From Bacillota bacterium (lineage in GTDB: Bacteria; Bacillota; JAAYKD01), in the NCBI GenBank assembly GCA_036744005.1, contig DAINOJ010000003.1:29403-93402 (forward strand): DNA of 64,000 bases. Direction: 5' to 3'. Positions within the stretch are counted from its first letter, which is position 1. Each line of letters starts with the position of its first letter. Shown here piece after piece: positions 1 to 64,000 of this stretch. The position numbers and the translations under genes are program-made. The notes beneath the pieces are model-generated. The model ran no database searches and was not told the DNA's origin. It was given only the letters and a program-made list of their open reading frames with translations.

Positions 1-368
1 CTGACTCTGCGCCACGCCACCCGTAATCGGGCCAACAATTCTTCTACGCTAAAGGGTTTGGTTAAGTAATCGTCGGCACCTTCATCCAATGCCAAGACCT
101 TATCTTTGTCGTTACTACGTGCGCTGACGATGATAATGGGTAAAGTGGACCAAGTTCGTACGCGACGAATGATTTCGACCCCATCCATATCGGGCAAACC
201 TAAATCAAGTATCAGAATGTCTGGGGGATTGCCGGTCAACTCTAGCAACGCCTCTCTGCCATTTTCGGCAAAACGATACAGATAACCACGGCTTCCCAAC
301 GTAGCAGCCATGAGATTGCGAATCGCTTTATCGTCTTCCACCACCAAGATCTGAATTTTCTTCTCCAC
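1..368 (-). CDS. OmpR-family response regulator (KdpE-like), receiver domain; C-terminal part lies beyond the window edge
   Basis: Reverse-strand translation from GTG at 368 reads VEKKIQILVVEDDKAIRNLMAATL...DILILDLGLPDMDGVEIIRRVR...ALDEGADDYLTKPF, a canonical receiver domain. The start overlaps the 3' end of the upstream kinase gene by about 40 nt. Confidence 0.8.
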   Translation of the reverse strand, partial: MEKKIQILVVEDDKAIRNLMAATLGSRGYLYRFAENGREALLELTGNPPDILILDLGLPDMDGVEIIRRVRTWSTLPIIIVSARSNDKDKVLALDEGADDYLTKPFSVEELLARLRVAWRRV

Positions 369-1884
369 GTAGAATCACCTCCTCTGCCGGTAAACTGAAT
401 TCAAATAAGGTACCATGCGGTTCTCGATCGTGTACTTGTATTTGACCTCCATGAGCATGAATAATCGCTTTGCATAAGGCAAGTCCTAATCCCAACCCTC
501 GACGCCCGTCGGCAGAAGAACGGGGGCCGGTATGAAACAAATCAAAAAGCTTACTTTTGGTATTATCGTCAATACCCGGTCCGTCATCGGCAACAGAGAC
601 GATGATCATGCTTCCTTCTCGCCGTATGCCAAGCTCAATACAAGAGTCGACTGGTGTATACTTGAAGGCATTATCCAGTAAATTGAGAATCACTTGGATA
701 ATCAGTCTCGACTCCATACGAGCCATGAGCATTTCATCCCCAAGATTTGTCACGATACGATGATGACCAACCCTTCTTTGTAAAGTGGTTAATGCTTCTT
801 CAATGACTTCTTGGAGGAGTTCCGGTTGAAGATTTAACTGCATGGTATCGTTCTCAATTCGGGTGATGAACAAGAGATTCTCTACCATTGTATTGAGCCA
901 CATGGCATCTTCATAAATATCTCGATAAAATTCTCGCCGTTGCTCTTCGCTCAACTCAATGGATTGTTGCATGAGAAAGTCTGCATTACCGGAAATACTG
1001 GTCAGTGGAGTTCGCAAATCATGGGATATACTACGTAGTAAGTTCGCACGTAACTGCTCCTGTTGAGCCGTCATAGAGATTTGCGTATTAATACGGTTGA
1101 GTCTCTCTTTTTCTAATGCCAAAGAAGATTCATTGAAGGTCGCGGTTAGGAGCTCCTTCTCCGATGGTTCCAATTCGGAATGATGTTCGAGCAGTAAACC
1201 GATTACGGCAAAGATTTTCTCTTTGCTCCGTACGGTTCGATAAAAACCGGTTGCCAAAGGAAACTGCCGGGTGGTTTTCCCCGCTTGCTGATTGTGCTCT
1301 AAGACCCAAGCTATGACTTCTTGCTCCAATGGAGTTTGCAACGAGGAGGGTACCTCACTAAGACTCTGATGAAACATATAGAACGGATTCTGAATGTGGT
1401 TCTCGTGAATCGGATATACCACGACACTACAACTAAGAAGTTTCCCCAATTGTCTGGCGGTTTCCTGTAAGATTTCTGTTTCACTACGAGCCTGTTGCAA
1501 TTTTTGACTGGTTTCTAACAAAATTTGCGTATGATGGGCTTTGGTAGCCGCAAGTTTGGCCTGGGTCTTCACTTGTATGGTCAAGGTTCCGGCTAATAGA
1601 GAGACCACAAACATGACGAGAAATGTAACAGGGTAATCCGCGTCGTAAGCTCTTAGGGTAAATCGTGGTTCTGTATAGAGGTAATTGAAGATGAAGACAC
1701 TTAGCAGCGATACCGCTGTGCCATAGAGGAAGCCATTGGTTAGCATAGCGGTCAACAAAACAGCCAAAAGGTAGACCATGATCATATTGGCGTCACTAAA
1801 CCCGGCTGCATCGAACCATTGTGTCAACAAGGTGGCAGCGAGCAAGATCCCCAATGATTTCAGAGAGTCTTTTAGGGTCGGCAT
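328..1884 (-). CDS. Sensor histidine kinase, KdpD C-terminal type (4 TM, GAF-like, HisKA, HATPase) lacking the N-terminal KdpD/Usp module
   Basis: 518 aa. The N-terminal TM cluster resembles the KdpD membrane region (NYLYTEPRFTLRAYDADYPVTFLVMFVVSLLAGTLT). H-box SISHDLRTPLTSI and ATP-binding motifs (LLDNAFKYT, DDGPGI, GLGLGLALCKAI) are present. Confidence 0.8.
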   Translation of the reverse strand: MPTLKDSLKSLGILLAATLLTQWFDAAGFSDANMIMVYLLAVLLTAMLTNGFLYGTAVSLLSVFIFNYLYTEPRFTLRAYDADYPVTFLVMFVVSLLAGTLTIQVKTQAKLAATKAHHTQILLETSQKLQQARSETEILQETARQLGKLLSCSVVVYPIHENHIQNPFYMFHQSLSEVPSSLQTPLEQEVIAWVLEHNQQAGKTTRQFPLATGFYRTVRSKEKIFAVIGLLLEHHSELEPSEKELLTATFNESSLALEKERLNRINTQISMTAQQEQLRANLLRSISHDLRTPLTSISGNADFLMQQSIELSEEQRREFYRDIYEDAMWLNTMVENLLFITRIENDTMQLNLQPELLQEVIEEALTTLQRRVGHHRIVTNLGDEMLMARMESRLIIQVILNLLDNAFKYTPVDSCIELGIRREGSMIIVSVADDGPGIDDNTKSKLFDLFHTGPRSSADGRRGLGLGLALCKAIIHAHGGQIQVHDREPHGTLFEFSLPAEEVILRGEENSDLGGGRR

Positions 1885-1910
1885 GAACCAACCCTCCTTT
1901 CAGCGGAGTC

Positions 1911-2417
1911 CTAGTTTTTTTTCTCAACCACAATCCAGCAAAAACCATCTCCGTCCATCACGTGTTTGGCGTGTCTCATCGTATGCTCAGGATCATAACC
2001 CTCATACTTTGATGGGTCCACCAAACAATAACTCCTGGCCAGAGGGGTCTGATATTGGGCGAAAACGTCGGCGACAGGGCAGTATGAGACGGTGCCGTGG
2101 GCTATCCTGTTTTCATCGACATAGGTTCCATGTTCCCAACCTTTGCTAGGCAAATCGGGAATCGAGCGAAAGTTTTCATAGGTCAGCGGTTTCCCTTGTG
2201 CTAAGACAGCATCGCGAACTGCTTGCCCGCAGAGAGTACCGTAATCCCAAACGATTTGATCGGTCAAGCGTTTCGCTTCTTCTTCTCCTAGAGCTCGAAT
2301 GAGATTGGTGGTCATTGCATGATACAGCAACGCCATACGTCGAACGGCAAGACGAACATCTTGAGTCCAAGCGGCTTCGACTTCCGGGGGAAGCGGCTTC
2401 TTTTGGTTTTCTGTCAT
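1911..2417 (-). CDS. Hypothetical protein, 168 aa (possibly an ATC-hydrolase-like small enzyme)
   Basis: Clean ORF with RBS AAAGGAGA 7 nt upstream of ATG. No confidently recognisable motif; family assignment is a weak guess. Confidence 0.45.
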   Translation of the reverse strand: MTENQKKPLPPEVEAAWTQDVRLAVRRMALLYHAMTTNLIRALGEEEAKRLTDQIVWDYGTLCGQAVRDAVLAQGKPLTYENFRSIPDLPSKGWEHGTYVDENRIAHGTVSYCPVADVFAQYQTPLARSYCLVDPSKYEGYDPEHTMRHAKHVMDGDGFCWIVVEKKN

Positions 2418-2587
2418 CGTTCATTCTCCTTTATCGGTTTGCTGGGTTATTTCGCGTAAACCCCGACAAAACCCTGCCAAATTATGCAAAAGGTACAGGA
2501 AACATTCGAGAATCCTTCGAGATGCAGGGCAGGACTTTGAACCACAAAAGCATAAATGATAGTCATACAATTTTAGGGAGGTGCGTC

Positions 2588-3985
2588 ATGAAACAAGCAT
2601 GTCAAACGATTGATACCGTAAGAGCAGAACTGATTCAACTCAGTGACCAAATTTGGAGTTTTGCAGAAACCAGCTTAAAGGAATACAAATCGGCGGATGC
2701 AAGCCGCGAGTATTTAGCATCAAAGGGATTTCGTATCGAAGAAAATGTAGCGGGCGTGCCCACTGCGTTTACGGCCAGCTGGGGAAGCGGCAAGCCCATT
2801 ATTGGGTTTCTAGCCGAATACGATGCTTTACCTGGGCTAAGCAATCAGGCTTGTCCCGATTTTAAACCCGTCCAAGAAGGTGCTCCGGGTCATGGTTGTG
2901 GTCACAACTTATTGGGTGTGGCTTGTGTGGGAGCCGTATTGGGCTTGAAAGAAGAAATGGAAGCAAAACATTTACCCGGTACCATCGTGTACTATGGATG
3001 CCCTGCCGAAGAAAACTATAGTGCGAAAGCCATGATGGCCAAACACGGCTTGTTTGCCGATGTCGATATCGCGTTTGCTTACCATCCGGGCAGCGTCAAT
3101 GGTGTACAACTCAACAGCTCCAATGCCAATAACTCCCTAAAATTCACCTTCAAAGGTCGTACCGCTCACGCGGGGGGAGATCCGCATAACGGTCGCAGTG
3201 CTTTAGACGCTGTAGAACTCATGAACGTGGGTAGTAACTACTTGCGTGAACATGTGATTACTCAAGCCAGAATTCATTATGTGATTACCGATGGCGGTAT
3301 GGCTCCCAACATTGTGCCCGACCGAGCCCAAGTGTGGTACTTTGTAAGAGCCCCATACGTGCAGGCCTTAAAAGACATTGTGGAACGGGTTAAAAAAATC
3401 GCACGCGGTGCAGCCATGATGACGGAGACCGAGGTCGATATTTTATTGGAAAGTGGTGTGTGGAACACATTGCCCAATGAAGTGGTTGCCAATGTGATGC
3501 ATGAAGCACTGGTAGAAGTCGGACCCGAGCCTTGGGATGAAGAGGATTTGAGATTTGCTAGGGAACTGTCCTCTCATGTTTTGGAGGAAGAACGAAAAAT
3601 CAAAGCCGAACGCTTAGGCATTTCCATGGATGAACCCTTGAGCAGTGATGTGAAAGAACCCAGTGGAAAAGGGACCGCCATGGCCGGGTCGACCGACGTG
3701 GCCGATGTCAGTTGGAATTGCCCCACTGTGATGTTTGGGACCGCAACCAATCCTTGGGCAATTCCTGGGCATTCTTGGATGGTAACGGCTTCCTCGGCTA
3801 GCTCTGTCGGACATAAAGGCATGATTTATGCGGCGAAAGCTATGGCAGCTGCAGGATTAAAATTCTTACAGCAACCCGAACTGGTCCAAGCGGCCAAAGA
3901 TGAATTTGTGAAAGCCACCAATGGCATCACCTATGAATCTTTTCTACAACACCCCTATCCTGTCTTTCCCCGTGAGGAGAAGTAA
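2588..3985 (+). CDS. M20D-family amidohydrolase, AbgB-like (aminobenzoyl-glutamate utilisation protein B family)
   Basis: Internal ATG with RBS GGGAGG. Motifs GFLAEYDALPGLS, GHGCGHNLLG and YYGCPAEE match the AbgB/M20D pattern. The longer ORF starting at 2315 has no RBS and a non-homologous extension. Confidence 0.8.
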   Translation: MKQACQTIDTVRAELIQLSDQIWSFAETSLKEYKSADASREYLASKGFRIEENVAGVPTAFTASWGSGKPIIGFLAEYDALPGLSNQACPDFKPVQEGAPGHGCGHNLLGVACVGAVLGLKEEMEAKHLPGTIVYYGCPAEENYSAKAMMAKHGLFADVDIAFAYHPGSVNGVQLNSSNANNSLKFTFKGRTAHAGGDPHNGRSALDAVELMNVGSNYLREHVITQARIHYVITDGGMAPNIVPDRAQVWYFVRAPYVQALKDIVERVKKIARGAAMMTETEVDILLESGVWNTLPNEVVANVMHEALVEVGPEPWDEEDLRFARELSSHVLEEERKIKAERLGISMDEPLSSDVKEPSGKGTAMAGSTDVADVSWNCPTVMFGTATNPWAIPGHSWMVTASSASSVGHKGMIYAAKAMAAAGLKFLQQPELVQAAKDEFVKATNGITYESFLQHPYPVFPREEK

Positions 3986-4015
3986 GCTCATTTGATATGG
4001 AGGCGCATCATTTAA

Positions 4016-5224
4016 ATGGATCCGAAACGTCGCTCAAGAATACTGTTTTTCGCTACCGTAGTGCTGTTGAACATGGCGGCCAGCTTTGCTCATCCGGTTA
4101 CGCCAACTATTTTCAAGAGCCTTCATCTAGGCGATTATATGTTCGGGGTCGCTTTGGGCTCCATGATGATTGTCAATTTTTTGCTCTCGCCTTTTTGGGG
4201 TAAGATTAACACCTATATCTCCAGCAAAAAAGGTTTGCTAATCGGGTGCCTGGGTTATGCTCTGGGACAAACCTTCTTTGGTTTGTCGCAAACGGAGTTG
4301 CATTTCATCCTCGCTAGGGCGTTTACCGGTGCCTTTACCGGGGCGACGTTTGTTTCGGTATTGACTTATGTGGTCAATACCGCCCGGGACGAACGCGAAC
4401 GGGGGCGGGATTTGACCATTGTCGCGACCATCCAATCGGTAGGTAGTGCCTTTGGATTTTTGACCGGGGGGTTGTTGGGCGAAATCCACACCTATTTGGC
4501 CATCGTGGCTCAAGTCGTGATATTAGCCCTTTGCGGCATCATCTTCTTCTTCCTCTGTGAAGACGATACTAAGATTCCGCTGAACTCTTTAAACTTAAAG
4601 CAATTTGCCGTTCAAGCGAACCCATTTCAAGCCTTTATGGACAGCCGCAAATTTCTCAACTGGGTATTGGCCTTCCTGTTTGGCGTGGTTATGATGCAGA
4701 GTTTAGGGTTTACGGCGTTTGATCATTCCTTCAATTACTATATTAAGGATGTTTTTGGTTTTAGCTCCGGTTATAACGGACTCCTGAAAGGAGCAATGGG
4801 GCTCATCACCTTAGCGGCAAACACCACGATTGCTATGTGGTTGATTCATAAAACAGACATACGCAAGTCAATAGTTTTTGTTTTACTCATCTGTGTGGCT
4901 ACCGTTACCGGTATCGTTTTGGTGGACAATGTAGTTCCTTTTATCTTGATCAACGTATTCTTCTTTGCGTTCAATGCGGTAACCATGCCGGTCATACAAG
5001 CCCTGGTTTCTCAGCGAGCTAAGGGAAAAGAGAGCAATTTGGTCATGGGGTTCTATAATGCCATGAAGTCGCTAGGGTCCATTTTTGGTTCCTTTGCTTC
5101 AGGGGCGTTGTACACCATCAACCCCAAATTCCCCTTTACATTAACCTTGGTGGCGTTTTCAGCAGCAGCTCTATTTGCTTTTATTTATGAACGCAAAGGA
5201 AGAAACGAGAAGACAGCAGCATAA
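4016..5224 (+). CDS. MFS transporter
   Basis: 402 aa, about 12 predicted TM segments, typical MFS loop motifs (GKINTYISSKKGLLIG, ARAFTGAFTGA). Confidence 0.75.
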   Translation: MDPKRRSRILFFATVVLLNMAASFAHPVTPTIFKSLHLGDYMFGVALGSMMIVNFLLSPFWGKINTYISSKKGLLIGCLGYALGQTFFGLSQTELHFILARAFTGAFTGATFVSVLTYVVNTARDERERGRDLTIVATIQSVGSAFGFLTGGLLGEIHTYLAIVAQVVILALCGIIFFFLCEDDTKIPLNSLNLKQFAVQANPFQAFMDSRKFLNWVLAFLFGVVMMQSLGFTAFDHSFNYYIKDVFGFSSGYNGLLKGAMGLITLAANTTIAMWLIHKTDIRKSIVFVLLICVATVTGIVLVDNVVPFILINVFFFAFNAVTMPVIQALVSQRAKGKESNLVMGFYNAMKSLGSIFGSFASGALYTINPKFPFTLTLVAFSAAALFAFIYERKGRNEKTAA

Positions 5225-5242
5225 TACAGATGGTGATTTTAT

Positions 5243-5274
5243 AAAGTGCTCTCTCCAACCGGAGAGAGCACTTT
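5243..5274 (+). terminator. Stem-loop downstream of the MFS gene (14-bp perfect stem AAAGTGCTCTCTCC / GGAGAGAGCACTTT)
   Basis: Perfect inverted repeat with a 4-nt loop; the downstream T-tract is weak (ATTGCTT). Confidence 0.5.
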
Positions 5275-5389
5275 ATTGCTTAAAAAAAGAATCAACACGA
5301 AGTTTCTATTGCGCCAAGCATATGAATATGATACATTAACCGTATTATCGCAACAATATGTAGAATTTAAATCTTAAGGGGGGATTACA

Positions 5390-6955
5390 GTGAAATGGAC
5401 TCGCCAAAAAGTGAGTTTTTCGTTATTGTCCCTCTATTTTTTATGGTATTTAAATGTTACCCTTCAGCATCACCATCTTTTAGGCGATACACTTTCTTTA
5501 ATGGGTTCCTTCGTCGTCTTATGGTTTCTCTTACGAGCACGAAGAAGAGCAGAACCAACGGATGGCCAAAAAACGAGCTGGATGCTGTTGATTCTGGCGG
5601 TGGGCTGTTATATTGTAGGTGATATCATCTGGCTCGTTTCAGCACAGCTTTTAAAAATGGATCCATCTGAATGGATGGGGATTTCACTGATGTACGGTGG
5701 AACCAACCTGTTTTTCATGTTGTATCATTTGCATTTGGCCAAACAAAGAATTGAAAAGTGGCGCCTTATTCAATATGTGGTGGATGCGATATCGGTAACG
5801 TATTTTACGCTCACTTTTTTATGGTTGGTTTTTTTTCGGGGGGATTGGCAATCGGCTCCTCTTTTAAAAGATATGGGTTGGTATTTCACGTTTTTTATCT
5901 TGATAGACGCCATGGTTCTCGTCGGTGCAACCACCAACTTTTTGACACTAGAACGCAAAAGTATTCCAATTTGGCGTGGCTTGGTTGCTTTGGGTAGTGT
6001 GCTTTATATTATGGTGGATATTCGTTGGGCGTATTTAGTGCTTTACGATTTATACATGCCAAATTCACCGGTGGATGCCTTTTACATGTTATCCTTTTTG
6101 TTGCTTGCAGCCGGCGCTATGAGTTTTTGCAGTTCGGAGCAGCGAGTACCTCTTTCTCGTCTCTTTGATCCTGAGCGTAACCTGTTTCGGTGGGTTCGCA
6201 TCACCTATGCCTTAATAAACCCTATCGTTTTTTTCCTGTGGGGAAGTTCTCATCTGAGCTTGCTTCTCAATTCCGTCTTCTTTGCTGTTTTCTACATCAG
6301 CATGAGCGGATATATTCAGGTTTCGTTGCGCAACGAGTATTTATTACGCCAAAGCCAGAAGATCCTGGAAGAGAAAGTCCAGCAAAGGACACAAGATTTG
6401 CAGGAGAGTAGGGCCATGTATCAGGAGCTGGCTAGGCGAGACGAATTAACCCATCTGTACAATCGGCGCTATTTTTTAGAGACGTTGCAACATCGCATAG
6501 AAAACCTCCAGGAAAAGGTACAGATTGCCATTTTATTTTTAGACCTCGATCGATTCAAGACGATTAATGATACGTTTGGACATGATTTTGGAGATCGTGT
6601 CTTAATTGAAATCGCCCGACGATTATCTCGATGCTGCCCGGAAAATGCTTTTTTAGCACGTTTATCCGGAGATGAGTTTATTTGCCTTCTGGAGAGTGAG
6701 GACGCCAAAAAACAAGCTGTTGAATTTGCCGAGAATATGTTAATACAGTGTTGTGAAGGATTGGTCATGGACGACCAACCATTGCAGATAACCGGGAGCA
6801 TTGGCCTTTCGGTGTATCCAGAGGATGCATCAACCATGGATCAACTTTTGAAAAAAGCCGATATGGCCATGTACCGGGTTAAGAAACAGGGGACTTCAAA
6901 AAGGATCGCCATGAACGCGGACGAGTCCAAGGGGGGTTCGTGCCAACCTCAATAA
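5390..6955 (+). CDS. Integral-membrane GGDEF-domain protein (SGDEF variant of the active-site motif)
   Basis: GTG start with RBS AAGGGGGG. N-terminal ~300 aa polytopic membrane domain, then coiled coil and a GGDEF domain (LYNRRYF, FLDLDRFKTINDTFGHDFGD, RLSGDEF). Confidence 0.75.
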   Translation: MKWTRQKVSFSLLSLYFLWYLNVTLQHHHLLGDTLSLMGSFVVLWFLLRARRRAEPTDGQKTSWMLLILAVGCYIVGDIIWLVSAQLLKMDPSEWMGISLMYGGTNLFFMLYHLHLAKQRIEKWRLIQYVVDAISVTYFTLTFLWLVFFRGDWQSAPLLKDMGWYFTFFILIDAMVLVGATTNFLTLERKSIPIWRGLVALGSVLYIMVDIRWAYLVLYDLYMPNSPVDAFYMLSFLLLAAGAMSFCSSEQRVPLSRLFDPERNLFRWVRITYALINPIVFFLWGSSHLSLLLNSVFFAVFYISMSGYIQVSLRNEYLLRQSQKILEEKVQQRTQDLQESRAMYQELARRDELTHLYNRRYFLETLQHRIENLQEKVQIAILFLDLDRFKTINDTFGHDFGDRVLIEIARRLSRCCPENAFLARLSGDEFICLLESEDAKKQAVEFAENMLIQCCEGLVMDDQPLQITGSIGLSVYPEDASTMDQLLKKADMAMYRVKKQGTSKRIAMNADESKGGSCQPQ

Positions 6956-7029
6956 ATTCTATGTGGATTCTTCAAGGAGGTAACGCGTAAAACACCCGGT
7001 TCGGTTTATTTGTACATCTGGCAGAAGGA

Positions 7030-8211
7030 GTGTTTCGATTCTTGATACATCAAATCAGTAAACAGCAAGCACGTCGTTTTTTACTTCATCGACAGGGGCT
7101 CTTAGGTCAAACTCCTTTTATTGGCAAAGAGGGGATTGTTCAGTTTGTACGAAAGAGCGGATGTTTGCAATTTGATCCCATAGATATCTGCGGGAAGAGC
7201 CCTGAGTTAAGTTTGTTTTCCCGAGTAGAAGGATTTCAAAAAAACATGCTCGACCAGTTGTTGTATGAGGACCGCCGGCTCATCGATTATTTTGATAAGA
7301 ATTTAGCCATTATTCCAACAGAAGATTGGCCGTGTTTCGAACGAACGAGAAATCGATATCGCACTAGGGTGCGAAGCGAAGAGCAGATTGAAAAAGTAGC
7401 AGAGAAAATTCGCGAAGAGTTACGAGTAAAAGGACCTCTCTCTTCCAATGAAGTGGAGCAGAAAGGAAAGGTAGATTGGTACTGGAGTAAGACCAGCTTA
7501 GCCAGAGCGGCATTGGAAACCCTATATTTTCGCGGAGAATTGATTGTGCATCATAAGCAAGGTACGGTCAAGAGCTATGATTTTGCCGAACATCATCTGC
7601 CAAAGAGGCTATTACAACAAGCAGATCCCAATGTGACGGAAGAGCAGTACCATGCGTGGGGTGTTTTGCGTCGGATTGGAGCGGTTGGATTTTTGTGGAA
7701 GAAGGCCTCGGATGCTTGGTTGGGTTTAGTGGGGTTCAAGGCTGCACAAAGAGAAGCCGCTTTTCGTCAATTAGACGCAGCAGGGCAAATCACTGCTCTT
7801 GAAATCGAAGGCGTAAGAGACAAAGTCTATTGTCTTAGTAAAGAATTACCTCTCTTGGAGGAAGCGAAAGAAAGATCTTGTCCAGACATGTTGCGGTTTT
7901 TGGCTCCACTGGACTGTTTCTTATGGGACCGAAAACTCATACAAGCATTATTTGGGTATTCTTATACCTGGGAAATATACAAAAAACCGGAACAACGCGA
8001 ATTTGGGTATTATGTGTTACCCATCTTGTATGGTGAGCAATTCGTGGGGAGAATTGAACCGGTTTGTCGACGCAAGCAAGGTTTCATGGAAGTCAAGGGT
8101 TTGTGGTGGGAACCTGACGTTGTCGTACATGCAGACTTGAAACAAGCCCTTCGAAGTGAACTGCAAAGACTAGCAGAATGGAATCAATGCAAGTGGTTGG
8201 ATACGCTTTAA
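7030..8211 (+). CDS. YcaQ/AlkZ-family winged-helix protein (DNA glycosylase-like, interstrand crosslink repair family)
   Basis: Family-typical N-terminus ISKQQARRFLLHRQGLLG, QFDPIDICGKSPELSLFSRV and C-terminal YTWEIYKKPEQREFGYYVLPILYGEQFVGRIE align to E. coli YcaQ by eye. Confidence 0.75.
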   Translation: MFRFLIHQISKQQARRFLLHRQGLLGQTPFIGKEGIVQFVRKSGCLQFDPIDICGKSPELSLFSRVEGFQKNMLDQLLYEDRRLIDYFDKNLAIIPTEDWPCFERTRNRYRTRVRSEEQIEKVAEKIREELRVKGPLSSNEVEQKGKVDWYWSKTSLARAALETLYFRGELIVHHKQGTVKSYDFAEHHLPKRLLQQADPNVTEEQYHAWGVLRRIGAVGFLWKKASDAWLGLVGFKAAQREAAFRQLDAAGQITALEIEGVRDKVYCLSKELPLLEEAKERSCPDMLRFLAPLDCFLWDRKLIQALFGYSYTWEIYKKPEQREFGYYVLPILYGEQFVGRIEPVCRRKQGFMEVKGLWWEPDVVVHADLKQALRSELQRLAEWNQCKWLDTL

Positions 8212-8213
8212 TG

Positions 8214-8248
8214 AAAAATCGATACAGCGTTTTGCTGTATCGATTTTT
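8214..8248. terminator. Bidirectional intrinsic terminator between convergent genes
   Basis: AAAAATCGATACAGC-gtttt-GCTGTATCGATTTTT: perfect 15-bp stem flanked by A/T runs on both sides. Confidence 0.8.
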
Positions 8249-8249
8249 G

Positions 8250-9143
8250 TTAAAACCTCATGGTTGCGCAACAAGCAGCATTCTCCAAATCGATGACCTG
8301 TTCATGACGTATGAACCGAAGAATTTCAAACGTAGTTTGATGAAGCTTCTCTTGTTGTTTTAAAAATTGCCTGACACGGATGCTGTCGTCACGAATATAA
8401 GGTTGTTCCAGCAAACAACGTTGACGTAATTGCTTTTCCAATTTTCCCTGGCGAATTCGGGCGAGAACTTGATCGGGTTTCCCCTGATAAGTGGGATCCA
8501 GCGTCATCTCATGGTCGATTTCGTGCTGTATGGCTTCCAGTTCTTGAGAAGAAAGCTCTTCTTGACGTATCACCGCAGGAGACATCGAGGCTATTTGCAA
8601 GGCCAGCTCTTTGGCAACAAATTGATTCACATCCTTTGTTGCCTGGTTTTCCATTAAGGTTAATACGACACCGATTCTCCCTTTCAAATGCATGTAAGCA
8701 TAGGGAAACGCACCTTCTATCACCTGTACGTCTTGAAGAACAATATTTTCACGAAACATCATAATCATTTTTTGTAAAACATCTTGAACAGAGGAATTTG
8801 GCTGTTCCGTCGGCATTTGCATGAGCTGAGAAACATTCGTTACGGAGGGGTGGCCAGCAGCGCGTGCGATGACCCCTGATAATTCCAGGAATTTGGGGTT
8901 CGCTGCCACAAAGGGAGTTTCACAGCGAACATGGAGCAAAATGGCCCTTCCTTGAACCACTTCGGCATAGGACACCCCGCTTTCGACTGCGCGCTCTGCC
9001 TTCTTCTGGACCAGTTGAAAACCTTTTTCCATGAGCAGAGACATCGCTCGAGTGGTGTCTCCTTCGGCTTTGAGCAAGGCCGACTTACACTCCATGATTC
9101 CTGCACCGGTTTCGGCTCGTAATCGTTGTATTTTTTCTAGCAT
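8250..9143 (-). CDS. Elongation factor Ts-like protein (divergent EF-Ts paralog)
   Basis: N-terminus MLEKIQRLRAETGAGIMECKSALLKAEGD matches the EF-Ts UBA-like N-domain (LRERTGAGMMDCKKAL). Further matches at CETPFVA, LALQIASMSPAVI and the C-terminal FIRHEQ. Start is at an internal ATG with RBS AAGGAGG; the 339-aa ORF upstream extension is not used. Confidence 0.7.
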   Translation of the reverse strand: MLEKIQRLRAETGAGIMECKSALLKAEGDTTRAMSLLMEKGFQLVQKKAERAVESGVSYAEVVQGRAILLHVRCETPFVAANPKFLELSGVIARAAGHPSVTNVSQLMQMPTEQPNSSVQDVLQKMIMMFRENIVLQDVQVIEGAFPYAYMHLKGRIGVVLTLMENQATKDVNQFVAKELALQIASMSPAVIRQEELSSQELEAIQHEIDHEMTLDPTYQGKPDQVLARIRQGKLEKQLRQRCLLEQPYIRDDSIRVRQFLKQQEKLHQTTFEILRFIRHEQVIDLENAACCATMRF

Positions 9144-9147
9144 GATT

Positions 9148-9702
9148 TCATGCCTCCTTTTCATTTTGTAAAGCGATGTATTGTTCCATAGCTTGGTCAA
9201 GCCAATGAAGCTCGTTTTGGTAGAATGACAGTATGTGTTCATCCAAACGCTGTTGAATGAAGTCCACATGAGACAGATCTGGGTTCGCTGACTTACGTTT
9301 TATTCGCTCTTTCTCAAAGAGCCACTGTTCTATTAGTTGAGAGTGATACCGCTTTAATAGCGTTATCCCTTCATCCTTCGGTAGCAAATCGATTTGTGAC
9401 CATAATAAGAGGAATCGATTGCGATATTCAGGCAATGGAATTTCTTCGGGTTGAAGTCCCGTTTGGAGTTGCCGTAAACCCTCTTCGGTCAGATGATAGA
9501 TTTTTTTAGAAGGACCACTTTCTTGATGAATCACTTCACAGGATAACGCTCCTTCTCGGCATAAAGCGAGCAGAGCCGTGTAGATTTGATTATTATTACC
9601 CGACCAAAGCTGGTGGGGAGAATCTTGCATGGCTTTCTTCAAATCATATCCGGACATGGATTTTGCCCGTAGCAAACCTAAGATTGCAAAATGGATGTTC
9701 AT
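9148..9702 (-). CDS. PadR-family transcriptional regulator
   Basis: Winged-helix signature (FAILGLL...SGYDL...IYTALLAL..EG). ATG at 9702 with RBS AAGGAGG at 9 nt spacing. Its stop lies 4 nt before the EF-Ts-like start. Confidence 0.8.
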   Translation of the reverse strand: MNIHFAILGLLRAKSMSGYDLKKAMQDSPHQLWSGNNNQIYTALLALCREGALSCEVIHQESGPSKKIYHLTEEGLRQLQTGLQPEEIPLPEYRNRFLLLWSQIDLLPKDEGITLLKRYHSQLIEQWLFEKERIKRKSANPDLSHVDFIQQRLDEHILSFYQNELHWLDQAMEQYIALQNEKEA

Positions 9703-9718
9703 TTGTATCAACCTCCTT

Positions 9719-9744
9719 AACATATGTTAATAATAACATATGTT
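9719..9744. promoter_or_regulatory. Tandem palindromic operator AACATATGTT-aataat-AACATATGTT containing the PadR-type ATGT-N8-ACAT motif
   Basis: Read directly in the sequence, immediately upstream of the padR RBS and in the divergent intergenic region shared with the ZIP transporter gene. Confidence 0.6.
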
Positions 9745-9853
9745 CTGTTCTTGTCAAGAGTACTTATTATTCAGATGGTATTTGCTTACGAAGGAAATTG
9801 CAGGTGCTTTGGTGAACACAAAAAGAAGATTTATGAGAGGAAGGAGAATCACC

Positions 9854-10690
9854 TTGGGTAATGTTTGGTTCGCCTTTTTATTAACGGTTTTTGCAGGTCT
9901 CTCTACAGGCATAGGCAGTTTAATTGCACTCTTTACCAAGAAAGTCAACAATCATATCTTGGCCATTAGTTTGGGTTTTTCTGCCGGAGTCATGATTTAT
10001 GTCTCTATGGTAGAAATTTTCTTCAAAGCCAAGGATTCTTTATCGGCGGCCTATGGAGATCAAATGGGTTTTTTGGTTACGAACATTGCTTTTTTTGCTG
10101 GAATGCTCATCATCGGTTTGATTGATAAGATTTTACCGAGTGAGCAGAACCCCCATGATTTCAACCAATCCTCTCATGTGCATGACGAGGAGGGAAAACA
10201 AGTTCTCGTCGATGGCGTCAAGCAGCGTGAAGATCATTCGAAGCTCATGAGAACAGGGGTTTTCACCGCTTTAGCGATTGCCATTCATAACTTTCCGGAA
10301 GGTTTGGCCACGTTTGTCTCGGCGTTACAAGATCCTACCATAGCTATTCCCATTGTCGTAGCCATTGCGATTCATAATATTCCCGAAGGTATGGCGGTAT
10401 CCTACCCGATATACTATGCAACGGGAGATAAGAAGAAGGCGTTCCTGTATTCATTTTTATCGGGTTTGTCAGAGCCCATAGGAGCCATTATTGGGTATTT
10501 GGTTTTAATGCCCTTCATGAATGATGTGGTTTATGGAATTCTCTTCGGTATCGTGGCAGGTATCATGGTGTATATTTCCATTGATGAGTTATTGCCCTCT
10601 GCCCAAGAGTATGGAGAACACCATTTCAGTATTTATGGTATGATTGCCGGTATGATTGTGATGGCAATTAGCCTATGGCTATTTAAGTAA
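9854..10690 (+). CDS. ZIP-family divalent metal transporter (ZupT-like)
   Basis: Motifs HNFPEGLATF and HNIPEGMAV with a ZupT-like TM layout. Start chosen at TTG 9854 (RBS GGAAGGAG, 7 nt spacing); the in-frame ATG at 9833 is an alternative. Confidence 0.75.
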   Translation: MGNVWFAFLLTVFAGLSTGIGSLIALFTKKVNNHILAISLGFSAGVMIYVSMVEIFFKAKDSLSAAYGDQMGFLVTNIAFFAGMLIIGLIDKILPSEQNPHDFNQSSHVHDEEGKQVLVDGVKQREDHSKLMRTGVFTALAIAIHNFPEGLATFVSALQDPTIAIPIVVAIAIHNIPEGMAVSYPIYYATGDKKKAFLYSFLSGLSEPIGAIIGYLVLMPFMNDVVYGILFGIVAGIMVYISIDELLPSAQEYGEHHFSIYGMIAGMIVMAISLWLFK

Positions 10691-10698
10691 TAAAATCA

Positions 10699-10741
10699 CA
10701 CCCATCCATCGCTATACACAGCAATGGATGGGTGCTTTTTA
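10699..10741 (+). terminator. Intrinsic terminator
   Basis: CACCCATCCAT / ATGGATGGGTG stem followed by CTTTTTAT. Confidence 0.8.
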
Positions 10742-10817
10742 TAAAAACGTCGCAAATTTGGAACAGCAACCGTTTTCAGAATCGAGTATAGTAAGGTTGC
10801 TCGAGCAGAAAGGCTAG

Positions 10818-11735
10818 GTGGTGAATTTGAATTATCGAATCGATATCGAGAACAGCATACGATTTATTGAACAGCATCTCAGAGAAGATGTAACTGCAGA
10901 ACAAATCGCCGCCGAGGCCGGTTACTCCCTTTTCCATTTTTGCCGTGTTTTCCAAATCGTGACAGATGTGACTGTAATGGATTATGTACGCAAACGACGC
11001 CTGTCTTTAGCGGCAATCAAGCTGAGTGAAGAGGGCAAAATCATTGATGTGGCTCTGGAATTTGGATTTGAAACGCCAAGCGGATTTGCGAAAGCGTTTC
11101 GAAAAGAGTTTGGACTCAGCCCAAGCCAATACATTCGCAAGTCACAGCAATGGAAACGATGGTCCACACAAGAGATTTCAATTCAAAAAACAGGAGGAAC
11201 TATGATTCAACCAAAAATAATCAACAGACCCGCCTTTCAAGTCGCGGGGTTTGGTATTCAAACCAACATCACAGATGGCTCTTATACCAAAGATATTGCC
11301 GTTTTCTGGACCCACTATGATACCTATTCCTGGGAAAAACAAATGTATGATGTGCTTCAACCACCCAAACACGGGGAAGTGGGTATCATCTTACCAGAAT
11401 CGCGACAAAGTGGTACACTGACCTATATTTTAGGTGTCATTGTGGAGGATTTCAGCAAAGTTTTGCCGGAAATGCGCACCGTAGAAGTACCAGCAGCAAA
11501 GTACGCCGTATTCACTACCCCACCGGTGGATCTTACTCAAGGAGGATATCATGGGGAAGCCAATACAGTGGATTTTCCACAGTCGATTCGCAATACCTGG
11601 AAATATATCTTTGAAGTTTGGCTTCCTCAATCGGGATATGCGTTTGATGAAAGTAAGATCGATTTTGAGTTCTACGATGAACGTTGCCATTTTCGCCCGG
11701 ATGCTGTGATGGAGATATGGATTCCCATAAAGTAA
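10818..11735 (+). CDS. AraC-family transcriptional regulator with C-terminal GyrI-like effector-binding domain
   Basis: N-terminal AraC HTH (GYSLFHFCRVFQ, GFETPSGFAKAFRKEFGLSPSQY), then a ~150-aa C-terminal domain. Confidence 0.75.
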   Translation: MVNLNYRIDIENSIRFIEQHLREDVTAEQIAAEAGYSLFHFCRVFQIVTDVTVMDYVRKRRLSLAAIKLSEEGKIIDVALEFGFETPSGFAKAFRKEFGLSPSQYIRKSQQWKRWSTQEISIQKTGGTMIQPKIINRPAFQVAGFGIQTNITDGSYTKDIAVFWTHYDTYSWEKQMYDVLQPPKHGEVGIILPESRQSGTLTYILGVIVEDFSKVLPEMRTVEVPAAKYAVFTTPPVDLTQGGYHGEANTVDFPQSIRNTWKYIFEVWLPQSGYAFDESKIDFEFYDERCHFRPDAVMEIWIPIK

Positions 11736-11746
11736 GTCATAGAGCA

Positions 11747-11785
11747 AAAGCTCCTCTCGCTGTAGCGAGAGGAGCTTTTGTTATT
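11747..11785. terminator. Bidirectional intrinsic terminator between convergent genes
   Basis: AAAGCTCCTCTCGC-tgta-GCGAGAGGAGCTTT: perfect 14-bp stem followed by TGTTATT. Confidence 0.75.
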
Positions 11786-12371
11786 AGAACACGGAAAGGA
11801 TGCCGCCTTTTTCCTGGTGCCCGGTATCCCAAAGCAGTTTTAAGTCGGCAGTTCTGCGTTCCCCCCAAGTGGAGTATATAATCTCATCTCCCTGATAACC
11901 GGTAATCGTAAACCAGTGCCACTCAATTTCGTCGAAAAGTGGATTCGTGTGCCGTAGTAAAAGGTATTGTACACTGATTCCGGCGTCAATATAACGGTGG
12001 ATCATATTTCGTGCTTCCTCATACGAAGCATCTCCTTGCAGAGATTCGAATTGTACCTCAACTCCGTGGGCGGCGGCGTACTTGGCAAACCCACGCTCAA
12101 AAAGCTTTGTTTCAGCCATGCCACGGAATCCGGGTGCAACAAAGCGATACATACGATCGGCAAATTTGGTGAATTCCGGTTGGCTGAGGTCAAGACCGGC
12201 ATAGGGATATAAATCCGCACGTTTGGGATCATGAACGGCCAAGAGCGCAGCGGCATGACAACCACAAACCGTGGAACAACCGCCACGATTCATAATGGGA
12301 TGGCGGAATTGATATTGGTTTCCACCATATGCCCCATTCACTTTGAGAAAATCCAGTTCTCTTACTTCCAT
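11784..12371 (-). CDS. Hypothetical protein, 195 aa (possible papain-fold / C39-like cysteine hydrolase)
   Basis: Clean ORF with RBS. A Cys-containing motif GGCSTVCGCHAAALL and downstream His residues suggest a Cys/His hydrolase; low confidence. Confidence 0.35.
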   Translation of the reverse strand: MEVRELDFLKVNGAYGGNQYQFRHPIMNRGGCSTVCGCHAAALLAVHDPKRADLYPYAGLDLSQPEFTKFADRMYRFVAPGFRGMAETKLFERGFAKYAAAHGVEVQFESLQGDASYEEARNMIHRYIDAGISVQYLLLRHTNPLFDEIEWHWFTITGYQGDEIIYSTWGERRTADLKLLWDTGHQEKGGILSVF

Positions 12372-12481
12372 GGTATCACCTTACCCTTTTGTTGCCTTTA
12401 CTGACTGTAGGGTCAATGCATATCATTATAATCGAAAGCATACAAACTAGCAAGTGATGGAATCACAAAACATGAACTCAC

Positions 12482-12510
12482 TTGACAATTGTTGCAGGAA
12501 TGAGTAAGAT
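12482..12510 (+). promoter_or_regulatory. Sigma-70-like promoter (TTGACA-17-TAAGAT) driving the leader of the CNNM/CorC transporter gene
   Basis: -35 TTGACA at 12482-12487, 17-nt spacer, -10 TAAGAT at 12505-12510. Confidence 0.5.
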
Positions 12511-12517
12511 AAAAGAA

Positions 12518-12655
12518 AACAGTGTGAGTGAGGAATGAAGCATGGCTCCAGATGGAACCGACGAGGACGATAACCCTACTTATCTGTGTACAGAAAAGCG
12601 ACATAAGCAACCCTTTAGGCCATAAGCGGAAAGGGTATGCTTGTTTTTTATTTTG
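12518..12655 (+). ncRNA. Candidate M-box (Mg2+-sensing, ykoK-type) riboswitch with terminator expression platform
   Basis: ~140-nt structured leader containing GAGTGAGG...GGCTCC and ACAGAAAAGCGACATAAG, which resemble the conserved M-box segments GGTGAGGCTCC and ACAGAAATCATCGACATAAGG. It ends in a CCCTTT / AAAGGG hairpin plus T-run directly before the RBS of a predicted Mg2+-transporter-family gene. Confidence 0.5.
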
Positions 12656-12669
12656 AAAGGAGATGTAAT

Positions 12670-13989
12670 TTGGAAAGCTCTATAGGAATGTTACTGGCGA
12701 TTCAGGCTGTTTTAGTGTTCCTGAATGCAATCTTTGCCAGCGCAGAAATCGCAATTATCTCGATCAATGATAATAAGTTGGCAAAAATGGCCGAACAAGG
12801 AGATAAAAGAGCCATTCGTCTATTGGTATTGACCAAACAACCGGCAAAGTTCCTAGCTACCATTCAGGTAGCGATTACCTTATCGGGATTTTTGGGAAGT
12901 GCTTTTGCTGCAGAGAATTTCTCGGATTCTTTAGTCGGTTGGCTAATGCAAATAGGTTTAAAGGGGAATCCTCAAACTTTGAATACCGCTGCAGTAATCT
13001 TGATTACTATCCTCTTGTCCTATGTCACTTTAGTTTTTGGAGAACTGGTTCCCAAACGATATGCCATGCGCAAAGCAGAACCTTTGGCTCTTGGTATGTC
13101 AGGGTTGATTCATGTGATTGCCAAAGTGTTTTCCCCTATTGTCGGTTTACTCACCGGATCAACCAACCTGATTCTACGAGTCATCGGTATCGACCCCAAT
13201 CACGTGGATGAAGAAGTGAGTGAAGAAGAAATTCGTATGATGGTCGATGTGGGAAGTGCCAAAGGAACCATTGAAAAACATGAGAAAGAGTTCATCCAAA
13301 ACGTTTTCGAGTTTGATGACATCACAGCAGCGGAAATAGCCACACATCGAATGAAAGTAGCCATTTTGTGGTCGGACGAGACACTGGAACAGTGGGAAGA
13401 AACCATTCATAAAAACTCCTATACTGTATATCCTGTCTGCCATGAGACGGCAGATGAAGTCTTAGGGGTAATCAATATCAAAGAGTACTTCAGGCACAAG
13501 AACCCTACCAAAGAATTTGTGATGGAAAAGGTCTTGCAACCTGCTTACTTTGTACCTGGTTCGGTCAAAGCAGATAACTTGTTCCGCAACATGAAGAGCC
13601 AGCGCACTCGCTTCGCGATTGTTCTCGATGAGTATGGTGGGATGTGTGGTATTGTCACCATGAATGATCTCATCGAACAATTGGTGGGAGACTTTAGTGA
13701 TGGGCATCATACTAAGGGGGAGACCCAAGTCGTCCGAAAACTGAATGAGGACACTTGGCAAGTTTCAGGTCAGCAAGAACTTGAGGGTTTGGCGGAGCAG
13801 TTAAACATGTGGTTACCAACGGAGGAGTATGAAACCTTTGGTGGTATGGTCTTTGGAGTCTTGGGCTCTATCCCCGACGATGGAGTGCAGTTTGAACTGA
13901 ATGCGTATGGTCTTCACATTGAAGTCAAAAACATATTGGATCATCGCATTGAAATCGCAACCATACAAAAAATATCCGGCTCTGCATAA
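12670..13989 (+). CDS. CNNM/CorC-HlyC family transporter (DUF21 TM domain, CBS pair, CorC_HlyC C-terminal domain)
   Basis: N-terminal 4-TM DUF21 region, CBS-pair region and a C-terminal transporter-associated domain. Start at TTG 12670 (RBS AAAGGAG, 7 nt spacing); ATG 12688 is an alternative. Confidence 0.75.
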   Translation: MESSIGMLLAIQAVLVFLNAIFASAEIAIISINDNKLAKMAEQGDKRAIRLLVLTKQPAKFLATIQVAITLSGFLGSAFAAENFSDSLVGWLMQIGLKGNPQTLNTAAVILITILLSYVTLVFGELVPKRYAMRKAEPLALGMSGLIHVIAKVFSPIVGLLTGSTNLILRVIGIDPNHVDEEVSEEEIRMMVDVGSAKGTIEKHEKEFIQNVFEFDDITAAEIATHRMKVAILWSDETLEQWEETIHKNSYTVYPVCHETADEVLGVINIKEYFRHKNPTKEFVMEKVLQPAYFVPGSVKADNLFRNMKSQRTRFAIVLDEYGGMCGIVTMNDLIEQLVGDFSDGHHTKGETQVVRKLNEDTWQVSGQQELEGLAEQLNMWLPTEEYETFGGMVFGVLGSIPDDGVQFELNAYGLHIEVKNILDHRIEIATIQKISGSA

Positions 13990-14006
13990 AGCCGGATATT
14001 TTTTGC
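13974..14006. terminator. Bidirectional intrinsic terminator
   Basis: ATCCGGC-tctgcataaa-GCCGGAT followed by ATTTTTTGCTTTCTT; A/T-rich on the other side as well. Confidence 0.75.
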
Positions 14007-14011
14007 TTTCT

Positions 14012-14659
14012 TTACTTCTTGCGGCGATTGTAATCGTCTTCGATACTCTTTTTCCAATCGGTCTTCATCGATTTGTTTTTGCGCAAATGTGTGACCGCAT
14101 CGTTCAAAGCGGAGTAATTCAATTCGGTGCCTTGGGCATCTGCAACGAAATTGGTCGCGTAATCGGCTTGAATTCCCATAGTTTCTGCTGTGCCGATGGC
14201 ATCGATATTCGCACCGAGAAAGAGAAATTCCCAGCCGAACTGAGCCTTTTGTCGCTGAATCAGTTGGCGAATTCCGTACACGTCGTATTCGCGACTGGCA
14301 TTTTCCATGCCATCGGTCGTGATTACGAAGAGCACTTTCTCTGCTCGCTCTGCATCGACGGTATGTTTTTGAACCAAAGCGATTTTGTGAATGGTTTTAC
14401 CAATGGCATCGAACAATGCGGTAGAGCCACGTACGAAATAATCCTTTTCCGTTAAGGTTGTAATGCCACGAAGGGGAATTCGATCGTGAAGCAACTCGTA
14501 GCGGTCATCAAACAAAACCGTTGTGACCACACATTCCCCCTCCGATTCTTTTTGGCGATTCAAAAGCGAGTTGAAACCCCCAATCGTATCCTTTTCCAAC
14601 CCGCTCATGGAACCACTACGATCTAAAATAAAAACCAACTCTGTCCATCCTTTTTCCAT
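14012..14659 (-). CDS. von Willebrand factor type A (vWA) domain protein
   Basis: MIDAS motif LVFILDRSGSMSG, plus VITTDGMEN. ATG at 14659 with RBS AAGGAGG. Confidence 0.75.
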   Translation of the reverse strand: MEKGWTELVFILDRSGSMSGLEKDTIGGFNSLLNRQKESEGECVVTTVLFDDRYELLHDRIPLRGITTLTEKDYFVRGSTALFDAIGKTIHKIALVQKHTVDAERAEKVLFVITTDGMENASREYDVYGIRQLIQRQKAQFGWEFLFLGANIDAIGTAETMGIQADYATNFVADAQGTELNYSALNDAVTHLRKNKSMKTDWKKSIEDDYNRRKK

Positions 14660-14712
14660 GATAATCCTCCTTGTTTTTGATGTCACTGAAAGGATACCAT
14701 GGAGAAAGAGTT

Positions 14713-15783
14713 TTAGGGTCGCTCGTCAAACGACATTTCGCTCCCCAGCAGTTTTTGTTCGAAGCGATACAAAACCTGATTGATTTCTAGGATATTGTAG
14801 CGCTGTTCTTCAATGAAGAACTGAACAATGCGGTCACCCGTGTTATGACGTGACAGGGCATATCCGGCACTGCGCAGTAAATCCTCGGTTTGGTCCAGGT
14901 TCAGCTCTAACGCAATGGCAATCGCCAAAGCGGTCCTCTTGGTAGGTTGATAGTCTCTCCCCCTCAAACTCGAAAAAACCCGACGGTCTACATTGGCTCG
15001 CCGATACACATCTGGGTCACTGAATCCCTTTTCATCGATCCATCGCAAGACCATTTCGCTAAAACTTTCTCCTGCTTTATCGATGACGTCTTCCAACCTG
15101 CGGGTTTTGCCGGTATCAATCAATCTGGGTTGGGTTATATATGGCAAATAGTGTTCGGCTTCCTCGCTGACATCGTATTCTATGTTTTCATGAATCGCTT
15201 GAGGCAGGGAGGGAGCATTGGATGCTCGATTTCTGCGGCTGAGGGATCTCTCGTCAACATCGCTGTTTTTGATATAGGCCTGCACACGTTTGAACAACTG
15301 CCCGCTGATTTCGAAGGCTTCCCGGTCATAGACCACTAAGAAGATATCCATATCGTTCTCTAAGAGAAATGCACCAATCACTTGTAAGGCAATTTGCAGA
15401 GCCTGTGCTTTCGGATATCCATATAAGCCACTGGAGATTAAGGGAAAGGCCATGGAAGAACATCCGTTTTCTTGAGCTAATCGCAGGGCATTTCGGTAAC
15501 TATCGGCCAGCAATGAGGCTTCCTGAGCATGACCGCCCCGCCAAATTGGACCGACCGTGTGAATAATATACTTGGCTGGTAACAAATACCCTTTGGTCAA
15601 TACGGCCTGTCCAACGGCTATCGGTGCCAAACTAGCACATTCCGCTTGCAGGTGTTCCTCGCCGGCTGCAGCAAAAATAGCGCCACATACCCCGCCACCG
15701 GGTTCTAGCAAAGGATTTGCAGCATTGACAATCGCATCGACCTTCATGTGGGTGATGTTGTTTCTGACAATCTGAAAAGGCAT
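14713..15783 (-). CDS. Macro-domain protein (ADP-ribose binding/processing) with ~170-aa C-terminal extension of unknown function
   Basis: N-terminal macro signature VDAIVNAANPLLEPGGGVCGAIFAAAG and MAFPLISSGLYGYP. The C-terminal half has no recognisable family. Confidence 0.75.
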   Translation of the reverse strand: MPFQIVRNNITHMKVDAIVNAANPLLEPGGGVCGAIFAAAGEEHLQAECASLAPIAVGQAVLTKGYLLPAKYIIHTVGPIWRGGHAQEASLLADSYRNALRLAQENGCSSMAFPLISSGLYGYPKAQALQIALQVIGAFLLENDMDIFLVVYDREAFEISGQLFKRVQAYIKNSDVDERSLSRRNRASNAPSLPQAIHENIEYDVSEEAEHYLPYITQPRLIDTGKTRRLEDVIDKAGESFSEMVLRWIDEKGFSDPDVYRRANVDRRVFSSLRGRDYQPTKRTALAIAIALELNLDQTEDLLRSAGYALSRHNTGDRIVQFFIEEQRYNILEINQVLYRFEQKLLGSEMSFDERP

Positions 15784-15825
15784 GGATTGCTGAACTCCTT
15801 TCAATGTAAGATGAGGTTGAGAGGA

Positions 15826-16713
15826 TTAAGCGCGCGACAAAAGTGGCATTCTCATTTTGTTTTGTTGGAAGGGATTTTCCAGATCTTTATGAACAAACAA
15901 CGTGGTATCGTCTTCTTGTAAAACATATTCTATGACGTCTCGGCGATTGCTAGGGGTGAAACCCAGGTCCACCTGTACCTCCTGATTGGGCCGTAGACAA
16001 CCTAATAATTCAGAAAGCGAAAGGGTGCTATTCCCAAAAATATCGCAGCAAGTCCAATGACCGTCTCGTTCTTTGGCGACGATTAGAGTATCTTGTTCCG
16101 GTAGATAATACACATCGTTTCGATACCATTGCAGGGTATAAAACATGAGCAAGTTATAAGTGTCGACTTGAAATGTCGCGTAGGGATTACCTTGTTGAAA
16201 GCAGTGACGCATTTTCCACTGATCTTTATCATTTAAAGGGTCCAATCGTTGCATCTCTTGAGGAACACCTTTTGCTACGACTTTATATCCTTGCTCCGGA
16301 GCGCGTTCAAAACCAAATCGTGGATAGTAATCGACCACACTGTCGTTGGCATACAAGTAGAGGACGTGGCATTGTGCTTTCCAGTCGTCTAAGACTTGCT
16401 GCATGAGAGTGCGAGATAAACCACGCCCCCAAAAATCGTGTGCAGTCATCACACCCCCTAATTGAACGTAAAGCTTCTTCTGGCTTTCGGTTCTAACCGG
16501 TAAGAGATTGACGCAAACGGAGGCGACGACTTCCCCCTCAAATGTGAGAACATAAGGCAAAAAGTGGTCATCCCAAAACCCCTGTTCGTACCAAGGACGA
16601 AAGTCTATGCCAAAGGTTTGCTTGGCTAACCGCATAAAACCATTTCTGAGTCCGGGATGTCTGCTCGCATCCCGATGAAAACCATATCGTTCGTTTTGAA
16701 TTTGCAATTCCAT
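15826..16713 (-). CDS. GNAT-family N-acetyltransferase
   Basis: Acetyl-CoA-binding-type motif (QLGGVMTAHDFWGRGLSRTLMQQV). ATG 16713 with RBS AGGAGG; the longer upstream extension was rejected. Confidence 0.65.
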   Translation of the reverse strand: MELQIQNERYGFHRDASRHPGLRNGFMRLAKQTFGIDFRPWYEQGFWDDHFLPYVLTFEGEVVASVCVNLLPVRTESQKKLYVQLGGVMTAHDFWGRGLSRTLMQQVLDDWKAQCHVLYLYANDSVVDYYPRFGFERAPEQGYKVVAKGVPQEMQRLDPLNDKDQWKMRHCFQQGNPYATFQVDTYNLLMFYTLQWYRNDVYYLPEQDTLIVAKERDGHWTCCDIFGNSTLSLSELLGCLRPNQEVQVDLGFTPSNRRDVIEYVLQEDDTTLFVHKDLENPFQQNKMRMPLLSRA

Positions 16714-16769
16714 GTTGCACCTCCTAAGCCATGTGCTTATGTTAAAGCATAACATGTGGAGATAATCGT

Positions 16770-16815
16770 GTCAAAGAAAAAGAAAAGCAGGCCATGAAAG
16801 CCTTCATTGCCTGCT
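16770..16815 (-). terminator. Intrinsic terminator after the amidase gene (minus strand)
   Basis: On the minus strand, AGCAGGC...GCCTGCT hairpin followed by TTTTCTTTTTCTTT. Confidence 0.65.
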
Positions 16816-16837
16816 AAGGGAATATGATTCTGAGAGT

Positions 16838-18301
16838 CTAATTCAGGATTGCACAATCCGGGTCTTTGCGATGTTTGGTGTTGAGTTCGTATCCAGAGGC
16901 GATTTCAAGGAGCAATCCTTCTTGCCAGGCACTTGCGGTAAGAGACATACCAAATGGCTCGCCATTGGCTAGGTAACCGACGGGTACACAAATAGAAGGG
17001 TACCCAGCTCTAGCGGCCAATGTTGCTACACTGGAAGCAGCGAAGACGAGCGCATCGACCTTATATGTTTGTAAAGCCCAATCGATTCCTTCTTCACGGG
17101 ACCATTTTAAGTCGTTTTTTCGGTCTTGGATGTATTCTTTTTCACTCAAAGACCCACTGCGCGCCTGAGCTGCAATAAATTGGCTTTGGCCATATTTCAA
17201 GCATTGTTCGCTGTATTCTTGGTTGAAGCGGATCACATCGTTCATGTTGTGAACCGGTAGGTGAGATTCCACCGTGGAAAGGTATTTATTCAGAGCCGGT
17301 TTAAATTCAAAACTCATGGCATTGCCCACATTCCAAGCTTGTTTTCTTAGTTCAGCAAAACCGGGTATGTTTTCGATGATCTCAACCTCGGCACCCAAGG
17401 CTTTCACTTCATCCATGACACGCTTCATGGTATCTTGTTTTTCTTGGGAGAAGCAGTCATAATTCTGCGTGACAAAACCTAAGCGTTTGCCCTTCAGGCC
17501 ATCTGTTTTAATGTATGCAGTATAATCTTCTTCCATATGCCCGGAAGCCGACATTGTAGCAGCATCCTCATCGTCCACACCTACCATGGCATTCAGTAAG
17601 AAGGCGGCATCTTCGGTGCTAAGGGCTAAAGGACCGGCTGTATCTTGGCTGAACATAATTGGAATGATACCGCTACGACTGACGAGACCGACCGTGGGTT
17701 TGATTCCGACCAGGCTATTCCAACTGGCGGGGCTCATAATCGAACCGCTGGTTTCGGTACCCACCGCTACCGGCACCATGCGAGCCGCCACAGCAGCCGC
17801 GGAACCGGAACTGGAACCGCTGACATCGAAGACATCGGGACCATAGGGATTGAACACTTGTCCACCCCTTGAACTATAGCCGTTACGCATGTTCTGGGCC
17901 ATAAAATTCGCCCACTCGGTCATATTGGCTTTCCCAAATACGATGGCTCCGGCTTTACGCAAGCGTTTGACCACATAAGCATCTTTGGCGGCATAATGGT
18001 CTTTGAGGGCAAGCGAACCGGCAGAGGTATGGCACATATCGTGTGTGTCGATGTTGTCTTTAAGCAAGACCGGGATACCATGCAGGGCTCCTTTGGCTTT
18101 ACCTCGAGCTCGTTCACGATCTTTGGCTGCGGCCAAGTGTTCGAGTTCCGGATTCAATTCCAAAATAGCATTCAATTTGGGACCTTCATGATTGAGATGA
18201 GCTACCCGGTCTAGGTAAAAGCGAACGAGTGCTTGCGAAGTCAATGTGCCGTCATCTAGAACTTGTCTGAGTTGCTTCAGAGATAAGGACAAAATATCCA
18301 T
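16838..18301 (-). CDS. Amidase-signature (AS) family amidase
   Basis: Gly/Ser-rich AS motif GGSSSGSAAAVAARMVPVAVGTETSGSI and catalytic-region conservation. RBS GGGAGG. Confidence 0.8.
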   Translation of the reverse strand: MDILSLSLKQLRQVLDDGTLTSQALVRFYLDRVAHLNHEGPKLNAILELNPELEHLAAAKDRERARGKAKGALHGIPVLLKDNIDTHDMCHTSAGSLALKDHYAAKDAYVVKRLRKAGAIVFGKANMTEWANFMAQNMRNGYSSRGGQVFNPYGPDVFDVSGSSSGSAAAVAARMVPVAVGTETSGSIMSPASWNSLVGIKPTVGLVSRSGIIPIMFSQDTAGPLALSTEDAAFLLNAMVGVDDEDAATMSASGHMEEDYTAYIKTDGLKGKRLGFVTQNYDCFSQEKQDTMKRVMDEVKALGAEVEIIENIPGFAELRKQAWNVGNAMSFEFKPALNKYLSTVESHLPVHNMNDVIRFNQEYSEQCLKYGQSQFIAAQARSGSLSEKEYIQDRKNDLKWSREEGIDWALQTYKVDALVFAASSVATLAARAGYPSICVPVGYLANGEPFGMSLTASAWQEGLLLEIASGYELNTKHRKDPDCAILN

Positions 18302-18516
18302 GTTTCAACCTCCCTCACCTGTTTGAAGTTCTTTTCCACATAAGAGTTTGCATCCCCTTTTTTTCGTAGAGAAGGGATAAGGGGGAGTTGAATTATTTTT
18401 CCAGAAGAAAGGAGAACATTAAAAAATTCACGAATAGAAAGGCAGAAAAAGTTACAAAAATTTCATAGAGAAACCCGTCAGATATTACCGAAAAGAGTTT
18501 TTGAGGAGGTGTTTTT

Positions 18517-21500
18517 ATGTTCCGTCTCGGTACAAACCAGCGGTTCATTCGGGTGATTCATTGGTTATTGATATTTTCCATGATCGTCCCCCAAATTTCG
18601 GTAGTAGCGGTAGTGCAAGCACAAGAAAACGAGCAGACTCCAAGGCAGGAGTCTGTTTTTTTATCGGAAATCTCTTCCGACCCAGTTTTTCTGAGAGATG
18701 TTCCGGCAGGATCTACGGTGCAATTTGCGTCATATGATTGGCTGGTGCTCGATCCTGCCAATGGTATGCTGATCAAACAATCTCCCTATGGTACTCCGGT
18801 CCCCTACGACTCGTCAACACCGGGTGGTAATGTCTATTTCCAACCTTCGAATGCTAGCAACATTGGGTTTTTGTTAAATACGACCTTCTTATCCAGCTTA
18901 TCTGCACTCGACCAAAGCCGAATTCGCAATGTGAACTGGGAGATTGGGCCACAAGGACACGAGTGGGAGCACATCGTAGGTGCCAAGGTCGGGCTGTTAA
19001 ATACCATGCAAGTTCAAACCGAACCGGTAGCCAGCCAGTTGCAACCGTTTTTGGCGGACTCCTGGTTGCTGACTTGGCATGCCGTTGAGTATGATACATA
19101 TGCTTGGGCTTCCGGACTTTCTGGTAATTACTACATCGGTTCAGACCTTCTCCCAACCGTGGAAACCGATTACTCTGTGGGTCATAATGTCCACCCGGTG
19201 ATGTACTTATCCCCGAATACACCAACCTTAAGCGGAGCCGTCATACCACCACAAAATGAGATTCTTAGCTTCAGCGTACCGAACCAGAGGGGCGAAAGTG
19301 TGTTCGATTACGACACCTCGACCCTTACGTTTACGGTTACGGATTTGGTCGACCTAACCTCCATTGCCCCGCAAATTACGGTTTCTCCCGGAGCAACGTC
19401 TCAAGTGGTGAACGGTGTGGCTACGGATTTGTCGATTCCAACCACCTGCACCGTGACTTCATCCGATGGTTTCACAAAAAATTGGGTATTGGTTGCGCAG
19501 GTGCTTAGCACGAAAACCGATATCACTGAATTTAGCGTAGATGAAATGCAGCTGGTTGGCGAAGACAATTACGCCACCATAAACCGCAGTCTCCACACGG
19601 TACATTTTTTAGTCCCGGCAGATACCGATGTCACTCAACTGACCCCATCGATTTATGCCATGATGGATGCGAATATTGTACCCGAAACGAAAACAACGCA
19701 GGATTTCACTTCGCCGGTGGCTTATACCGTGACCGCCGAAGCGGGAAATTCGCAAAATTGGTTGGTCACTTGTGTGCGGGTAGGCGACACTGTGCCTTAT
19801 ACCGTAGAGCATTATCATCAGGATTTGGTCGGATTAAATTATTCCTTGAACCATACCCAAACTCTTTCGGGAACCTTGGGTAGCACCGTCACGGCTTCCA
19901 CCCAGAGCAGCTCTGGCTTTGTAGAAAACATCACCCAAGCAAACCGAATCACCTCTGGTGTGACCCAATTGGATGGCAGTTTAACTCTGCGACTTTATTA
20001 TGACCGGACTCTGCATCGTGTGACGTATGAAGAAGATGGTGGTAGTAGCGTGGCGGACCTCGCTTCTCTGCGCTATGGTAGTACGTTGACTACACCACAG
20101 ACTCCTGTCAGAACCGGCTACCAATTCTTGGGCTGGTTTACCGATGTAGACCGAACTCAAGCAGCATCTTTTCCCATGATCTTGACTGCAGACACCACCT
20201 TCTATGCCAAATGGCAATCTACGCTGGGAGAGCCGGGAGATATCACCGGATTTACGGTGCGCAATCAAAAAGGCAATAGCAGCATCACTCGTTATGATGG
20301 GTATGGTAGCATCGATTTGGTGATGCCAGCCGGTAGCGATGTACAATTCCTGTCACCGGTCATTACCACGGCTGCGGGTACGACGATTTCTCCTGCTTCC
20401 GGGGAAATTCGAGATTTTCGTGGCTCGGACCAATATGGGGTTGAATATACAGCAAGTTATGGCGAGGATTCAACTCTTGCCTGGTATGTACGGATGACCC
20501 TCGAAGAGGAACCCAAAGAAATTCGGACATTTCACGTCCCCGGACAGCTGGGAGACTCTATCATCAACCCAACCGACCATACCGTGTATTTTGTCATGCC
20601 TTTTGGTAGCGATGTAACTACTTTGCGGCCTTCGATTACCGTACCTAATTGGGACACCGTTTTTACAGGATACTGGTGGGGAGTGCAAAACTATTACTCA
20701 CCGACGGCATACGATGCAGAGGATTTCTCGTATCCGGTTGAATTTCATGTTGTAGGGAGCGATTCCATTGAGCAAAGTTGGACCGCTACCTGCAGGGTTC
20801 AGGCGGAAACAGCGGGGTATATTTCATCCTTTACTGTGCCAAGCCAGGTGGGGAACAGTTTCATCGACATGGTAAACCACAAAGTGGTCTTCCACATGCC
20901 CTACGGCACCGACGCCACTCATCTTGAGCCTACTATTGTAGTTCCTGCCGGAAGCACCCTGCAGCCCTTAGCCGATAGCGTTCGCGATTACTCCGGCTTG
21001 GTCTATTTCCAGGTCACTGCTCCGGGAGGAAGCCCCCAACTGTGGACCGTGCAATGCATCGTTGACCAGAATACCGAAAAGAGTATCGCAGGGGTGACCC
21101 TGGAGAAGAGCAAAGGTGTCGTCATCGATTCGGCTCTGCATACTGTCACCATAAAAATGCCGGCTGAAACCGATGTCACCAGTCTGGCACCACAGTTCCA
21201 ACTACCGGCGGGTGCAGAGATCTACCCTTCTTCCGGAATTGCCAAAGATTTCACTTCGCCAAGGCAGTACTTGGTTTATGCCCAAGATGGGAGCAAACAG
21301 CTTTGGACAGTAACAGTGTTACTATTGGGAAATGTGACCGTAGAGCATTATCAGATGATGCCTTCGGGAGATTGGTATGGAGTGGAGAGAGTCAACTATT
21401 ATTACGATCAGCAACCTAGTAGTACTTTTACCGCCGAAGCAGCTACTTTTGTGGGTTTTGTGGAGAACACCACGCACTCATCCCGTGTACCTGCCGGAAC

Positions 21501-24500
21501 CGTTCAAGCAGGGAAAACATTGACCCTCAAGTTGTATTACGACCGCCTACCCTACACCGTTCAATTTGTGGAAAATGGTGGTAGTGAAATTGCGGATTTA
21601 ACCCATGTTCTCTATGGAACCTGGCCAACACGACCCACTCCACCCGTGAAAACGGGGTATCGATTAGAAAACTGGTATACCGACCCAGAATGGACTAATG
21701 CTTATCAATTTAATGTGGATCTCACACAAGACCTAGTCCTCTACGCCAAATGGGAAGTCACCCCTCCCGTACTTTCACCTGCGGGTGGAAAGTATGCCCC
21801 GGGAATTACCGTGACAGCCGATATCGATTGCTATTACACCCTCGATGGCTCTGACCCACGCACCTCGTCCGGAGTGTTCCTCGCAGCGGGTGCAAGCATC
21901 GCCATAGACCAAACGACCTTGGTCAAATCGTGTTCTAAGCTTGCCGGAGAATATAGCCCGGTAGAAGAAACCACCTATGAAATCGTTACAACCAAATATT
22001 TGGTGAGCTTTGAGAGCAATCACGGAAGTGCCGTCGAAGCACAAGAAATTGCCTATGGACATCGTGCCACATTGCCGCAGACGCCGACTCAATATGGGTA
22101 CACCTTTGTTCATTGGTGCAGCGATATTCATTTAAGTGAACCGTATGATTTCTCAACCGCAGTTTATGAGGATATCACCCTGTATGCAAAGTGGACGTTC
22201 GCTACCTTAACCATCACCTTCGATACCCAAAGTGGGAGTACCATAGAACCCGTTTCTGCATGGTTTGGCACCTACTTAACCGAACCCACCCCACCCAGCA
22301 AAGCCGGATATACCTTTAAAGAGTGGAACCCAGCTTTCCCGAGCACCATGCCGGGAGAAGATATCACCTTAACTGCCATTTGGACTGCCAACCAGTATAC
22401 TCTACACTTCAATTCCGACGGTGGAAGCACTGTTGCAGACCAGTTGCAAACCTATCTTCAACCCATATCGGCTCCGGTTGCTCCTACCAAAACAGGATAT
22501 ACGTTTGCCGGTTGGTCTCCGGCGATTCCCAATGTCATGCCCATGTCCGATCTTACTGTCACGGCCCAATGGACGGTGAATCAATATACCATCACTTTCG
22601 ATTCTGACGGTGGCACAGCCGTATTACCTATAACTCAAGATTATGGCAGTACCCTGATTTCACCCGAGAATCCTACCAAAACCGGATACGAATTTGGTGG
22701 ATGGACTCCGTTTCTCCCTGCTACCATGCCTGCTGAGAATTTGACCTTGACAGCGTACTGGGGAGCAAATTTCTATACCGTCACCTTGGACACCAACGGG
22801 GGCAATCTCATCGACCCCATCCGCCGCGAAGTCAACACGGTGTTGACGGCACCGGCCAATCCAGTGCGAGCCGGATATATCTTTACTAGCTGGCAACCCT
22901 CATTCCCCTCGACAATGCCTGCTAATAACATGACCATTACAGCACAATGGCAAGCCAATTCGATTACACTGAGCTTTGATTCGGCCGGTGGTTCTGAAGT
23001 GGCTTCGATAGTACAGCTGTGCGATACGACGTGGACTCCTCCAGCGAATCCAAGCCGAGCCGGATATACCTTTGTTGCCTGGAACCCACTCTTGCCGAGC
23101 AAAATACCAACCTCTAACCAAACCCACACGGCAATGTGGAGCATCAACTCTTATACGATCAGCTTTACTACCGCAGGGGGCTCCGATGTTGCGAGTATGA
23201 CAGAAGCGTACAATACCCCCCTAACCCAGCCAACGAATCCAACCCGAACCGGCTATACCTTTAGCGGTTGGAATCCCACTTTCCCCACGAAGATGCCTGC
23301 CGAAAATCGAACCTTGGTGGCTCAGTGGACTCCGAATCTTTACACAGTGACCTTTGATTCCAAAGGCGGCTCTGCGGTAACACCAGTCACCCAAGAATAT
23401 CTCAAAGCCATAACTCTACCGAGCAACCCCTCCAAAGCAGGGCATACCTTTACCGGCTGGTATACCGATGCCGAAGCCACACTGTTATATGACTTCAACA
23501 CACTGATTACCGGAAATCGTACCCTTTATGCCGGTTGGCAGATACAAAGTTACCTGGTTCGCTTTGAAGACTGGGATGGCGAACTCCTCAAAGAAGAAAC
23601 AATAATCTATAACACCGCATCCAATCCACCGGTGAGTCCCGACCGTATGCCGACCGCTCAATACTTCTTTGAATTTACTGGTTGGGGTGGGGATACCAGC
23701 AAAATCACGTCTGCAACCACCTTTACAGCGGTGTATGAATCCATTTTGCGCCAATACACAGTGTATTACCTCGATACCACTGGGACAGAGATCTCCACCC
23801 AAACCGTTGCTTACGATAACTGGGCTGCGGAACCTCAACAACCTTATCGTGAGGGTCTCACCTTCATGGGTTGGTACCAAGATTCTGCTTTGATAAATGC
23901 GGTCACATTCCCGGTGCTCATACAGGGGGACATGTCGTTCTATGCCAGTTTCAAACGACCCGGAAACGAAATACTATCTTTCGAAGTAGCTGGGCAAGTA
24001 GGGAGCACCAGCATCGACTCCTATTTCAACATCGTGAGCCTAGTGGTACCATGGCATACCGACCGCACTCAACTCGTGACCACCATTACCGTTTCTCCGG
24101 GGGCACTGGTTTCGCCGGCTTCCGGAGTCGCCACGGATCTTAGTAATGGCAAGAATTTCACAGTCACTGCAGAAGATGGCAGCCAAAAACAGTGGTTGGT
24201 AATGGTTGGCGAAGCTGAATCTCCCAACGAAATTGAAACGTTCAAGGTTACCGGTCAAAATGGAGATAGCATCATCGACCCCGTCGCCCGCACGGTTGTC
24301 TTTCACATGCCCTTTGGCAGCAATGTGACCGCCTTAAGACCTGAAGTAACACTGACCTATGGGGCGTATTGCAACATTGGCTGGTTCCCCGACATGGACT
24401 ATGGGGGTCGTAATCCGGTTGATTTTACTTATCAAGTGAAATACACCGTGATTACCGACCAGAAAGGATCCTACTCGTATTGGCAAGAATGGCTGGTAAG

Positions 24501-27500
24501 CTGTGTTATCGATCCCAACACTGCCCATGATTTCACTGCGTTCTCTGTGCAAAATCAGGTAGGCAACAGCGAAATCAACACAGCAGACCATACCATTGTC
24601 TTTCATATGCCCTATGGGACTGACGTAACCAATTTGCAACCCCAGTGGACGTTGTCGGCCAATGCTGCGGTGAGCCTAGGGGCTTCCATCCGGGACTATA
24701 GTCAACCTGTTACCATGACTACTCGCTCCGAAAGTGGGGCAGAGCAAGTGTGGCAAATCACATGTGTCGTAGATCCCAACCGAGCCAACGATATTACCCA
24801 GTTTGTGGTGGCGAACCAAGTAGGGAGTAGCCAAATCGATGCGGCGAATCACACGATTGTATTCCACATGCTCTACAACACCGACGTCTCGGTCTTAACG
24901 CCACAAGTATTGATATCGGAAAAAGCCACCCTTTCGCCGGTGTCTGGACTGGTTCGTGATTTTAGATTACCTCAAACCTATGAAGTGACCTCTCAGAGTT
25001 TAGAAGTTCAGAATTGGACCGTGACCTGCGTGGTGGACCCCAATCGTGAAAACAAGATAGTAAGTCTGACCGTGCCAGGGCAAATAGGGCAGACTACTTG
25101 GGACGAAAGCAAGCAAGCCTGGGTGTTCCATGTGCCCTACGGAACCAACATTCAACAACTTACACCGAGTTTGACTCTCTCGGAGGAAGCTTCCGTGAAT
25201 CCAGCCAGTGGTACGACCTTAGATTTCAGCCAAGAGCAAATCTACACCGTGATTGCTCAAGGAGGAGAAATTCAAACTTGGGCCGTCCAATGTATGGTCG
25301 AACCCAACCAAGCAAACGACATCCTCACTTTTGTTGTAGACCGTCAGGTGGGCGAGAGCCTCATCGATGCGGCTCTACATACGGTGACCTTCCATATGCC
25401 CTATGGCACCAACGTCAAGACCTTAAACCCGAGCTTTACACTATCGGAACGGGCCAGCAGTGATGTGGCATCGGGAGTCCCTCGAGATTTTACACTTCCG
25501 GTGACCTACGGTATTCTCTCCGATAGTCAAGACGTACAGCTTTGGACCGTGACCTGTGTGGTGAACCCCAACACGGAAAACCGAATTCTTGGTTTCTCTG
25601 TGCCAAGCCAATCGGGTAGTAGTGTGATCGATACCAATGCACATACCATTACCCTTGCAGTTCCCTATGGCACACCCACTGGTGCGGTCATACCCACCTT
25701 CACCATTTCAGCAAAATCAACGGTAGAACCGGGCATTGGCGCAAGCGTGAATCTCGGGCAGCCGGTTGTCTACACCGTGACCTCTCAAAGTGGAACAGCT
25801 CAAACCTGGACCGTGACATGCAATATTTTACCCAATACCCAAAAGAATATAGAGCATTTTACGGTTCCGGGCCAAATCGGGGATACGGTCATAGACCAGA
25901 TCAACCATACCGTGCGCTTTGAAATGCCGTTTGCGACTCCGGTTACGGCCTTGACTCCAACCCTTGTCCTCTCAGTCGAAGCCAGCGTTTCACCAATCTC
26001 AACAGCTCAAGTCGACTTTTCTCAGCCGCAAACCTTTACAGTGACTGCACAAGATGGCACCAGTCAGGCATATATTGTGACTTGTATCCGTCGCAATACG
26101 GCGAATGATATTGTGAGTTTCCGAGTCAATGGTCAATACGGAAGCACTCAAATCGATTCTGTGAATCACAGCGTCCTCTTCTACTTGTTCCCAGGCACGT
26201 CCGTGAGCGCTCTTGCACCTACCCTAGAATGTTCCACTGGTGCCACGGTTTCACCAGTCAGCGGTAGAGAGCAAAACTTCAGTTCCGCCGTGGTCTACAC
26301 CGTTACCGCTGAAAACGGAACCCCCCAACTTTGGACGGTGACTTATCGCATATACTATGAACCCGAAGAAGAGGTAGCTCCACCGGTTAAACCACCAACA
26401 CCCCCTCCGGAAGATCAACCCTTGAAACCCAAGGAGCTGGAAGAGAAAATCGAACCATTAAAGAAAACCTTTGTTCAGGTGGCAACCGATAGCGCTTCGG
26501 GAATCACTTCCAAAACTGCAACCCTTGCAGGCCGCATCGTTGCAGGTGGCGGGGACTTGACCGTGGGATTCCGCTACCGTCAAGCCGGTCAAAGCGATTG
26601 GATGTATACCGGAACCAGCAGTCAAACCATTGGCAATGGTGGAACGTTCTCCACAACCTTGACGGATCTCTTACCCGGAACCGAATATGAAGCAGAAGCC
26701 AGAGCAGCCAACAGCTTTGGTTTAGGGGAAGGCGGAGTCGTATCTTGGAAGACCACAGCGGCAACAGCACCGAAAGTGGCAACCTATGAAGCCGTTGGGT
26801 TGAGCTTAAATCAAGCTACCCTCACGGGTGCGGTACTGGATGATGGAGGATCTGTTCTCACCAATACCGGCTTCCAATGGGGCTTGAGTGAAGATTCTGC
26901 TTCCGAAGTGAGCACCGGCATCGGTAAACTACTACAAACCACCATTACGGACTTGAAACCGGGTCAGAAAATCAGCTATCGTGCATTTGCCGGCAATGCC
27001 GTTGCGACGACCTATGCTTCTTGGCAAACCTTTACAGTTCCTGGTTTGGTCGTCACCACCTTGAAGCCAACCGAAATCACTCGATCATCGGCAACTTTGC
27101 AAGGTCTCATCGTCGGCAGTAGCAAAATCATCGAAAGCGGTTTCAGTATTAGCCCGGGAGATGTCAATCTCCTCTTGGCAAACCCCAATGCGCAAGGTGA
27201 ATTCTCGGTCAACTTGCAGAACTTAAAACCCGATGCCAAGTACTATTACACGGCCTATGCCAAAACAGCCGTCGGAGAATTCCGTGGCGAAGTTCAAGAG
27301 TTGATACTCGTCAATGACTTCCCGGTGGTAGAAACGTTGGAAGCCACGGAGAAGGCAACCATTGTGGCCAACATCGGTGGCTATGTCATCAAGAACAGTG
27401 GCTATAAGATTACCGACAGTGGCTTTGTCTGGGGTATGGACCCCAATCCCGACCAAAAAATCTCGGTGTCTCCTGGTGAAGACCTACGAACCCTGCAATA

Positions 27501-30500
27501 TAAACTGGTGGGGTTAAAGGGGGGTACCACTTATTACTATCGAGCCTATGCTACGAACGAAAAGGGTACTGGATACGGTAAGACCATGCAGTTTATCACT
27601 GCAAAGGCCCTAAAACCGACAGTGGTGACGCAATCGGTGAGCTTTGACCCTGCCAGCTGGCAATGGGTTCTGGTGGGAAGTGTTGCCAACAACGGTGGCG
27701 TTCCTTTGGTGGAATATGGCTTCCGCATTAGCAGCGATGAAAGCCAATGGGCGAATTTGGTGGTTGGCTTCGACGTGCGTGGGAATTATATCTCGAGAGG
27801 GTTGCAGTTCATGGATGAACTAACACCCGGTACATACTACATGCGTGCGTATGCTTTGAACCCAGGTGGCATGGGAGAAGGGGAAATCCTCTCGTTTAAG
27901 GTGCCCACCAAACCGAGTATCACGGCTGCAGTGGATAGGGAAAGCATTGTATTGGATCATCTCACACTCGTCGGGACAATCACCGATACGGGCGGTTCAG
28001 AGATTTCTTGTGTGACCACTCAATTTAAGGTTCGCAAAGTGGGTGAAAGCGAATGGACTACACTGGGGACCACCCAAGGTGTGTTTGGAATAGGGGATTT
28101 CCGTTTTGATGCCAGCAGCTTGTCCCCCGGAGCGAAGTATGAGCTCATGGCCGAGGCTCGCAACCAAATTGGCTGGGGAAGCAGTGCGGTGGTTTCTTTC
28201 CAAATGAACTATGGCAAAACAGATCGAGATGCGGTAACGTATTTGAAAACACAAGGAAAGACGGCTACCGAGATTGCTACGCTTTTGAAGACCTATTATC
28301 AAGATAGCCCGGCCTCTGCCTTTGCTGCCTTGGTATTTGGAGAATTCAGCTTAAGTGACATCACAGCGGCGATGAAACAATCGACATATGCCACCAGCCA
28401 CCGTAATGTGGCAAACCTCATTCAACAAGCAGGTTACGATGCTAAGGCTCTGACGAAAGTGATGTTAGAGCATTATGACCGTGATGTACTAATGATGGCC
28501 AGCGGGAATCGAGAAGAAGGTGCCTTGCTGTTAGCCAAAGTCAGTGGGTATACTTCTGTTGATCTTGCCAAAGTATGTTTGGAGCTGTTCCAATACGATA
28601 CAGCAAGAACCGTATCCCGATTAAGTACTTATAATTTCTATGGGCAAGACGAAGCATATCGAGCGGCCCTAGAAGTGTATGGACTAGAGTCTATGATACA
28701 ATTTTTGCTTGCCCAAGCGAATAGCTCCTTGCAACGTAGTGGTCAAGGGCGTATGCTTACAATTTTGACGGAAACAACCGCTTTTTTGCGTAACGTTGCG
28801 AAGTTGAGTTCAGAAGAAACGGCAAGTGTGTTAACGCGTTTTCATGCTGGCTTAAGTGCCAAAGAGCTAGCCAATGCGTTCTATTATGCCAAAGAAACCG
28901 TTTTCGAAACGGGCAAGGCCATTGCTTACTTGTTTGGGAGCAATCTTTCTGATATCGCCAGAGCACTAGAAGATACGCCCTTGAAAGAAGAGCGCATCAA
29001 CGACTACCTGATTTTAGACCTCGGAGCATCGGCTTTGGATATGGTGCCCATTGTGGTCGATATCTATAACCACTGGATGGACCCCAAAGAAGGGTGTGCC
29101 ATTATTTTCAAAACCTACTTCAAGTTAGATGCGATTGGTGCGGCGAAAGTTTTATATGCCGCCGGATGGACGGAGAATGTCGTCGATTATCCCGGTTATG
29201 GATTAGGTAATCTCATTTGGACCATGAAGTTACACTATGGCTACACCAGTGATGCGCAGTTGATTGAAGTATTTAAAGCGCTGGGGTTGTCCCCTCTGGA
29301 AGTAGCCAAACGGTTGGTGAACAATTCCGGCTGGCGGTGGTTACCATCATACCGGTTGGGTGGATACACAGCGACCGATGCCGCGGTCTGGCTCAAAGCA
29401 GATTGGGTGAAATACGGTCGTAGAACGCAAATCAGTCAGACCATTAAGATGTGCTATGAGGCCGGTTATGAGGTATCGGACATTGCATCGGCTTTGATTT
29501 TCCACTATGACCTCGAAATTGCTGAGGCCATGGCATTCTTTGTCGACAACATCAATCTGAGCTCGACAGCCATTAACGAAGCATTAACCAAGGCTTATGG
29601 CAAAGATCCTTTACAAAGCGCAGTAGAAAAAATGAAAGGGCAACCGCTGGAGAAGATTCTTTCGACTCTAAAGAGTACGTATGAAGTGAAAGATCCGGTT
29701 GAGGTGACAAATTTACTAATCAAAGCGGGGTATTCGCAGGAAGCCATTTTCGAAAAGATGATTTGGACCTATTTTGAATCGTTTAATCGGCGAGAGCATC
29801 TTGAGGCATTTACGGCATATCTGCAACAAATAGACTCTGGATTGAATCGAAAAGACGCCATGAATGCATTTCTGCGTCGAAATCAACTTGCGGAAGGCCC
29901 AGAACACGCTGCCGGTTTCCTCAGGCATTCTGCACAGTATTCTATGAGTGAAATCGCGGAAATCTTCCAAAACGAGTACCAAATAACCATTGCAGAGGCG
30001 TTGACCGTCTTCTTTAGCACCTTTGGAGCAGGCAAAGAAGTAGAGTATTACCCGGTTGTCGTCAAGGCCTACGATATGGACGTTAGCAGTTACATCAGAT
30101 ATCAACACAAACGGGGCATTGACGCAACCGAGAGTACCAAAGAACTCATCGACAACTTCAAACTGACCAATCAGATTGAAATCGCAGAAGTCCTCTACAA
30201 AAGTGATTACAATAAAGAAGCCATTGTCCAGAGTTTCCTGCAAGTATACTTCTCCGGTTTTCTAAGTCCGGAAGTAATAACGCTCATGAATGAGTTGGAT
30301 GAGAAGGTATTTAAGCAAGGATTGAGCGTACAAATCGAAACACTGACACAAAAAGGTACGTTGCAACCCGTAACAAAGGTGATTACAACCTTGTACGCCG
30401 CGGGGATTTCGCTAACAGAGATCATCCGAACTCTGAAAGATTTATATGCACTTTCTCAGAAAGAAGCTCATGACAGTACCATGGCGGTGTCTCTGTTCTC

Positions 30501-32190
30501 CTACGAAGAGGTGTCACAGGCAGTTCAGCTGGTTTATGGCGGTGATTTTGTGGTCGCGATGATACGCTTGTGGCGAACGAAAAAGTGGGGAAATGCGGAG
30601 TATTGCTTTAGAGAATTGGAACGGTCTTCAGGGATCAACGATCGGGTAGCCATCTTCCGTTACTTACGCATTGCGGGTTTCAGCGAGGAAGAAGCAGCAG
30701 TCGGTTTATACTGGGTGGCGCGAGATGACATGCTCGTGACGTTGAAAGAGGCATACAACCTGCAAAGCGCACTCGAACTCGCCCAAAAGTTGAAACAAGT
30801 CACCGGAGATTTAACGAGTCGATTCTATAGTACGACCTTTGCGAATTACTTAGTATCATTGTTCCCGCAGACTACCAATTACGAAATCGTAAAAGCCTTC
30901 TTAGCGATTGGTCTGCAGATACCACAAACAGGCACCGATTCCATAGCCGGATGGCTGCGCTCGCATGCGAACGTGGGTAAACGCGATAACAGGTTGGCTG
31001 CTTACTTGGGAACGAATAACAATGGATTGAACTTGGAAGTGCATACAGCGATTGAGATTTTAGAAAAAATGGGCTACAATATTCAAGATGCCGTGTATTG
31101 GGCTCTGCAATCAGGATACCAGTGGAAAGATTTTTTGCAGCATATGGTATATCGTTTTGCTCCAGCGAGTTTCCCGACATCTTATTATGATAACAATTCG
31201 TCCTCCAAGTTTGTTGTCATGTATCTAAAGGATTATTATTCTGCACTCGATATTGCAGCAGGCTTACTGGGCTATCATAAGTCCGCAGGAAGGGTACTTG
31301 CGGATCTCATCAGTGGTGGATTTTCCGTGGAAGAAGCGACCTACGCTACATTATGGCAAGGAGGAGGAGCCGCAGTCGATATTGTGGTCAGTTTGGTGGA
31401 TGATAGCATTGGACGAGCCAATACGGCAAGAGATCAATCGTTACGACTGAACGCCGTGCAAGCTACCGAGATAGCGTTCTACAACAGTTTAGCGGTTGCG
31501 TATGATCGTAAAGTAAAAGGACTTCCTTATGAGGACCCCATTACCTTGGAGGATTTAGCGGCAAGTTTGGTCAAGTATGGTCCCAGTGCACAAAGTGGGT
31601 GGAGCAGCCAATATTTCAGCCACTGGGAAGTGCTGACTGCCATGCAAAATATTACCCGAATTTACTTAGAACTCGCCAAGGTGGACATGCCCTACACGGA
31701 AATTGCCCTAGCCACGTTGCGCTTGGCAGGACTCTCGGTTTCGGATGCAGCCGAGATGATGGCAGCACATAAAGTGGGCTTGAGTACCGGTGATGTGATT
31801 ATGAGTGTGCTGGGGTTAGGAAACGAGTGGTTCGATGCCGTCAAAATTCTTGCCGGAAGCGGCTATAGCTTTAGTGACTCAATGTCCGCTGTTTACAATA
31901 ACAGAACCTATCACATGGTGATCGGTATTAGTGTACTCAGTAGCTTGGTCACAACCGCGGTATCGAAACTTAGCAGTATCGCTTCACTGGGAACCTACAT
32001 TAATTATGTCAAACAAACCGCTGTTTTAGGATTTATGATTGGTCAGAATGCTAGTTATACGGATATGTTGCTGCATTTACCCAATTTCTATTTGGGATTC
32101 TTCGGAAAATTGGCCTATGCCGGGGGTAGAGTAGGTTATACTTATATCCCGAAAGATTACCGTGTTGAAACGTATGTGCCTATTCCATAA
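18517..32190 (+). CDS. Giant secreted/surface repeat protein (4557 aa): signal peptide, Ig-like beta-sandwich repeats, InlB B-repeat (Flg_new-type) arrays, Fn3-like repeats, Pro-rich linker, ~1200-aa alpha-helical repeat array, hydrophobic C-terminal tail
   Basis: RBS GAGGAGG 7 nt before ATG. N-terminal hydrophobic signal-like segment. Repeat classes read directly from the translation; no LPXTG, SLH or choline-binding motifs seen. Confidence 0.85.
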   Translation: MFRLGTNQRFIRVIHWLLIFSMIVPQISVVAVVQAQENEQTPRQESVFLSEISSDPVFLRDVPAGSTVQFASYDWLVLDPANGMLIKQSPYGTPVPYDSSTPGGNVYFQPSNASNIGFLLNTTFLSSLSALDQSRIRNVNWEIGPQGHEWEHIVGAKVGLLNTMQVQTEPVASQLQPFLADSWLLTWHAVEYDTYAWASGLSGNYYIGSDLLPTVETDYSVGHNVHPVMYLSPNTPTLSGAVIPPQNEILSFSVPNQRGESVFDYDTSTLTFTVTDLVDLTSIAPQITVSPGATSQVVNGVATDLSIPTTCTVTSSDGFTKNWVLVAQVLSTKTDITEFSVDEMQLVGEDNYATINRSLHTVHFLVPADTDVTQLTPSIYAMMDANIVPETKTTQDFTSPVAYTVTAEAGNSQNWLVTCVRVGDTVPYTVEHYHQDLVGLNYSLNHTQTLSGTLGSTVTASTQSSSGFVENITQANRITSGVTQLDGSLTLRLYYDRTLHRVTYEEDGGSSVADLASLRYGSTLTTPQTPVRTGYQFLGWFTDVDRTQAASFPMILTADTTFYAKWQSTLGEPGDITGFTVRNQKGNSSITRYDGYGSIDLVMPAGSDVQFLSPVITTAAGTTISPASGEIRDFRGSDQYGVEYTASYGEDSTLAWYVRMTLEEEPKEIRTFHVPGQLGDSIINPTDHTVYFVMPFGSDVTTLRPSITVPNWDTVFTGYWWGVQNYYSPTAYDAEDFSYPVEFHVVGSDSIEQSWTATCRVQAETAGYISSFTVPSQVGNSFIDMVNHKVVFHMPYGTDATHLEPTIVVPAGSTLQPLADSVRDYSGLVYFQVTAPGGSPQLWTVQCIVDQNTEKSIAGVTLEKSKGVVIDSALHTVTIKMPAETDVTSLAPQFQLPAGAEIYPSSGIAKDFTSPRQYLVYAQDGSKQLWTVTVLLLGNVTVEHYQMMPSGDWYGVERVNYYYDQQPSSTFTAEAATFVGFVENTTHSSRVPAGTVQAGKTLTLKLYYDRLPYTVQFVENGGSEIADLTHVLYGTWPTRPTPPVKTGYRLENWYTDPEWTNAYQFNVDLTQDLVLYAKWEVTPPVLSPAGGKYAPGITVTADIDCYYTLDGSDPRTSSGVFLAAGASIAIDQTTLVKSCSKLAGEYSPVEETTYEIVTTKYLVSFESNHGSAVEAQEIAYGHRATLPQTPTQYGYTFVHWCSDIHLSEPYDFSTAVYEDITLYAKWTFATLTITFDTQSGSTIEPVSAWFGTYLTEPTPPSKAGYTFKEWNPAFPSTMPGEDITLTAIWTANQYTLHFNSDGGSTVADQLQTYLQPISAPVAPTKTGYTFAGWSPAIPNVMPMSDLTVTAQWTVNQYTITFDSDGGTAVLPITQDYGSTLISPENPTKTGYEFGGWTPFLPATMPAENLTLTAYWGANFYTVTLDTNGGNLIDPIRREVNTVLTAPANPVRAGYIFTSWQPSFPSTMPANNMTITAQWQANSITLSFDSAGGSEVASIVQLCDTTWTPPANPSRAGYTFVAWNPLLPSKIPTSNQTHTAMWSINSYTISFTTAGGSDVASMTEAYNTPLTQPTNPTRTGYTFSGWNPTFPTKMPAENRTLVAQWTPNLYTVTFDSKGGSAVTPVTQEYLKAITLPSNPSKAGHTFTGWYTDAEATLLYDFNTLITGNRTLYAGWQIQSYLVRFEDWDGELLKEETIIYNTASNPPVSPDRMPTAQYFFEFTGWGGDTSKITSATTFTAVYESILRQYTVYYLDTTGTEISTQTVAYDNWAAEPQQPYREGLTFMGWYQDSALINAVTFPVLIQGDMSFYASFKRPGNEILSFEVAGQVGSTSIDSYFNIVSLVVPWHTDRTQLVTTITVSPGALVSPASGVATDLSNGKNFTVTAEDGSQKQWLVMVGEAESPNEIETFKVTGQNGDSIIDPVARTVVFHMPFGSNVTALRPEVTLTYGAYCNIGWFPDMDYGGRNPVDFTYQVKYTVITDQKGSYSYWQEWLVSCVIDPNTAHDFTAFSVQNQVGNSEINTADHTIVFHMPYGTDVTNLQPQWTLSANAAVSLGASIRDYSQPVTMTTRSESGAEQVWQITCVVDPNRANDITQFVVANQVGSSQIDAANHTIVFHMLYNTDVSVLTPQVLISEKATLSPVSGLVRDFRLPQTYEVTSQSLEVQNWTVTCVVDPNRENKIVSLTVPGQIGQTTWDESKQAWVFHVPYGTNIQQLTPSLTLSEEASVNPASGTTLDFSQEQIYTVIAQGGEIQTWAVQCMVEPNQANDILTFVVDRQVGESLIDAALHTVTFHMPYGTNVKTLNPSFTLSERASSDVASGVPRDFTLPVTYGILSDSQDVQLWTVTCVVNPNTENRILGFSVPSQSGSSVIDTNAHTITLAVPYGTPTGAVIPTFTISAKSTVEPGIGASVNLGQPVVYTVTSQSGTAQTWTVTCNILPNTQKNIEHFTVPGQIGDTVIDQINHTVRFEMPFATPVTALTPTLVLSVEASVSPISTAQVDFSQPQTFTVTAQDGTSQAYIVTCIRRNTANDIVSFRVNGQYGSTQIDSVNHSVLFYLFPGTSVSALAPTLECSTGATVSPVSGREQNFSSAVVYTVTAENGTPQLWTVTYRIYYEPEEEVAPPVKPPTPPPEDQPLKPKELEEKIEPLKKTFVQVATDSASGITSKTATLAGRIVAGGGDLTVGFRYRQAGQSDWMYTGTSSQTIGNGGTFSTTLTDLLPGTEYEAEARAANSFGLGEGGVVSWKTTAATAPKVATYEAVGLSLNQATLTGAVLDDGGSVLTNTGFQWGLSEDSASEVSTGIGKLLQTTITDLKPGQKISYRAFAGNAVATTYASWQTFTVPGLVVTTLKPTEITRSSATLQGLIVGSSKIIESGFSISPGDVNLLLANPNAQGEFSVNLQNLKPDAKYYYTAYAKTAVGEFRGEVQELILVNDFPVVETLEATEKATIVANIGGYVIKNSGYKITDSGFVWGMDPNPDQKISVSPGEDLRTLQYKLVGLKGGTTYYYRAYATNEKGTGYGKTMQFITAKALKPTVVTQSVSFDPASWQWVLVGSVANNGGVPLVEYGFRISSDESQWANLVVGFDVRGNYISRGLQFMDELTPGTYYMRAYALNPGGMGEGEILSFKVPTKPSITAAVDRESIVLDHLTLVGTITDTGGSEISCVTTQFKVRKVGESEWTTLGTTQGVFGIGDFRFDASSLSPGAKYELMAEARNQIGWGSSAVVSFQMNYGKTDRDAVTYLKTQGKTATEIATLLKTYYQDSPASAFAALVFGEFSLSDITAAMKQSTYATSHRNVANLIQQAGYDAKALTKVMLEHYDRDVLMMASGNREEGALLLAKVSGYTSVDLAKVCLELFQYDTARTVSRLSTYNFYGQDEAYRAALEVYGLESMIQFLLAQANSSLQRSGQGRMLTILTETTAFLRNVAKLSSEETASVLTRFHAGLSAKELANAFYYAKETVFETGKAIAYLFGSNLSDIARALEDTPLKEERINDYLILDLGASALDMVPIVVDIYNHWMDPKEGCAIIFKTYFKLDAIGAAKVLYAAGWTENVVDYPGYGLGNLIWTMKLHYGYTSDAQLIEVFKALGLSPLEVAKRLVNNSGWRWLPSYRLGGYTATDAAVWLKADWVKYGRRTQISQTIKMCYEAGYEVSDIASALIFHYDLEIAEAMAFFVDNINLSSTAINEALTKAYGKDPLQSAVEKMKGQPLEKILSTLKSTYEVKDPVEVTNLLIKAGYSQEAIFEKMIWTYFESFNRREHLEAFTAYLQQIDSGLNRKDAMNAFLRRNQLAEGPEHAAGFLRHSAQYSMSEIAEIFQNEYQITIAEALTVFFSTFGAGKEVEYYPVVVKAYDMDVSSYIRYQHKRGIDATESTKELIDNFKLTNQIEIAEVLYKSDYNKEAIVQSFLQVYFSGFLSPEVITLMNELDEKVFKQGLSVQIETLTQKGTLQPVTKVITTLYAAGISLTEIIRTLKDLYALSQKEAHDSTMAVSLFSYEEVSQAVQLVYGGDFVVAMIRLWRTKKWGNAEYCFRELERSSGINDRVAIFRYLRIAGFSEEEAAVGLYWVARDDMLVTLKEAYNLQSALELAQKLKQVTGDLTSRFYSTTFANYLVSLFPQTTNYEIVKAFLAIGLQIPQTGTDSIAGWLRSHANVGKRDNRLAAYLGTNNNGLNLEVHTAIEILEKMGYNIQDAVYWALQSGYQWKDFLQHMVYRFAPASFPTSYYDNNSSSKFVVMYLKDYYSALDIAAGLLGYHKSAGRVLADLISGGFSVEEATYATLWQGGGAAVDIVVSLVDDSIGRANTARDQSLRLNAVQATEIAFYNSLAVAYDRKVKGLPYEDPITLEDLAASLVKYGPSAQSGWSSQYFSHWEVLTAMQNITRIYLELAKVDMPYTEIALATLRLAGLSVSDAAEMMAAHKVGLSTGDVIMSVLGLGNEWFDAVKILAGSGYSFSDSMSAVYNNRTYHMVIGISVLSSLVTTAVSKLSSIASLGTYINYVKQTAVLGFMIGQNASYTDMLLHLPNFYLGFFGKLAYAGGRVGYTYIPKDYRVETYVPIP
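21550..23960 (+). repeat. Array of ~11 InlB B-repeat / Flg_new-type ~70-aa repeats within the giant gene
   Basis: Units such as YTVTFDSKGGSAVTPVTQEYLKAITLPSNPSKAGHTFTGWYTD...LYAGW recur with diverged sequence. A further isolated copy lies at ~20000-20220. Confidence 0.7.
23960..26340 (+). repeat. Array of ~13 Ig-like ~87-aa repeats within the giant gene
   Basis: Consensus F.VP.Q.G.S.ID...HT..FHMPYGTDVT.L.P...LS..A.VSP.SG...DF..P..YTVT...G..Q.W.VTC.VDPN. Earlier copies lie at ~19240-19790 and ~20230-21320. Confidence 0.7.
26470..28210 (+). repeat. ~7 Fn3-like ~85-aa repeats within the giant gene
   Basis: Units with TATL.G.I...GG......GF.Y........W......................L.PGT.Y...A.A.N..G.G.G, following the linker EPEEEVAPPVKPPTPPPEDQPLKPKE. 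Confidence 0.6.
28215..31900 (+). repeat. ~19 diverged copies of an unassigned alpha-helical repeat (core L..AGYS.eeIa..L...Y) within the giant gene
   Basis: Recurring units such as LIQQAGYDAKALTKVMLEHYD, MCYEAGYEVSDIASALIFHYD, LLIKAGYSQEAIFEKMIWTYF, LRIAGFSEEEAAVGLYWVARDD and ILEKMGYNIQDAVYWALQSGY, spaced ~60-70 aa apart. Confidence 0.6.
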
Positions 32191-32212
32191 TGAACATTCA
32201 TCCCAAATAGTT

Positions 32213-32262
32213 ATCGTGCCGGTTCCTGTGAAAAGGGAACCGGCACGATTTATTTGTATTTT
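32213..32262 (+). terminator. Strong intrinsic terminator after the giant gene
   Basis: ATCGTGCCGGTTCC-tgtgaaaa-GGAACCGGCACGAT (14-bp stem) followed by TTATTTGTATTTT. Confidence 0.85.
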
Positions 32263-32354
32263 ATTCTAATTTTCTATTGACATATGCTGTGATGTTTGAT
32301 AGTTTTAGAGAGAAGATGTGTTTTGCACAGTAAAGAATGGTTAGGAGGAGGATG

Positions 32355-33203
32355 ATGAGACAAACAGCAGTCTCGGCAGGAAAGCTTCTTTGGGGGAAGT
32401 TACTCTTCATAACATTGGGTGGCTTGATGTTATCGCGTATTGAGAACGGAAGTTCGTATGCATCCCATCTCTTTGTTCTCATCTTGGCATTGTATGAGAG
32501 GACTCCGGTCTTGGAGTCAAAACGCAACCCTTCTCGTCAAGCATGGCTGGGCTTTGCCATGGTCATTTTGAGCGGGTTTTTCCTCACCGGAGTGGCTGGT
32601 TATCTTACCGATGGTGTTTTAGGTCTTCTAGGGTATCGACAAGAGACCTCACATTACATAGAGTTTTTGGGCAGTGGTTGGTCACTGCTTTTTCGTACCT
32701 CTTTATTGGCCCCCATTGCCGAAGAGGTTTTCTTTCGTGGCATTTTATTAAAACGATTGCTGCCTCATGGCATCCTTTTTGCTGCGATTGCTTCTTCGTT
32801 TCTCTTTGCCATACAGCATGGCGTGCTCATTCAGGTTTTCTATGCATTCTTTGTGGGTCTGTTTTTGTGTGCGGTGACTTATCGGTACGGATTACGCTGG
32901 GCAATCGTCATCCACATCTTGAACAATTTGACGATGTCGAGCATTCTTCTGTTGCATTACAATGGCTTACCCGCATCCTACTTAACTAACATCGAAAATA
33001 TCCTTACTGCGTTGGGTGGCCTTTCGATGCTGTTGCTGTTAAAGCAGCGGCGTGAAGTTAAACCCTGGTGGAGAAATTTTCTGCTGGGACAAGAGCAAAC
33101 AAAAGAGAAACTATGGCATTTCTTCAAAGAACATTGGATGTGGACGTATGTTTTATTCAACGTAGTGGTCATGATACCATTTCTGATTTCTCCCTTGGAA
33201 TAA
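32355..33203 (+). CDS. CPBP-family intramembrane metalloprotease (CAAX protease / Abi-type), paralog 1
   Basis: Catalytic-region motifs EEVFFRGILLKRLLPHG and FAIQHG, ending at HILNNL; polytopic. Start at ATG 32355 after GGAGG (ATG 32352 possible). Confidence 0.75.
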   Translation: MRQTAVSAGKLLWGKLLFITLGGLMLSRIENGSSYASHLFVLILALYERTPVLESKRNPSRQAWLGFAMVILSGFFLTGVAGYLTDGVLGLLGYRQETSHYIEFLGSGWSLLFRTSLLAPIAEEVFFRGILLKRLLPHGILFAAIASSFLFAIQHGVLIQVFYAFFVGLFLCAVTYRYGLRWAIVIHILNNLTMSSILLLHYNGLPASYLTNIENILTALGGLSMLLLLKQRREVKPWWRNFLLGQEQTKEKLWHFFKEHWMWTYVLFNVVVMIPFLISPLE

Positions 33204-33241
33204 CGATAGATAGATAAAAATGAGAGAAGAGAGGGAATTAT

Positions 33242-34132
33242 TTGAAACAAGCACTTACGTCTGCAGGGAAGTTACTTTGGAAGCAGATGGCATTCATTAC
33301 CATTGTAGCATTGCTGTTTCGCAAAAATGCGCAAAGCGCGAATTGGGCGGTGCTGGCTTTTGTGCTCTTTGTGGCTTTTCGCGAAAAATTACCGGTTTGG
33401 AAAGAAGAATGTACCCCAACGGGGAAACGATTTGCCGAAATTCTGTTGTTGATCTTTGGGTTTCGTTTGATGACACTGCAGTTGTTTGGGATCATTCAGC
33501 AGTTTTTACAACCCTTGGGGTTAGAACAAAATTTGGAAGCCTATTCCGAATTCTTGGGTTCAGGGTGGAGCATGTTTTTTCTAACTGTGCTGGTTGCCCC
33601 ATTGGGAGAAGAAATTTTATACCGAGGGCTTCTTCTACAGCGCTTGTTGCCACATGGAAAAGGAATGGCGATCTTTCTCCCTGCACTTCTTTTTGCTTCA
33701 CAACACGCCATCTTGACCCAATCCATCCATACTTTTTTTATGGGCGTTTTATTGGGTGCGATTGCTATGCAATACGGGTTGCGTTGGTCGATTCTGCTGC
33801 ATGCTTTGAACAATTTTTTTGTCTTCCTGCAAAGCTCATTGCACCAGCACGACCATGGAATTCAGCAGATGAACAGTGAGTATACCTTGTGGATGAGTCA
33901 AATCCTGAACTGGGTTTTTGTGGGATTGGGTGTACTGGGGATCCTGTACTTCATATGGAAATGGCGGAAGCAACAGCAGGACTGGAAGTCCTGGTGGTTG
34001 GAGTATAGGCCACAACCGGGGCAATGGTGGGAAGTTCTGACCAATGGTTGGATGATCAGTTATTTGGCGTTTAACTTTTTGAGTATGTTACTTTTTCTGC
34101 TAGCACCTCAAATTACCGAGTTGCCACATTAA
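33242..34132 (+). CDS. CPBP-family intramembrane metalloprotease (CAAX protease / Abi-type), paralog 2
   Basis: EEILYRGLLLQRLLPHG, FASQHA, HALNNF. N-terminus (KQALTSAGKLLWKQMAFITI) is paralogous to the upstream gene (RQTAVSAGKLLWGKLLFITL). TTG start after GAGAGGGAA. Confidence 0.7.
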   Translation: MKQALTSAGKLLWKQMAFITIVALLFRKNAQSANWAVLAFVLFVAFREKLPVWKEECTPTGKRFAEILLLIFGFRLMTLQLFGIIQQFLQPLGLEQNLEAYSEFLGSGWSMFFLTVLVAPLGEEILYRGLLLQRLLPHGKGMAIFLPALLFASQHAILTQSIHTFFMGVLLGAIAMQYGLRWSILLHALNNFFVFLQSSLHQHDHGIQQMNSEYTLWMSQILNWVFVGLGVLGILYFIWKWRKQQQDWKSWWLEYRPQPGQWWEVLTNGWMISYLAFNFLSMLLFLLAPQITELPH

Positions 34133-34204
34133 TCAGTGGGAAAGGGTTTTCATACAGGGGAGAAGAATACATAGGAAAGCTTATAGTGGGCTTATTACAA
34201 TAGA

Positions 34205-35119
34205 ATGGAAGTCATTGCGGTGGAAAAAATTCTACGAGAAATTGAAGAACGGCTCTCGGTTTTTGAGAATTTGTATACCTATATACGATTGGTTGAACCC
34301 GAGAAGAAAGAAGCCTGCCATCTACTGGAAAGCAGGGACGATGTAACAAAAGAAACCTGCTATTCTTTTTGGGGGCGGAGTGTGCCTTGTGAAAACTGTA
34401 TATCCATGCGAGCAGTTCAGGAAAGAAAATCGTTTTCCAAAATTGAAATCAGCGATGGTCGTACTTATTTTGTACAGACAGTGCCCTTTTTTATGGAGGG
34501 TGAGACGTATATTGTTGAAATGTTGAAAGACATTACAGAAGATCAAGTGTTGCTGGTGCAAGACCAAGGAGCCATGAGTATAGAGGAATACATTCGTGTC
34601 ATCAACGTCAAATTGGTTACCGACGAGTTGACCGGGTTGTATAATCGACGATTTATTGCAGAGCGGCTACCGGCTGATATTTATTATGCCAAATCACACG
34701 ATTACCCCATTGCCATTGTCATGGCAGACATTGATTATTTTAAGAAAATCAATGACACCTATGGGCATTTGGTGGGAGATTGTGTGTTGAAAGAACTGGC
34801 GAATCTCATGCATCAAAGTGTTTCTGAGCCCATGCATTGGGTGGCACGTTATGGCGGAGAAGAGTTTATGATGGTGCTGAATCATATTGAACAAGAACAA
34901 GTGTGGAGTATGGTCGAACGCTTGCGGCAGAGCATGGAAGCTCATATTTTTCATTGCAATGGACAGAACCTAAGGGTGACTTGTAGCTTTGGCATTAGTT
35001 TTATCCACGACACCGACAGTAACGTGACCAAAGCCATCGAAGATGCCGATCGTTTATTGTATCAAGCCAAGCAATCCGGCAGAAATCGTGCTATTTTGGA
35101 ACCGGCAAAAACCGAATAA
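34205..35119 (+). CDS. Diguanylate cyclase (GGDEF domain, GGEEF active-site motif) with N-terminal Cys-containing sensory domain
   Basis: LTGLYNRRF, ADIDYFKKINDTYGHLVGD, RYGGEEFMM. N-terminal ~130 aa carries CHLL...CYSFWGRSVPCENCISMRAV. Confidence 0.8.
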   Translation: MEVIAVEKILREIEERLSVFENLYTYIRLVEPEKKEACHLLESRDDVTKETCYSFWGRSVPCENCISMRAVQERKSFSKIEISDGRTYFVQTVPFFMEGETYIVEMLKDITEDQVLLVQDQGAMSIEEYIRVINVKLVTDELTGLYNRRFIAERLPADIYYAKSHDYPIAIVMADIDYFKKINDTYGHLVGDCVLKELANLMHQSVSEPMHWVARYGGEEFMMVLNHIEQEQVWSMVERLRQSMEAHIFHCNGQNLRVTCSFGISFIHDTDSNVTKAIEDADRLLYQAKQSGRNRAILEPAKTE

Positions 35120-35127
35120 GGAAACTT

Positions 35128-35159
35128 CCGCTACACCTTAGGGTGTGGCGGATTTTTTT
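35128..35159 (+). terminator. Intrinsic terminator
   Basis: CCGCTACACC-ttag-GGTGTGGCGG followed by ATTTTTTTA. Confidence 0.75.
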
Positions 35160-35181
35160 ACTAAAAAGCGCTATCCCCCTC

Positions 35182-35233
35182 TTGACCGAGTGGTCAAATT
35201 GGTGTAGAATGAAATTAAACCAGTCGGTCAAAT
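35182..35233 (+). promoter_or_regulatory. Promoter (TTGACC-17-TAGAAT) with overlapping inverted repeat TGACCgagtGGTCA and a repeated GGTCAAAT box; candidate TetR operator for the ABC operon
   Basis: -35 at 35182-35187, -10 at 35205-35210. The inverted repeat overlaps the -35 (35183-35196). GGTCAAAT occurs at 35192-35199 and 35226-35233. Confidence 0.55.
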
Positions 35234-35247
35234 AGGAGGTTTATACG

Positions 35248-36096
35248 ATGATTCGAGTTCAACACGTGTACCATGATTACGAAGGTAAAGGGCATTATGC
35301 CGTGGCTGATATTTCTTTTGTTGCTGAAAGTGGCAAGATTTTTGGCTTCTTAGGTCCAAGTGGGGCTGGGAAATCCACAGTGCAAAATATTATGACCGGG
35401 CTACTCCCTTTGCAAAAAGGGGAGGTCTTTTACGATGAGTTATCGGTTCGCCATGTGAAGACCGCTTTTTTTAACCGTGTAGGCGTCTCGTTTGAGCAGC
35501 CCAATGTGTATACCGCCCTCACCGGATATGAAAATCTGGCGTATTTTGCGGCACAATTCTCGGTGCCAACGCTAGATCCCATGAAGCTACTCGACCGAGT
35601 GGGCTTACGTGACTCGGTGCATAAGAAAGCTTCCGAGTATTCAAAGGGCATGAAACAGCGCTTGACCTTAGCCAGGGCATTGATCAACCAAGGAGATTAC
35701 TTGTTCTTAGATGAACCGACTAGTGGGCTCGACCCGGCGACATCGGTTTTAGTCAGAGAGTTGATTCGTGAGCAAGCCAAACGAGGTGCAACGATTTTTC
35801 TAACGACCCATAATATGGAGTTGGCCGATAGTTTGTGTGATACCGTTGCGTTCTTGTCGGACGGGAAAATTCAAGCGATGGATACCCCCAATGCTCTCAA
35901 ACGGACCTATGGCACCAGTCAAGTGAGGGTTACTGTATTAAAGGATGGCAGAGAAGAAGATTCTTTTTTTGACTTGCGTCAGCCACAAGCATTTCATGAG
36001 TTCCTAAAGGAGAACAATGTATTGAAAGTACATTCCATGGAAGCAACCTTAGAAGAAATCTTCCTGAGAGTGACCGGAAAGGAGCTGAAATCATGA
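35248..36096 (+). CDS. ABC transporter ATP-binding protein
   Basis: Walker A GPSGAGKST, ABC signature YSKGMKQR, Walker B LFLDEPTSGLD. RBS AGGAGG. Confidence 0.85.
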   Translation: MIRVQHVYHDYEGKGHYAVADISFVAESGKIFGFLGPSGAGKSTVQNIMTGLLPLQKGEVFYDELSVRHVKTAFFNRVGVSFEQPNVYTALTGYENLAYFAAQFSVPTLDPMKLLDRVGLRDSVHKKASEYSKGMKQRLTLARALINQGDYLFLDEPTSGLDPATSVLVRELIREQAKRGATIFLTTHNMELADSLCDTVAFLSDGKIQAMDTPNALKRTYGTSQVRVTVLKDGREEDSFFDLRQPQAFHEFLKENNVLKVHSMEATLEEIFLRVTGKELKS

Positions 36097-37061
36097 AAGC
36101 TATAGGGGCTTTGGTCCTACAAGACTTGAAACGCTTATTGAAAAATGCGTTGTTTTGGGTGGTTTCGGTGACCCTCGTTCTGATTGTGCTCTTGGTGCAA
36201 TTCGTTTTCCCTAAAAGCGTGAGCACGGATGCGCCCTTGCTGGTTTCTTTCCAAGCACCCTCCTACAGTACCATGACCCGAGTAGTGGACTCCGAAGCTG
36301 CTTTACGAAAAGTCGTAGCAGAGGAGCAAGCGATTGGTTTTTTAGGAGATGCCGAGGGGAATCTCGCCATTTTGCATCATGGTTTATCCGAAAAAACCAT
36401 TGCTTCGGTATTATTGACGTTGCAACATCAGCAAGCGCCTGTAAGAAGCGAAGTCCTGCAGCCGCAAGAGCCAATCCCTTTTAACCTACATTGGTTACCG
36501 GTGCTGATTAGTTTTGAAGCTTTGGTGCTGGGTTTTATTTTGAGTGGAACACTCATGTTGTCGGAAAAACAAGAAGGCACAGTTCGCGCCATGCGCATCT
36601 CTCCCTTGAGCGAAGTGCGTTACATCATCGCAAAAATGATCCTGTTTGCATTCATCGGCAGCTCATATGCCGGGTTGATGGCCTTGTTCACGGTGGGACC
36701 TTGGATCAATTGGGTTGCATTTCTTTTGGTGAGCGCTTTGGGGAGTGCGTTGTTTGCCTTAATCGGTTTGGCGGTTACCACCCCTTTTCGCGATATGAAC
36801 TCCTGGTTCTTTTCTACGGCACTGTTGCTTTCGGTGAATATGCTGAGTGCATTGGGGTATAGCAATCCGTCGATACAACCTTGGTGGATGCGTATGCTGC
36901 CATCATACCCATTTCTCATGAGTTATGATGACATTCTGTTTGGAAGCGGGTGGCCACAAGGGGTATGGCTGACCATCGGACTATGGATGTTGGTTGCGAT
37001 TCCTGTGGCTCTCCTGGCGGTTCGGCGAGTCTTTTTTGCAAAAGGTGGTGTTTGGGCTTGA
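36093..37061 (+). CDS. ABC-2-type transporter permease
   Basis: Polytopic membrane protein. ATG overlaps the stop of the ATPase gene (ATGA). Confidence 0.7.
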   Translation: MKAIGALVLQDLKRLLKNALFWVVSVTLVLIVLLVQFVFPKSVSTDAPLLVSFQAPSYSTMTRVVDSEAALRKVVAEEQAIGFLGDAEGNLAILHHGLSEKTIASVLLTLQHQQAPVRSEVLQPQEPIPFNLHWLPVLISFEALVLGFILSGTLMLSEKQEGTVRAMRISPLSEVRYIIAKMILFAFIGSSYAGLMALFTVGPWINWVAFLLVSALGSALFALIGLAVTTPFRDMNSWFFSTALLLSVNMLSALGYSNPSIQPWWMRMLPSYPFLMSYDDILFGSGWPQGVWLTIGLWMLVAIPVALLAVRRVFFAKGGVWA

Positions 37062-38047
37062 AAGGTGTCGTATCACAAGTCAAAAAAGAGATGGTCTTAG
37101 TCTCTCGCAGTGGCTTATCGTTGTACATGACCTTAGCTCCTGCCCTCATGGCTTTGGTGTTCCTTTTGGTGTTTGGCAGTATGCAAAGTAGTAGCCCCCG
37201 ATTGGCGGTCATGCACGATATGCCGACCGAAGTCGTTGCCAAACTGGAACAAGTAGCCGAACTCGAGCGGTTTACCAGCGAAAACTCTTTGCGACGTCGC
37301 ATAGAAGGACCCGATGCTCTGGCTGGGGTGCTTATATACGAAGGAGTGGCAACGGTTTTAACGGAAGGGAACGAGGGGGAGAGTTTTGTAAAGGCGATGC
37401 ATCAGCTGGTATCGAGTGCTTTAGCGGCAGAGATACCGGCATTTACAGAAGAGATTTTACCGGGAAATGGCGGATTGGCCATGCAAATCAGTCGTATCAG
37501 TGTGTTTCTATTGGCGTTATTCGTAGGGGGAGCTACTTTGGGATTATCGGCGGTAGATGAACGAGAAACCGGCGTGATTCGAGCCTTCACAGTAAGTCCC
37601 TTTGGCTTATGGGACTACATGCTTAGTAAATGGTTGCCGGCTTTGCTGATCGGTGCATTGGGTGTGACTGCTGCAGCAGCAGTCATGGGTTTGTGGAAGG
37701 AACTACCTCTTCTGCTGATGTTAAGTATGTGTGGCGCAGGGGTAGGAGCATTCTCGATCTTTATTTTGGCAGGATTTGCTAAAAACCAAATTGCTGCCAT
37801 TGGAGTGATGAAACTACTGATGCCACTCATGCTCATGGTGCCGATTTCGGCTTTCTTTGTGGCAGAGCGTTGGCAGTGGTTGTATTACGCCTTTCCCATG
37901 TATTGGCAAAGCAAAGCCTTGCAGAGTATTTTTACCGGAGAACCGGTGACATGGTTTTTGATGCTCTCGTTCTTGGTTAGCTTACCTTGGGCAGTAGGAG
38001 CTGCCATGATTTTTCGTCGACAAACAATGTGGAAGGGATGGAGGTGA
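37058..38047 (+). CDS. ABC-2-type transporter permease (second subunit)
   Basis: Polytopic. Start placed at TTG 37058 overlapping the upstream stop (TTGA); ATG 37091 is an alternative. The ORF-track start at 36950 would overlap the previous gene by 110 nt. Confidence 0.6.
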   Translation: MKGVVSQVKKEMVLVSRSGLSLYMTLAPALMALVFLLVFGSMQSSSPRLAVMHDMPTEVVAKLEQVAELERFTSENSLRRRIEGPDALAGVLIYEGVATVLTEGNEGESFVKAMHQLVSSALAAEIPAFTEEILPGNGGLAMQISRISVFLLALFVGGATLGLSAVDERETGVIRAFTVSPFGLWDYMLSKWLPALLIGALGVTAAAAVMGLWKELPLLLMLSMCGAGVGAFSIFILAGFAKNQIAAIGVMKLLMPLMLMVPISAFFVAERWQWLYYAFPMYWQSKALQSIFTGEPVTWFLMLSFLVSLPWAVGAAMIFRRQTMWKGWR

Positions 38048-38193
38048 AGACTGTGGAAACGTATTGGTATTGGATTATCGCGGGCGTAGTGCTATTGGCG
38101 GCGTTTAAGGTTTGGTATGTGCCCAAATGGCTCAAACAACAAGCCGATAAACGAGCTGAAAAGCAACGCTTACTGGAGAAGGACGACGAATGA
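38038..38193 (+). CDS. Small single-pass membrane protein (51 aa)
   Basis: MEVKTVETYWYWIIAGVVLLAAFKVWYVPKWLKQQADKRAEKQRLLEKDDE: one TM helix and a charged tail. Start overlaps the permease stop; its stop overlaps the TetR start (ATGA). Confidence 0.45.
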   Translation: MEVKTVETYWYWIIAGVVLLAAFKVWYVPKWLKQQADKRAEKQRLLEKDDE

Positions 38194-38804
38194 GTAAAAT
38201 GAAGTGGAAAGCCGAGCAGACGAGAAACCCGCTTTGGCTACAAGAGGAATTGTGGAATGCATCCTTGGATGTATTCTCGATGCAGGCCTATGGAGAAGCT
38301 TCTTTGAATGAAATCATCCGTAAGGCCGGGATGAACAAAGGAAGCTTTTATTACCGATTCTACGATAAGCTGGATTTGTATCTCTCACTTCTGACCCGCA
38401 TGGCAGACGAGAAGCTGACCATGGTTTCGCAGGGCCAAATGCGAGCGACCGGAAAAGATTTCTTTGAAGATTTTCGGCAAATTGCCATGCTCTCATTGCG
38501 ATTTGCACAACAAGAACCGCGTTATATGGGCTTGTGGCGTAGGTTCATGTCTGAGGATCATGAAATAAAGCGAATGGTGCACGAAGAATTTGGACCCATG
38601 TCGCAAGATGCCATTGGAGCTATGGTAGAAATGGCCAAAGCACAAGGAAAAATTCGACCCAACAGCTCCACCGTTTTGGTCAGCCACATGATTTCGGCAC
38701 TGTTGAACAGCATTGATCAGATGATTGTGCCCAACGGCAGCGAAGAAGAAATGATGGTACAAATTGACGAGCTCATTGAGATGTTGAAACATGGAATTCG
38801 TTAA
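38190..38804 (+). CDS. TetR/AcrR-family transcriptional regulator
   Basis: N-terminal HTH (SLNEIIRKAGMNKGSFYYRFYDKLDLY) and helical C-terminal ligand domain. Confidence 0.75.
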   Translation: MSKMKWKAEQTRNPLWLQEELWNASLDVFSMQAYGEASLNEIIRKAGMNKGSFYYRFYDKLDLYLSLLTRMADEKLTMVSQGQMRATGKDFFEDFRQIAMLSLRFAQQEPRYMGLWRRFMSEDHEIKRMVHEEFGPMSQDAIGAMVEMAKAQGKIRPNSSTVLVSHMISALLNSIDQMIVPNGSEEEMMVQIDELIEMLKHGIR

Positions 38805-38824
38805 ATAGCCGATAGAGAATCGTA

Positions 38825-38863
38825 ACACCCTCAGGTGCAGAGTGTATCTGAGGGTGTTTTTCT
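38825..38863 (+). terminator. Intrinsic terminator
   Basis: ACACCCTCAG-gtgcagagtgtat-CTGAGGGTGT followed by TTTTC. Confidence 0.8.
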
Positions 38864-39122
38864 TGGAATTATATGGTTACAAACAAATGGCCAAAAATTT
38901 ACAATGATTATTTTTAATCAGAGAAGGAGTTTGTAAAAAACAGCACGAATAACAAAGACATTCGATATGTGGCTTAAACATACACTATGCATCAATATGT
39001 TGTGTTTCTATACTCGTTGAACAATTAATACGGTTACAAATTAATTACATGCATACTTTGGGGCTTTGACGTAAAAACAAAGCTCTTTCGTATAGATTTG
39101 GACCAAGAAGGAGGTGAAAAAT

Positions 39123-39905
39123 ATGGGTCTCGCTCCAGGCAATATTTTTGGATTTTGGATGTTCCTCATTTGGACCGGATTAGCGGTTTTTGTCATGAAT
39201 CGTTCCCGTACCGGTCAAATTCATGTGAAATTGCGTCGTATTTCCGGTATGGACGCGGTGGAAGAAGCGGTAGGTCGTGCCACCGAAATGGGTAAACCGG
39301 TGCATTTTACTCCGGGGTTAGGGGATGTTGTGGCCAGCAATGCTGCTGAAACCTTTGCAGGGCTCGAATTACTGCAATATGTCTCTGGATTAGCAGCCAA
39401 ATACGATGCCGGTTTAATCGTAACCATTCGTCAACCCAACGTTTTTCCATTGGCGCAAGAATCGGTAAAACAGAGCTTTTTGACGGCCGGTCACCCGGAC
39501 AAGTACCAAGAAAACACCGTTCGTTTCATCTCGAATAACCAAGACGCGTATACATCGGGTGTGGTAGGTATTCTGCATCGCGAGAAAGCGGCTGCCAACA
39601 TTATGGCTGGTTTGTTCATGGGTGAATCTCTGCTGTTAGCAGAAGCGGGTTCGCAAATTGGAGCCATTCAAGTGGCGATTACTGCTTCTACCACTCAGTT
39701 ACCGTTCTTTGTTGCGGCATGTGACTACACCATTATTGGAGAAGAATTATACGCTGCCGGTGCTTATGTCTCGCAAAACAAAATCAAATTGGGCGGCATT
39801 GCTACTCAAGACTATTTTAAATTAGCGGTCATCGCGGTCATTATCCTTGGAACTATTATGACTTCTATGGGCAGTACTGCTTTGAAAGATTTATTGGTTC
39901 GCTAA
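39123..39905 (+). CDS. Uncharacterised bitopic membrane protein (gene 1 of a four-gene membrane operon)
   Basis: RBS AAGGAGG 8 nt before ATG. N-terminal TM (IFGFWMFLIWTGLAVFVM), ~200-aa soluble region, C-terminal TM (LAVIAVIILGTIMTSM). No recognised motif. Confidence 0.6.
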   Translation: MGLAPGNIFGFWMFLIWTGLAVFVMNRSRTGQIHVKLRRISGMDAVEEAVGRATEMGKPVHFTPGLGDVVASNAAETFAGLELLQYVSGLAAKYDAGLIVTIRQPNVFPLAQESVKQSFLTAGHPDKYQENTVRFISNNQDAYTSGVVGILHREKAAANIMAGLFMGESLLLAEAGSQIGAIQVAITASTTQLPFFVAACDYTIIGEELYAAGAYVSQNKIKLGGIATQDYFKLAVIAVIILGTIMTSMGSTALKDLLVR

Positions 39906-39947
39906 GGATGCAACGTATACTTTAAAAACAATAAGGAGGTGTAAACC

Positions 39948-40583
39948 ATGCGAAAGCAAGTACCTGTGCTGATTACCTTTGTGGTTGGTATTCTCGTCAT
40001 GCTAGCCGGCATTACGACCGGACCATTGCCCGGAGTGTTTAAGAATCATATCAGTCCTTGGATGACCATTGTCTCTGCGTTCGCGGTAGGTTTGGCTTCC
40101 GTCAACTTAACACGCGTGCATGGACGCAAAATTAGTCGCAAAAGCGAAGGTTGGATCAACAGTGTCATCTTATTGGGTAGTATGGCGATTTACGCCATTT
40201 GGAGATCGTATATCGAAATCAATCCGACCGACAAAGTGGCGGTCGATGGTTATGCTTTAATCTATAATCATATTTTATCTCCCTTATCTTCCGGTATTTG
40301 GGCTTGTTTGGCGTTTTACGTGGCTTCGTCTTCGTATCGGGCATTCCGTGCGCGCAACCTGGAAGCGACCATTTTGCTGGTGTCCGCTGTCGTGGTCATG
40401 TTGGGGGCAGCACCCATCGGAGCTCAAATCTGGGACAAATTCCCGACCATCCAAAACTGGCTACTCAGTGTTCCCAATATGACCGGTCAACGAGGCATTG
40501 TGATTGGCGCGGCTTTGGGTAGCTTTGTCACCGCCTTACGTGTCTTGTTAGGGTTGGAACGGGGCCATCTTGGTTCACAATAA
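39948..40583 (+). CDS. Uncharacterised polytopic membrane protein (gene 2 of the operon)
   Basis: RBS AAGGAGG. About 5-6 predicted TM helices. Confidence 0.6.
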   Translation: MRKQVPVLITFVVGILVMLAGITTGPLPGVFKNHISPWMTIVSAFAVGLASVNLTRVHGRKISRKSEGWINSVILLGSMAIYAIWRSYIEINPTDKVAVDGYALIYNHILSPLSSGIWACLAFYVASSSYRAFRARNLEATILLVSAVVVMLGAAPIGAQIWDKFPTIQNWLLSVPNMTGQRGIVIGAALGSFVTALRVLLGLERGHLGSQ

Positions 40584-40616
40584 GCAAAGATCTTGCAGAA
40601 AAGGAGGTGTCCAAGC

Positions 40617-41441
40617 TTGAACATTTTCGAACGTTTACAAAAAATCGATCGACGGATTATCTATGTTCTGTTGCTGATTGTTTGTGCCGTGCCATTGGTT
40701 CGTCCGATAGGCTTACCCGTACTGGTCAACGATCGCACTCGCGCCGTGTATAATATAATTGAAGAACTAGACCCAGCCAAAGACACAGTCTTGTTGTCTT
40801 TTGACTATGGACCAGGAGCTGGATTGGATGCCCACGTCGTGCCGGTTGCTGTTGTGGAGCATTTGGCCATGCGTGGAATTAAGTTTGTATGTGTTTCATT
40901 TAGCGCAGAAGGTCCCATGATGGCAGATCAAATCATCAAAAAACTGGAAGAACGCGGTATGAAATATGGAACAGATTTTGCCAACTTAGGGTACTTAGCC
41001 GGGGATGAGAATGCCATTCGCTTGTTTGCAGTGGACAGTCAAACCATCACTACCGATTCTCGCGGTAACAAGGTAGCAGATTTGCCGATTATGAAAGACA
41101 AGAAAACGGTCAAAGATTTTGCTTTTGTTCATCAATTTACATCGGGAGACCCGGCACTTTGGATTCGACAAGTAGTCGATCCCATGGGTATTAAATTCGC
41201 AGCCGGTGTGGTAACAGTAAGTGTACCTTCGGCTATGCCATATTACAACTCCGGGCAAATGGTTGGATTATTAGGCGGATTACGATCGGCAGCCGAATAT
41301 GAGTTGCTTATTGGCAAACCCGGCAGACCGGTTGCCATGATGGACGCTCAGTCCATGGCTCACTTATTGATTATTGGTTTCATCTTTTTAGGTAATGTCG
41401 GACATTTTCTCAGCAAACGCAACGAAGCGAAAGCATCCTAA
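40617..41441 (+). CDS. Uncharacterised bitopic membrane protein (gene 3 of the operon)
   Basis: TTG start 9 nt after AAGGAGG. Same N-TM / soluble / C-TM topology as gene 1. Confidence 0.55.
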   Translation: MNIFERLQKIDRRIIYVLLLIVCAVPLVRPIGLPVLVNDRTRAVYNIIEELDPAKDTVLLSFDYGPGAGLDAHVVPVAVVEHLAMRGIKFVCVSFSAEGPMMADQIIKKLEERGMKYGTDFANLGYLAGDENAIRLFAVDSQTITTDSRGNKVADLPIMKDKKTVKDFAFVHQFTSGDPALWIRQVVDPMGIKFAAGVVTVSVPSAMPYYNSGQMVGLLGGLRSAAEYELLIGKPGRPVAMMDAQSMAHLLIIGFIFLGNVGHFLSKRNEAKAS

Positions 41442-41458
41442 AGTGAGGAGGTGATTTT

Positions 41459-42079
41459 GTGAATATATCTACCAACATTTGGACGTGGACCACGGCCATC
41501 TGCATTTTGGCCATGTGGACCTTCTTGTTCAAAGAAAACCCCATCTTTCGTGCGGCAGAGCATTTGTTCGTCGGAAGTACAGCGGGACATGCCATCGGGA
41601 TGGCCGTGGGCAATATTCATCGCTACGGTTTTAATCCTTTAGTGCAAAAGCAACAGTTGTTGCTGTTGGTTCCGTTGGTCTTAGGCGTCTTGCTCTATGC
41701 CAGATTTTTCCCCAAATGGGCTTGGCTCAGCCGTTATCCGGTTGCTTTCTTGGTTGGTGTGGGAACAGGGCAGTCGATTTATACCTCACTGCGCACCCAA
41801 GTCATTAACCAAAGCATTGGAGCGATGTATAAATTCCCGGGGAATACCGCACTCGATACCATCAATGCATTCATCAGCGTTTTTGGATTGCTGGCAGTAT
41901 TATGTTACTTCTTATTCACAATCCCCCTCAAAGGTGGATTGCAGCAGTTTGCGAAATCAGGTCGGTGGATTATGATGGTGACTTTTGGCGTGGCTTTTGG
42001 CAACGTGGTCGCCGGTCGTATATCTGTTTTATTGGGTGAACTCACGAAAATTCTAGGTGATTGGTTGGGTATGATGTAA
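41459..42079 (+). CDS. Uncharacterised polytopic membrane protein (gene 4 of the operon)
   Basis: GTG start after GAGGAGGTG. About 6 predicted TM helices. Confidence 0.6.
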   Translation: MNISTNIWTWTTAICILAMWTFLFKENPIFRAAEHLFVGSTAGHAIGMAVGNIHRYGFNPLVQKQQLLLLVPLVLGVLLYARFFPKWAWLSRYPVAFLVGVGTGQSIYTSLRTQVINQSIGAMYKFPGNTALDTINAFISVFGLLAVLCYFLFTIPLKGGLQQFAKSGRWIMMVTFGVAFGNVVAGRISVLLGELTKILGDWLGMM

Positions 42080-42092
42080 ACGATGTCGTAGG

Positions 42093-42131
42093 AACAACCT
42101 CAGGTGCAACACGCATTTGAGGTTGTTTTTT
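42093..42131 (+). terminator. Intrinsic terminator
   Basis: AACAACCTCA-gtgcaacacgcattt-TGAGGTTGTT followed by TTTTTTTG. Confidence 0.8.
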
Positions 42132-42214
42132 TGTGAGCTTCATAGGGAATAAAGTAAAATGTAGCGAATGAATAAAGCAAACGAAGTATCATAGAGAACA
42201 AAGGGGGGAGTGGC

Positions 42215-43000
42215 TTGGATTTACGAAAAACCTTTAGCGAAGATGTGGTACTTTATGAAAAATATCGACCAAGGTATTGTCCGGCGTTGTTTCAAAGCAT
42301 TGTATCACGGGCAAACCTGAACCGAGAATCTCTGGCTTTGGAAATTGGGTGTGGGACAGGTCAAGCGACGAAGCCATTTCTCGAGACCGGTAGTCGGGTG
42401 GTTGCCATTGAGTTGGGTCAAGAGATGGCCGATTTTGTGCGCGAAAAGTATACGGGATACCCGAATTTTGAAGTGGTATGTGGGGAATTTGAGCAGTATA
42501 CAGGACCGGAGACGGCATTTGACCTTATTTACTCAGCGACGGCCTTTCACTGGATACCCGAGGAGATTGGGTATCCCAAAGTATTCAATTTGTTAAAGCC
42601 GGGAGGTTTGGTGGCATTGTTCTGGAACCGCCCACAACCCGATCTGGCGAATTTGGCTTTGCATGAGCAGATTCAAGCAGTATATACCGAGTATACGGAA
42701 CGGGGAATATTTAAGAAATCGGGAACGCCCATGACAGGGCAGACAGAGCGCAGAGATGGAATCCTACGTGCTCTGCAGCATGCAGGATTTGTGGATGTGC
42801 AGGTGCAAGACTTCTTGGCTTATCGTGCGTTTTCGGCGGAGGAGTATGTGAAGCTACTCGATACGTATTCCGATCATCGCAGTTTGCCGGCAGACGTAAA
42901 AACCGAGTTTTATAAGAAAGTGAAAGACGCGATTCTCAGGCACGGAGACACGATCCGGTTGGAGGATCATATGGATTTATATATGGCAAAGAAACCCTAA
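42215..43000 (+). CDS. Class I SAM-dependent methyltransferase
   Basis: Motif I LEIGCGTGQAT and motif-post-I VVAIE. TTG start after AGGGGGGAG. Confidence 0.75.
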   Translation: MDLRKTFSEDVVLYEKYRPRYCPALFQSIVSRANLNRESLALEIGCGTGQATKPFLETGSRVVAIELGQEMADFVREKYTGYPNFEVVCGEFEQYTGPETAFDLIYSATAFHWIPEEIGYPKVFNLLKPGGLVALFWNRPQPDLANLALHEQIQAVYTEYTERGIFKKSGTPMTGQTERRDGILRALQHAGFVDVQVQDFLAYRAFSAEEYVKLLDTYSDHRSLPADVKTEFYKKVKDAILRHGDTIRLEDHMDLYMAKKP

Positions 43001-43057
43001 TGGAGGTTGGAAGAACTTGAAGATTTGTCAAAGAGCAAATGAGAAGGATGTGAGACA

Positions 43058-43486
43058 ATGTATGAACCGAAAACCAAGGTGACGGAGCAGAGTGTCGTGG
43101 ATTTTATTGAAGCCATAGATCATCCACGCCGAAAAGAAGAGGCTTACCAATTGGTGGAGTTGTTCCATAGGGTGACCGGTCATGAAGCGAAAATGTGGGG
43201 ACCTAGCATCATAGGATTTGGCAGCGTGCATTATAAATACGCAACGGGGCACGAAGGGGACATGGGGTTGGCAGGATTCTCACCTCGAAAAGCAAAAATT
43301 AGCATTTACTCCATGTTATCTGCCGAACGCAAACAGGAGTTCTTGATGCGCTTGGGCAAACACACCACTGGAGTGGGCTGTATTTATGTCAACCGATTGA
43401 CCGATATTGATTTGAAGGTACTGGAAGAGCTGATTGCTGCTACAGCAGAGGAATTGAAACAGCTGTATCCAGAGAACGAGGTGTAA
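43058..43486 (+). CDS. DUF1801 (YdhG-like) domain protein
   Basis: 142 aa; pattern MWGPSIIGFG...Y.Y..G.EG......FSPRK..ISIY is typical of this family, by recollection. Confidence 0.5.
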   Translation: MYEPKTKVTEQSVVDFIEAIDHPRRKEEAYQLVELFHRVTGHEAKMWGPSIIGFGSVHYKYATGHEGDMGLAGFSPRKAKISIYSMLSAERKQEFLMRLGKHTTGVGCIYVNRLTDIDLKVLEELIAATAEELKQLYPENEV

Positions 43487-43488
43487 GA

Positions 43489-44346
43489 GTGGCAAGACGA
43501 AAAGACGAAGTTATGGTTAGTTTGAGTGTGTTGCAAGATACCGAGCGCAGCCGTGCACTATTGCAAGGATTATGGGCGTTAATACGCCAAGGTTGCGAAG
43601 GTGGAGAGAACGAAGTTCGTGAGTTGTACCTAGAGTGGGCGAACGAGGATGAGGTTTTAACACTTGAACCCGGTACCGTGCAGGAGCAGATGATACAGCT
43701 AGAGCGATTGCAGCAAAGGGTTGAAGAGCAACCGGTGGGAGCTTTGTGGATGGATGTTACGGTAGAGCACAAACGGGATGAGAGCCATCCTCTTTGTTTG
43801 CAATCTTTTATGACGATGTTAAACGAGGAAGATACCGAGTGGTTGGCACTGCGGGCGATGTGGTTGAGTAATGTGGAGGGGCCACGCTTGTTTGTGTGTG
43901 CGAAGGGTGAAAAGGGTGTTGTTTGTGGGGAGGTTGCCGGAGCAGTGGCGACGGCGACGGAACTGGAAGGGTATCCGTTTTACTCGCATGGCAAAGCGTT
44001 GGATGTGCAGATGGCACAGCCGGAGAAACTACCTGCCGAAGTGGTAAAGAAAGTGAAACAGCTGTGTGGGCAAATAAACCATCGTTATTGTGATGACACC
44101 GCAGAATATGGCAAGAAGTCGGGGAAATACCGTTTTGTGGCGGAAGACTTGAAGTTTGAAGATGCCGAAGGTCTGTTGTTTTTTACGGATCGTGTCGCTG
44201 AGTTGTTACAGATTTCGGGAGTGAACGTGCAGTTAGCCGAAACGTATTACAGCGTGGAGGAAGAGCATATGTCCTTGTTGCAACTGGAGTTTGACCCGCA
44301 AGTGAGATTCACACTGAGAAGCACCCACGCTGTTCATAAGAATTGA
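43489..44346 (+). CDS. Hypothetical protein (285 aa), acidic and Cys-containing
   Basis: GTG start 5 nt after GAGGTG, immediately after the upstream stop. No recognised domain. Confidence 0.5.
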   Translation: MARRKDEVMVSLSVLQDTERSRALLQGLWALIRQGCEGGENEVRELYLEWANEDEVLTLEPGTVQEQMIQLERLQQRVEEQPVGALWMDVTVEHKRDESHPLCLQSFMTMLNEEDTEWLALRAMWLSNVEGPRLFVCAKGEKGVVCGEVAGAVATATELEGYPFYSHGKALDVQMAQPEKLPAEVVKKVKQLCGQINHRYCDDTAEYGKKSGKYRFVAEDLKFEDAEGLLFFTDRVAELLQISGVNVQLAETYYSVEEEHMSLLQLEFDPQVRFTLRSTHAVHKN

Positions 44347-44399
44347 TATCGTAAATTTCCCAAAAGGGTCTGACCCCATTGGGAAAAAAGGAGGAAAAG

Positions 44400-45588
44400 A
44401 TGAAGAAAAAAGGCTTAATGACTCGGTTGACCCACGCCGGTGAGAATACCATGGCGAAGAAGATTGCTACATCGGTCTCGGTGCCCAAGGTGAACCCCAT
44501 TTACATGAGCAGTGTATTTTCCTTTGATGATGTGGAGAGTTTGGATGCCGTCTACGATGGTATCGCCAAAGGGTATGTGTACTCGCGCATGTCGAACCCA
44601 GGGACCGATGCCGTGGAAGAGGTGCTGGCGGAGGCAGAAGATTGTGCCGGAGCTCTTGTATTCTCTTCGGGTATGGCAGCGATTATTACCTCGATTTTGG
44701 CTCATGTGCAGTGTGGTGACCATGTTTTGTCGTCCAATGTGCTGTATGGTGGCGTGTATGATTTTTTTAAAAACGAACTACCGCGGTTTGGTATTGAAAT
44801 CACCTTGGCTGATTTCGAAAAGGAAGATGTCAAAGCGCTGATTCGACCCAACACCAAGGTCATTTACACGGAGACCATTTCCAACCCGCTCATGGTGGTA
44901 GAAGATTTGCCACACCTTGCACAGGTAGCTCATGCGCATGGATGCAAGCTCATCGTCGATAATACCTTTGCCACGCCGGCGGTCGCGCAGATTTTAAAAC
45001 TGGGGGTGGATGTGGCGGTATACAGTGCGACCAAGTATTTGGGTGGGCATAGTGATATTTTGGGAGGGGCTCTTACAGCCAACGCGGAAACCATGGGCCA
45101 TCTGCGTCGCTACTTTACGTTATATGGTTCGATTATTCGATGCCTGGATGCTGACACGAAGTTTGCGCACCTTGGATTTGCGTATGGAGCGCCACTGTCG
45201 AAACGCACAAAAAGTGGCGGAGTTTTTTGAGAAACACCAGAAAATTGAACGGGTGTATTACCCGGGCTTAGCTTCTTCGCCGTATCACGAAAGGGCCAAG
45301 CAGTTCTTCTTGGAGAATCGCTTTGGTGGCATGCTCTCGGCCGACATTGCCGGTGGCGAAAAGGCAGCAAGCGCGTTTATAAAAGCATGCCCCACTATAA
45401 AATTGGTACCCAGTTTGGCAGGGGTCTCGACCACCATCTCCTACCCGGCCAAGACTTCGCATCGGGCTTACTCGCCGGAAATGTTAAAACAGGTGGGCAT
45501 TTCCACAGGGCAATTGCGTTTTTCGGTGGGCTTGGAGACCATTGACGATATTTTGGAGGAGTTTGACCAGGCATTGAAGCAAATATAG
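44400..45588 (+). pseudogene. Cys/Met-metabolism PLP-dependent enzyme (cystathionine gamma-synthase / methionine gamma-lyase family) interrupted by a frameshift near 45118-45139
   Basis: Frame A (44400-45230) carries the N-terminal and PLP-lysine region (SATKYLGGHSD). Frame B (through 45588) carries the conserved C-terminal region (FDAWMLTRSLRTLDLRMERHC...). Homology switches frame between HLRRYF and FDAW. Confidence 0.6.
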
Positions 45589-45592
45589 AGAA

Positions 45593-45620
45593 ACGACCTC
45601 GAGTGCTTACTCGGGGTCGT
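45593..45620. terminator. Hairpin between convergent genes (probable bidirectional terminator)
   Basis: ACGACCTCGAG...CTCGGGGTCGT imperfect stem, flanked by T-rich sequence. Confidence 0.5.
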
Positions 45621-45645
45621 CTTTGTATGGCGTCATGGAAGATTT

Positions 45646-46281
45646 TTATACAAGATGGTTACGAAGTGCGAAAAGCGCGATTTGGGTACGATCTTGTAAG
45701 CCGGTGGAGGCAAGGATGGCTGAGATGCGGTTACGAATCGTTCCTTCAGAATAATTCAAATGCTCGGCGATCAGGCGATTGGCATAACCAATGCCAATGC
45801 AACGAATGATTTCCAAATCGATTTCGTCAAATTCTAAGTTCAAGTCTGTTGGCATATAGGGTGGAGATGTCACAGCTTGCTCGAGGGTATGCAGTATCGA
45901 AGGATGCATACAAACCAATCCGGCCATGCAACTCTCGATAGCCAAAATAAGAGCAGCCGGTGTCATATCTTTTAACAAATAACCATCGGCATGCAAAGCA
46001 ACCGCTTCCTGGATTTTTTCGTAATCGCCAAATGTGGTTAGCATCACCACTTTCATTTCGGGGAAGGTGGCTTTTAGCTTCTTCAGGGCAAGCAAACCAC
46101 TGCTACCGGGCATTTGAATATCGAGCAAGCAAAGATCGGGAAGATGCTTCGAAGCGAGTCGAACGGCTTCTTCACCATTGCAGGCTCGGGCGATGACCCT
46201 AAAATCAGAGCGACTTCCCAGCAACGTGGCCAACAAATCTAAGAACAGACTCTGATCATCGGCTATTAGAATATGCGTCAT
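45646..46281 (-). CDS. NarL/FixJ (LuxR-type HTH) response regulator
   Basis: Receiver motifs ILIADDQ, LLDIQMPG, and a C-terminal LuxR HTH (IIRCIGIGYANRLIAEHLNYSEGTIRNRISAI). RBS GGAGGG. Confidence 0.85.
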   Translation of the reverse strand: MTHILIADDQSLFLDLLATLLGSRSDFRVIARACNGEEAVRLASKHLPDLCLLDIQMPGSSGLLALKKLKATFPEMKVVMLTTFGDYEKIQEAVALHADGYLLKDMTPAALILAIESCMAGLVCMHPSILHTLEQAVTSPPYMPTDLNLEFDEIDLEIIRCIGIGYANRLIAEHLNYSEGTIRNRISAILASTGLQDRTQIALFALRNHLV

Positions 46282-47110
46282 GACTCATCCCTCCGTGTAC
46301 TAGACGACGAATTTGCTGCAACAATTCACGCAAGCCATGGGCAAGGGTCTGCAGAGTTTCATTTTGACCATCGTTGGCTTGGTTCAACATGTCGGTATCA
46401 CTGAGTAAAAGCAACTCGTCTAGTTTTTTTTGTATTTCCATTTGCAATTGCTCCGCCAATAGTCTTTGTTGTTCCGCCAATAACAAGGCTTCATCTGCTC
46501 GAATTGCCTCTTGCAATTGTTGTTGAATGGCTTGCAACTCTGTCGACTTAAGAGTCCACTCCTGAAACAAAGCTTTCTCGTGGCTGATGTCCTGCAAGAC
46601 GATGAGACACCCTAACGGAATCCCCTTTTGCTGCAATGGCAATTCGCGCAGGATAAAGGTCTGCTCCCCCACTAGCCACTCTTTCTCTGATTTTCGAAGA
46701 GGTAGCACTGCCTGCTCCCATTCCAAAGGCATATTTGAATACACCACTATCCCCGAAGCATTCAACATAAGCAAGGGATCTAGTAACAATGGGGAAACAT
46801 CAGTGACCTTCAACCGAGACGACTTTCCTTTACTTGTTTGCCTCCACTGCCATAACCACCCCAGAATCGCACCCCACCAAATCACGGTTACAGAAACAGA
46901 TAGATACTTCGCAGTAGTGGTCGTCGGTGCAATCACGAGCAAAAACTGCCCCCCGGATGCAAAACAAGCTAACAGCCAAGGCCATACTGCCACAGACCTG
47001 TGCAGGGAAAGATCAAACTGCAGCATGCCGAACCTAAGAAATGTAAGCGCTGCAGTTAACCAAAATAGTAATTGCGGTAGAAACCAAGGACTCATTAGGG
47101 TGTATCGCAT
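46256..47110 (-). CDS. Membrane protein with PAS-like region and a degenerate, histidine-less DHp (HisKA_3-like) segment; no ATPase domain (pseudo-kinase-like)
   Basis: N-terminal TM helices, then EQQRLLAEQLQMEIQKKL...LAHGLRELLQQIRRLVHGG, which aligns by eye to the HisKA_3 pattern with LHD replaced by LQM. Overlaps both the upstream kinase and downstream regulator genes. RBS GGAGGG. Confidence 0.6.
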   Translation of the reverse strand: MRYTLMSPWFLPQLLFWLTAALTFLRFGMLQFDLSLHRSVAVWPWLLACFASGGQFLLVIAPTTTTAKYLSVSVTVIWWGAILGWLWQWRQTSKGKSSRLKVTDVSPLLLDPLLMLNASGIVVYSNMPLEWEQAVLPLRKSEKEWLVGEQTFILRELPLQQKGIPLGCLIVLQDISHEKALFQEWTLKSTELQAIQQQLQEAIRADEALLLAEQQRLLAEQLQMEIQKKLDELLLLSDTDMLNQANDGQNETLQTLAHGLRELLQQIRRLVHGGMSHDAYSNSR

Positions 47111-48729
47111 GATTCAACCCTCCGTTTTAGTAAGGTGTCTATTCGGAACCCTTCCCCTGGGCCATAGGTGAACTTCACCGTTCCGCCCAAAGCAGATACA
47201 CGCTCTTCCATTCCTAGCAATCCGTGACCTTTTTGCAGGTTTTCACAACCCTGACCGTTATCCAAGATGATGAGTTGCACCTGACGAGGTAAATAACGTA
47301 GAACCACATCCATCCTTGTTGCCTTGCTATGCTTAATAGCGTTTGTCAACGCCTCTTGTAACAACCTGTATAAAAGACGGGTTTCCTCTGATCTCAACTC
47401 ATAGGGGTCGCCCTGAACCAACAAGTCTACAGCAATGCCACTGTGAGCGGCTCCGTTTCGAATACTATGTAACGCCATTTGTAAGCTAGTTTGATCCTGT
47501 TTGTTTTCTATCTGCAAGGAAGATTGCCAGTCTGTTCTGCCTTGGATTAAAAGCTCTTTCACTTTGCTTAGCGCTTCCGAAAAGGTCGTGTCTTGTAGCA
47601 AGGCCACCTCTGCTGTCGATAAAGCTAAAACGACCGTATGACCTAAAACGTCGTGCAACTCCTGTAAAACCTTTTGTCGAGCTTTCCACGCAATCCATTC
47701 CTGCCTACGCTGAAGCATTCGCTGCCACCCGGCATTCGCCTCTTGTAAAAGTCGGTTCTGCTCTTCCAGCAGTTGCCTCATCCTCCGAATCGTAGTCACC
47801 GGACGCAAGCGCCACAAGGCACCTGCGGGCACGGTGCTTTTTTCTACCTCGAACCAATCGGATCCCACTTGCACAGTGCTACCCGGGATCCACTCGATGA
47901 ATGGGAGACCTAAAAACACCTCCCTTGCTCGTTCATTGCGGTGTAACACCGTTCCTTGTTCATCGCAAACAAAGCAGGCATCACCGTGTCGCTCAAACAA
48001 TTGTTCTTGTGCCAAGGGAAGCACATCGAGGAAACGGGTTCGCAGGGCAGCCATGGCAAATAAAAGCAAACTGGCATTGGTCGCGATGGGAGTGTAATCA
48101 AAACGAGGGGTATGGTGCAATAGCATTTTGAACCAGCCAAACACATAAAAGAGATTGACAACGAGCGGCAAGAGGATCGCTCCGGTAAATAAGATGGCTT
48201 GTGTCCTTCTATGTTGAAACAAACTGCTATAATCACGGCTCAGCCAGTAGAAGGCAACAGCTAAATAAGCATAGGTAACACTCATGACACCATAGAACAG
48301 AGGTCCGAAATCATCGGCATATAGGGTGAATCGACTATAGAACATAAAGTGCCAAGGGTTACTCCACACGAGCAAAAAACTGATCATTCCGGGCAAAAGC
48401 AGCCAGAAGATTCTCCTGCGCGACGGTAAGCGATGAAACCGATAGACCATGGCAAACAACAATACCAAAGGACCTAAGAAAGAAGAAGCAAAATACTGAA
48501 GTACCACAAAAAACCACCGTAGATCCAAGGTAGAAGCAACGGTCTTGCCGATTTTAGCCAACATCCATAAAGCCAAAGAACCTTGAGCCAACAAATAACA
48601 AGACAACAATGCACCCTTTTTCGCTTTGTGAGAAATAAACCAATTGAAACCAAAGGAAACCAACAATGAGAACAAGTGCCAGGCTTCAATGATAAAAACC
48701 TCGTCTGCTAATTTGGCGGATACTTGCAT
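47095..48729 (-). CDS. Sensor histidine kinase, NarL-partner type (polytopic N-terminal domain, PAS-like, HisKA_3, HATPase_c)
   Basis: About 6-7 N-terminal TM helices, H-box LQELHDVLGHTVV, N-box LLQEALTNAIKHS, G-boxes ILDNGQG and GHGLLGMEERV. Confidence 0.85.
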   Translation of the reverse strand: MQVSAKLADEVFIIEAWHLFSLLVSFGFNWFISHKAKKGALLSCYLLAQGSLALWMLAKIGKTVASTLDLRWFFVVLQYFASSFLGPLVLLFAMVYRFHRLPSRRRIFWLLLPGMISFLLVWSNPWHFMFYSRFTLYADDFGPLFYGVMSVTYAYLAVAFYWLSRDYSSLFQHRRTQAILFTGAILLPLVVNLFYVFGWFKMLLHHTPRFDYTPIATNASLLLFAMAALRTRFLDVLPLAQEQLFERHGDACFVCDEQGTVLHRNERAREVFLGLPFIEWIPGSTVQVGSDWFEVEKSTVPAGALWRLRPVTTIRRMRQLLEEQNRLLQEANAGWQRMLQRRQEWIAWKARQKVLQELHDVLGHTVVLALSTAEVALLQDTTFSEALSKVKELLIQGRTDWQSSLQIENKQDQTSLQMALHSIRNGAAHSGIAVDLLVQGDPYELRSEETRLLYRLLQEALTNAIKHSKATRMDVVLRYLPRQVQLIILDNGQGCENLQKGHGLLGMEERVSALGGTVKFTYGPGEGFRIDTLLKRRVESCDTP

Positions 48730-48783
48730 GATGTCACATCCTTCGCCATGATTCTACTCATTGGGACCAAAAAAGTCAATCAA

Positions 48784-48801
48784 AAATGACAATTGTCATT
48801 T
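48784..48801. promoter_or_regulatory. Perfect 18-bp palindrome AAATGACAATTGTCATTT in the divergent intergenic region
   Basis: Verified base by base. Lies between the kinase operon start (48729) and the small-protein / 2536-aa protein operon start (48880). Confidence 0.6.
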
Positions 48802-48879
48802 CGATTTGGCGGATTCTCACTGTCCCCTCTCCATGGATGCATGTTACACTGGAAAAAAATACAGGAGAAGAGGGATACT

Positions 48880-49119
48880 ATGGAAGAGCATTTCATCCAA
48901 GAACTCTTTGATTTAGGAGAAATCATTGCCAAGCTGGAAGAACGCAGCGTGCGCTTATATGAAAGATTGGGAAGAGAGAGTTACTTACATCGGGAATCTG
49001 ATGCCGCTTTGACACGATTGGAACTACAATATGTGCAAAGCGAGTTGCAAAAGCAAAAGAAGCGACTGGAAGGATTTCATTTTCCAGGAGCATCGGACAA
49101 CAAGGAGGAACGCTCATGA
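48880..49119 (+). CDS. Small coiled-coil protein (79 aa), translationally coupled to the 2536-aa protein gene
   Basis: RBS AGGAGAAGAGGGA before ATG; its TGA stop overlaps the ATG of the next gene (ATGA). Sequence MEEHFIQELFDLGEIIAKLEERSVRLYERL... Confidence 0.5.
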   Translation: MEEHFIQELFDLGEIIAKLEERSVRLYERLGRESYLHRESDAALTRLELQYVQSELQKQKKRLEGFHFPGASDNKEERS

Positions 49120-52100
49120 GACAATCCAAGACACGAATTCTTTGTTTTATTTTACTATTTGTCTCTATGATGATGCAGGTTTCTACACCGATTTCTGCGC
49201 AATCGCTACTGGGTAACGCGCAAGTCCATCGATTGGAATGGACCAGACACCTTGCCGAAGAGGGGGAGGACTCTTTTACTCTGGATGCTGTACATATAGA
49301 GAAAGGGGAAAGCCAGCAAGCGATGGGTTTCCTCACGGCGCAACTCAATGGGAAAATGATAGGGTTGCATCCTTTGGCTTTACCCGATGCAGCAGGAATG
49401 TATCGCATCGGCGACATCGCTTGGACGTTACAAGGCGACCCACAACTCTATAAGATTAAGGTAATCTTGCTGCAAAATCTGCAAGGCTTATTACCCATGA
49501 ATCGGATGTATCAGCTTGGCGAACGCTCTGCCCCGGAAATCGTGACCATCGCTCCAGATCAAGGCAGCTTTGGCACATCTGTCTTATTGACAGGACAGGG
49601 TTTTGCCAGCACTCCGGAGCGAAATATTGTACGGTTCATCCAAGCGGATGGCACAAAACTGTCTGCCTCGGTGGTTTCGGTAGGGAGCAATTACCTAGAG
49701 GTGCTGGCTCCGGTGCTCAATGCCGGCATTCATCAGGTTGAAGTCGAGGTCGAGGGGCGTATAAGTAATCAGAAGAGCTTCAACGCCGAAGCCCTTCCAG
49801 CAGCTCAAGGAAATGAAACACGACAACTCATGCAGGTTACACAATCGTTGTTGACCACTGCCGAGGAGGTGTCCGATACACTACAGGTGGCGAGTTTACC
49901 ACTTGCTCTACAGAGTCAAATGGTACAGTTGTTGGGAGAAGCAGAACAACAAATGAATCATGCTCAGACCGAGCTGATGCAATATTCCCCTGAAGCCCAA
50001 GAACTAATCAATCGTATGCTACAAAGTAGTGGAGTGCCAGAGCAGATCGCTCCCTTGAATAAAGATCCCGTGGGACTCTTGGCAGAAACAGGTCAAGATT
50101 ATACGATTGGAGACCGTTTGGAGAAAGTTGACCAAATCACAAACGACGTGCGTAATGCCAGAGACAAGATTCGCAGTCTCGACCGAAATCTGAAAATAAT
50201 GGAAGCATCACTCACTGTAGGCGGCATTGCCGGATTAGTTTTTGGAGGTTCGGGAAGCGGTGCTATTGCCTTGGCTGCCGAAATTGAAAGCTTTCGTCAA
50301 GCTATCATTCAACCGATACTGCTTAGTTTACGAGCCATTTATACAGTACTCAGCTGTAGCACCAGCAGTGCAGTTGCAGGGTCGTTGCGCTTTGAGTATG
50401 TGGATGATGTTCACATCGAGCAATACTTTGGCCATGCTCAAGAACCAGCACTTCCCGAGTGGCAGAATGAATCTTTGCTAAGCAGCTTGAGCAACGTGTT
50501 TGTGGGTATAGAAGAACTGCAATATCTGCACGATGACGTACTGCACTTGCTGCAGCAACCCTATGGAAGCACAAGCGAGACCATGCCCGAAGGCTTTAGC
50601 ACCGATATGCTACGTGCGTTGCAGCAGATTTCTTTATATGAGGACAACTGGAGACGATTAACACAACAAGCGGATCAGACTTTTTTGCCCGGTGAAACCT
50701 TAAGAAATAATGCCGGTGAGATAGAAGTGTTAATGAAGCAGTATCGCAGAATCGTCAACCAAATCCGTTCGGCGGGAGATAAGATGTTGCAGGATTTGAT
50801 GTATGCGCAAATCAATCCGCAAATGAGTTTTGATCACGATTGGTACCAAAGTATGAAGTATGCTATTGGGGATTTGCTGCGAGAAGCCAACAGCCTAAAC
50901 AGTGTACTAAATGCATTGATTTCTGAATTTCACGAACCGGAACAACTGAACTTTGAAGAAGAATCGCCCGCTTATGCGGGATTTATCGATACGCCAGGAA
51001 TCTTATTGGCAGGCCAATCCTACATAGCACGAGGAAACATGGACTTTAATGTCGGTTTGGACGAAACCAGAGGTCTCGACAACATGTTAGACGGCATTGG
51101 TACTAGTTTTATTGTCGATTTAGTGGGTGGATTGGTGGATCTGGAGTTGGAACTGGAAAACGTTGATGTACGACTCTCGGCGGTATCGTCAGATGAGAGT
51201 GTGTTGCGAACCGAATGGAGCGACAGCATCGGGTTGCGCTTGATTCCACTCAAACCAGGCTTGGTGACCGTAACGATTGTTCCAAACATTCGCCTCGTTA
51301 GGGAAGGAAAGATAAAAGCAGAGTATATCTCGGTGAGTAAACCTTTCCGTGTTATCTCTGCCAATCAGATAGCAGAGGAGTATTCGGTCAATGCTCCATT
51401 GGGCCCAAACTTGGAACATGTGACAGATGAAGCGGGGTTGGAAACTCGCCAAGTTTATTTGGGAGAGACTCTACATGTACAGGGACTGGGTTTTGCTTCT
51501 TCGAGTCAGTACATGAACGTGTATACCGCAGGAGTTCCGGGGATTCATATAGATGGTTTGTTACCTGACTTTCTCTATAAAGGTGTGGGTAGTGAACAGC
51601 AACGCCGAGAAGAACTTTGCATGGAAGTGCCGGACACCTTGTCCGGGCAGCTAAGAGTGGCAGTGCACTTAAAGCAAGCCATGGAAGGCGGAGCGCCTAT
51701 CGATCGTTCAGCGGGATTATCCAATGGAATAGACCTGCAAGTTTTGGCCCCCGTCATCGACTTTATGCCGCCGAATCTCATCGATGGCGAAAGTTATCCA
51801 GTTTTAGGTCGTGGCTTCTCGCATACTCCATGGATGAACAAGATTATATTCGATGACTTTGAAGCAACGAATCCCCAAAGCCAGTCACAATACTACGCAA
51901 TTGTTGAACCAAGTCTGGAAGAACCATTTACTCAACCCAAAGAATACAATGAAGTCACCGCCGAAAATCACCCGTTATTACACGTGTTGCACGAACGCCT
52001 TACTTTTTTGGCAGACGGACAAACCTCCAGTTCACTGAACAACCGTATCAAGGTGCTAGAGCAGGAAGATATGAGTGACATAGCCGGTGGTAGTTTGGTG

Positions 52101-55100
52101 CAAAGCTGGGGATCCGAAATTGTATTTTCGCAAAATGGCATCACCTCAATGCGACCACTATTGGCCGAGGATGAAACCAGCGGCTTACGCATGGCTGCTT
52201 GGGTTGCTCTAAACGAACGTGGCGCAGCTCAGTGGATTGCTGCTGAAATCTATGCGAACGGGAATATGGCTACACCTCAGCACATCGCCTCCAATTTAGG
52301 TTCCATGGAGACCGCACCCGATAAAGGTTGTTTAGTCGCTTATCGTAACCGGTTTTACTTCGTATACACCGGTCGTGATGGAGAGTTAGATCGATTGTAT
52401 TGCAGTATTTATGATGGAGGAAGTTGGTCGATACCCGTCCCTTTGACGGGAGGAATGAGTTCCGCTTTGAAGCCGGTCGCCTGGGTAGGTGATTGGCAAG
52501 ACGACAATCAGGCTGAGTTGTTTTTGGCGTACATTGCTGACGATGGCATGGTCGGCCAAACCATTACGGCGTGGTACACCTTACCTTCATCCGGAGCTCA
52601 ATTACTAGATCAAGTGGTTTTGTCGGCTAACAGCATATCGCGCCCGGCATTAACCAAACATGAAAATGGTTTTTACGTGGCATATCAGGGGATTCATTTA
52701 AGACAGAGTGATCTCTACCTGTGCCATGTGCAAATCTCTGCAAATTCAACATCCTTGCTCCCGGCTGCATCTTTGAGACTAAGTCGCAACAGTGGCGAAG
52801 CACAAGCCGAGAATCCTTCCATCGTCATTGGTCGACACCCGGTCAGTGCGGCTGAGCAAGTTGTGGTAGTGTGGGAGAACTCTGCACCTGCCTCTGGAAC
52901 CATGAACCAGCGTGAGGAGGTGTATTTGGCGACTGTAACCGGGGGAGTCGTCAACGAACCGGTGAATCTAACCCATTCTGAAGGTCATTCGCAAAGTCCC
53001 ACCTTAGCACTGGGTAAAGATGGTAGCATTGCTCTCCTGTTTTTAGAGATCACACCTGCGGGGATATCGGAGAATCAGACCCTGGGCTATACGTCGCAAG
53101 TCTGGTTTACTCGTTCTTTCGATGGAGGAACTCATTTCCAAAGACCCTATTACCCGCTAACCAGTCGTATTCAAGGCGTGCGATTGGGTCATCCTGCTTT
53201 GCTTAACCGCGGTGATGGCAAGGTCAACATGACATGGCAAGCCGGCGATCAATTGTTTTGGCGAAGTAGCGGTGAAACAATCATCCCACCGAGCGAATAT
53301 CCGGCGAATCTACTTACTCCTCGCAAACAAACCTTTGGGTATTCTAATGACGAAACAGGTGTTCGTTTGCTGAATGGAGCAGGAGAGCCCTTGCGTAGAA
53401 TAACAACTGCTACGGGGTGGATGCAAGCATACCCTAGTGAGATGTTGCGTCTAGCTGTTTCTCCTTCGGGTCGTTATGTAGCATTGCCAGGATATTGGCT
53501 TCAAATATCCGAAGCGGACGGCTCACATCCGTTGGACATTGCTCTACCGCATGACATAGAAGAAGAAATGCCCAAACACATTGCTTGGGGATTGGATGAA
53601 CAGGAACTTCGCGTATCGTATGTGGAATTTGGCATCAACAACGCGCAACCTCTAGGAACATGGCAACGGGAAGCGGTGGAAGGCGAGGTGGCTCGTTCTT
53701 ACGGTTTTTCATGGGATCGTCAGGAACGCTACATTCTGCAAAGAGAATGGTTGGACAGCATACCCACTCTGCACCGGGACTTTTATGTGGTCGATAGTGT
53801 AAGTGGAGAAGAGAGGTATGTAACATCGCTACCGAATCGTTTGTTGGCAATATCTCCTGATGGAACCGCAGTGCTCTTACACGATAGTCAAGGTGCTGGT
53901 AGAAATCGGGATGGCTTGGTCCTGCGACAACTCGGAGGAGCCTCAGTGGTATTGTATGAAGGAATTCCTGAAGCAGCAGCGTTTTCATTTAATGGTCGAT
54001 ATATTGCTGCTGTTATGCGACAAACCGGACAACAGGCCGTTTTAAAAGTCTGGGATCTCCATAGTGGAACCTGCTGGGATTTGGCACTTCTGGTGGATAA
54101 CATCGAACGGCTTTCGTTTAGTCCCGATAACAATCGAGTTTTCTGGCAGACCACACAAGCAACCTGGCATACACAAACAGCAGGCGGTGACTCGCAAGTC
54201 GCGAAAACATTTATACAGAATTTTGTTACAGTGGGCCAGGCGAGTGAAACCATGCACGTTTCTGCCGCAGCCAGTGTGTGGAAAAATCGTGCAGGAAGCG
54301 AGATAGGCGTCACGCTGCGTCAGACACCTACAGCAGATGTCACGGTTCAAGTGGTGGTCCCAATGGGGTTGGTTGCATTGCCACAAAGCGTTTCGTTTGC
54401 TGCCGGAGAAGCGCCGATTGCGAGAAAAGTTGGTATCTATGCTCAAGATTCGATGCCAGCAGGACTGAGCACCATTGCTTTACGACTACATTCCGCAGAT
54501 TTACGATTTGAAGGAGTGGAGCAACATGTATCAGTAATCACATCGGAAGCCGCGCCATTCACATCCGGTTTGGGCTACAGCGCTGCCGATTATGGCGATT
54601 TGGCTGTCTATCCGATTTTGCATAATTGGAACAGACAGGTACCGATTGCAGCTGCTGATTGGGAACAACCGTTGTGGCAGGTCAACCCCAGCTTCAATGA
54701 TGTGAAGGTGTTGCAGGCCGGAAATGGTGTCACACTGATGTATGGACGCGATTACATGTACCATGTACATGCGTATAGCAAAACGGGGCAATTGCTCTGG
54801 GAAACCGATGGGAAGTCCCCTTTGCTACAGGGCGAAGACGCGGTTTTCTTACGTGGAGACAATATGTTAATCCGAAAGGATTTACTCACTGGGGAAGAGC
54901 ACCCTCTGATTTTATATCGAGCAGATGGCACAGAGTGGAGATTCTGGACGAGTGACTTGTTCTATGCCGATACGCAGGGGAACATGTACGCTCTGGCTCA
55001 ACGTATGTGGGGTGAGACATTCTTGCACGTATTGCGAATCGAGCCAAACGGACGAGTGAGCGATCATCTTATCGACGAGGCACAGTATTGGCAAGGCGAC

Positions 55101-56726
55101 ATTCCGGTAGTGACTCAAGATGGCAAGCTTCTTGTTGCGCACAATCATACCATTGATGTGATGCGTTTGGACGATTTTTCGGTGGAGCAGACGCTGTATG
55201 GGGTGGACCATTTGTTGTCAGCAGCCATGTTGGATTTTGTTTCACCACAATATTCAATCTTCTATGTCATGAACGATCAGGGTACCTCCACATTGCTGAC
55301 CGCTATGTCCACCAAGAATGCATCGCCACTGTGGCAACGAGTTTTAGCGGGAACATGGAACCAAGTGGGACAACCGGTTCTACATCCACAAGGTATGATG
55401 ATGTTGCCTGTGGGATCGTCGATGCTGGCATTGGGGAGCCAAGACGGCAAAGTGCTATGGCAACAGGATTTTGAGGAAGAAATATCGGGAGCACCGGTCC
55501 TGGATGCCAGAGGTGATATATATGTAACAGTCGGTGATGACCTACTGCGCTTGTCAGGAGAAGGAGTGCTACTACAACGCAAGAGCTTTGGCGAAGGAGG
55601 GCGCTTCGCAGTGAATACTTGCATTGGCCATGCGGGCCAAGTGATCTTTGGTGGAGGTATGACTGCAGACCAAACGAGGTATCCGATTTATGCATGGGGT
55701 GTAACCTTGGAAGAACCCTTGGTCAGCGATGTAGTACTAGCCGATTCTTTGCTGCGCGTTCGCGAAGACGAAGGGGAATTGCGTGTACGGTTGCTGGATC
55801 AATCCTCAGGTGAGAAAGGTGGCTTTGAAGTGGAGGCGCAGCTGTTACCTCTCACGGCAATACAGGGTACGGATTATCAGCTCAATTACAAAAACAGCAC
55901 CGGACGAGTTGCATTCGCCGAGGGTGCAGAGGAAGCGTGGCTGTATATTGATATATTCGATGGGTACGATGTACAATCGAGCCGAGATTTTTTAGTGAAG
56001 ATCGTAGGTGTGACGGGTGAAAAGACCTTTACCAGCAATGTGACTACGGTGCTGGTGGAAGATGTCAGTGTGGCACCGGAGCAGCGTTCCCGCGTAGGTT
56101 GGGGGGTAGGAGAAATGCTATATAAAGAAGGAGAAAGTGGCAACATGGTGCTGAAACGTTCTCCAAACAGCATAGGAACCTTGCCGGAGTTGGAGGTGCG
56201 GTTGCAAATCGGGAGCCCGGGAAGTTATTTCGCCTATACCGAGGCACTACAAGGGGTGGATTATTCCGCACAATGGACTCCCGACAGCGCTGGGCGGGTG
56301 ACGATTTTGTTTGCCGAAGGGCAGAGCGAGGTTATCATACCATGGCAGGCATTCATGCGGGAAGGGATGCAAGGGCTACGCAAATGGGACGTACGAGTAT
56401 GGATGAACTCTGCAGTAGACCCCGACTTTTCTATGCCGCAGACCTATGTCAGCGAGCTCAAATTATATGTGGCAGAGGGAGACTTTGCGGTTCCGGAACC
56501 GAGAATCAAGCAGGTAGGCGAGACAGAGTGGAAGGTTTCCAATATACTATATGGTGGATGGTTCGAAGTAGAGACCTCCGATGGCACTGTTTTGCAGCAC
56601 ACGAACGGATACCTTCAGTCGCTCGATGGGGAATACTCGGTGTATGATTTACCCGCCGGTAATCCACTAATCTTGCGTTCCGGCTTCGCCAACCAATCTA
56701 CCACTCTGACATTTAACACACCCTAA
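49116..56726 (+). CDS. Giant secreted multidomain protein (2536 aa): signal peptide, IPT/TIG-like domain, long helical region, BNR/Asp-box-like and PQQ-like beta-propeller regions, Calx-beta-like domains
   Basis: RBS AAGGAGG 7 nt before ATG. Signal-like N-terminus MRQSKTRILCFILLFVSMMMQVSTPISAQS. IPT-like segment IVTIAPDQGSFGTSVLLTGQGFAS...IVRF. Asp-box-like TRSFDGGTHF. Calx-beta-like LPLTAIQGTDYQL...VAFAEGAEEAWLYIDIFDG. Confidence 0.8.
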   Translation: MRQSKTRILCFILLFVSMMMQVSTPISAQSLLGNAQVHRLEWTRHLAEEGEDSFTLDAVHIEKGESQQAMGFLTAQLNGKMIGLHPLALPDAAGMYRIGDIAWTLQGDPQLYKIKVILLQNLQGLLPMNRMYQLGERSAPEIVTIAPDQGSFGTSVLLTGQGFASTPERNIVRFIQADGTKLSASVVSVGSNYLEVLAPVLNAGIHQVEVEVEGRISNQKSFNAEALPAAQGNETRQLMQVTQSLLTTAEEVSDTLQVASLPLALQSQMVQLLGEAEQQMNHAQTELMQYSPEAQELINRMLQSSGVPEQIAPLNKDPVGLLAETGQDYTIGDRLEKVDQITNDVRNARDKIRSLDRNLKIMEASLTVGGIAGLVFGGSGSGAIALAAEIESFRQAIIQPILLSLRAIYTVLSCSTSSAVAGSLRFEYVDDVHIEQYFGHAQEPALPEWQNESLLSSLSNVFVGIEELQYLHDDVLHLLQQPYGSTSETMPEGFSTDMLRALQQISLYEDNWRRLTQQADQTFLPGETLRNNAGEIEVLMKQYRRIVNQIRSAGDKMLQDLMYAQINPQMSFDHDWYQSMKYAIGDLLREANSLNSVLNALISEFHEPEQLNFEEESPAYAGFIDTPGILLAGQSYIARGNMDFNVGLDETRGLDNMLDGIGTSFIVDLVGGLVDLELELENVDVRLSAVSSDESVLRTEWSDSIGLRLIPLKPGLVTVTIVPNIRLVREGKIKAEYISVSKPFRVISANQIAEEYSVNAPLGPNLEHVTDEAGLETRQVYLGETLHVQGLGFASSSQYMNVYTAGVPGIHIDGLLPDFLYKGVGSEQQRREELCMEVPDTLSGQLRVAVHLKQAMEGGAPIDRSAGLSNGIDLQVLAPVIDFMPPNLIDGESYPVLGRGFSHTPWMNKIIFDDFEATNPQSQSQYYAIVEPSLEEPFTQPKEYNEVTAENHPLLHVLHERLTFLADGQTSSSLNNRIKVLEQEDMSDIAGGSLVQSWGSEIVFSQNGITSMRPLLAEDETSGLRMAAWVALNERGAAQWIAAEIYANGNMATPQHIASNLGSMETAPDKGCLVAYRNRFYFVYTGRDGELDRLYCSIYDGGSWSIPVPLTGGMSSALKPVAWVGDWQDDNQAELFLAYIADDGMVGQTITAWYTLPSSGAQLLDQVVLSANSISRPALTKHENGFYVAYQGIHLRQSDLYLCHVQISANSTSLLPAASLRLSRNSGEAQAENPSIVIGRHPVSAAEQVVVVWENSAPASGTMNQREEVYLATVTGGVVNEPVNLTHSEGHSQSPTLALGKDGSIALLFLEITPAGISENQTLGYTSQVWFTRSFDGGTHFQRPYYPLTSRIQGVRLGHPALLNRGDGKVNMTWQAGDQLFWRSSGETIIPPSEYPANLLTPRKQTFGYSNDETGVRLLNGAGEPLRRITTATGWMQAYPSEMLRLAVSPSGRYVALPGYWLQISEADGSHPLDIALPHDIEEEMPKHIAWGLDEQELRVSYVEFGINNAQPLGTWQREAVEGEVARSYGFSWDRQERYILQREWLDSIPTLHRDFYVVDSVSGEERYVTSLPNRLLAISPDGTAVLLHDSQGAGRNRDGLVLRQLGGASVVLYEGIPEAAAFSFNGRYIAAVMRQTGQQAVLKVWDLHSGTCWDLALLVDNIERLSFSPDNNRVFWQTTQATWHTQTAGGDSQVAKTFIQNFVTVGQASETMHVSAAASVWKNRAGSEIGVTLRQTPTADVTVQVVVPMGLVALPQSVSFAAGEAPIARKVGIYAQDSMPAGLSTIALRLHSADLRFEGVEQHVSVITSEAAPFTSGLGYSAADYGDLAVYPILHNWNRQVPIAAADWEQPLWQVNPSFNDVKVLQAGNGVTLMYGRDYMYHVHAYSKTGQLLWETDGKSPLLQGEDAVFLRGDNMLIRKDLLTGEEHPLILYRADGTEWRFWTSDLFYADTQGNMYALAQRMWGETFLHVLRIEPNGRVSDHLIDEAQYWQGDIPVVTQDGKLLVAHNHTIDVMRLDDFSVEQTLYGVDHLLSAAMLDFVSPQYSIFYVMNDQGTSTLLTAMSTKNASPLWQRVLAGTWNQVGQPVLHPQGMMMLPVGSSMLALGSQDGKVLWQQDFEEEISGAPVLDARGDIYVTVGDDLLRLSGEGVLLQRKSFGEGGRFAVNTCIGHAGQVIFGGGMTADQTRYPIYAWGVTLEEPLVSDVVLADSLLRVREDEGELRVRLLDQSSGEKGGFEVEAQLLPLTAIQGTDYQLNYKNSTGRVAFAEGAEEAWLYIDIFDGYDVQSSRDFLVKIVGVTGEKTFTSNVTTVLVEDVSVAPEQRSRVGWGVGEMLYKEGESGNMVLKRSPNSIGTLPELEVRLQIGSPGSYFAYTEALQGVDYSAQWTPDSAGRVTILFAEGQSEVIIPWQAFMREGMQGLRKWDVRVWMNSAVDPDFSMPQTYVSELKLYVAEGDFAVPEPRIKQVGETEWKVSNILYGGWFEVETSDGTVLQHTNGYLQSLDGEYSVYDLPAGNPLILRSGFANQSTTLTFNTP

Positions 56727-56853
56727 TGAATGACTAGTAAGGGAACGAGGGATTTCATTTCGAATGAGGGGTTCAATTTTGTAAAATAAAAGGATAATGT
56801 CGACATAAAACGAAATAATTGGTATTCAACAAATTTTGTGCGGAGGTGACAAT

Positions 56854-58710
56854 ATGCCCCCTACCGATGAGATGCTGAACAGAAACCCATTGTTGTTGAA
56901 ACCCAATGAGCGTTTTCCGACCTATCAGTTCTATGCCACCATGACCGGGAAAGCGTCTCCCGAGCAAACGTTGCTTACGGCTATATTAACCACATTTTCC
57001 TGGTTGCGAGAACGCTTTCGCGAGTTAGAGGTTCCGGCGGATTTGCAGCTGCCATCTGCGAGCGAAGTTGCCACTGTAGGCCTAGAGTGCTTACGCTCGT
57101 TCCGCATTGCCGTGGGTTACACGGTAGAGGTGGTCTGGATTGCCGAAAAAGGGGTATGGGCCATGCAACTTAGCGAGCCCGACTTGGGTGATGGTCATCA
57201 AGCCGGTCGCACTCCGGTCGCCGGACGGATTTTTGAAACCAACATTGCTTTTCGTCTGACACACGATAAAGTGGAAATGGGGTTTCGCACCCTCGTTTCT
57301 CAGCCATTGGGCACCATGGAGCCTTGCGAAGTGTATCGCCCGGCGGTAATAAAGGATTTGGTGCGCAACTCTGGTCTGAAGTTCTTTGGCGAGTGGCCCA
57401 TTGTGGAGTCGTGCTGGAGCGTTTCCAAAGGAGAGGTCCATAAGCTGATGCTGTGGCTCAAAAACAAGAAACGCACCCTGCCGGCGGTCGTGACACGTAT
57501 GACTACCCCAGGTGTGACGACGATGAGCCGTGAAACAGTGTTGAAGATCGCTCAGTTGCTTGAAGTGATCGCGATACAAAGACCTGGCAGTCCACACATA
57601 AACCTTCCTTTCGTTGACCCAAATTCGGCAGCAAAATCAGCATCTACCCACCCGTTTTGTGGTCTACTAGATGATGTTCCCCGATTGCGCATGGGGTATG
57701 CCCAGTTTTTTCTGTTTGCCGAGGATTCTGCCTATGAAGCGGCTCGCAAGCTTGGCTTGGAACTGGCAGAGAACGAGATTCGAGTCTATCCAGTTTGTAA
57801 ACCAGATGGTTTAGTGCCTGCGCATTCGTTTCATATCACGAGCAAGAACCAGAAGCAGGTCAAAGAAGAGTTGCTGAAGGAGCTACAGGATGCACCGAAG
57901 AACCATCCGAATGAGTTTGGTGACGTGGTTTTCTTAGCGGAGGCGAAGATTTTAGAGCAGAGTCGCTTCATGGATTTGGCCAAGTCGAAGGAAGAACTAC
58001 AGCTGCGATGGATGGAAAAGTGGGATGCGCGGGAGAACGGCATTGAAAACGAACGGGCCAGTTGGCGTCGCCAGCTGGTGGAATGGAAAGAGGACTTGGC
58101 ACGAGTAGAAGAGGAGCTGGCAGAAGCGCGTGCCGATGCCAAACGCTGGGAAAAAGAATACCTTGAGCTCGAGCGTGCGAGTAAATGGCGAAACGAGGAG
58201 GACCAAGGACTCATCGATTGGCTGAAAGCGCAACGGAATTGGCCAAATGAGGTGGAAGAAGTGGCGGCCTGGGTAGAACGAACCCAAGCAGGGAAGCTGA
58301 TTCTACACCAAAAAGCATTGAGCGTACTGAAGAGTGTAGAGCTTCCGGATATCGATGTTTTTGCGCTATGTTCAGCACTGGAGTTTTTAGCGAATGAACA
58401 ACGCGATTGGTTGTTAAAGAAGATAGACGATGTGCAACTTCGTTTGCGATGCACCCGAAAATATGGTCGGCCTTTTGAAGTGTCTACCTCATCGGAAACA
58501 ACCTTGAAGAAATATTGGGATGAGTACAAAATCAAATACGGCAAATCAGAAAAAGGGAAATCGCATGAGCAAGCACTGACCTATCACTTAAAGGTAGGTA
58601 CTAACTCGGAAAAAATGATTCGTATTTACTATTTATGGGATGCTGAGAAAAAAATCATTGTGGTGGGGTCGTTGCCCAAGCATTTGCCAACAGTGTCGGA
58701 TCCACATTAA
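56854..58710 (+). CDS. Hypothetical 618-aa protein: unassigned N-terminal domain, central coiled coil, C-terminal segment resembling the RelE/ParE toxin-fold motif
   Basis: RBS GGAGGTG before ATG. Coiled-coil stretch ...WRRQLVEWKEDLARVEEELAEARADAKRWEKEYLELERA. C-terminus YHLKVGTNSEKMIRIYYLWDAEKKIIVVGSLPKH resembles the RelE core YKIKLRSSGYRLVYQVIDEKVVVFVISVGKRE. Confidence 0.55.
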   Translation: MPPTDEMLNRNPLLLKPNERFPTYQFYATMTGKASPEQTLLTAILTTFSWLRERFRELEVPADLQLPSASEVATVGLECLRSFRIAVGYTVEVVWIAEKGVWAMQLSEPDLGDGHQAGRTPVAGRIFETNIAFRLTHDKVEMGFRTLVSQPLGTMEPCEVYRPAVIKDLVRNSGLKFFGEWPIVESCWSVSKGEVHKLMLWLKNKKRTLPAVVTRMTTPGVTTMSRETVLKIAQLLEVIAIQRPGSPHINLPFVDPNSAAKSASTHPFCGLLDDVPRLRMGYAQFFLFAEDSAYEAARKLGLELAENEIRVYPVCKPDGLVPAHSFHITSKNQKQVKEELLKELQDAPKNHPNEFGDVVFLAEAKILEQSRFMDLAKSKEELQLRWMEKWDARENGIENERASWRRQLVEWKEDLARVEEELAEARADAKRWEKEYLELERASKWRNEEDQGLIDWLKAQRNWPNEVEEVAAWVERTQAGKLILHQKALSVLKSVELPDIDVFALCSALEFLANEQRDWLLKKIDDVQLRLRCTRKYGRPFEVSTSSETTLKKYWDEYKIKYGKSEKGKSHEQALTYHLKVGTNSEKMIRIYYLWDAEKKIIVVGSLPKHLPTVSDPH

Positions 58711-58715
58711 CAAAG

Positions 58716-58775
58716 AACAGCAACAGGTTCAAAAGGGAATGCTCCCTTCGGAAATCTGTTGCTGTTTTGTTGTTC
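58716..58775. terminator. Intrinsic terminator (nested hairpin) between convergent genes
   Basis: AACAGCAACAG...CTGTTGCTGTT with inner AAGGGA/TCCCTT, followed by TTTTGTTGTT. Confidence 0.75.
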
Positions 58776-58793
58776 GGGGTCAGAAGCTACAAT

Positions 58794-59672
58794 TTAACCC
58801 AATGGTTTGACGGCGACCAGCTCAATGTAACCACGTCCGCCGGTGGGTTCCAGTTGAATGCGGGGGTTCTCGGGGTCCCAAGCGTATCCAATAAACTTGG
58901 GGTTATACTTTTCGATGGCATCTTGGACTTCGTCAATGGCACGGCAGTATTCTTCCTCAGGGAAGGGTTCCCCTTGAAACATCAAATACTTGGTGGCGGG
59001 TAGTTCCAGCACATCGAATCCTTCGGGTACTTCTCCTGCGTATTCTAGGGGTACTTCTACACCTTGCACATACTCCGAAGTACCGGGCTTGCGGTCGCGC
59101 TCCGAAAGCCACATCGAGACGGGTTCACTGCCTGCGGTCGCCATGCTCAAGAGCAGCCCCCAGATATCGCATCCGATTTCTTCGCAATATTCAAAATAAT
59201 GAGTGGCCTTCACACCTCGGCGGATGAGCACTTTGCGTTGCGGTTTTTCTAGTATTTGCACAAAAACATGTTTTACAGAATTCATGGTCGGGCTCCTTTC
59301 CGGTTTGCTAAATTTGACACCGTACGGATTGAACAAATACAAAGGCACGGGGTGGGCGGCATAGTCACCGGGATTACGGCCGAATTCCCGATAGAAAGCG
59401 CGCTGATACCCATCGACGCTGCCAAAGCCCATATCAAATGCTACTTCGGTAATCCTAACGGCTTCGTCGCGCAACTTGAGGGCGGATTTTGATAACCGCA
59501 GCTTGCGAATGTAGTCTGCCGGGGTCAAACCCAGCCATTTGACGAACAAACGGTGTGAATACCAGGGGGAGAAGTAGGATACCTTACTCAAATGAGTTAA
59601 GTGGATTTCTTCGTCCCAATGGGCGGCAATGTAGTCTTGCATGCGCTGCACCGCGTCGATTTGCTCTTGCAC
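58794..59672 (-). CDS. AraC-family transcriptional regulator with GyrI-like effector-binding domain
   Basis: AraC HTH (HLSKVSYFSPWYSHRLF, GFGSVDGYQRAFYREFGRNPGDY) and a C-terminal ~150-aa domain. GTG start 8 nt after GGGAGG. Confidence 0.75.
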   Translation of the reverse strand: MQEQIDAVQRMQDYIAAHWDEEIHLTHLSKVSYFSPWYSHRLFVKWLGLTPADYIRKLRLSKSALKLRDEAVRITEVAFDMGFGSVDGYQRAFYREFGRNPGDYAAHPVPLYLFNPYGVKFSKPERSPTMNSVKHVFVQILEKPQRKVLIRRGVKATHYFEYCEEIGCDIWGLLLSMATAGSEPVSMWLSERDRKPGTSEYVQGVEVPLEYAGEVPEGFDVLELPATKYLMFQGEPFPEEEYCRAIDEVQDAIEKYNPKFIGYAWDPENPRIQLEPTGGRGYIELVAVKPLG

Positions 59673-59746
59673 TTGGTTCACCTCCCTACATTAGGTATTA
59701 TAGAATACTCGCCAAAATCCTGCTCGACTTTTTTTGCACATCGGAT

Positions 59747-59853
59747 TTACCACTTAGGGGACTGTCTCGCGTTTCGCAACAAAACGCTTACCCTAAGTGG
59801 TAAATATTCGCCAGTGAGGGGACTGTCCCCTAAGTGGTAACCCTAAGTGGTAA
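59747..59853. repeat. Cluster of repeated 13-20-bp elements: 20-bp inverted repeat TTACCACTTAGGGGACTGTC / GACTGTCCCCTAAGTGGTAA, plus direct copies of CCCTAAGTGGTAA
   Basis: Left arm at 59747-59766, right arm at 59821-59840. CCCTAAGTGGTAA also at 59791-59803 and 59841-59853. Located between the divergent AraC-type gene and the promoter of the PAS-GGDEF-HD-GYP gene. Confidence 0.7.
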
Positions 59854-59866
59854 ATCATAATTGGTG

Positions 59867-59895
59867 TTGTAATTACTTTGGTGCTGTTGTATAAT
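59867..59895 (+). promoter_or_regulatory. Sigma-70-like promoter TTGTAA-17-TATAAT
   Basis: -35 at 59867-59872, -10 at 59890-59895, immediately downstream of the repeat cluster. Confidence 0.55.
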
Positions 59896-59946
59896 TGCGG
59901 TATGTAACTAAAATTGAAACATTTACATGGATTGGGGGAGAATGCT

Positions 59947-62640
59947 GTGCAGAGCGAGGAATACTTGGAGAAAAAAATACGTGAAAACCCAGATTTTCAC
60001 AGTAGTTTGGTGCAAAGCTTTTTTCAGAATGCTCTCATCGGACAAGCGTTTACTTTGCCCTCAGGCGAAATCATCCCCAATCGAGCCATGTGTACTATGT
60101 TCGGCTACTCTGCCGAAGAACTCAGCACTATGACCTGGAATGACCTTACCTACCCCGAGGACAGACTAGCTTCACAGCAAATTATACAAGACATCGTGGA
60201 CGGAAAAGCCACAGAAGGACGCTTGATCAAACGCTACTTGCGCAAGAATCAAACCTACTTTTGGGCCGAAGCCTTTACATCTCAATTCAAAAACCCGGAT
60301 ACGGCTGTCATCCATAATCTGACCACCTTCCTCGACATTACTCGCCAAGTGGAGCATGAGCAAGAGGCCGAGCAAGTGAAGCAAACCTTTGAAACGTTCA
60401 TCGATGCCAGCGACGACAAAATCTTCCTTAAGGACGAGCATTTTCGTTACATCATTGTCAATGAAACGGCAGCAAGAAATCGAGGATTCAGCAAAGAAGA
60501 ATTTATCTTAAAGCAAGCCCAAGATTTTATGAGCAGCGAAGAAGCTCGTTCTCGCCAGTTATCGGATATGGAAGTGGTACAACAACATAAAGTAGTCATC
60601 AACGAGGAAAAAATCGGTGAGCGTGTCATGGAAAACCGCAAATTCCCAGTCGCCTTGGGCAATGGCAAAATCGGTGTGGGTGGTTTCGTTCGCGACGTTA
60701 CCGAAGCGGTACACCAACGTGAGTTTCTGAAAAAGATGGCTGAAAGCAACCGCATTGTCACAGAATGCATGACTCGTGAGTTCCAATCGGTGCAGGAACA
60801 AGTGGATTTTGCTTTATCGGAAGCCCTTACCCTCACCGAGAGCGACTGCGGTTGCATTATGGTATACAACGAACCACAAGCCGAGTTGGAGCTCTTTGCA
60901 CATTATCATAAGGACAAAAGTTTTCGAATGAGTGAAGGGAACGGGCAAAAAATGCCTTTAGCAGAAGCGGGCTTTTGGGGCGAAGCGGTTCACCAACGTA
61001 AAGTCTTGGTCTTTGATCCGTCTCAACCGGTCCGGTTGCCCGCCAACAACCCCTGTGCGCACATGAACATCCAAAACATTATGACACTGCCCATGTTCGA
61101 CCATGAGAAAATCGTGGCGCTGGTCGGTTTTGCCAATAAACCGGATGGCTACTCCGAACGCGACATTGCGGCGATTACTTCTCTGATGAACGGCGTCTGG
61201 ATGGCGGTCAACAAGCGCTTACAAGAACGTCGCACAGCTAGGTTATTGGCACGCTTGGAAGCCATGTTCAACAACCACGAAGCGGTCATGTTTTTGCTGG
61301 AAGCCGAAACCGGTAAAGTACTCGATGTCAACCCGGCTTGCCTGGCCTTCTACGGATATACTCGAGAAGAAATGATGCAAAAACATATGTACGAGATCAA
61401 TGCCATGGGCAAAGAGAACTCTGAGCAAATGCGCAACGAAGTCATCCAAAACAACAGTGCGCGATTTACAACGCAACATAAACTAAAAAACGGTGAAATT
61501 CGCACCGTCGACTTATACTGCTGTTCCATTCCCTACGGTGGCAAAACCCAACACTTTTCCATCCTCTTCGATATTAGTGAGCAGGTGAAAGCCACCAAGC
61601 AGATTGAATATTTGGCTTATCACGATCATCTCACCGGAGTATACAACCGCCGCTTCTTTGATGAAACCTTCCAACTCATGGCCGATGGAGGGATGCAATA
61701 TCCTATTGGCGTGATTATGGGTGACATTAACGGGTTGAAGTTGTTTAATGATACCTTTGGTCACCTCAACGGAGACACCGCCATACAACTTTTGGTGCGC
61801 CATATGCAGGATTTACTTCAACCGAATCAATTACTCGCCAGAATTGGTGGTGATGAGTTCGCCATTATCGTACCCAAGACCAATGAGAACGAGTTGAAAC
61901 AGCTGATTAAAACACTCGAGGTGGTCTATCGTCCGGAAACACCACAACACGATATGAGTTATTTAAGTATCTCTTTTGGCTTTAGTATACAGCGACATCG
62001 TAGAGACAATTTGGATTGGTTGCTCAAAGAAGCCGAAGCGTTTATGTATAATCGCAAATACTACAGCAATCGCAGCTTCCGCAGCAGTGCCATTCACGCC
62101 ATTATGGAAACCCTCTTTGCCAAATCGGAACGTGAGAAATTGCATTCGGAACGCGTCAGTCAGTTGAGTGAGAAGATTGCCAAGCAAATGAAACTTCATC
62201 AGGACACTGTAAACAAAATTCGCGTGGCGGGAATGCTGCATGACATTGGCAAAATCGGCATTGATGAAAGCATTTTGAACAAGCCGGCAAAACTGGATGC
62301 CAACGAATGGGAACTGATGAAACTACACAGCGCCAAAGGAGCAAAAATTCTTGGTAACACCGTTGAGTTCCACCAAATTGCCGAATGGGTATTACAGCAC
62401 CACGAAAGAATCGATGGCAAGGGCTACCCAAACCAAGTCAAAGGTAATGAGATTCCCTTGGCGGCACGCATCATCTCGGTAGCCGATGCCTACGATGCCA
62501 TGACCAACGAACGACCCTACCAAAAGGCCATGAGCCCCGAAGAAGCCCGCAAAGTACTTCTGACGGGAGCCGGAACCCAATGGGACAGTAAGGTCGTAGA
62601 TATCTTGCTGGAACAGGTTGTTCATGAGCTCAAGCGATAA
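59947..62640 (+). CDS. Multidomain c-di-GMP signalling protein: PAS, PAS, GAF, PAS, GGDEF (IGGDEF), HD-GYP
   Basis: GTG start 6 nt after GGGGGAG. GGDEF motifs HLTGVYNRRFF, GDINGLKLFNDTFGH, RIGGDEF. HD-GYP motifs GMLHDIGKIGI and HHERIDGKGYP. Confidence 0.8.
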   Translation: MQSEEYLEKKIRENPDFHSSLVQSFFQNALIGQAFTLPSGEIIPNRAMCTMFGYSAEELSTMTWNDLTYPEDRLASQQIIQDIVDGKATEGRLIKRYLRKNQTYFWAEAFTSQFKNPDTAVIHNLTTFLDITRQVEHEQEAEQVKQTFETFIDASDDKIFLKDEHFRYIIVNETAARNRGFSKEEFILKQAQDFMSSEEARSRQLSDMEVVQQHKVVINEEKIGERVMENRKFPVALGNGKIGVGGFVRDVTEAVHQREFLKKMAESNRIVTECMTREFQSVQEQVDFALSEALTLTESDCGCIMVYNEPQAELELFAHYHKDKSFRMSEGNGQKMPLAEAGFWGEAVHQRKVLVFDPSQPVRLPANNPCAHMNIQNIMTLPMFDHEKIVALVGFANKPDGYSERDIAAITSLMNGVWMAVNKRLQERRTARLLARLEAMFNNHEAVMFLLEAETGKVLDVNPACLAFYGYTREEMMQKHMYEINAMGKENSEQMRNEVIQNNSARFTTQHKLKNGEIRTVDLYCCSIPYGGKTQHFSILFDISEQVKATKQIEYLAYHDHLTGVYNRRFFDETFQLMADGGMQYPIGVIMGDINGLKLFNDTFGHLNGDTAIQLLVRHMQDLLQPNQLLARIGGDEFAIIVPKTNENELKQLIKTLEVVYRPETPQHDMSYLSISFGFSIQRHRRDNLDWLLKEAEAFMYNRKYYSNRSFRSSAIHAIMETLFAKSEREKLHSERVSQLSEKIAKQMKLHQDTVNKIRVAGMLHDIGKIGIDESILNKPAKLDANEWELMKLHSAKGAKILGNTVEFHQIAEWVLQHHERIDGKGYPNQVKGNEIPLAARIISVADAYDAMTNERPYQKAMSPEEARKVLLTGAGTQWDSKVVDILLEQVVHELKR

Positions 62641-62748
62641 GCTTGGGCTCGTTTTGTATTCTAACAAAGGAATTGAGTTTTTTGACGGAATATGGTATTA
62701 TTTACAAATAAAAGTATGTCATCGTTGATCATACAGGGGGGTGTGGGA

Positions 62749-64000
62749 ATGGAGACACAGTTGCATTACGAGCAGTTGCTACGCGACCAACCAGGGTATG
62801 TACAACAACTGCTCAAAGGTTTTTTCCATAATACTATGGTAGGGCAAGCTCTCACGTTGCCTTCGGGCACCCTGTTAGCCAATGATGCGCTATGCCATAT
62901 TTTGGGGTATCCCGTGGAAGAGCTCGTGAGACATCCATGGAGTTATTTTGTTGCAGATGAAGATCAAGCGAAAGCCCAAGCCACCTTTGCTCAACTCATG
63001 AGTGGTGAAAGGAACAACATAGAAAACGATTTGCACTTGGTCAAAAAAGATGGCAGTGTGATTTGGGTGGAATTCTACGCATCTGCCCATCGATTAAACC
63101 CAGAGGAACCATATCAGATTATGGTTACGATTATCGATAACACCGAGAAACGGCAAAGAGAAGATGAATTAGAACGGTATCGTAACCTGGTGCAAACCTT
63201 CATGGATGCCAGCAGCGACCGCATCTTCTTAAAAGACGATCAATTCCGTTTTGTTCTGGTGAACCAAACCACTGCAAAGATGAGGGGCTTGCAAAAAAGC
63301 GATTATATCAACCATACCGATTTTGATTTGATGCCACACCAAGAAGCTCAAAATCGGCGCCGAAATGACCAAGAAGTCTTGAAGCACAATCGCCTAATGA
63401 TTTGGGAAGAATCGGTCGGAGATCAAATCATTGAAACCAGGAAATTCCCGGTGGTGTTGGAAACCGGCATGACCGGAGTCGGTGGCTTTGGGCGAGACAT
63501 TACCCAAGAAGTCCAGCAACGAGAAATGATACGAAAAATGTCGGAGGCAAACCGTATTATTAATCGTTGCATGACCGATGAATTCCACTCGGTGGATGAA
63601 CAACTGGAATACGCCATTGAGGAAGCAAAACGCTTGACCGACAGCCAATTTGGCTTTATCTATTCCTATAACGAAACCAAACAAGAACTGCAGCTACAAC
63701 AATACACCGACAAAGTCATGGCGTCCTGTATGCTGGGTCCTAAGAAATCTTGCTGTTCACTCAACGAAGCCGGCCTATGGGGAGAAGCGGTGCGTCAAAG
63801 AAAGACCCTTGTGGTGGACGATTATGCCACCAGCCCATTGAAAAAAGAGTTACCGCAAGGTCACTTACCCGTGGTCAATTTTATGTCGATACCTCTGTTC
63901 GACCGCCAAAAAATCGTTGCCGTGATTGGCTTGGCGAACAAGGCCGGTGCGTATTCCGAAAGCGATATCTCGGTCATACAAGCCCTCATGAACGGGGTAT
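62749..64000 (+). CDS. Paralogous PAS-PAS-GAF sensory protein, 3' end beyond the window (probably a second PAS/GGDEF-type signalling protein)
   Basis: RBS AGGGGGGTG before ATG. The N-terminal ~415 aa parallel the upstream gene, e.g. FMDASSDRIFLKDDQFRFVLVN versus FIDASDDKIFLKDEHFRYIIVN, and GLWGEAVRQRKTLVVDDYA versus GFWGEAVHQRKVLVFDPSQ. Confidence 0.75.
   Translation, partial: METQLHYEQLLRDQPGYVQQLLKGFFHNTMVGQALTLPSGTLLANDALCHILGYPVEELVRHPWSYFVADEDQAKAQATFAQLMSGERNNIENDLHLVKKDGSVIWVEFYASAHRLNPEEPYQIMVTIIDNTEKRQREDELERYRNLVQTFMDASSDRIFLKDDQFRFVLVNQTTAKMRGLQKSDYINHTDFDLMPHQEAQNRRRNDQEVLKHNRLMIWEESVGDQIIETRKFPVVLETGMTGVGGFGRDITQEVQQREMIRKMSEANRIINRCMTDEFHSVDEQLEYAIEEAKRLTDSQFGFIYSYNETKQELQLQQYTDKVMASCMLGPKKSCCSLNEAGLWGEAVRQRKTLVVDDYATSPLKKELPQGHLPVVNFMSIPLFDRQKIVAVIGLANKAGAYSESDISVIQALMNGV

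What the first reader, a model, noticed from the sequence alone, without database searches (positions are those of the whole stretch)
48784..48801. Perfect 18-bp palindrome in the divergent promoter region between the kinase operon and the giant-protein operon
AAATGACAATTGTCATTT is a perfect inverted repeat centred about 55 bp upstream of the kinase start and about 80 bp upstream of the small-protein gene. Its size and symmetry suit a dimeric HTH regulator, and the adjacent NarL-type regulator is an obvious candidate. That would put the 2536-aa protein operon under control of this two-component system.
Basis: seen in the sequence. Interest (0 to 1): 0.5.

Follow-up and report, generated by a model that had tools for sequence, protein, structure and literature searches.

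The report
DesR-type operator of a two-component cassette
The 18-bp palindrome is real and is very probably the DNA site where the neighbouring response regulator binds as a dimer to control its own operon and the divergent giant-protein operon; it is an ordinary kind of switch, of the type known from the Bacillus DesK/DesR system, found here in an unstudied gene cassette.

Summary
The palindrome AAATGACAATTGTCATTT is at 48784-48801 as reported. It lies between a histidine kinase/284-aa protein/response regulator operon (- strand) and a small-protein/2536-aa secreted-protein operon (+ strand).

- **Conservation:** the core ATGACA-N2-TGTCAT is kept in the same intergenic region in all 10 independent lineages of this cassette, at kinase identities down to 38%, while the flanking DNA has diverged. 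It was absent from 354 kb of unrelated kinase loci.
- **Link to DesR:** the regulator's closest solved relative is B. subtilis DesR, and both have the same recognition-helix core (GT[IV]RN..S). The des promoter and three DesR/YvfU-type ABC-operon promoters carry the same arms and spacing. One has the identical 14-mer.
- **Layout:** as in DesR promoters, a second, weaker site lies about two helical turns away (three in some lineages), on the giant-operon side. The palindrome also sits 4 bp upstream of the -35 of a near-consensus kinase promoter, centred near -48.5.

No binding or transcript data exist. The direction of regulation and the target promoter are inferred. This is a new member of a known kind and of modest interest.

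The parts
48784..48801 (.). Primary operator: perfect 18-bp palindrome AAATGACAATTGTCATTT, with core ATGACA-AT-TGTCAT at 48786-48799. Predicted high-affinity site for a dimer of the cassette's response regulator.
   Evidence: Read directly. Unique in the window. The core is conserved in 10 of 10 cassette lineages, at 1.69 bits per position against 0.45 in the flanks. The arms and spacing match the des promoter and three DesR/YvfU-type ABC promoters.
48813..48820 (.). Secondary, weaker half-site ATTCTCAC (GTGAGAAT on the - strand), 21 bp from the equivalent arm of the palindrome, on the giant-operon side. Predicted lower-affinity site for a second dimer.
   Evidence: In the other lineages the corresponding element is rTGACAwT at 21, 21, 22, 22, 31, 32 or 33 bp, with L007 an outlier at 49. 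The window copy matches only 4 of 6 core positions, so its assignment is inferred. The layout is analogous to the ATGAy repeat 22-23 bp from the palindrome in DesR-family promoters.
48751..48779 (-). Sigma-70-type promoter of the kinase operon: TTGACT (48779-48774), 17-bp spacer, TAGAAT (48756-48751). The predicted transcription start is near 48744, which puts the palindrome at -40 to -57, centred at -48.5.
   Evidence: Consensus scan, 10 of 12 matches, the only hit in the region. The same geometry, with the centre at -48.5 to -50.5, is seen in the window, L007, L008, L018, L021 and L022, and by eye in L012 and L016. The start site is predicted, not mapped.
48842..48850 (+). Candidate extended -10 (TGtTACACT) of the small-protein/giant-protein operon. 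It contains the CACTG motif that is conserved across lineages; a second copy is at 48818-48822.
   Evidence: Read from the sequence and from comparison of orthologous regions. With this -10 the palindrome centre is at about -64.5 and the secondary site at about -43.5, close to my estimate for DesR at Pdes. The consensus scan found no full -35/-10 promoter on this strand. This part is tentative.
47095..48729 (-). Sensor histidine kinase, 544 aa: 7TM sensor domain (HisKA_7TM), an H-box of HisKA_3 type (LQELHDVLGH, H359) and HATPase_c.
   Evidence: Pfam, alignment A1, NCBIfam matches to UhpB/LiaS/NarX-class kinases below cut-off. Only about 10 close homologues were found among 5.8 billion proteins.
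46256..47110 (-). Conserved 284-aa membrane and coiled-coil protein of unknown function, translationally coupled between the kinase and regulator genes.
   Evidence: No Pfam, NCBIfam or PADLOC hit. Hydrophobic segments. A 280-319 aa gene sits at this position in all cassette loci; detectable sequence similarity to the window protein was found for L008, L009 and L012.
45646..46281 (-). Response regulator, 211 aa, REC + GerE/LuxR HTH, with recognition helix SEGTIRNRISAIL. Proposed binder of the palindrome.
   Evidence: Pfam. Closest solved structure is DesR 4ldz, followed by NarL and VraR/LiaR. The HTH is nearly invariant among cassette regulators that are only 49-76% identical overall. The acidic pocket (DD, D54), T82 and K104 are conserved.
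48880..49119 (+). 79-aa cytoplasmic coiled-coil protein, first gene of the divergent operon. Its stop codon overlaps the start of the giant gene (ATGA).
   Evidence: Translation. No family hit. Homologues share the motif LFxLGE..LE.....L...LG in 7 lineages and are absent from the L018/L021/L022 lineages.
49116..56726 (+). 2536-aa secreted protein with a signal peptide, a TIG domain, a weak PQQ-like beta-propeller hit and no C-terminal anchor. Proposed regulated output.
   Evidence: Pfam, N- and C-terminal sequence and hydropathy. It is 35% identical over its full length to the L008 giant. Homologues carry Calx-beta and, in L009, SLH domains.

Best explanation
The palindrome is the high-affinity operator of a self-contained two-component cassette.

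Proposed mechanism:
1. The 7TM histidine kinase phosphorylates the DesR-like response regulator at D54.
2. A regulator dimer binds the two inverted half-sites ATGACA/TGTCAT, separated by 2 bp.
3. From a position 4 bp upstream of the -35 hexamer of the kinase promoter (centre about -48.5), the dimer activates its own operon.
4. A second dimer is recruited to a weaker site one face-aligned step away (21 bp in this window) on the other side, and this activates the divergent small-protein/giant-secreted-protein operon. This follows the model described for DesR at the des promoter.

Shown here: the site exists, it is conserved, it co-occurs with the cassette, and the same DNA word lies in the promoters of systems governed by DesR-family regulators that share this recognition helix. 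Inferred: physical binding by this regulator, the sign of regulation (activation), cooperative use of the secondary site, and the location of the target promoter.
For: 1. Phylogenetic footprint. Ten independent lineages (kinase identity 38-100%) all carry ATGACA-N2-TGTCAT upstream of the kinase gene: the window, L007, L008/L020, L009, L011, L012, L016, L018, L021 and L022. Information content is 1.69 bits per position in the 18-mer against 0.45 in the flanks.
2. Pattern of variation. The variation fits a symmetric dimer site. The arms are invariant while the central dinucleotide varies (AT, TT, AA). The only arm change, in L011, is symmetric (GTGACA..TGTCAC).
3. Specificity. At one arm mismatch or fewer there is one hit in the 64-kb window and none in 354 kb of unrelated HisKA_3 kinase loci.
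4. The regulator's HTH. It is almost invariant among cassette orthologues. Its recognition helix GTIRNRIS matches DesR's GTVRNYIS, and DesR is the best PDB hit.
5. The same operator in DesR-family systems. The B. subtilis-group des promoter has ATGACAAGTGTCAT (L084). The ABC-HK-RR operons of B. thuringiensis, Latilactobacillus curvatus and Ligilactobacillus salivarius have ATGACAAATGTCAT, ATGACATTTGTCAT and ATGACAATTGTCAT. Each has a further ATGAC repeat 22-23 bp on.
6. Published DesR behaviour. DesR binds a distal high-affinity site and a proximal lower-affinity site on the same DNA face, and both are needed for activation (PMC4251995). [quoted passage not shown]
7. Secondary half-site spacing. 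The half-site lies 21, 21, 22, 22, 31, 32 or 33 bp away, roughly two or three helical turns.
8. Position relative to the kinase promoter. The palindrome abuts the -35 rather than overlapping the core promoter in most lineages.
9. Synteny. The cassette keeps its divergent layout in unrelated genomic neighbourhoods.
10. A distant relative. L015 (26% kinase identity, same 7TM domain) has ATGACACATGTCAT plus ATGACA 32 bp on, between its regulator gene and the next operon.
Against: - There are no binding, footprint, transcript-start or expression data. Every orthologue comes from a metagenome.
- The regulator is only 31-34% identical to DesR-family proteins. Shared specificity is therefore inferred from the recognition helix and from co-occurrence.
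- The secondary site in this window is weak (4 of 6 core positions). L007 has an out-of-phase spacing of 49 bp. The conserved half of the secondary site is the promoter-proximal one here but the distal one in DesR promoters.
- No convincing sigma-70 promoter was found for the giant operon. Depending on which conserved element is the -10, the secondary site would sit near -43, -36 or -26, and the last two positions would fit repression better than activation.
- In L009 and L011 the palindrome lies at about -42.5 and -71.5 relative to the kinase promoter, not about -49.
- The lineages share ancestry, so spacing classes count as few independent events.
- I could not read the original DesR footprint papers. 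That the des inverted repeat is the DesR site rests on text in later papers plus my reading of the sequence.
Confidence: 0.75

Rival explanations
1. The palindrome is an operator through which the same regulator represses rather than activates one or both promoters. For example, it could occlude the -35 of a target promoter built from the palindrome's own TTGTCA arm plus CTCACT 17 bp downstream (48793-48798 and 48816-48821).
For: TTGTCA followed 17-19 bp later by nnCACT recurs in all lineages. In most it uses the secondary site; in this window it uses the palindrome arm itself. If nnCACT is a -10 element, regulator sites overlap the -35. No other clear target promoter was found.
Against: nnCACT is a poor -10, lacking the A at position 2 in most lineages. 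On the kinase side the palindrome sits upstream of a near-consensus core promoter and does not overlap it. The characterised relatives with the same operator are activators (PMC4251995, PMC7726353).
Confidence: 0.15
2. The palindrome is bound by a regulator other than the one encoded next to it. Candidates are another DesR/YvfU-family regulator elsewhere in the genome, or an unrelated dimeric HTH protein.
For: The same DNA word is used by several DesR-family systems, so cross-recognition is chemically plausible. YvfU can act on the des promoter when overexpressed (PMC7726353). Only 64 kb of this genome is available.
Against: The site travels with the cassette into different genomic contexts and taxa, and the cassette regulator is the only DNA-binding protein always present. 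Its recognition helix is invariant alongside the invariant arms. The 79-aa protein is absent from three lineages that keep the palindrome. The 284-aa protein appears to be membrane-bound. The only other regulator in the window is a fragment of a different class.
Confidence: 0.07
3. The palindrome is not a protein operator. It could be a chance palindrome, an RNA or DNA hairpin such as a terminator or processing site, or a restriction-modification target (the centre is CAATTG).
For: A perfect 18-bp palindrome turns up in 27% of random 64-kb sequences. The transcribed region would fold into a modest hairpin (-10.8 kcal/mol, z -2.7).
Against: Conservation in 10 of 10 lineages against diverged flanks rules out chance. 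The centre CAATTG is the part that varies (CATTTG, CAAATG), while the arms are fixed, which is the opposite of what a CAATTG recognition site would show. The stem is AU-rich with no U-tract and lies upstream of both predicted promoters. There is no Rfam match.
Confidence: 0.03

Closest known systems
DesR operator of the Bacillus subtilis des promoter (DesK/DesR membrane-fluidity system)
   Same: The half-sites and spacing are identical: ATGACA-N2-TGTCAT (des: ATGACAAGTGTCAT, L084 262-275). A further weaker site lies about two helical turns away toward the regulated gene (PMC4251995). The regulator is of the same class with the same recognition-helix core GT[VI]RN..S, and DesR is the best PDB match. 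The distance from palindrome centre to target start codon is similar, 95.5 bp against 87.5 bp.
   Different: The regulator is only about 33% identical to DesR. The kinase has a 7TM HisKA_7TM sensor, not the 5TM DesK_N domain. An extra conserved 284-aa gene lies between kinase and regulator. The target is a giant secreted protein, not a desaturase. The layout is divergent, with the palindrome also abutting the kinase promoter. The well-conserved half of the secondary site is the promoter-proximal one, and the spacing is 21-22 or 31-33 bp rather than 22-23 bp.
YvfT/YvfU-type (BA5598/BA5597, SA1313/SA1314) ABC-transporter/HK/RR operons of Bacillota
   Same: The promoters carry the same operator. 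The Ligilactobacillus salivarius plasmid copy is the identical 14-mer ATGACAATTGTCAT, and B. thuringiensis and L. curvatus differ only in the central dinucleotide. The regulated genes sit next to the two-component genes, and the two-component genes are within the regulated unit. [quoted passage not shown]
   Different: Those systems are co-linear operons with DesK-like kinases and small ABC exporters as output. This cassette is divergent, uses a different sensor domain and has large, heterogeneous secreted proteins as output.
NarL '7-2-7' sites and other NarL/LuxR-class palindromic operators (for example the EvgA 18-bp inverted repeat between evgAS and emrKY, and the TraR tra box); these examples are from my own knowledge, not tested here
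   Same: The geometry is the same: two inverted 6-7 bp half-sites separated by 2 bp (AATGACA-AT-TGTCATT), bound by a GerE-type HTH dimer. As recalled for EvgA, an 18-bp inverted repeat sits in a divergent region between the two-component operon and its target operon. NarL, EvgA and VraR appear among the PDB relatives.
   Different: The half-site sequence is unrelated (the NarL heptamer is TACYYMT). The residues at the positions that contact bases in NarL (K188, V189, K192, from memory) are R, N and S here and in DesR.

Membership tests
NarL/LuxR (GerE-HTH) class response regulators | N-terminal receiver domain with acidic pocket, phospho-acceptor Asp, conserved Thr and Lys | tested here: met
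   Pfam Response_reg at 2.9e-26. D9/D10, D54, T82 and K104 are present, and D54, T82 and K104 are invariant in alignment A2.
NarL/LuxR (GerE-HTH) class response regulators | C-terminal GerE/LuxR-type helix-turn-helix | tested here: met
   Pfam GerE at 6.3e-05, 23.0 bits, just under the 23.5-bit cut-off. Full-length alignment to DesR, NarL and VraR structures including the HTH. NCBIfam NarL model at 2.4e-35, below the equivalog cut-off.
NarL/LuxR (GerE-HTH) class response regulators | Partner kinase with HisKA_3-type H-box | tested here: met
   The invariant motif QELHDxLGH (H359) is present in alignment A1. More distant homologues score PF07730 HisKA_3. The Pfam HisKA_3 model itself did not reach threshold on the window protein.
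DesR/YvfU subfamily operator (DNA element) | Inverted repeat ATGACA-N2-TGTCAT in the promoter of the adjacent regulated operon | tested here: met
   Window 48786-48799 has no arm mismatches. The same word is present at des (L084) and at three ABC-HK-RR operons (L089-L091).
DesR/YvfU subfamily operator (DNA element) | Additional lower-affinity site on the same helix face, about 22-23 bp from the inverted repeat, toward the regulated promoter | tested here: inconclusive
   A half-site is present at 21 bp in the window but is weak (TCTCAC). It is stronger in other lineages at 21-22 or 31-33 bp, with one outlier at 49 bp, and the opposite half is the conserved one.
DesR/YvfU subfamily operator (DNA element) | Bound by the phosphorylated regulator; occupancy required for activation | not testable with these tools
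   This needs EMSA or footprinting and reporter assays. It is known for DesR only from the literature (PMC4251995).
DesK/DesR (or YvfT/YvfU) orthologous system | Regulator orthologous to DesR (high full-length identity) | tested here: not met
   31-34% identity to DesR, BA5597-type and lactobacillal relatives. DesR orthologues are 80-95% identical to one another.
DesK/DesR (or YvfT/YvfU) orthologous system | Kinase with DesK_N five-helix membrane sensor | tested here: not met
   The window kinase has HisKA_7TM (1.6e-29) and no DesK_N hit. The DesK of L084 and L085 has PF23540 DesK_N.
DesK/DesR (or YvfT/YvfU) orthologous system | Output is a fatty-acid desaturase or a small ABC transporter | tested here: not met
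   The output genes are a 79-aa coiled-coil protein and a 2536-aa secreted TIG-domain protein.

The most novel reading that the evidence does not exclude
The five-gene cassette may be a previously undescribed, horizontally mobile sensory-output module of uncultured Clostridia-like bacteria. It comprises a 7TM kinase, a 284-aa membrane/coiled-coil protein, a DesR-like regulator, a small coiled-coil protein and a giant, lineage-variable secreted protein. In this reading one shared DesR-type palindrome acts as a bidirectional switch. It couples positive autoregulation of the sensor to on-demand production of a very costly surface or exo-protein, possibly in response to a membrane or envelope signal sensed within the bilayer, as DesK does.
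Probability: 0.4. Interest if true: 0.5.

Novelty: new member of a known kind. Interest (0 to 1): 0.35.

Why it matters
This result turns an anonymous palindrome into a specific, testable regulatory prediction. A rare 7TM-kinase system, known only from metagenomes, appears to control a 2536-aa secreted protein through an operator whose sequence rules are already understood from DesR.

It also shows that the DesR half-site code (ATGACA-N2-TGTCAT, read by a GT[IV]RN..S recognition helix) extends to regulators only about a third identical to DesR that are wired to different sensors and outputs. That is useful for predicting regulons of NarL-class regulators in uncultured Bacillota.

It does not reveal a new mechanism. 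A two-component system that autoregulates and controls the neighbouring operon through a palindromic site is textbook behaviour.

Tried and rejected
- **Chance palindrome:** window statistics alone are unconvincing (0.3 expected per window). The idea is rejected on conservation and specificity, not on those statistics.
- **Further sites in the window (local regulon):** none beyond chance. The 14-mer with up to 3 mismatches gives 4 hits against 4.6 expected, and none at one arm mismatch or fewer.
- **RNA element or terminator:** no Rfam match. The hairpin is weak and AU-rich with no U-tract, and the scan found no terminator-like site.
- **CAATTG restriction site:** rejected because the centre varies and the arms do not.
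- **Small 79-aa or 284-aa protein as the binder:** rejected on absence of the small gene from three lineages and on the membrane character of the 284-aa protein.
- **Sigma-54 promoter:** a GGCAC-N5-TTGT resemblance in L018 is not shared by other lineages, so it was dropped.
- **Placing the target-operon promoter:** consensus scans gave no consistent answer across lineages. Three candidate -10 elements remain: TGTTAyxxT, nnCACT, and the hexamer after CACT.
- **Naming the organism:** the species-representative genome scan returned only three 'Eubacteriales bacterium' MAGs. Cluster members are unnamed or labelled 'bioreactor metagenome'.
- **Original DesR footprint papers:** PMC145467 is not held, and literal searches for the operator sequence in the paper library found nothing relevant.
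- **Neobacillus DesR loci (L085-L087):** des is not adjacent there and no operator was in range. The same holds for Cytobacillus L088 and Paenibacillus L092.
- **More distant 7TM kinases:** L013, L014, L023 and L025 have different contexts and no palindrome.
- **Known anti-phage defence system:** PADLOC gave no hit for the kinase, the 284-aa protein, the small protein or the giant protein; the regulator had only a marginal receiver-domain hit (SduA, E 6.6e-4).

Full report
**1. Observation**

The sequence AAATGACAATTGTCATTT occupies window 48784-48801 and is a perfect inverted repeat with no spacer. It is the only perfect palindrome of 16 bp or more in the 64 kb. On its own that is weak evidence. 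First-order Markov simulations of the window give 0.30 such palindromes, and 27% of simulated windows contain one. Its position and its conservation are what matter.

**2. Gene context**

The palindrome lies in the 150-bp gap between two divergent gene sets.

- On the - strand are three overlapping and therefore probably co-transcribed genes:
  - a 544-aa histidine kinase (47095-48729) with a HisKA_7TM sensor, an H-box LQELHDVLGH and HATPase_c;
  - a 284-aa protein with hydrophobic segments, a coiled coil and no family hit (46256-47110);
  - a 211-aa REC+GerE response regulator (45646-46281).
- On the + strand are a 79-aa coiled-coil protein (48880-49119) and, overlapping its stop codon, a 2536-aa protein (49116-56726). 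The large protein has a signal peptide, a TIG domain and no C-terminal anchor.

**3. Promoter context**

The only sigma-70-like promoter found in the region is on the kinase strand: TTGACT (48779-48774), a 17-bp spacer, then TAGAAT (48756-48751), matching 10 of 12 positions. The palindrome starts 4 bp upstream of that -35 hexamer. With a start site near 48744 it covers -40 to -57 and is centred at -48.5. It does not overlap the core promoter.

No full promoter was found on the + strand. The best candidate is an extended -10, TGtTACACT, at 48842-48850. That would put the palindrome at about -64.5.

**4. Orthologous regions**

The kinase belongs to a rare family, with about ten close homologues among 5.8 billion proteins. 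I fetched their contigs, scanned one genome per species, and scanned the metagenome collection. This yielded ten independent lineages with kinase identity from 38% to 100%: the window/L001, L007, L008/L020, L009, L011, L012, L016, L018, L021 and L022.

Wherever the contig reaches far enough, the kinase is followed by a 280-319 aa gene and a REC+GerE regulator, and a large secreted protein is encoded divergently. The genomic neighbourhoods differ.

Every lineage has ATGACA-N2-TGTCAT upstream of the kinase gene:
- L009 has the identical 18-mer.
- L008 has a 36-bp perfect palindrome around it.
- L012 and L018 have 16-mers.
- L007, L016 and L022 change only one central base.
- L011 changes the outermost base of both arms symmetrically (GTGACAATTGTCAC).

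Anchored on the core, information content is 1.69 bits per position across the 18-mer and 0.45 in the 50-bp flanks. At one arm mismatch or fewer the motif occurs once in the window and not at all in 354 kb of unrelated HisKA_3 kinase loci. The pattern of fixed arms, a free centre and a symmetric change is what a dimeric DNA-binding protein would impose.

**5. More than one site**

On the side facing the large-protein operon, each lineage has a further half-site, rTGACAwT. Its distance from the matching arm of the palindrome is:
- 21, 21, 22 or 22 bp in the window, L016, L018/L022, L012 and L021;
- 31, 32 or 33 bp in L008, L009 and L011;
- 49 bp in L007.

These spacings are close to two or three helical turns. 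The classes are few evolutionary events, so the phasing is suggestive only. In the window this element is ATTCTCAC (48813-48820), which is weaker than in other lineages.

Beyond it, a CACTG motif is conserved. It lies 19-23 nt after the secondary site in most lineages, and the window has copies at 48818-48822 and 48847-48851. Its role is unresolved. It could be part of the target promoter's -10 region or a third weak site.

On the kinase side, the palindrome centre falls at -48.5 to -50.5 relative to a good promoter in the window, L007, L008, L018, L021 and L022, and by eye in L012 and L016. In L009 it falls at about -42.5 and in L011 at about -71.5.

**6. Which protein binds**

The cassette's only DNA-binding protein is the response regulator. 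It has the full set of receiver residues (DD, D54, T82, K104). Its C-terminal HTH, IAE.LNYSEGTIRNRIS.IL..TGL.DRTQIALFA, is almost invariant among orthologues that are only 49-76% identical overall. This matches the invariance of the DNA arms.

Its best match among solved structures is B. subtilis DesR (4ldz, E 3.9e-26), ahead of NarL and VraR/LiaR. The recognition helices are GTIRNRISAIL here and GTVRNYISMIL in DesR. At the positions I recall as base-contacting in the NarL-DNA structure (K188, V189, K192; my own knowledge), both have R, N and S.

**7. Direct comparison with DesR-family promoters**

I rebuilt DesR from the PDB alignment, found its cluster and fetched a B. subtilis-group contig (L084). 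The only strong palindrome upstream of des is ATGACAAGTGTCAT (262-275). It has the same arms and spacing as the window site, followed by ATGATG 23 bp from the first arm.

I then took DesR relatives from annotated plasmid records. Three ABC-transporter/kinase/regulator operons of the YvfTU type each have exactly one zero-mismatch site in 10.6 kb, just upstream of the ABC genes:
- B. thuringiensis: ATGACAAATGTCAT, with ATGACG 23 bp on.
- Latilactobacillus curvatus: ATGACATTTGTCAT, with ATGACA 23 bp on.
- Ligilactobacillus salivarius: ATGACAATTGTCAT, with ATGACT 22 bp on. This is the same 14-mer as in the window.

All these regulators carry GT[VI]RNY[IM]S, yet are only 31-34% identical to the window regulator. 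The distance from palindrome centre to target start codon is 78-95 bp in these systems and 87.5 bp here.

A distant relative of the window kinase (L015, 26% identity, same 7TM domain) has ATGACACATGTCAT plus ATGACA 32 bp on, between its regulator gene and a downstream MacB-type ABC operon.

**8. What the literature says**

[quoted passage not shown] A dimer binds the first. Dimer-dimer contacts fill the second. Both are needed to activate transcription (PMC4251995). [quoted passage not shown]

I could not obtain the original footprint papers. From memory, the protected region is -28 to -77. On L084 that would put the palindrome near -64 and the second site near -42. With TGtTACACT as the -10, the window gives -64.5 and -43.5.

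**9. Mechanism proposed**

The palindrome is the primary, high-affinity dimer site of a DesR-type operator that serves both divergent promoters. The phosphorylated regulator bound there, just upstream of the kinase -35, would activate its own operon. Cooperative filling of the weaker site or sites toward the other side would activate the small-protein/giant-protein operon.

- Shown: the existence, conservation and specificity of the site; its co-occurrence with the cassette; the identity of its half-sites with those of promoters governed by regulators that share the recognition helix.
- Inferred: binding by this regulator, cooperativity, activation rather than repression, and the position of the target promoter.

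The main uncertainty is the sign and geometry on the target side. If the conserved nnCACT is itself the -10, the regulator sites overlap the -35 region, and repression becomes plausible.

**10. Rivals**

- Another DesR-family regulator could recognise the same word. The site moves with the cassette, and the cassette regulator is the only constant DNA-binding protein.
- The 79-aa protein is missing from three lineages that keep the palindrome.
- An RNA hairpin, a terminator or a CAATTG restriction site does not fit. There is no Rfam hit. The hairpin is AU-rich with no U-tract and lies upstream of both predicted promoters. The centre is the variable part.

**11. Classification and novelty**

The element works like, and by sequence is, a DesR/YvfU-type operator. 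The system is not a DesK/DesR orthologue:
- The regulator is about 33% identical to DesR.
- The kinase has a different sensor domain.
- There is an extra conserved gene.
- The output is a large secreted protein that differs between lineages. The window and L008 giants are 35% identical over their full length, L012 and L016 are related to each other, and L018 is different.

It is therefore a new member of a known kind. The cassette itself is uncharacterised and, in the collections searched, occurs only in metagenomic assemblies (bioreactor samples and 'Eubacteriales' MAGs).

**12. Verdict**

The interest is modest. A specialist would not be surprised by an autoregulated two-component system with a palindromic operator. 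The result does give a precise, cheap experiment and extends the DesR recognition code to a new sensor/output pairing.

Noticed in passing
window 18517-32190 (+): A second giant gene encodes a 4557-aa protein with 11 Listeria-Bacteroides (Flg_new) repeats, DUF5018 and fibronectin-III domains. No ATGACA-N2-TGTCAT site lies near it.
   Followed up: partly
window 56836-58710 (+): The 624-aa gene just downstream of the giant gene matches PADLOC candidate defence family HEC-07 (E 7e-28, C-terminal half). It follows the giant gene only in the window/L001 lineage, so it is probably not part of the regulated cassette.
   Followed up: partly
window 44379-45588 (+): The Cys/Met-metabolism PLP enzyme gene is split into two overlapping reading frames (44379-45230 and 45010-45588). 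The L007 orthologue is a single 398-aa gene. This is a likely frameshift, either a pseudogene or a shared assembly error.
   Followed up: no
window 46256-47110 (-), and the equivalent gene in L007-L018: A conserved 280-319 aa gene with hydrophobic segments and a long coiled coil sits between the kinase and regulator genes in every cassette lineage. It has no hit in Pfam, NCBIfam or PADLOC. It may be an accessory component of the signalling system.
   Followed up: partly
window 48880-49119 (+); L007-L016 equivalents: The small 77-93 aa proteins that precede the large secreted proteins form an unannotated family with the motif LFxLGE..LE.....L...LG. They are translationally coupled to the giant gene here and absent from the L018/L021/L022 lineages.
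   Followed up: partly
window 48818-48822 and 48847-48851; all orthologous intergenic regions: A CACTG motif is conserved 19-23 nt beyond the secondary half-site in most lineages, while the DNA in between is not conserved. It could be part of an unusual -10 region or a further weak regulator site.
   Followed up: partly
L008 8165-8200 (= L020): In this lineage the operator is embedded in a 36-bp perfect palindrome, TAAATAAGAAAATGACAATTGTCATTTTCTTATTTA. This is far longer than a single dimer site needs.
   Followed up: no
L015 12422-12460: A distantly related 7TM kinase/regulator pair (26% kinase identity) has ATGACACATGTCAT starting at the stop codon of the regulator gene, and ATGACA 32 bp further on. 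Both lie upstream of a 327-aa gene and a MacB-type ABC transporter. This suggests the same operator logic in a co-linear layout.
   Followed up: partly
window 59914-62640 (+) and 58794-59681 (-): A 908-aa multi-PAS/GAF/GGDEF/HD-GYP signalling protein lies next to an AraC-type regulator.
   Followed up: no
window 3-374 (-) and 328-1884 (-): A second two-component pair lies at the window edge: a DUF4118+HisKA+HATPase kinase and a truncated response regulator. It is of a different class from the cassette regulator.
   Followed up: no
window 45593-45620: A 12-bp-stem, GC-rich hairpin sits between the convergent ends of the PLP-enzyme gene and the regulator gene. It is a likely terminator at the 3' end of the kinase operon.
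   Followed up: no

Follow-up and report, generated by a model that had tools for sequence, protein, structure and literature searches.

A divergent HEC-07-like gene predicted to encode a single-polypeptide anti-phage protein with a C-terminal RelE/ParE-fold module

The window, i.e., the whole 64,000-nucleotide stretch of DNA that was analyzed, carries on its forward strand a gene for a 618-aa protein (Table 1), with its ATG at 56854 and its stop codon ending at 58710, exactly as described in the first-pass annotation. Initiation at the in-frame TTG at 56836 would yield a 624-aa product, and the ATG is preferred because the GGAGG lies 7 nt upstream of it. The giant secreted neighbor noted earlier is confirmed. 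It measures 2536 aa, has a signal-peptide-like N-terminus, and is separated from the gene by 127 bp; most of its length is without a Pfam domain, and it gave a weak match to BamB/PQQ-like propellers. On the other side, a gap of 83 bp is followed by a convergently oriented gene for an AraC-type regulator. Neither gap can accommodate a small antitoxin-like ORF, in agreement with the earlier remark that none adjoins the gene, and an Rfam scan of the whole window returned no match. Two antisense ORFs, 57091..57597 (−, 168 aa) and 57831..58544 (−, 237 aa, Ser-rich), were rejected as genes and read as low-complexity shadows of the conserved plus-strand gene, particularly of its charged-helix region. 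An identical protein is present on 8 metagenomic or assembly contigs. The 90%-identity cluster of the protein contains one truncated member of 210 aa labeled as bioreactor metagenome.

The gene lies in a regulatory rather than a defense neighborhood, since a PAS-GAF-PAS-GGDEF-HD-GYP signaling protein and a two-component system flank the region. Scanning the neighbors in the window with PADLOC yielded no genuine defense match. A PADLOC "mad2" match at 42215..43000 (+; 261 aa; E 2e-20) was dismissed, as it appears to reflect a generic methyltransferase domain (SAM-dependent; Pfam Methyltransf_25/11), and other mads components were absent from the neighboring genes scanned. The window also contains a 4557-aa giant surface-type ORF at 18517..32190 (+), with nine Flg_new (Listeria-Bacteroides repeat) units, DUF5018, and FN3.

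Table 1. Positions of the HEC-07-like gene, its predicted parts, and its neighbors in the window
Feature	Position (nt)	Residues (aa)	Strand	Basis or remark
7TM histidine kinase + LuxR-type response regulator (two-component system)	45646..48729		−	
2536-aa secreted protein, directly upstream, co-oriented	49116..56726		+	Signal-peptide-like N-terminus, single IPT/TIG domain
Shine-Dalgarno GGAGG	56842..56846		+	Direct reading of the sequence; ATG start 7 nt downstream
HEC-07-like gene	56854..58710		+	ORF list; 618 aa + stop codon
N-terminal alpha/beta domain, putative sensor	56896..57369	~15–172	+	Model secondary structure, conservation in 89 sequences
Thioredoxin-like domain without CxxC motif	57379..57891	~176–346	+	
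Low-confidence (disordered) ~50-aa insert in the thioredoxin-like domain	57508..57654	219–267	+	Model
Long charged helix/coiled-coil linker	57988..58233	379–460	+	Single model helix, 82 residues
C-terminal RelE/ParE-fold module (putative RNase)	58234..58707	461–618	+	RelE core + N-terminal helix + helical insert
H578-L-K580, putative active-site strand	58585..58593	578–580	+	Equivalent to HEC-07 H509-L-K511
R590-I-Y592, putative active-site strand	58621..58629	590–592	+	Equivalent to HEC-07 R523-L-Y525
H610, putative catalytic residue	58681..58683	610	+	Equivalent to HEC-07 H543; invariant, 89/89
908-aa PAS-GAF-PAS-GGDEF-HD-GYP signaling protein	59914..62640		+	

The protein has a four-part architecture. 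The roughly 500 aa before the RelE core, taken at first as devoid of recognizable domains, contain two folded domains, one of them clearly thioredoxin-like, and the charged coiled coil that had been proposed behind them is recovered as one model helix in which 49% of the residues are K/R/D/E and which aligns with the matching helical segment of HEC-07. Because it is without CxxC, the thioredoxin-like domain is predicted not to be redox-active. The N-terminus is hydrophilic and without a signal-peptide-like sequence, and the N-domain gave weak START/TBP-like matches when the full-length model was compared with the PDB by Foldseek. Conservation was assessed in an 89-sequence alignment of the family, in which W50 and E108 of the N-domain are invariant and Q25, W102, D110, G124, R125, T129, and R162 are nearly so (at least 90%). 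Elsewhere in the protein, P210, F360, P464, W473, L512, Y558, G582, R590, Y592, F593, D596, G605, P608, and L611 are conserved in at least 90% of these sequences.

The C-terminal module, assessed with a separate high-confidence model, has a RelE/ParE alpha/beta fold with a conserved histidine, which supports the initial interpretation of this end of the protein. That interpretation pointed to the string YHLKVGTNSEKMIRIYYLWDAEKKIIVVGSLPKH, which is present at aa 577–610, but the conserved module comprises ~158 aa rather than ~40. The residue alignment to E. coli RelE claimed with it could not be confirmed from sequence; hhalign places RelE YKIKLR on YKIKYG (aa 558–563), not on HLKVG, with an E value of 0.15. 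RelE relatives that act as RNases, among them YafQ, YoeB, and HP0892, use a His/Lys-Arg/Arg/Tyr/His set located on the sheet and in the C-terminal segment. The window family has a conserved set at the putative RelE catalytic positions that the first-pass annotation had named as a check: H578 and H610 occur in all 89 sequences, K or R fills position 580 in 80 of them, R590 and Y592 are each present in 88, and D596 is nearly invariant. The HEC-07 clade alignment (30 sequences) holds the aligned counterparts without exception, with H509, L510, K511, R523, Y525, G538, P541, H543, and L544 all invariant. H578, K580, R590, Y592, and H610 are the putative catalytic residues, a mapping that we only infer because no sequence profile joins the C-terminus to the curated RelE/ParE families.

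The other check, by profile and structure comparison, had a divided outcome, with a RelE-type fold found and no match in curated RelE/ParE sequence profiles. Searches of Pfam, NCBIfam, and PHROGs with the full protein and with the C-terminus gave nothing above noise, and Pfam searches with 45 diverse family C-termini gave no RelE/ParE/YafQ/YoeB/HigB match. Sequence and profile searches of the PDB returned no toxin; full-length queries produced coiled-coil noise, and the C-terminal profile produced non-toxin matches with E values of at least 0.5. Comparison of the C-terminal alignment with the single E. coli YafQ and RelE sequences by hhalign was not significant, and Foldseek with the full-length model against the PDB gave no RelE match.

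Judged by its homology, the gene belongs to the HEC-07 family, as a deeply divergent and previously unannotated member, and does not represent a new kind of system. The PADLOC HEC-07 model PDLC04161 matches aa 367–613 on its positions 319–550 of 553 (E 7.2e-28), the remaining three HEC-07 models match with E values from 8e-21 to 1e-11, and PADLOC HEC-07 is likewise matched by nine of ten diverse members of the family. These HMMs cover only the C-terminal ~40% (~250 aa) of the protein, and the N-terminal half is tied to HEC-07 by profile-profile methods only. Alignment of the 89 window-family sequences with the 30 sequences of the HEC-07 clade, which include the experimentally tested protein (P0173), by hhalign gave Prob 99.9% and E 2.1e-33 over 489 collinear columns (32–608 vs 41–555), and the N-domain alone against the single tested sequence gave Prob 82% and E 1e-5 (positions 16–225 vs 16–195). 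BLASTP against the tested protein, WP_033943166.1, aligned aa 556–611 with 493–544 at 40% identity (E 2e-9), and both BLASTP and hhalign place LPKHL (H610) on LPSHL (H543).

HEC-07, so far known from a preprint alone, was described as a single-gene "Hma-embedded candidate" with anti-phage activity (Payne et al., bioRxiv 10.1101/2024.01.29.577857). According to this preprint, seven of nine candidates lowered phage plaquing in E. coli, the exceptions being HEC-01 and HEC-09 (bioRxiv 10.1101/2024.01.29.577857); HEC-07 is counted among the protective candidates because only these two failed. The tested HEC-07 is WP_033943166.1 from Pseudomonas aeruginosa NCTC13717, expressed in E. coli. [quoted passage not shown] HEC-07 is presented there through its phenotype and predicted domains, and the accessible text mentions no active-site mutant or biochemical assay (bioRxiv 10.1101/2024.01.29.577857). 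Full-length homology to this phage-protective protein supports the earlier suggestion of a defense function, which for the window protein is a prediction by homology; protection itself is known for the Pseudomonas protein in E. coli.

The family extends well beyond the tested clade. At E ≤ 1e-3, a profile built from 17 homologs matched 2207 cluster representatives (50% identity), and the stricter cutoff of E ≤ 1e-30 left 362. Full-length homologs of 600–660 aa numbered more than 100 among the matches listed (50%-identity representatives), for which reason the plus-strand ORF is considered real and conserved. The clade of the window protein occurs in Clostridia, Tissierellia, Bacteroidia, and Sumerlaeota, and the tested HEC-07 clade belongs to the Proteobacteria. 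The same four-part architecture recurs across phyla, and homology at this range shows that the HEC-07 family far exceeds, in both size and age, what the PADLOC models detect. A tblastn search of plasmid and phage collections was negative, and a word-indexed homolog search with the C-terminal alignment retrieved gene fragments only. One relative of 780 aa (P0031) has two stretches that match the family profile, and its best match, to profile positions 196–616, begins at residue 348, which points to an N-terminal extension or duplication in this protein.

Related genomic loci were located with the 17-sequence alignment, giving 27 loci with 129 neighboring ORFs, which are a mixture of housekeeping and defense genes. 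A conserved partner gene or an antitoxin-like small neighbor was not found across the 27 loci. Defense genes near relatives include a Cas9 directly downstream (L018, E 2e-148), a type IV methyl-directed restriction enzyme (L013, E 3e-234), a type III restriction enzyme (L025, E 1e-275), and a Druantia DruE (L007, E 6e-166); the aggregated neighbor scans of relatives also returned CARF/Csx1, WYL, and DUF1848 proteins. The Druantia-associated locus, from a Christensenellales MAG, contains at 4037..7144 (+) a 1036-aa protein without a PADLOC match between the HEC-07-like gene and the DruE-like helicase, and this protein could be an uncharacterized Druantia-type component. At least one distant relative (P0011, at 1..1650 of L003/L022) lies, like the window gene, immediately 3' of a large surface protein, here with Flg_new and SLH domains; the shared adjacency is possibly a coincidence.

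The reading we favor, with a probability of about 0.72, is that the gene encodes a stand-alone, single-polypeptide anti-phage protein of the HEC-07 type, and we infer a mechanism in which an autoinhibited RelE mRNase is released on a phage cue. Since no antitoxin accompanies the gene, the putative RNase would be restrained inside the same polypeptide. In the uninfected cell, the N-terminal domains and the helix would hold the RelE module inactive as a covalent stand-in for an antitoxin; a putative phage-derived trigger would then be sensed by the N-terminal half and the module freed. Free RelE, YafQ, and YoeB toxins cut mRNA in the ribosomal A site. The freed module may do the same, probably through H578, K580, R590, Y592, and H610, and its putative ribosome-dependent cleavage would halt translation and abort the infection. 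By analogy, this logic would resemble that of the CARF-RelE protein Cami1 and of NsnC effectors.

A more specific proposal, which we regard as possible though less likely than not, is that the N-domain and the dead thioredoxin-like domain form a new type of covalently tethered antitoxin that doubles as the sensor. A strictly conserved pocket of W50, E108, D110, R125, and T129 may bind a phage protein or a small molecule, and the signal would pass via the 82-residue helix to unmask the ribosome-dependent RelE RNase. Proteobacterial HEC-07 holds a modified form of this pocket, with W48, D93, R102, and T106-E107. If the proposal is true, the protein would be a single-chain toxin-antitoxin immune sensor, and the deeply divergent Firmicute/Bacteroidota clade would respond to triggers unlike those of the Pseudomonas prototype.

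Control of stress or growth is a less probable role for the protein, and we consider it unlikely. It would then be a fused single-chain regulator of translation, similar to a toxin-antitoxin pair, that answers to a metabolic or redox cue by way of its thioredoxin-like and N-terminal domains and has no specific phage role. The surroundings of the window gene, which lack defense genes and include the two-component system, the AraC regulator, and the PAS-GGDEF-HD-GYP protein, would suit such a regulator, as would the position of many relatives beside housekeeping genes (PGK, TIM, HAD hydrolases); a small molecule could also fit into the charged, conserved N-domain pocket (E108, D110, R125, T129). 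However, genes for Cas9, restriction enzymes, DruE, or CARF proteins border several relatives, and the patchy distribution, with clades strongly diverged across phyla, is a pattern typical of defense genes. A redox cue sits poorly with a thioredoxin-like domain that is without CxxC and hence not redox-active, and the homology over the full length is to a protein that confers phage resistance. ParE-type members of the RelE/ParE fold poison gyrase instead of cutting RNA. It is improbable, to a greater degree than a stress role, that the RelE-like domain is inactive or ParE-like and serves as a protein- or ribosome-binding module or a gyrase poison, with an action other than mRNA cleavage.

Least probable of all, and in our judgment very unlikely, is a polymorphic toxin that acts by secretion or contact, or an effector, with a functional tie to the giant secreted neighbor and with the RelE domain as the toxic tip aimed at competitors. 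The idea draws on the position of the gene 127 bp 3' of the co-oriented 2536-aa protein, on the relative P0011 that likewise lies behind a Flg_new + SLH surface protein, and on the frequent use of BECR/RelE-type RNase domains as toxin tips, which is established knowledge and is also described in PMC12065111. Across the 27 related loci, however, the neighbors are heterogeneous and no giant protein recurs as a partner. The window gene has its own Shine-Dalgarno sequence, no immunity gene follows it, its place being taken by the convergent AraC-type regulator, and the protein has neither a signal-peptide-like N-terminus nor any domain found by Pfam or NCBIfam, trafficking domains included. The whole architecture is preserved in the family and is homologous to that of an intracellular defense protein, which further argues against export.

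Our analysis establishes how the protein is built, which fold and conserved residues it has, and that it is homologous to a protein protecting against phage. Its value lies in showing that the HEC-07 family spans several phyla and in narrowing the conserved positions to a few for mechanistic work. This shortlist, drawn from two distant clades, comprises W50, E108, D110, R125, and T129 of the N-domain and H578, K/R580, R590, Y592, D596, and H610 of the RelE module, and offers mutagenesis targets for the question of how a RelE toxin stays safe without an antitoxin. For annotation, "hypothetical proteins" of this kind can be called HEC-07-like defense genes, for which the present HMMs span only the C-terminal 40%.

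Among known RelE-type systems, type II toxins (YafQ, YoeB, RelE, HigB, and the HP0892 type) are stand-alone proteins of ~90 aa, whereas the window protein is a 618-aa fusion whose module carries extra helices (aa 461–480 and 526–555) and is joined to ~460 aa of other domains. Classical type II toxin status was ruled out by the lack of an antitoxin gene together with the lack of a Pfam match. Cami1 (PDB 8phb) is a CARF-RelE protein, a type III CRISPR ancillary ribosome-dependent RNase whose CARF sensor binds cyclic oligoadenylate. In contrast, the window protein is without a CARF domain, and no CRISPR system lies beside its gene in the window. In Menshen, the NsnC effectors end in RNase domains of the BECR/RelE type (Li et al., NAR 2025, PMC12065111). 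The PADLOC NsnC models match the ~150-aa C-terminal module only, within the NsnC effector region (the window protein with E 2.4e-5, family members down to 3.4e-10 in P0143), which suggests that different defense systems share the putative RNase module. NsnC differs in having an N-terminal inPIN domain, whereas the middle domain of the window protein is thioredoxin-like and its N-terminal part is unmatched by the NsnC models, and neither NsnA (ParB-DUF262) nor NsnB (ABC ATPase) occurs among the neighboring genes scanned.

The closest resemblance is to HEC-07 itself. Identity at the profile level is only ~18%, and the window protein exceeds HEC-07 in length by ~70 aa and contains the ~50-aa low-confidence insert in its thioredoxin-like domain; its gene lies outside any Hma system and without defense neighbors in the window. 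Despite these differences, both are single-gene proteins of ~550–620 aa with a collinear four-part architecture, both have a thioredoxin-like second domain without CxxC, and both carry the HLK...R(I/L)YF...D...VVG(S/W)LPxHL motif, including the H543-equivalent histidine.
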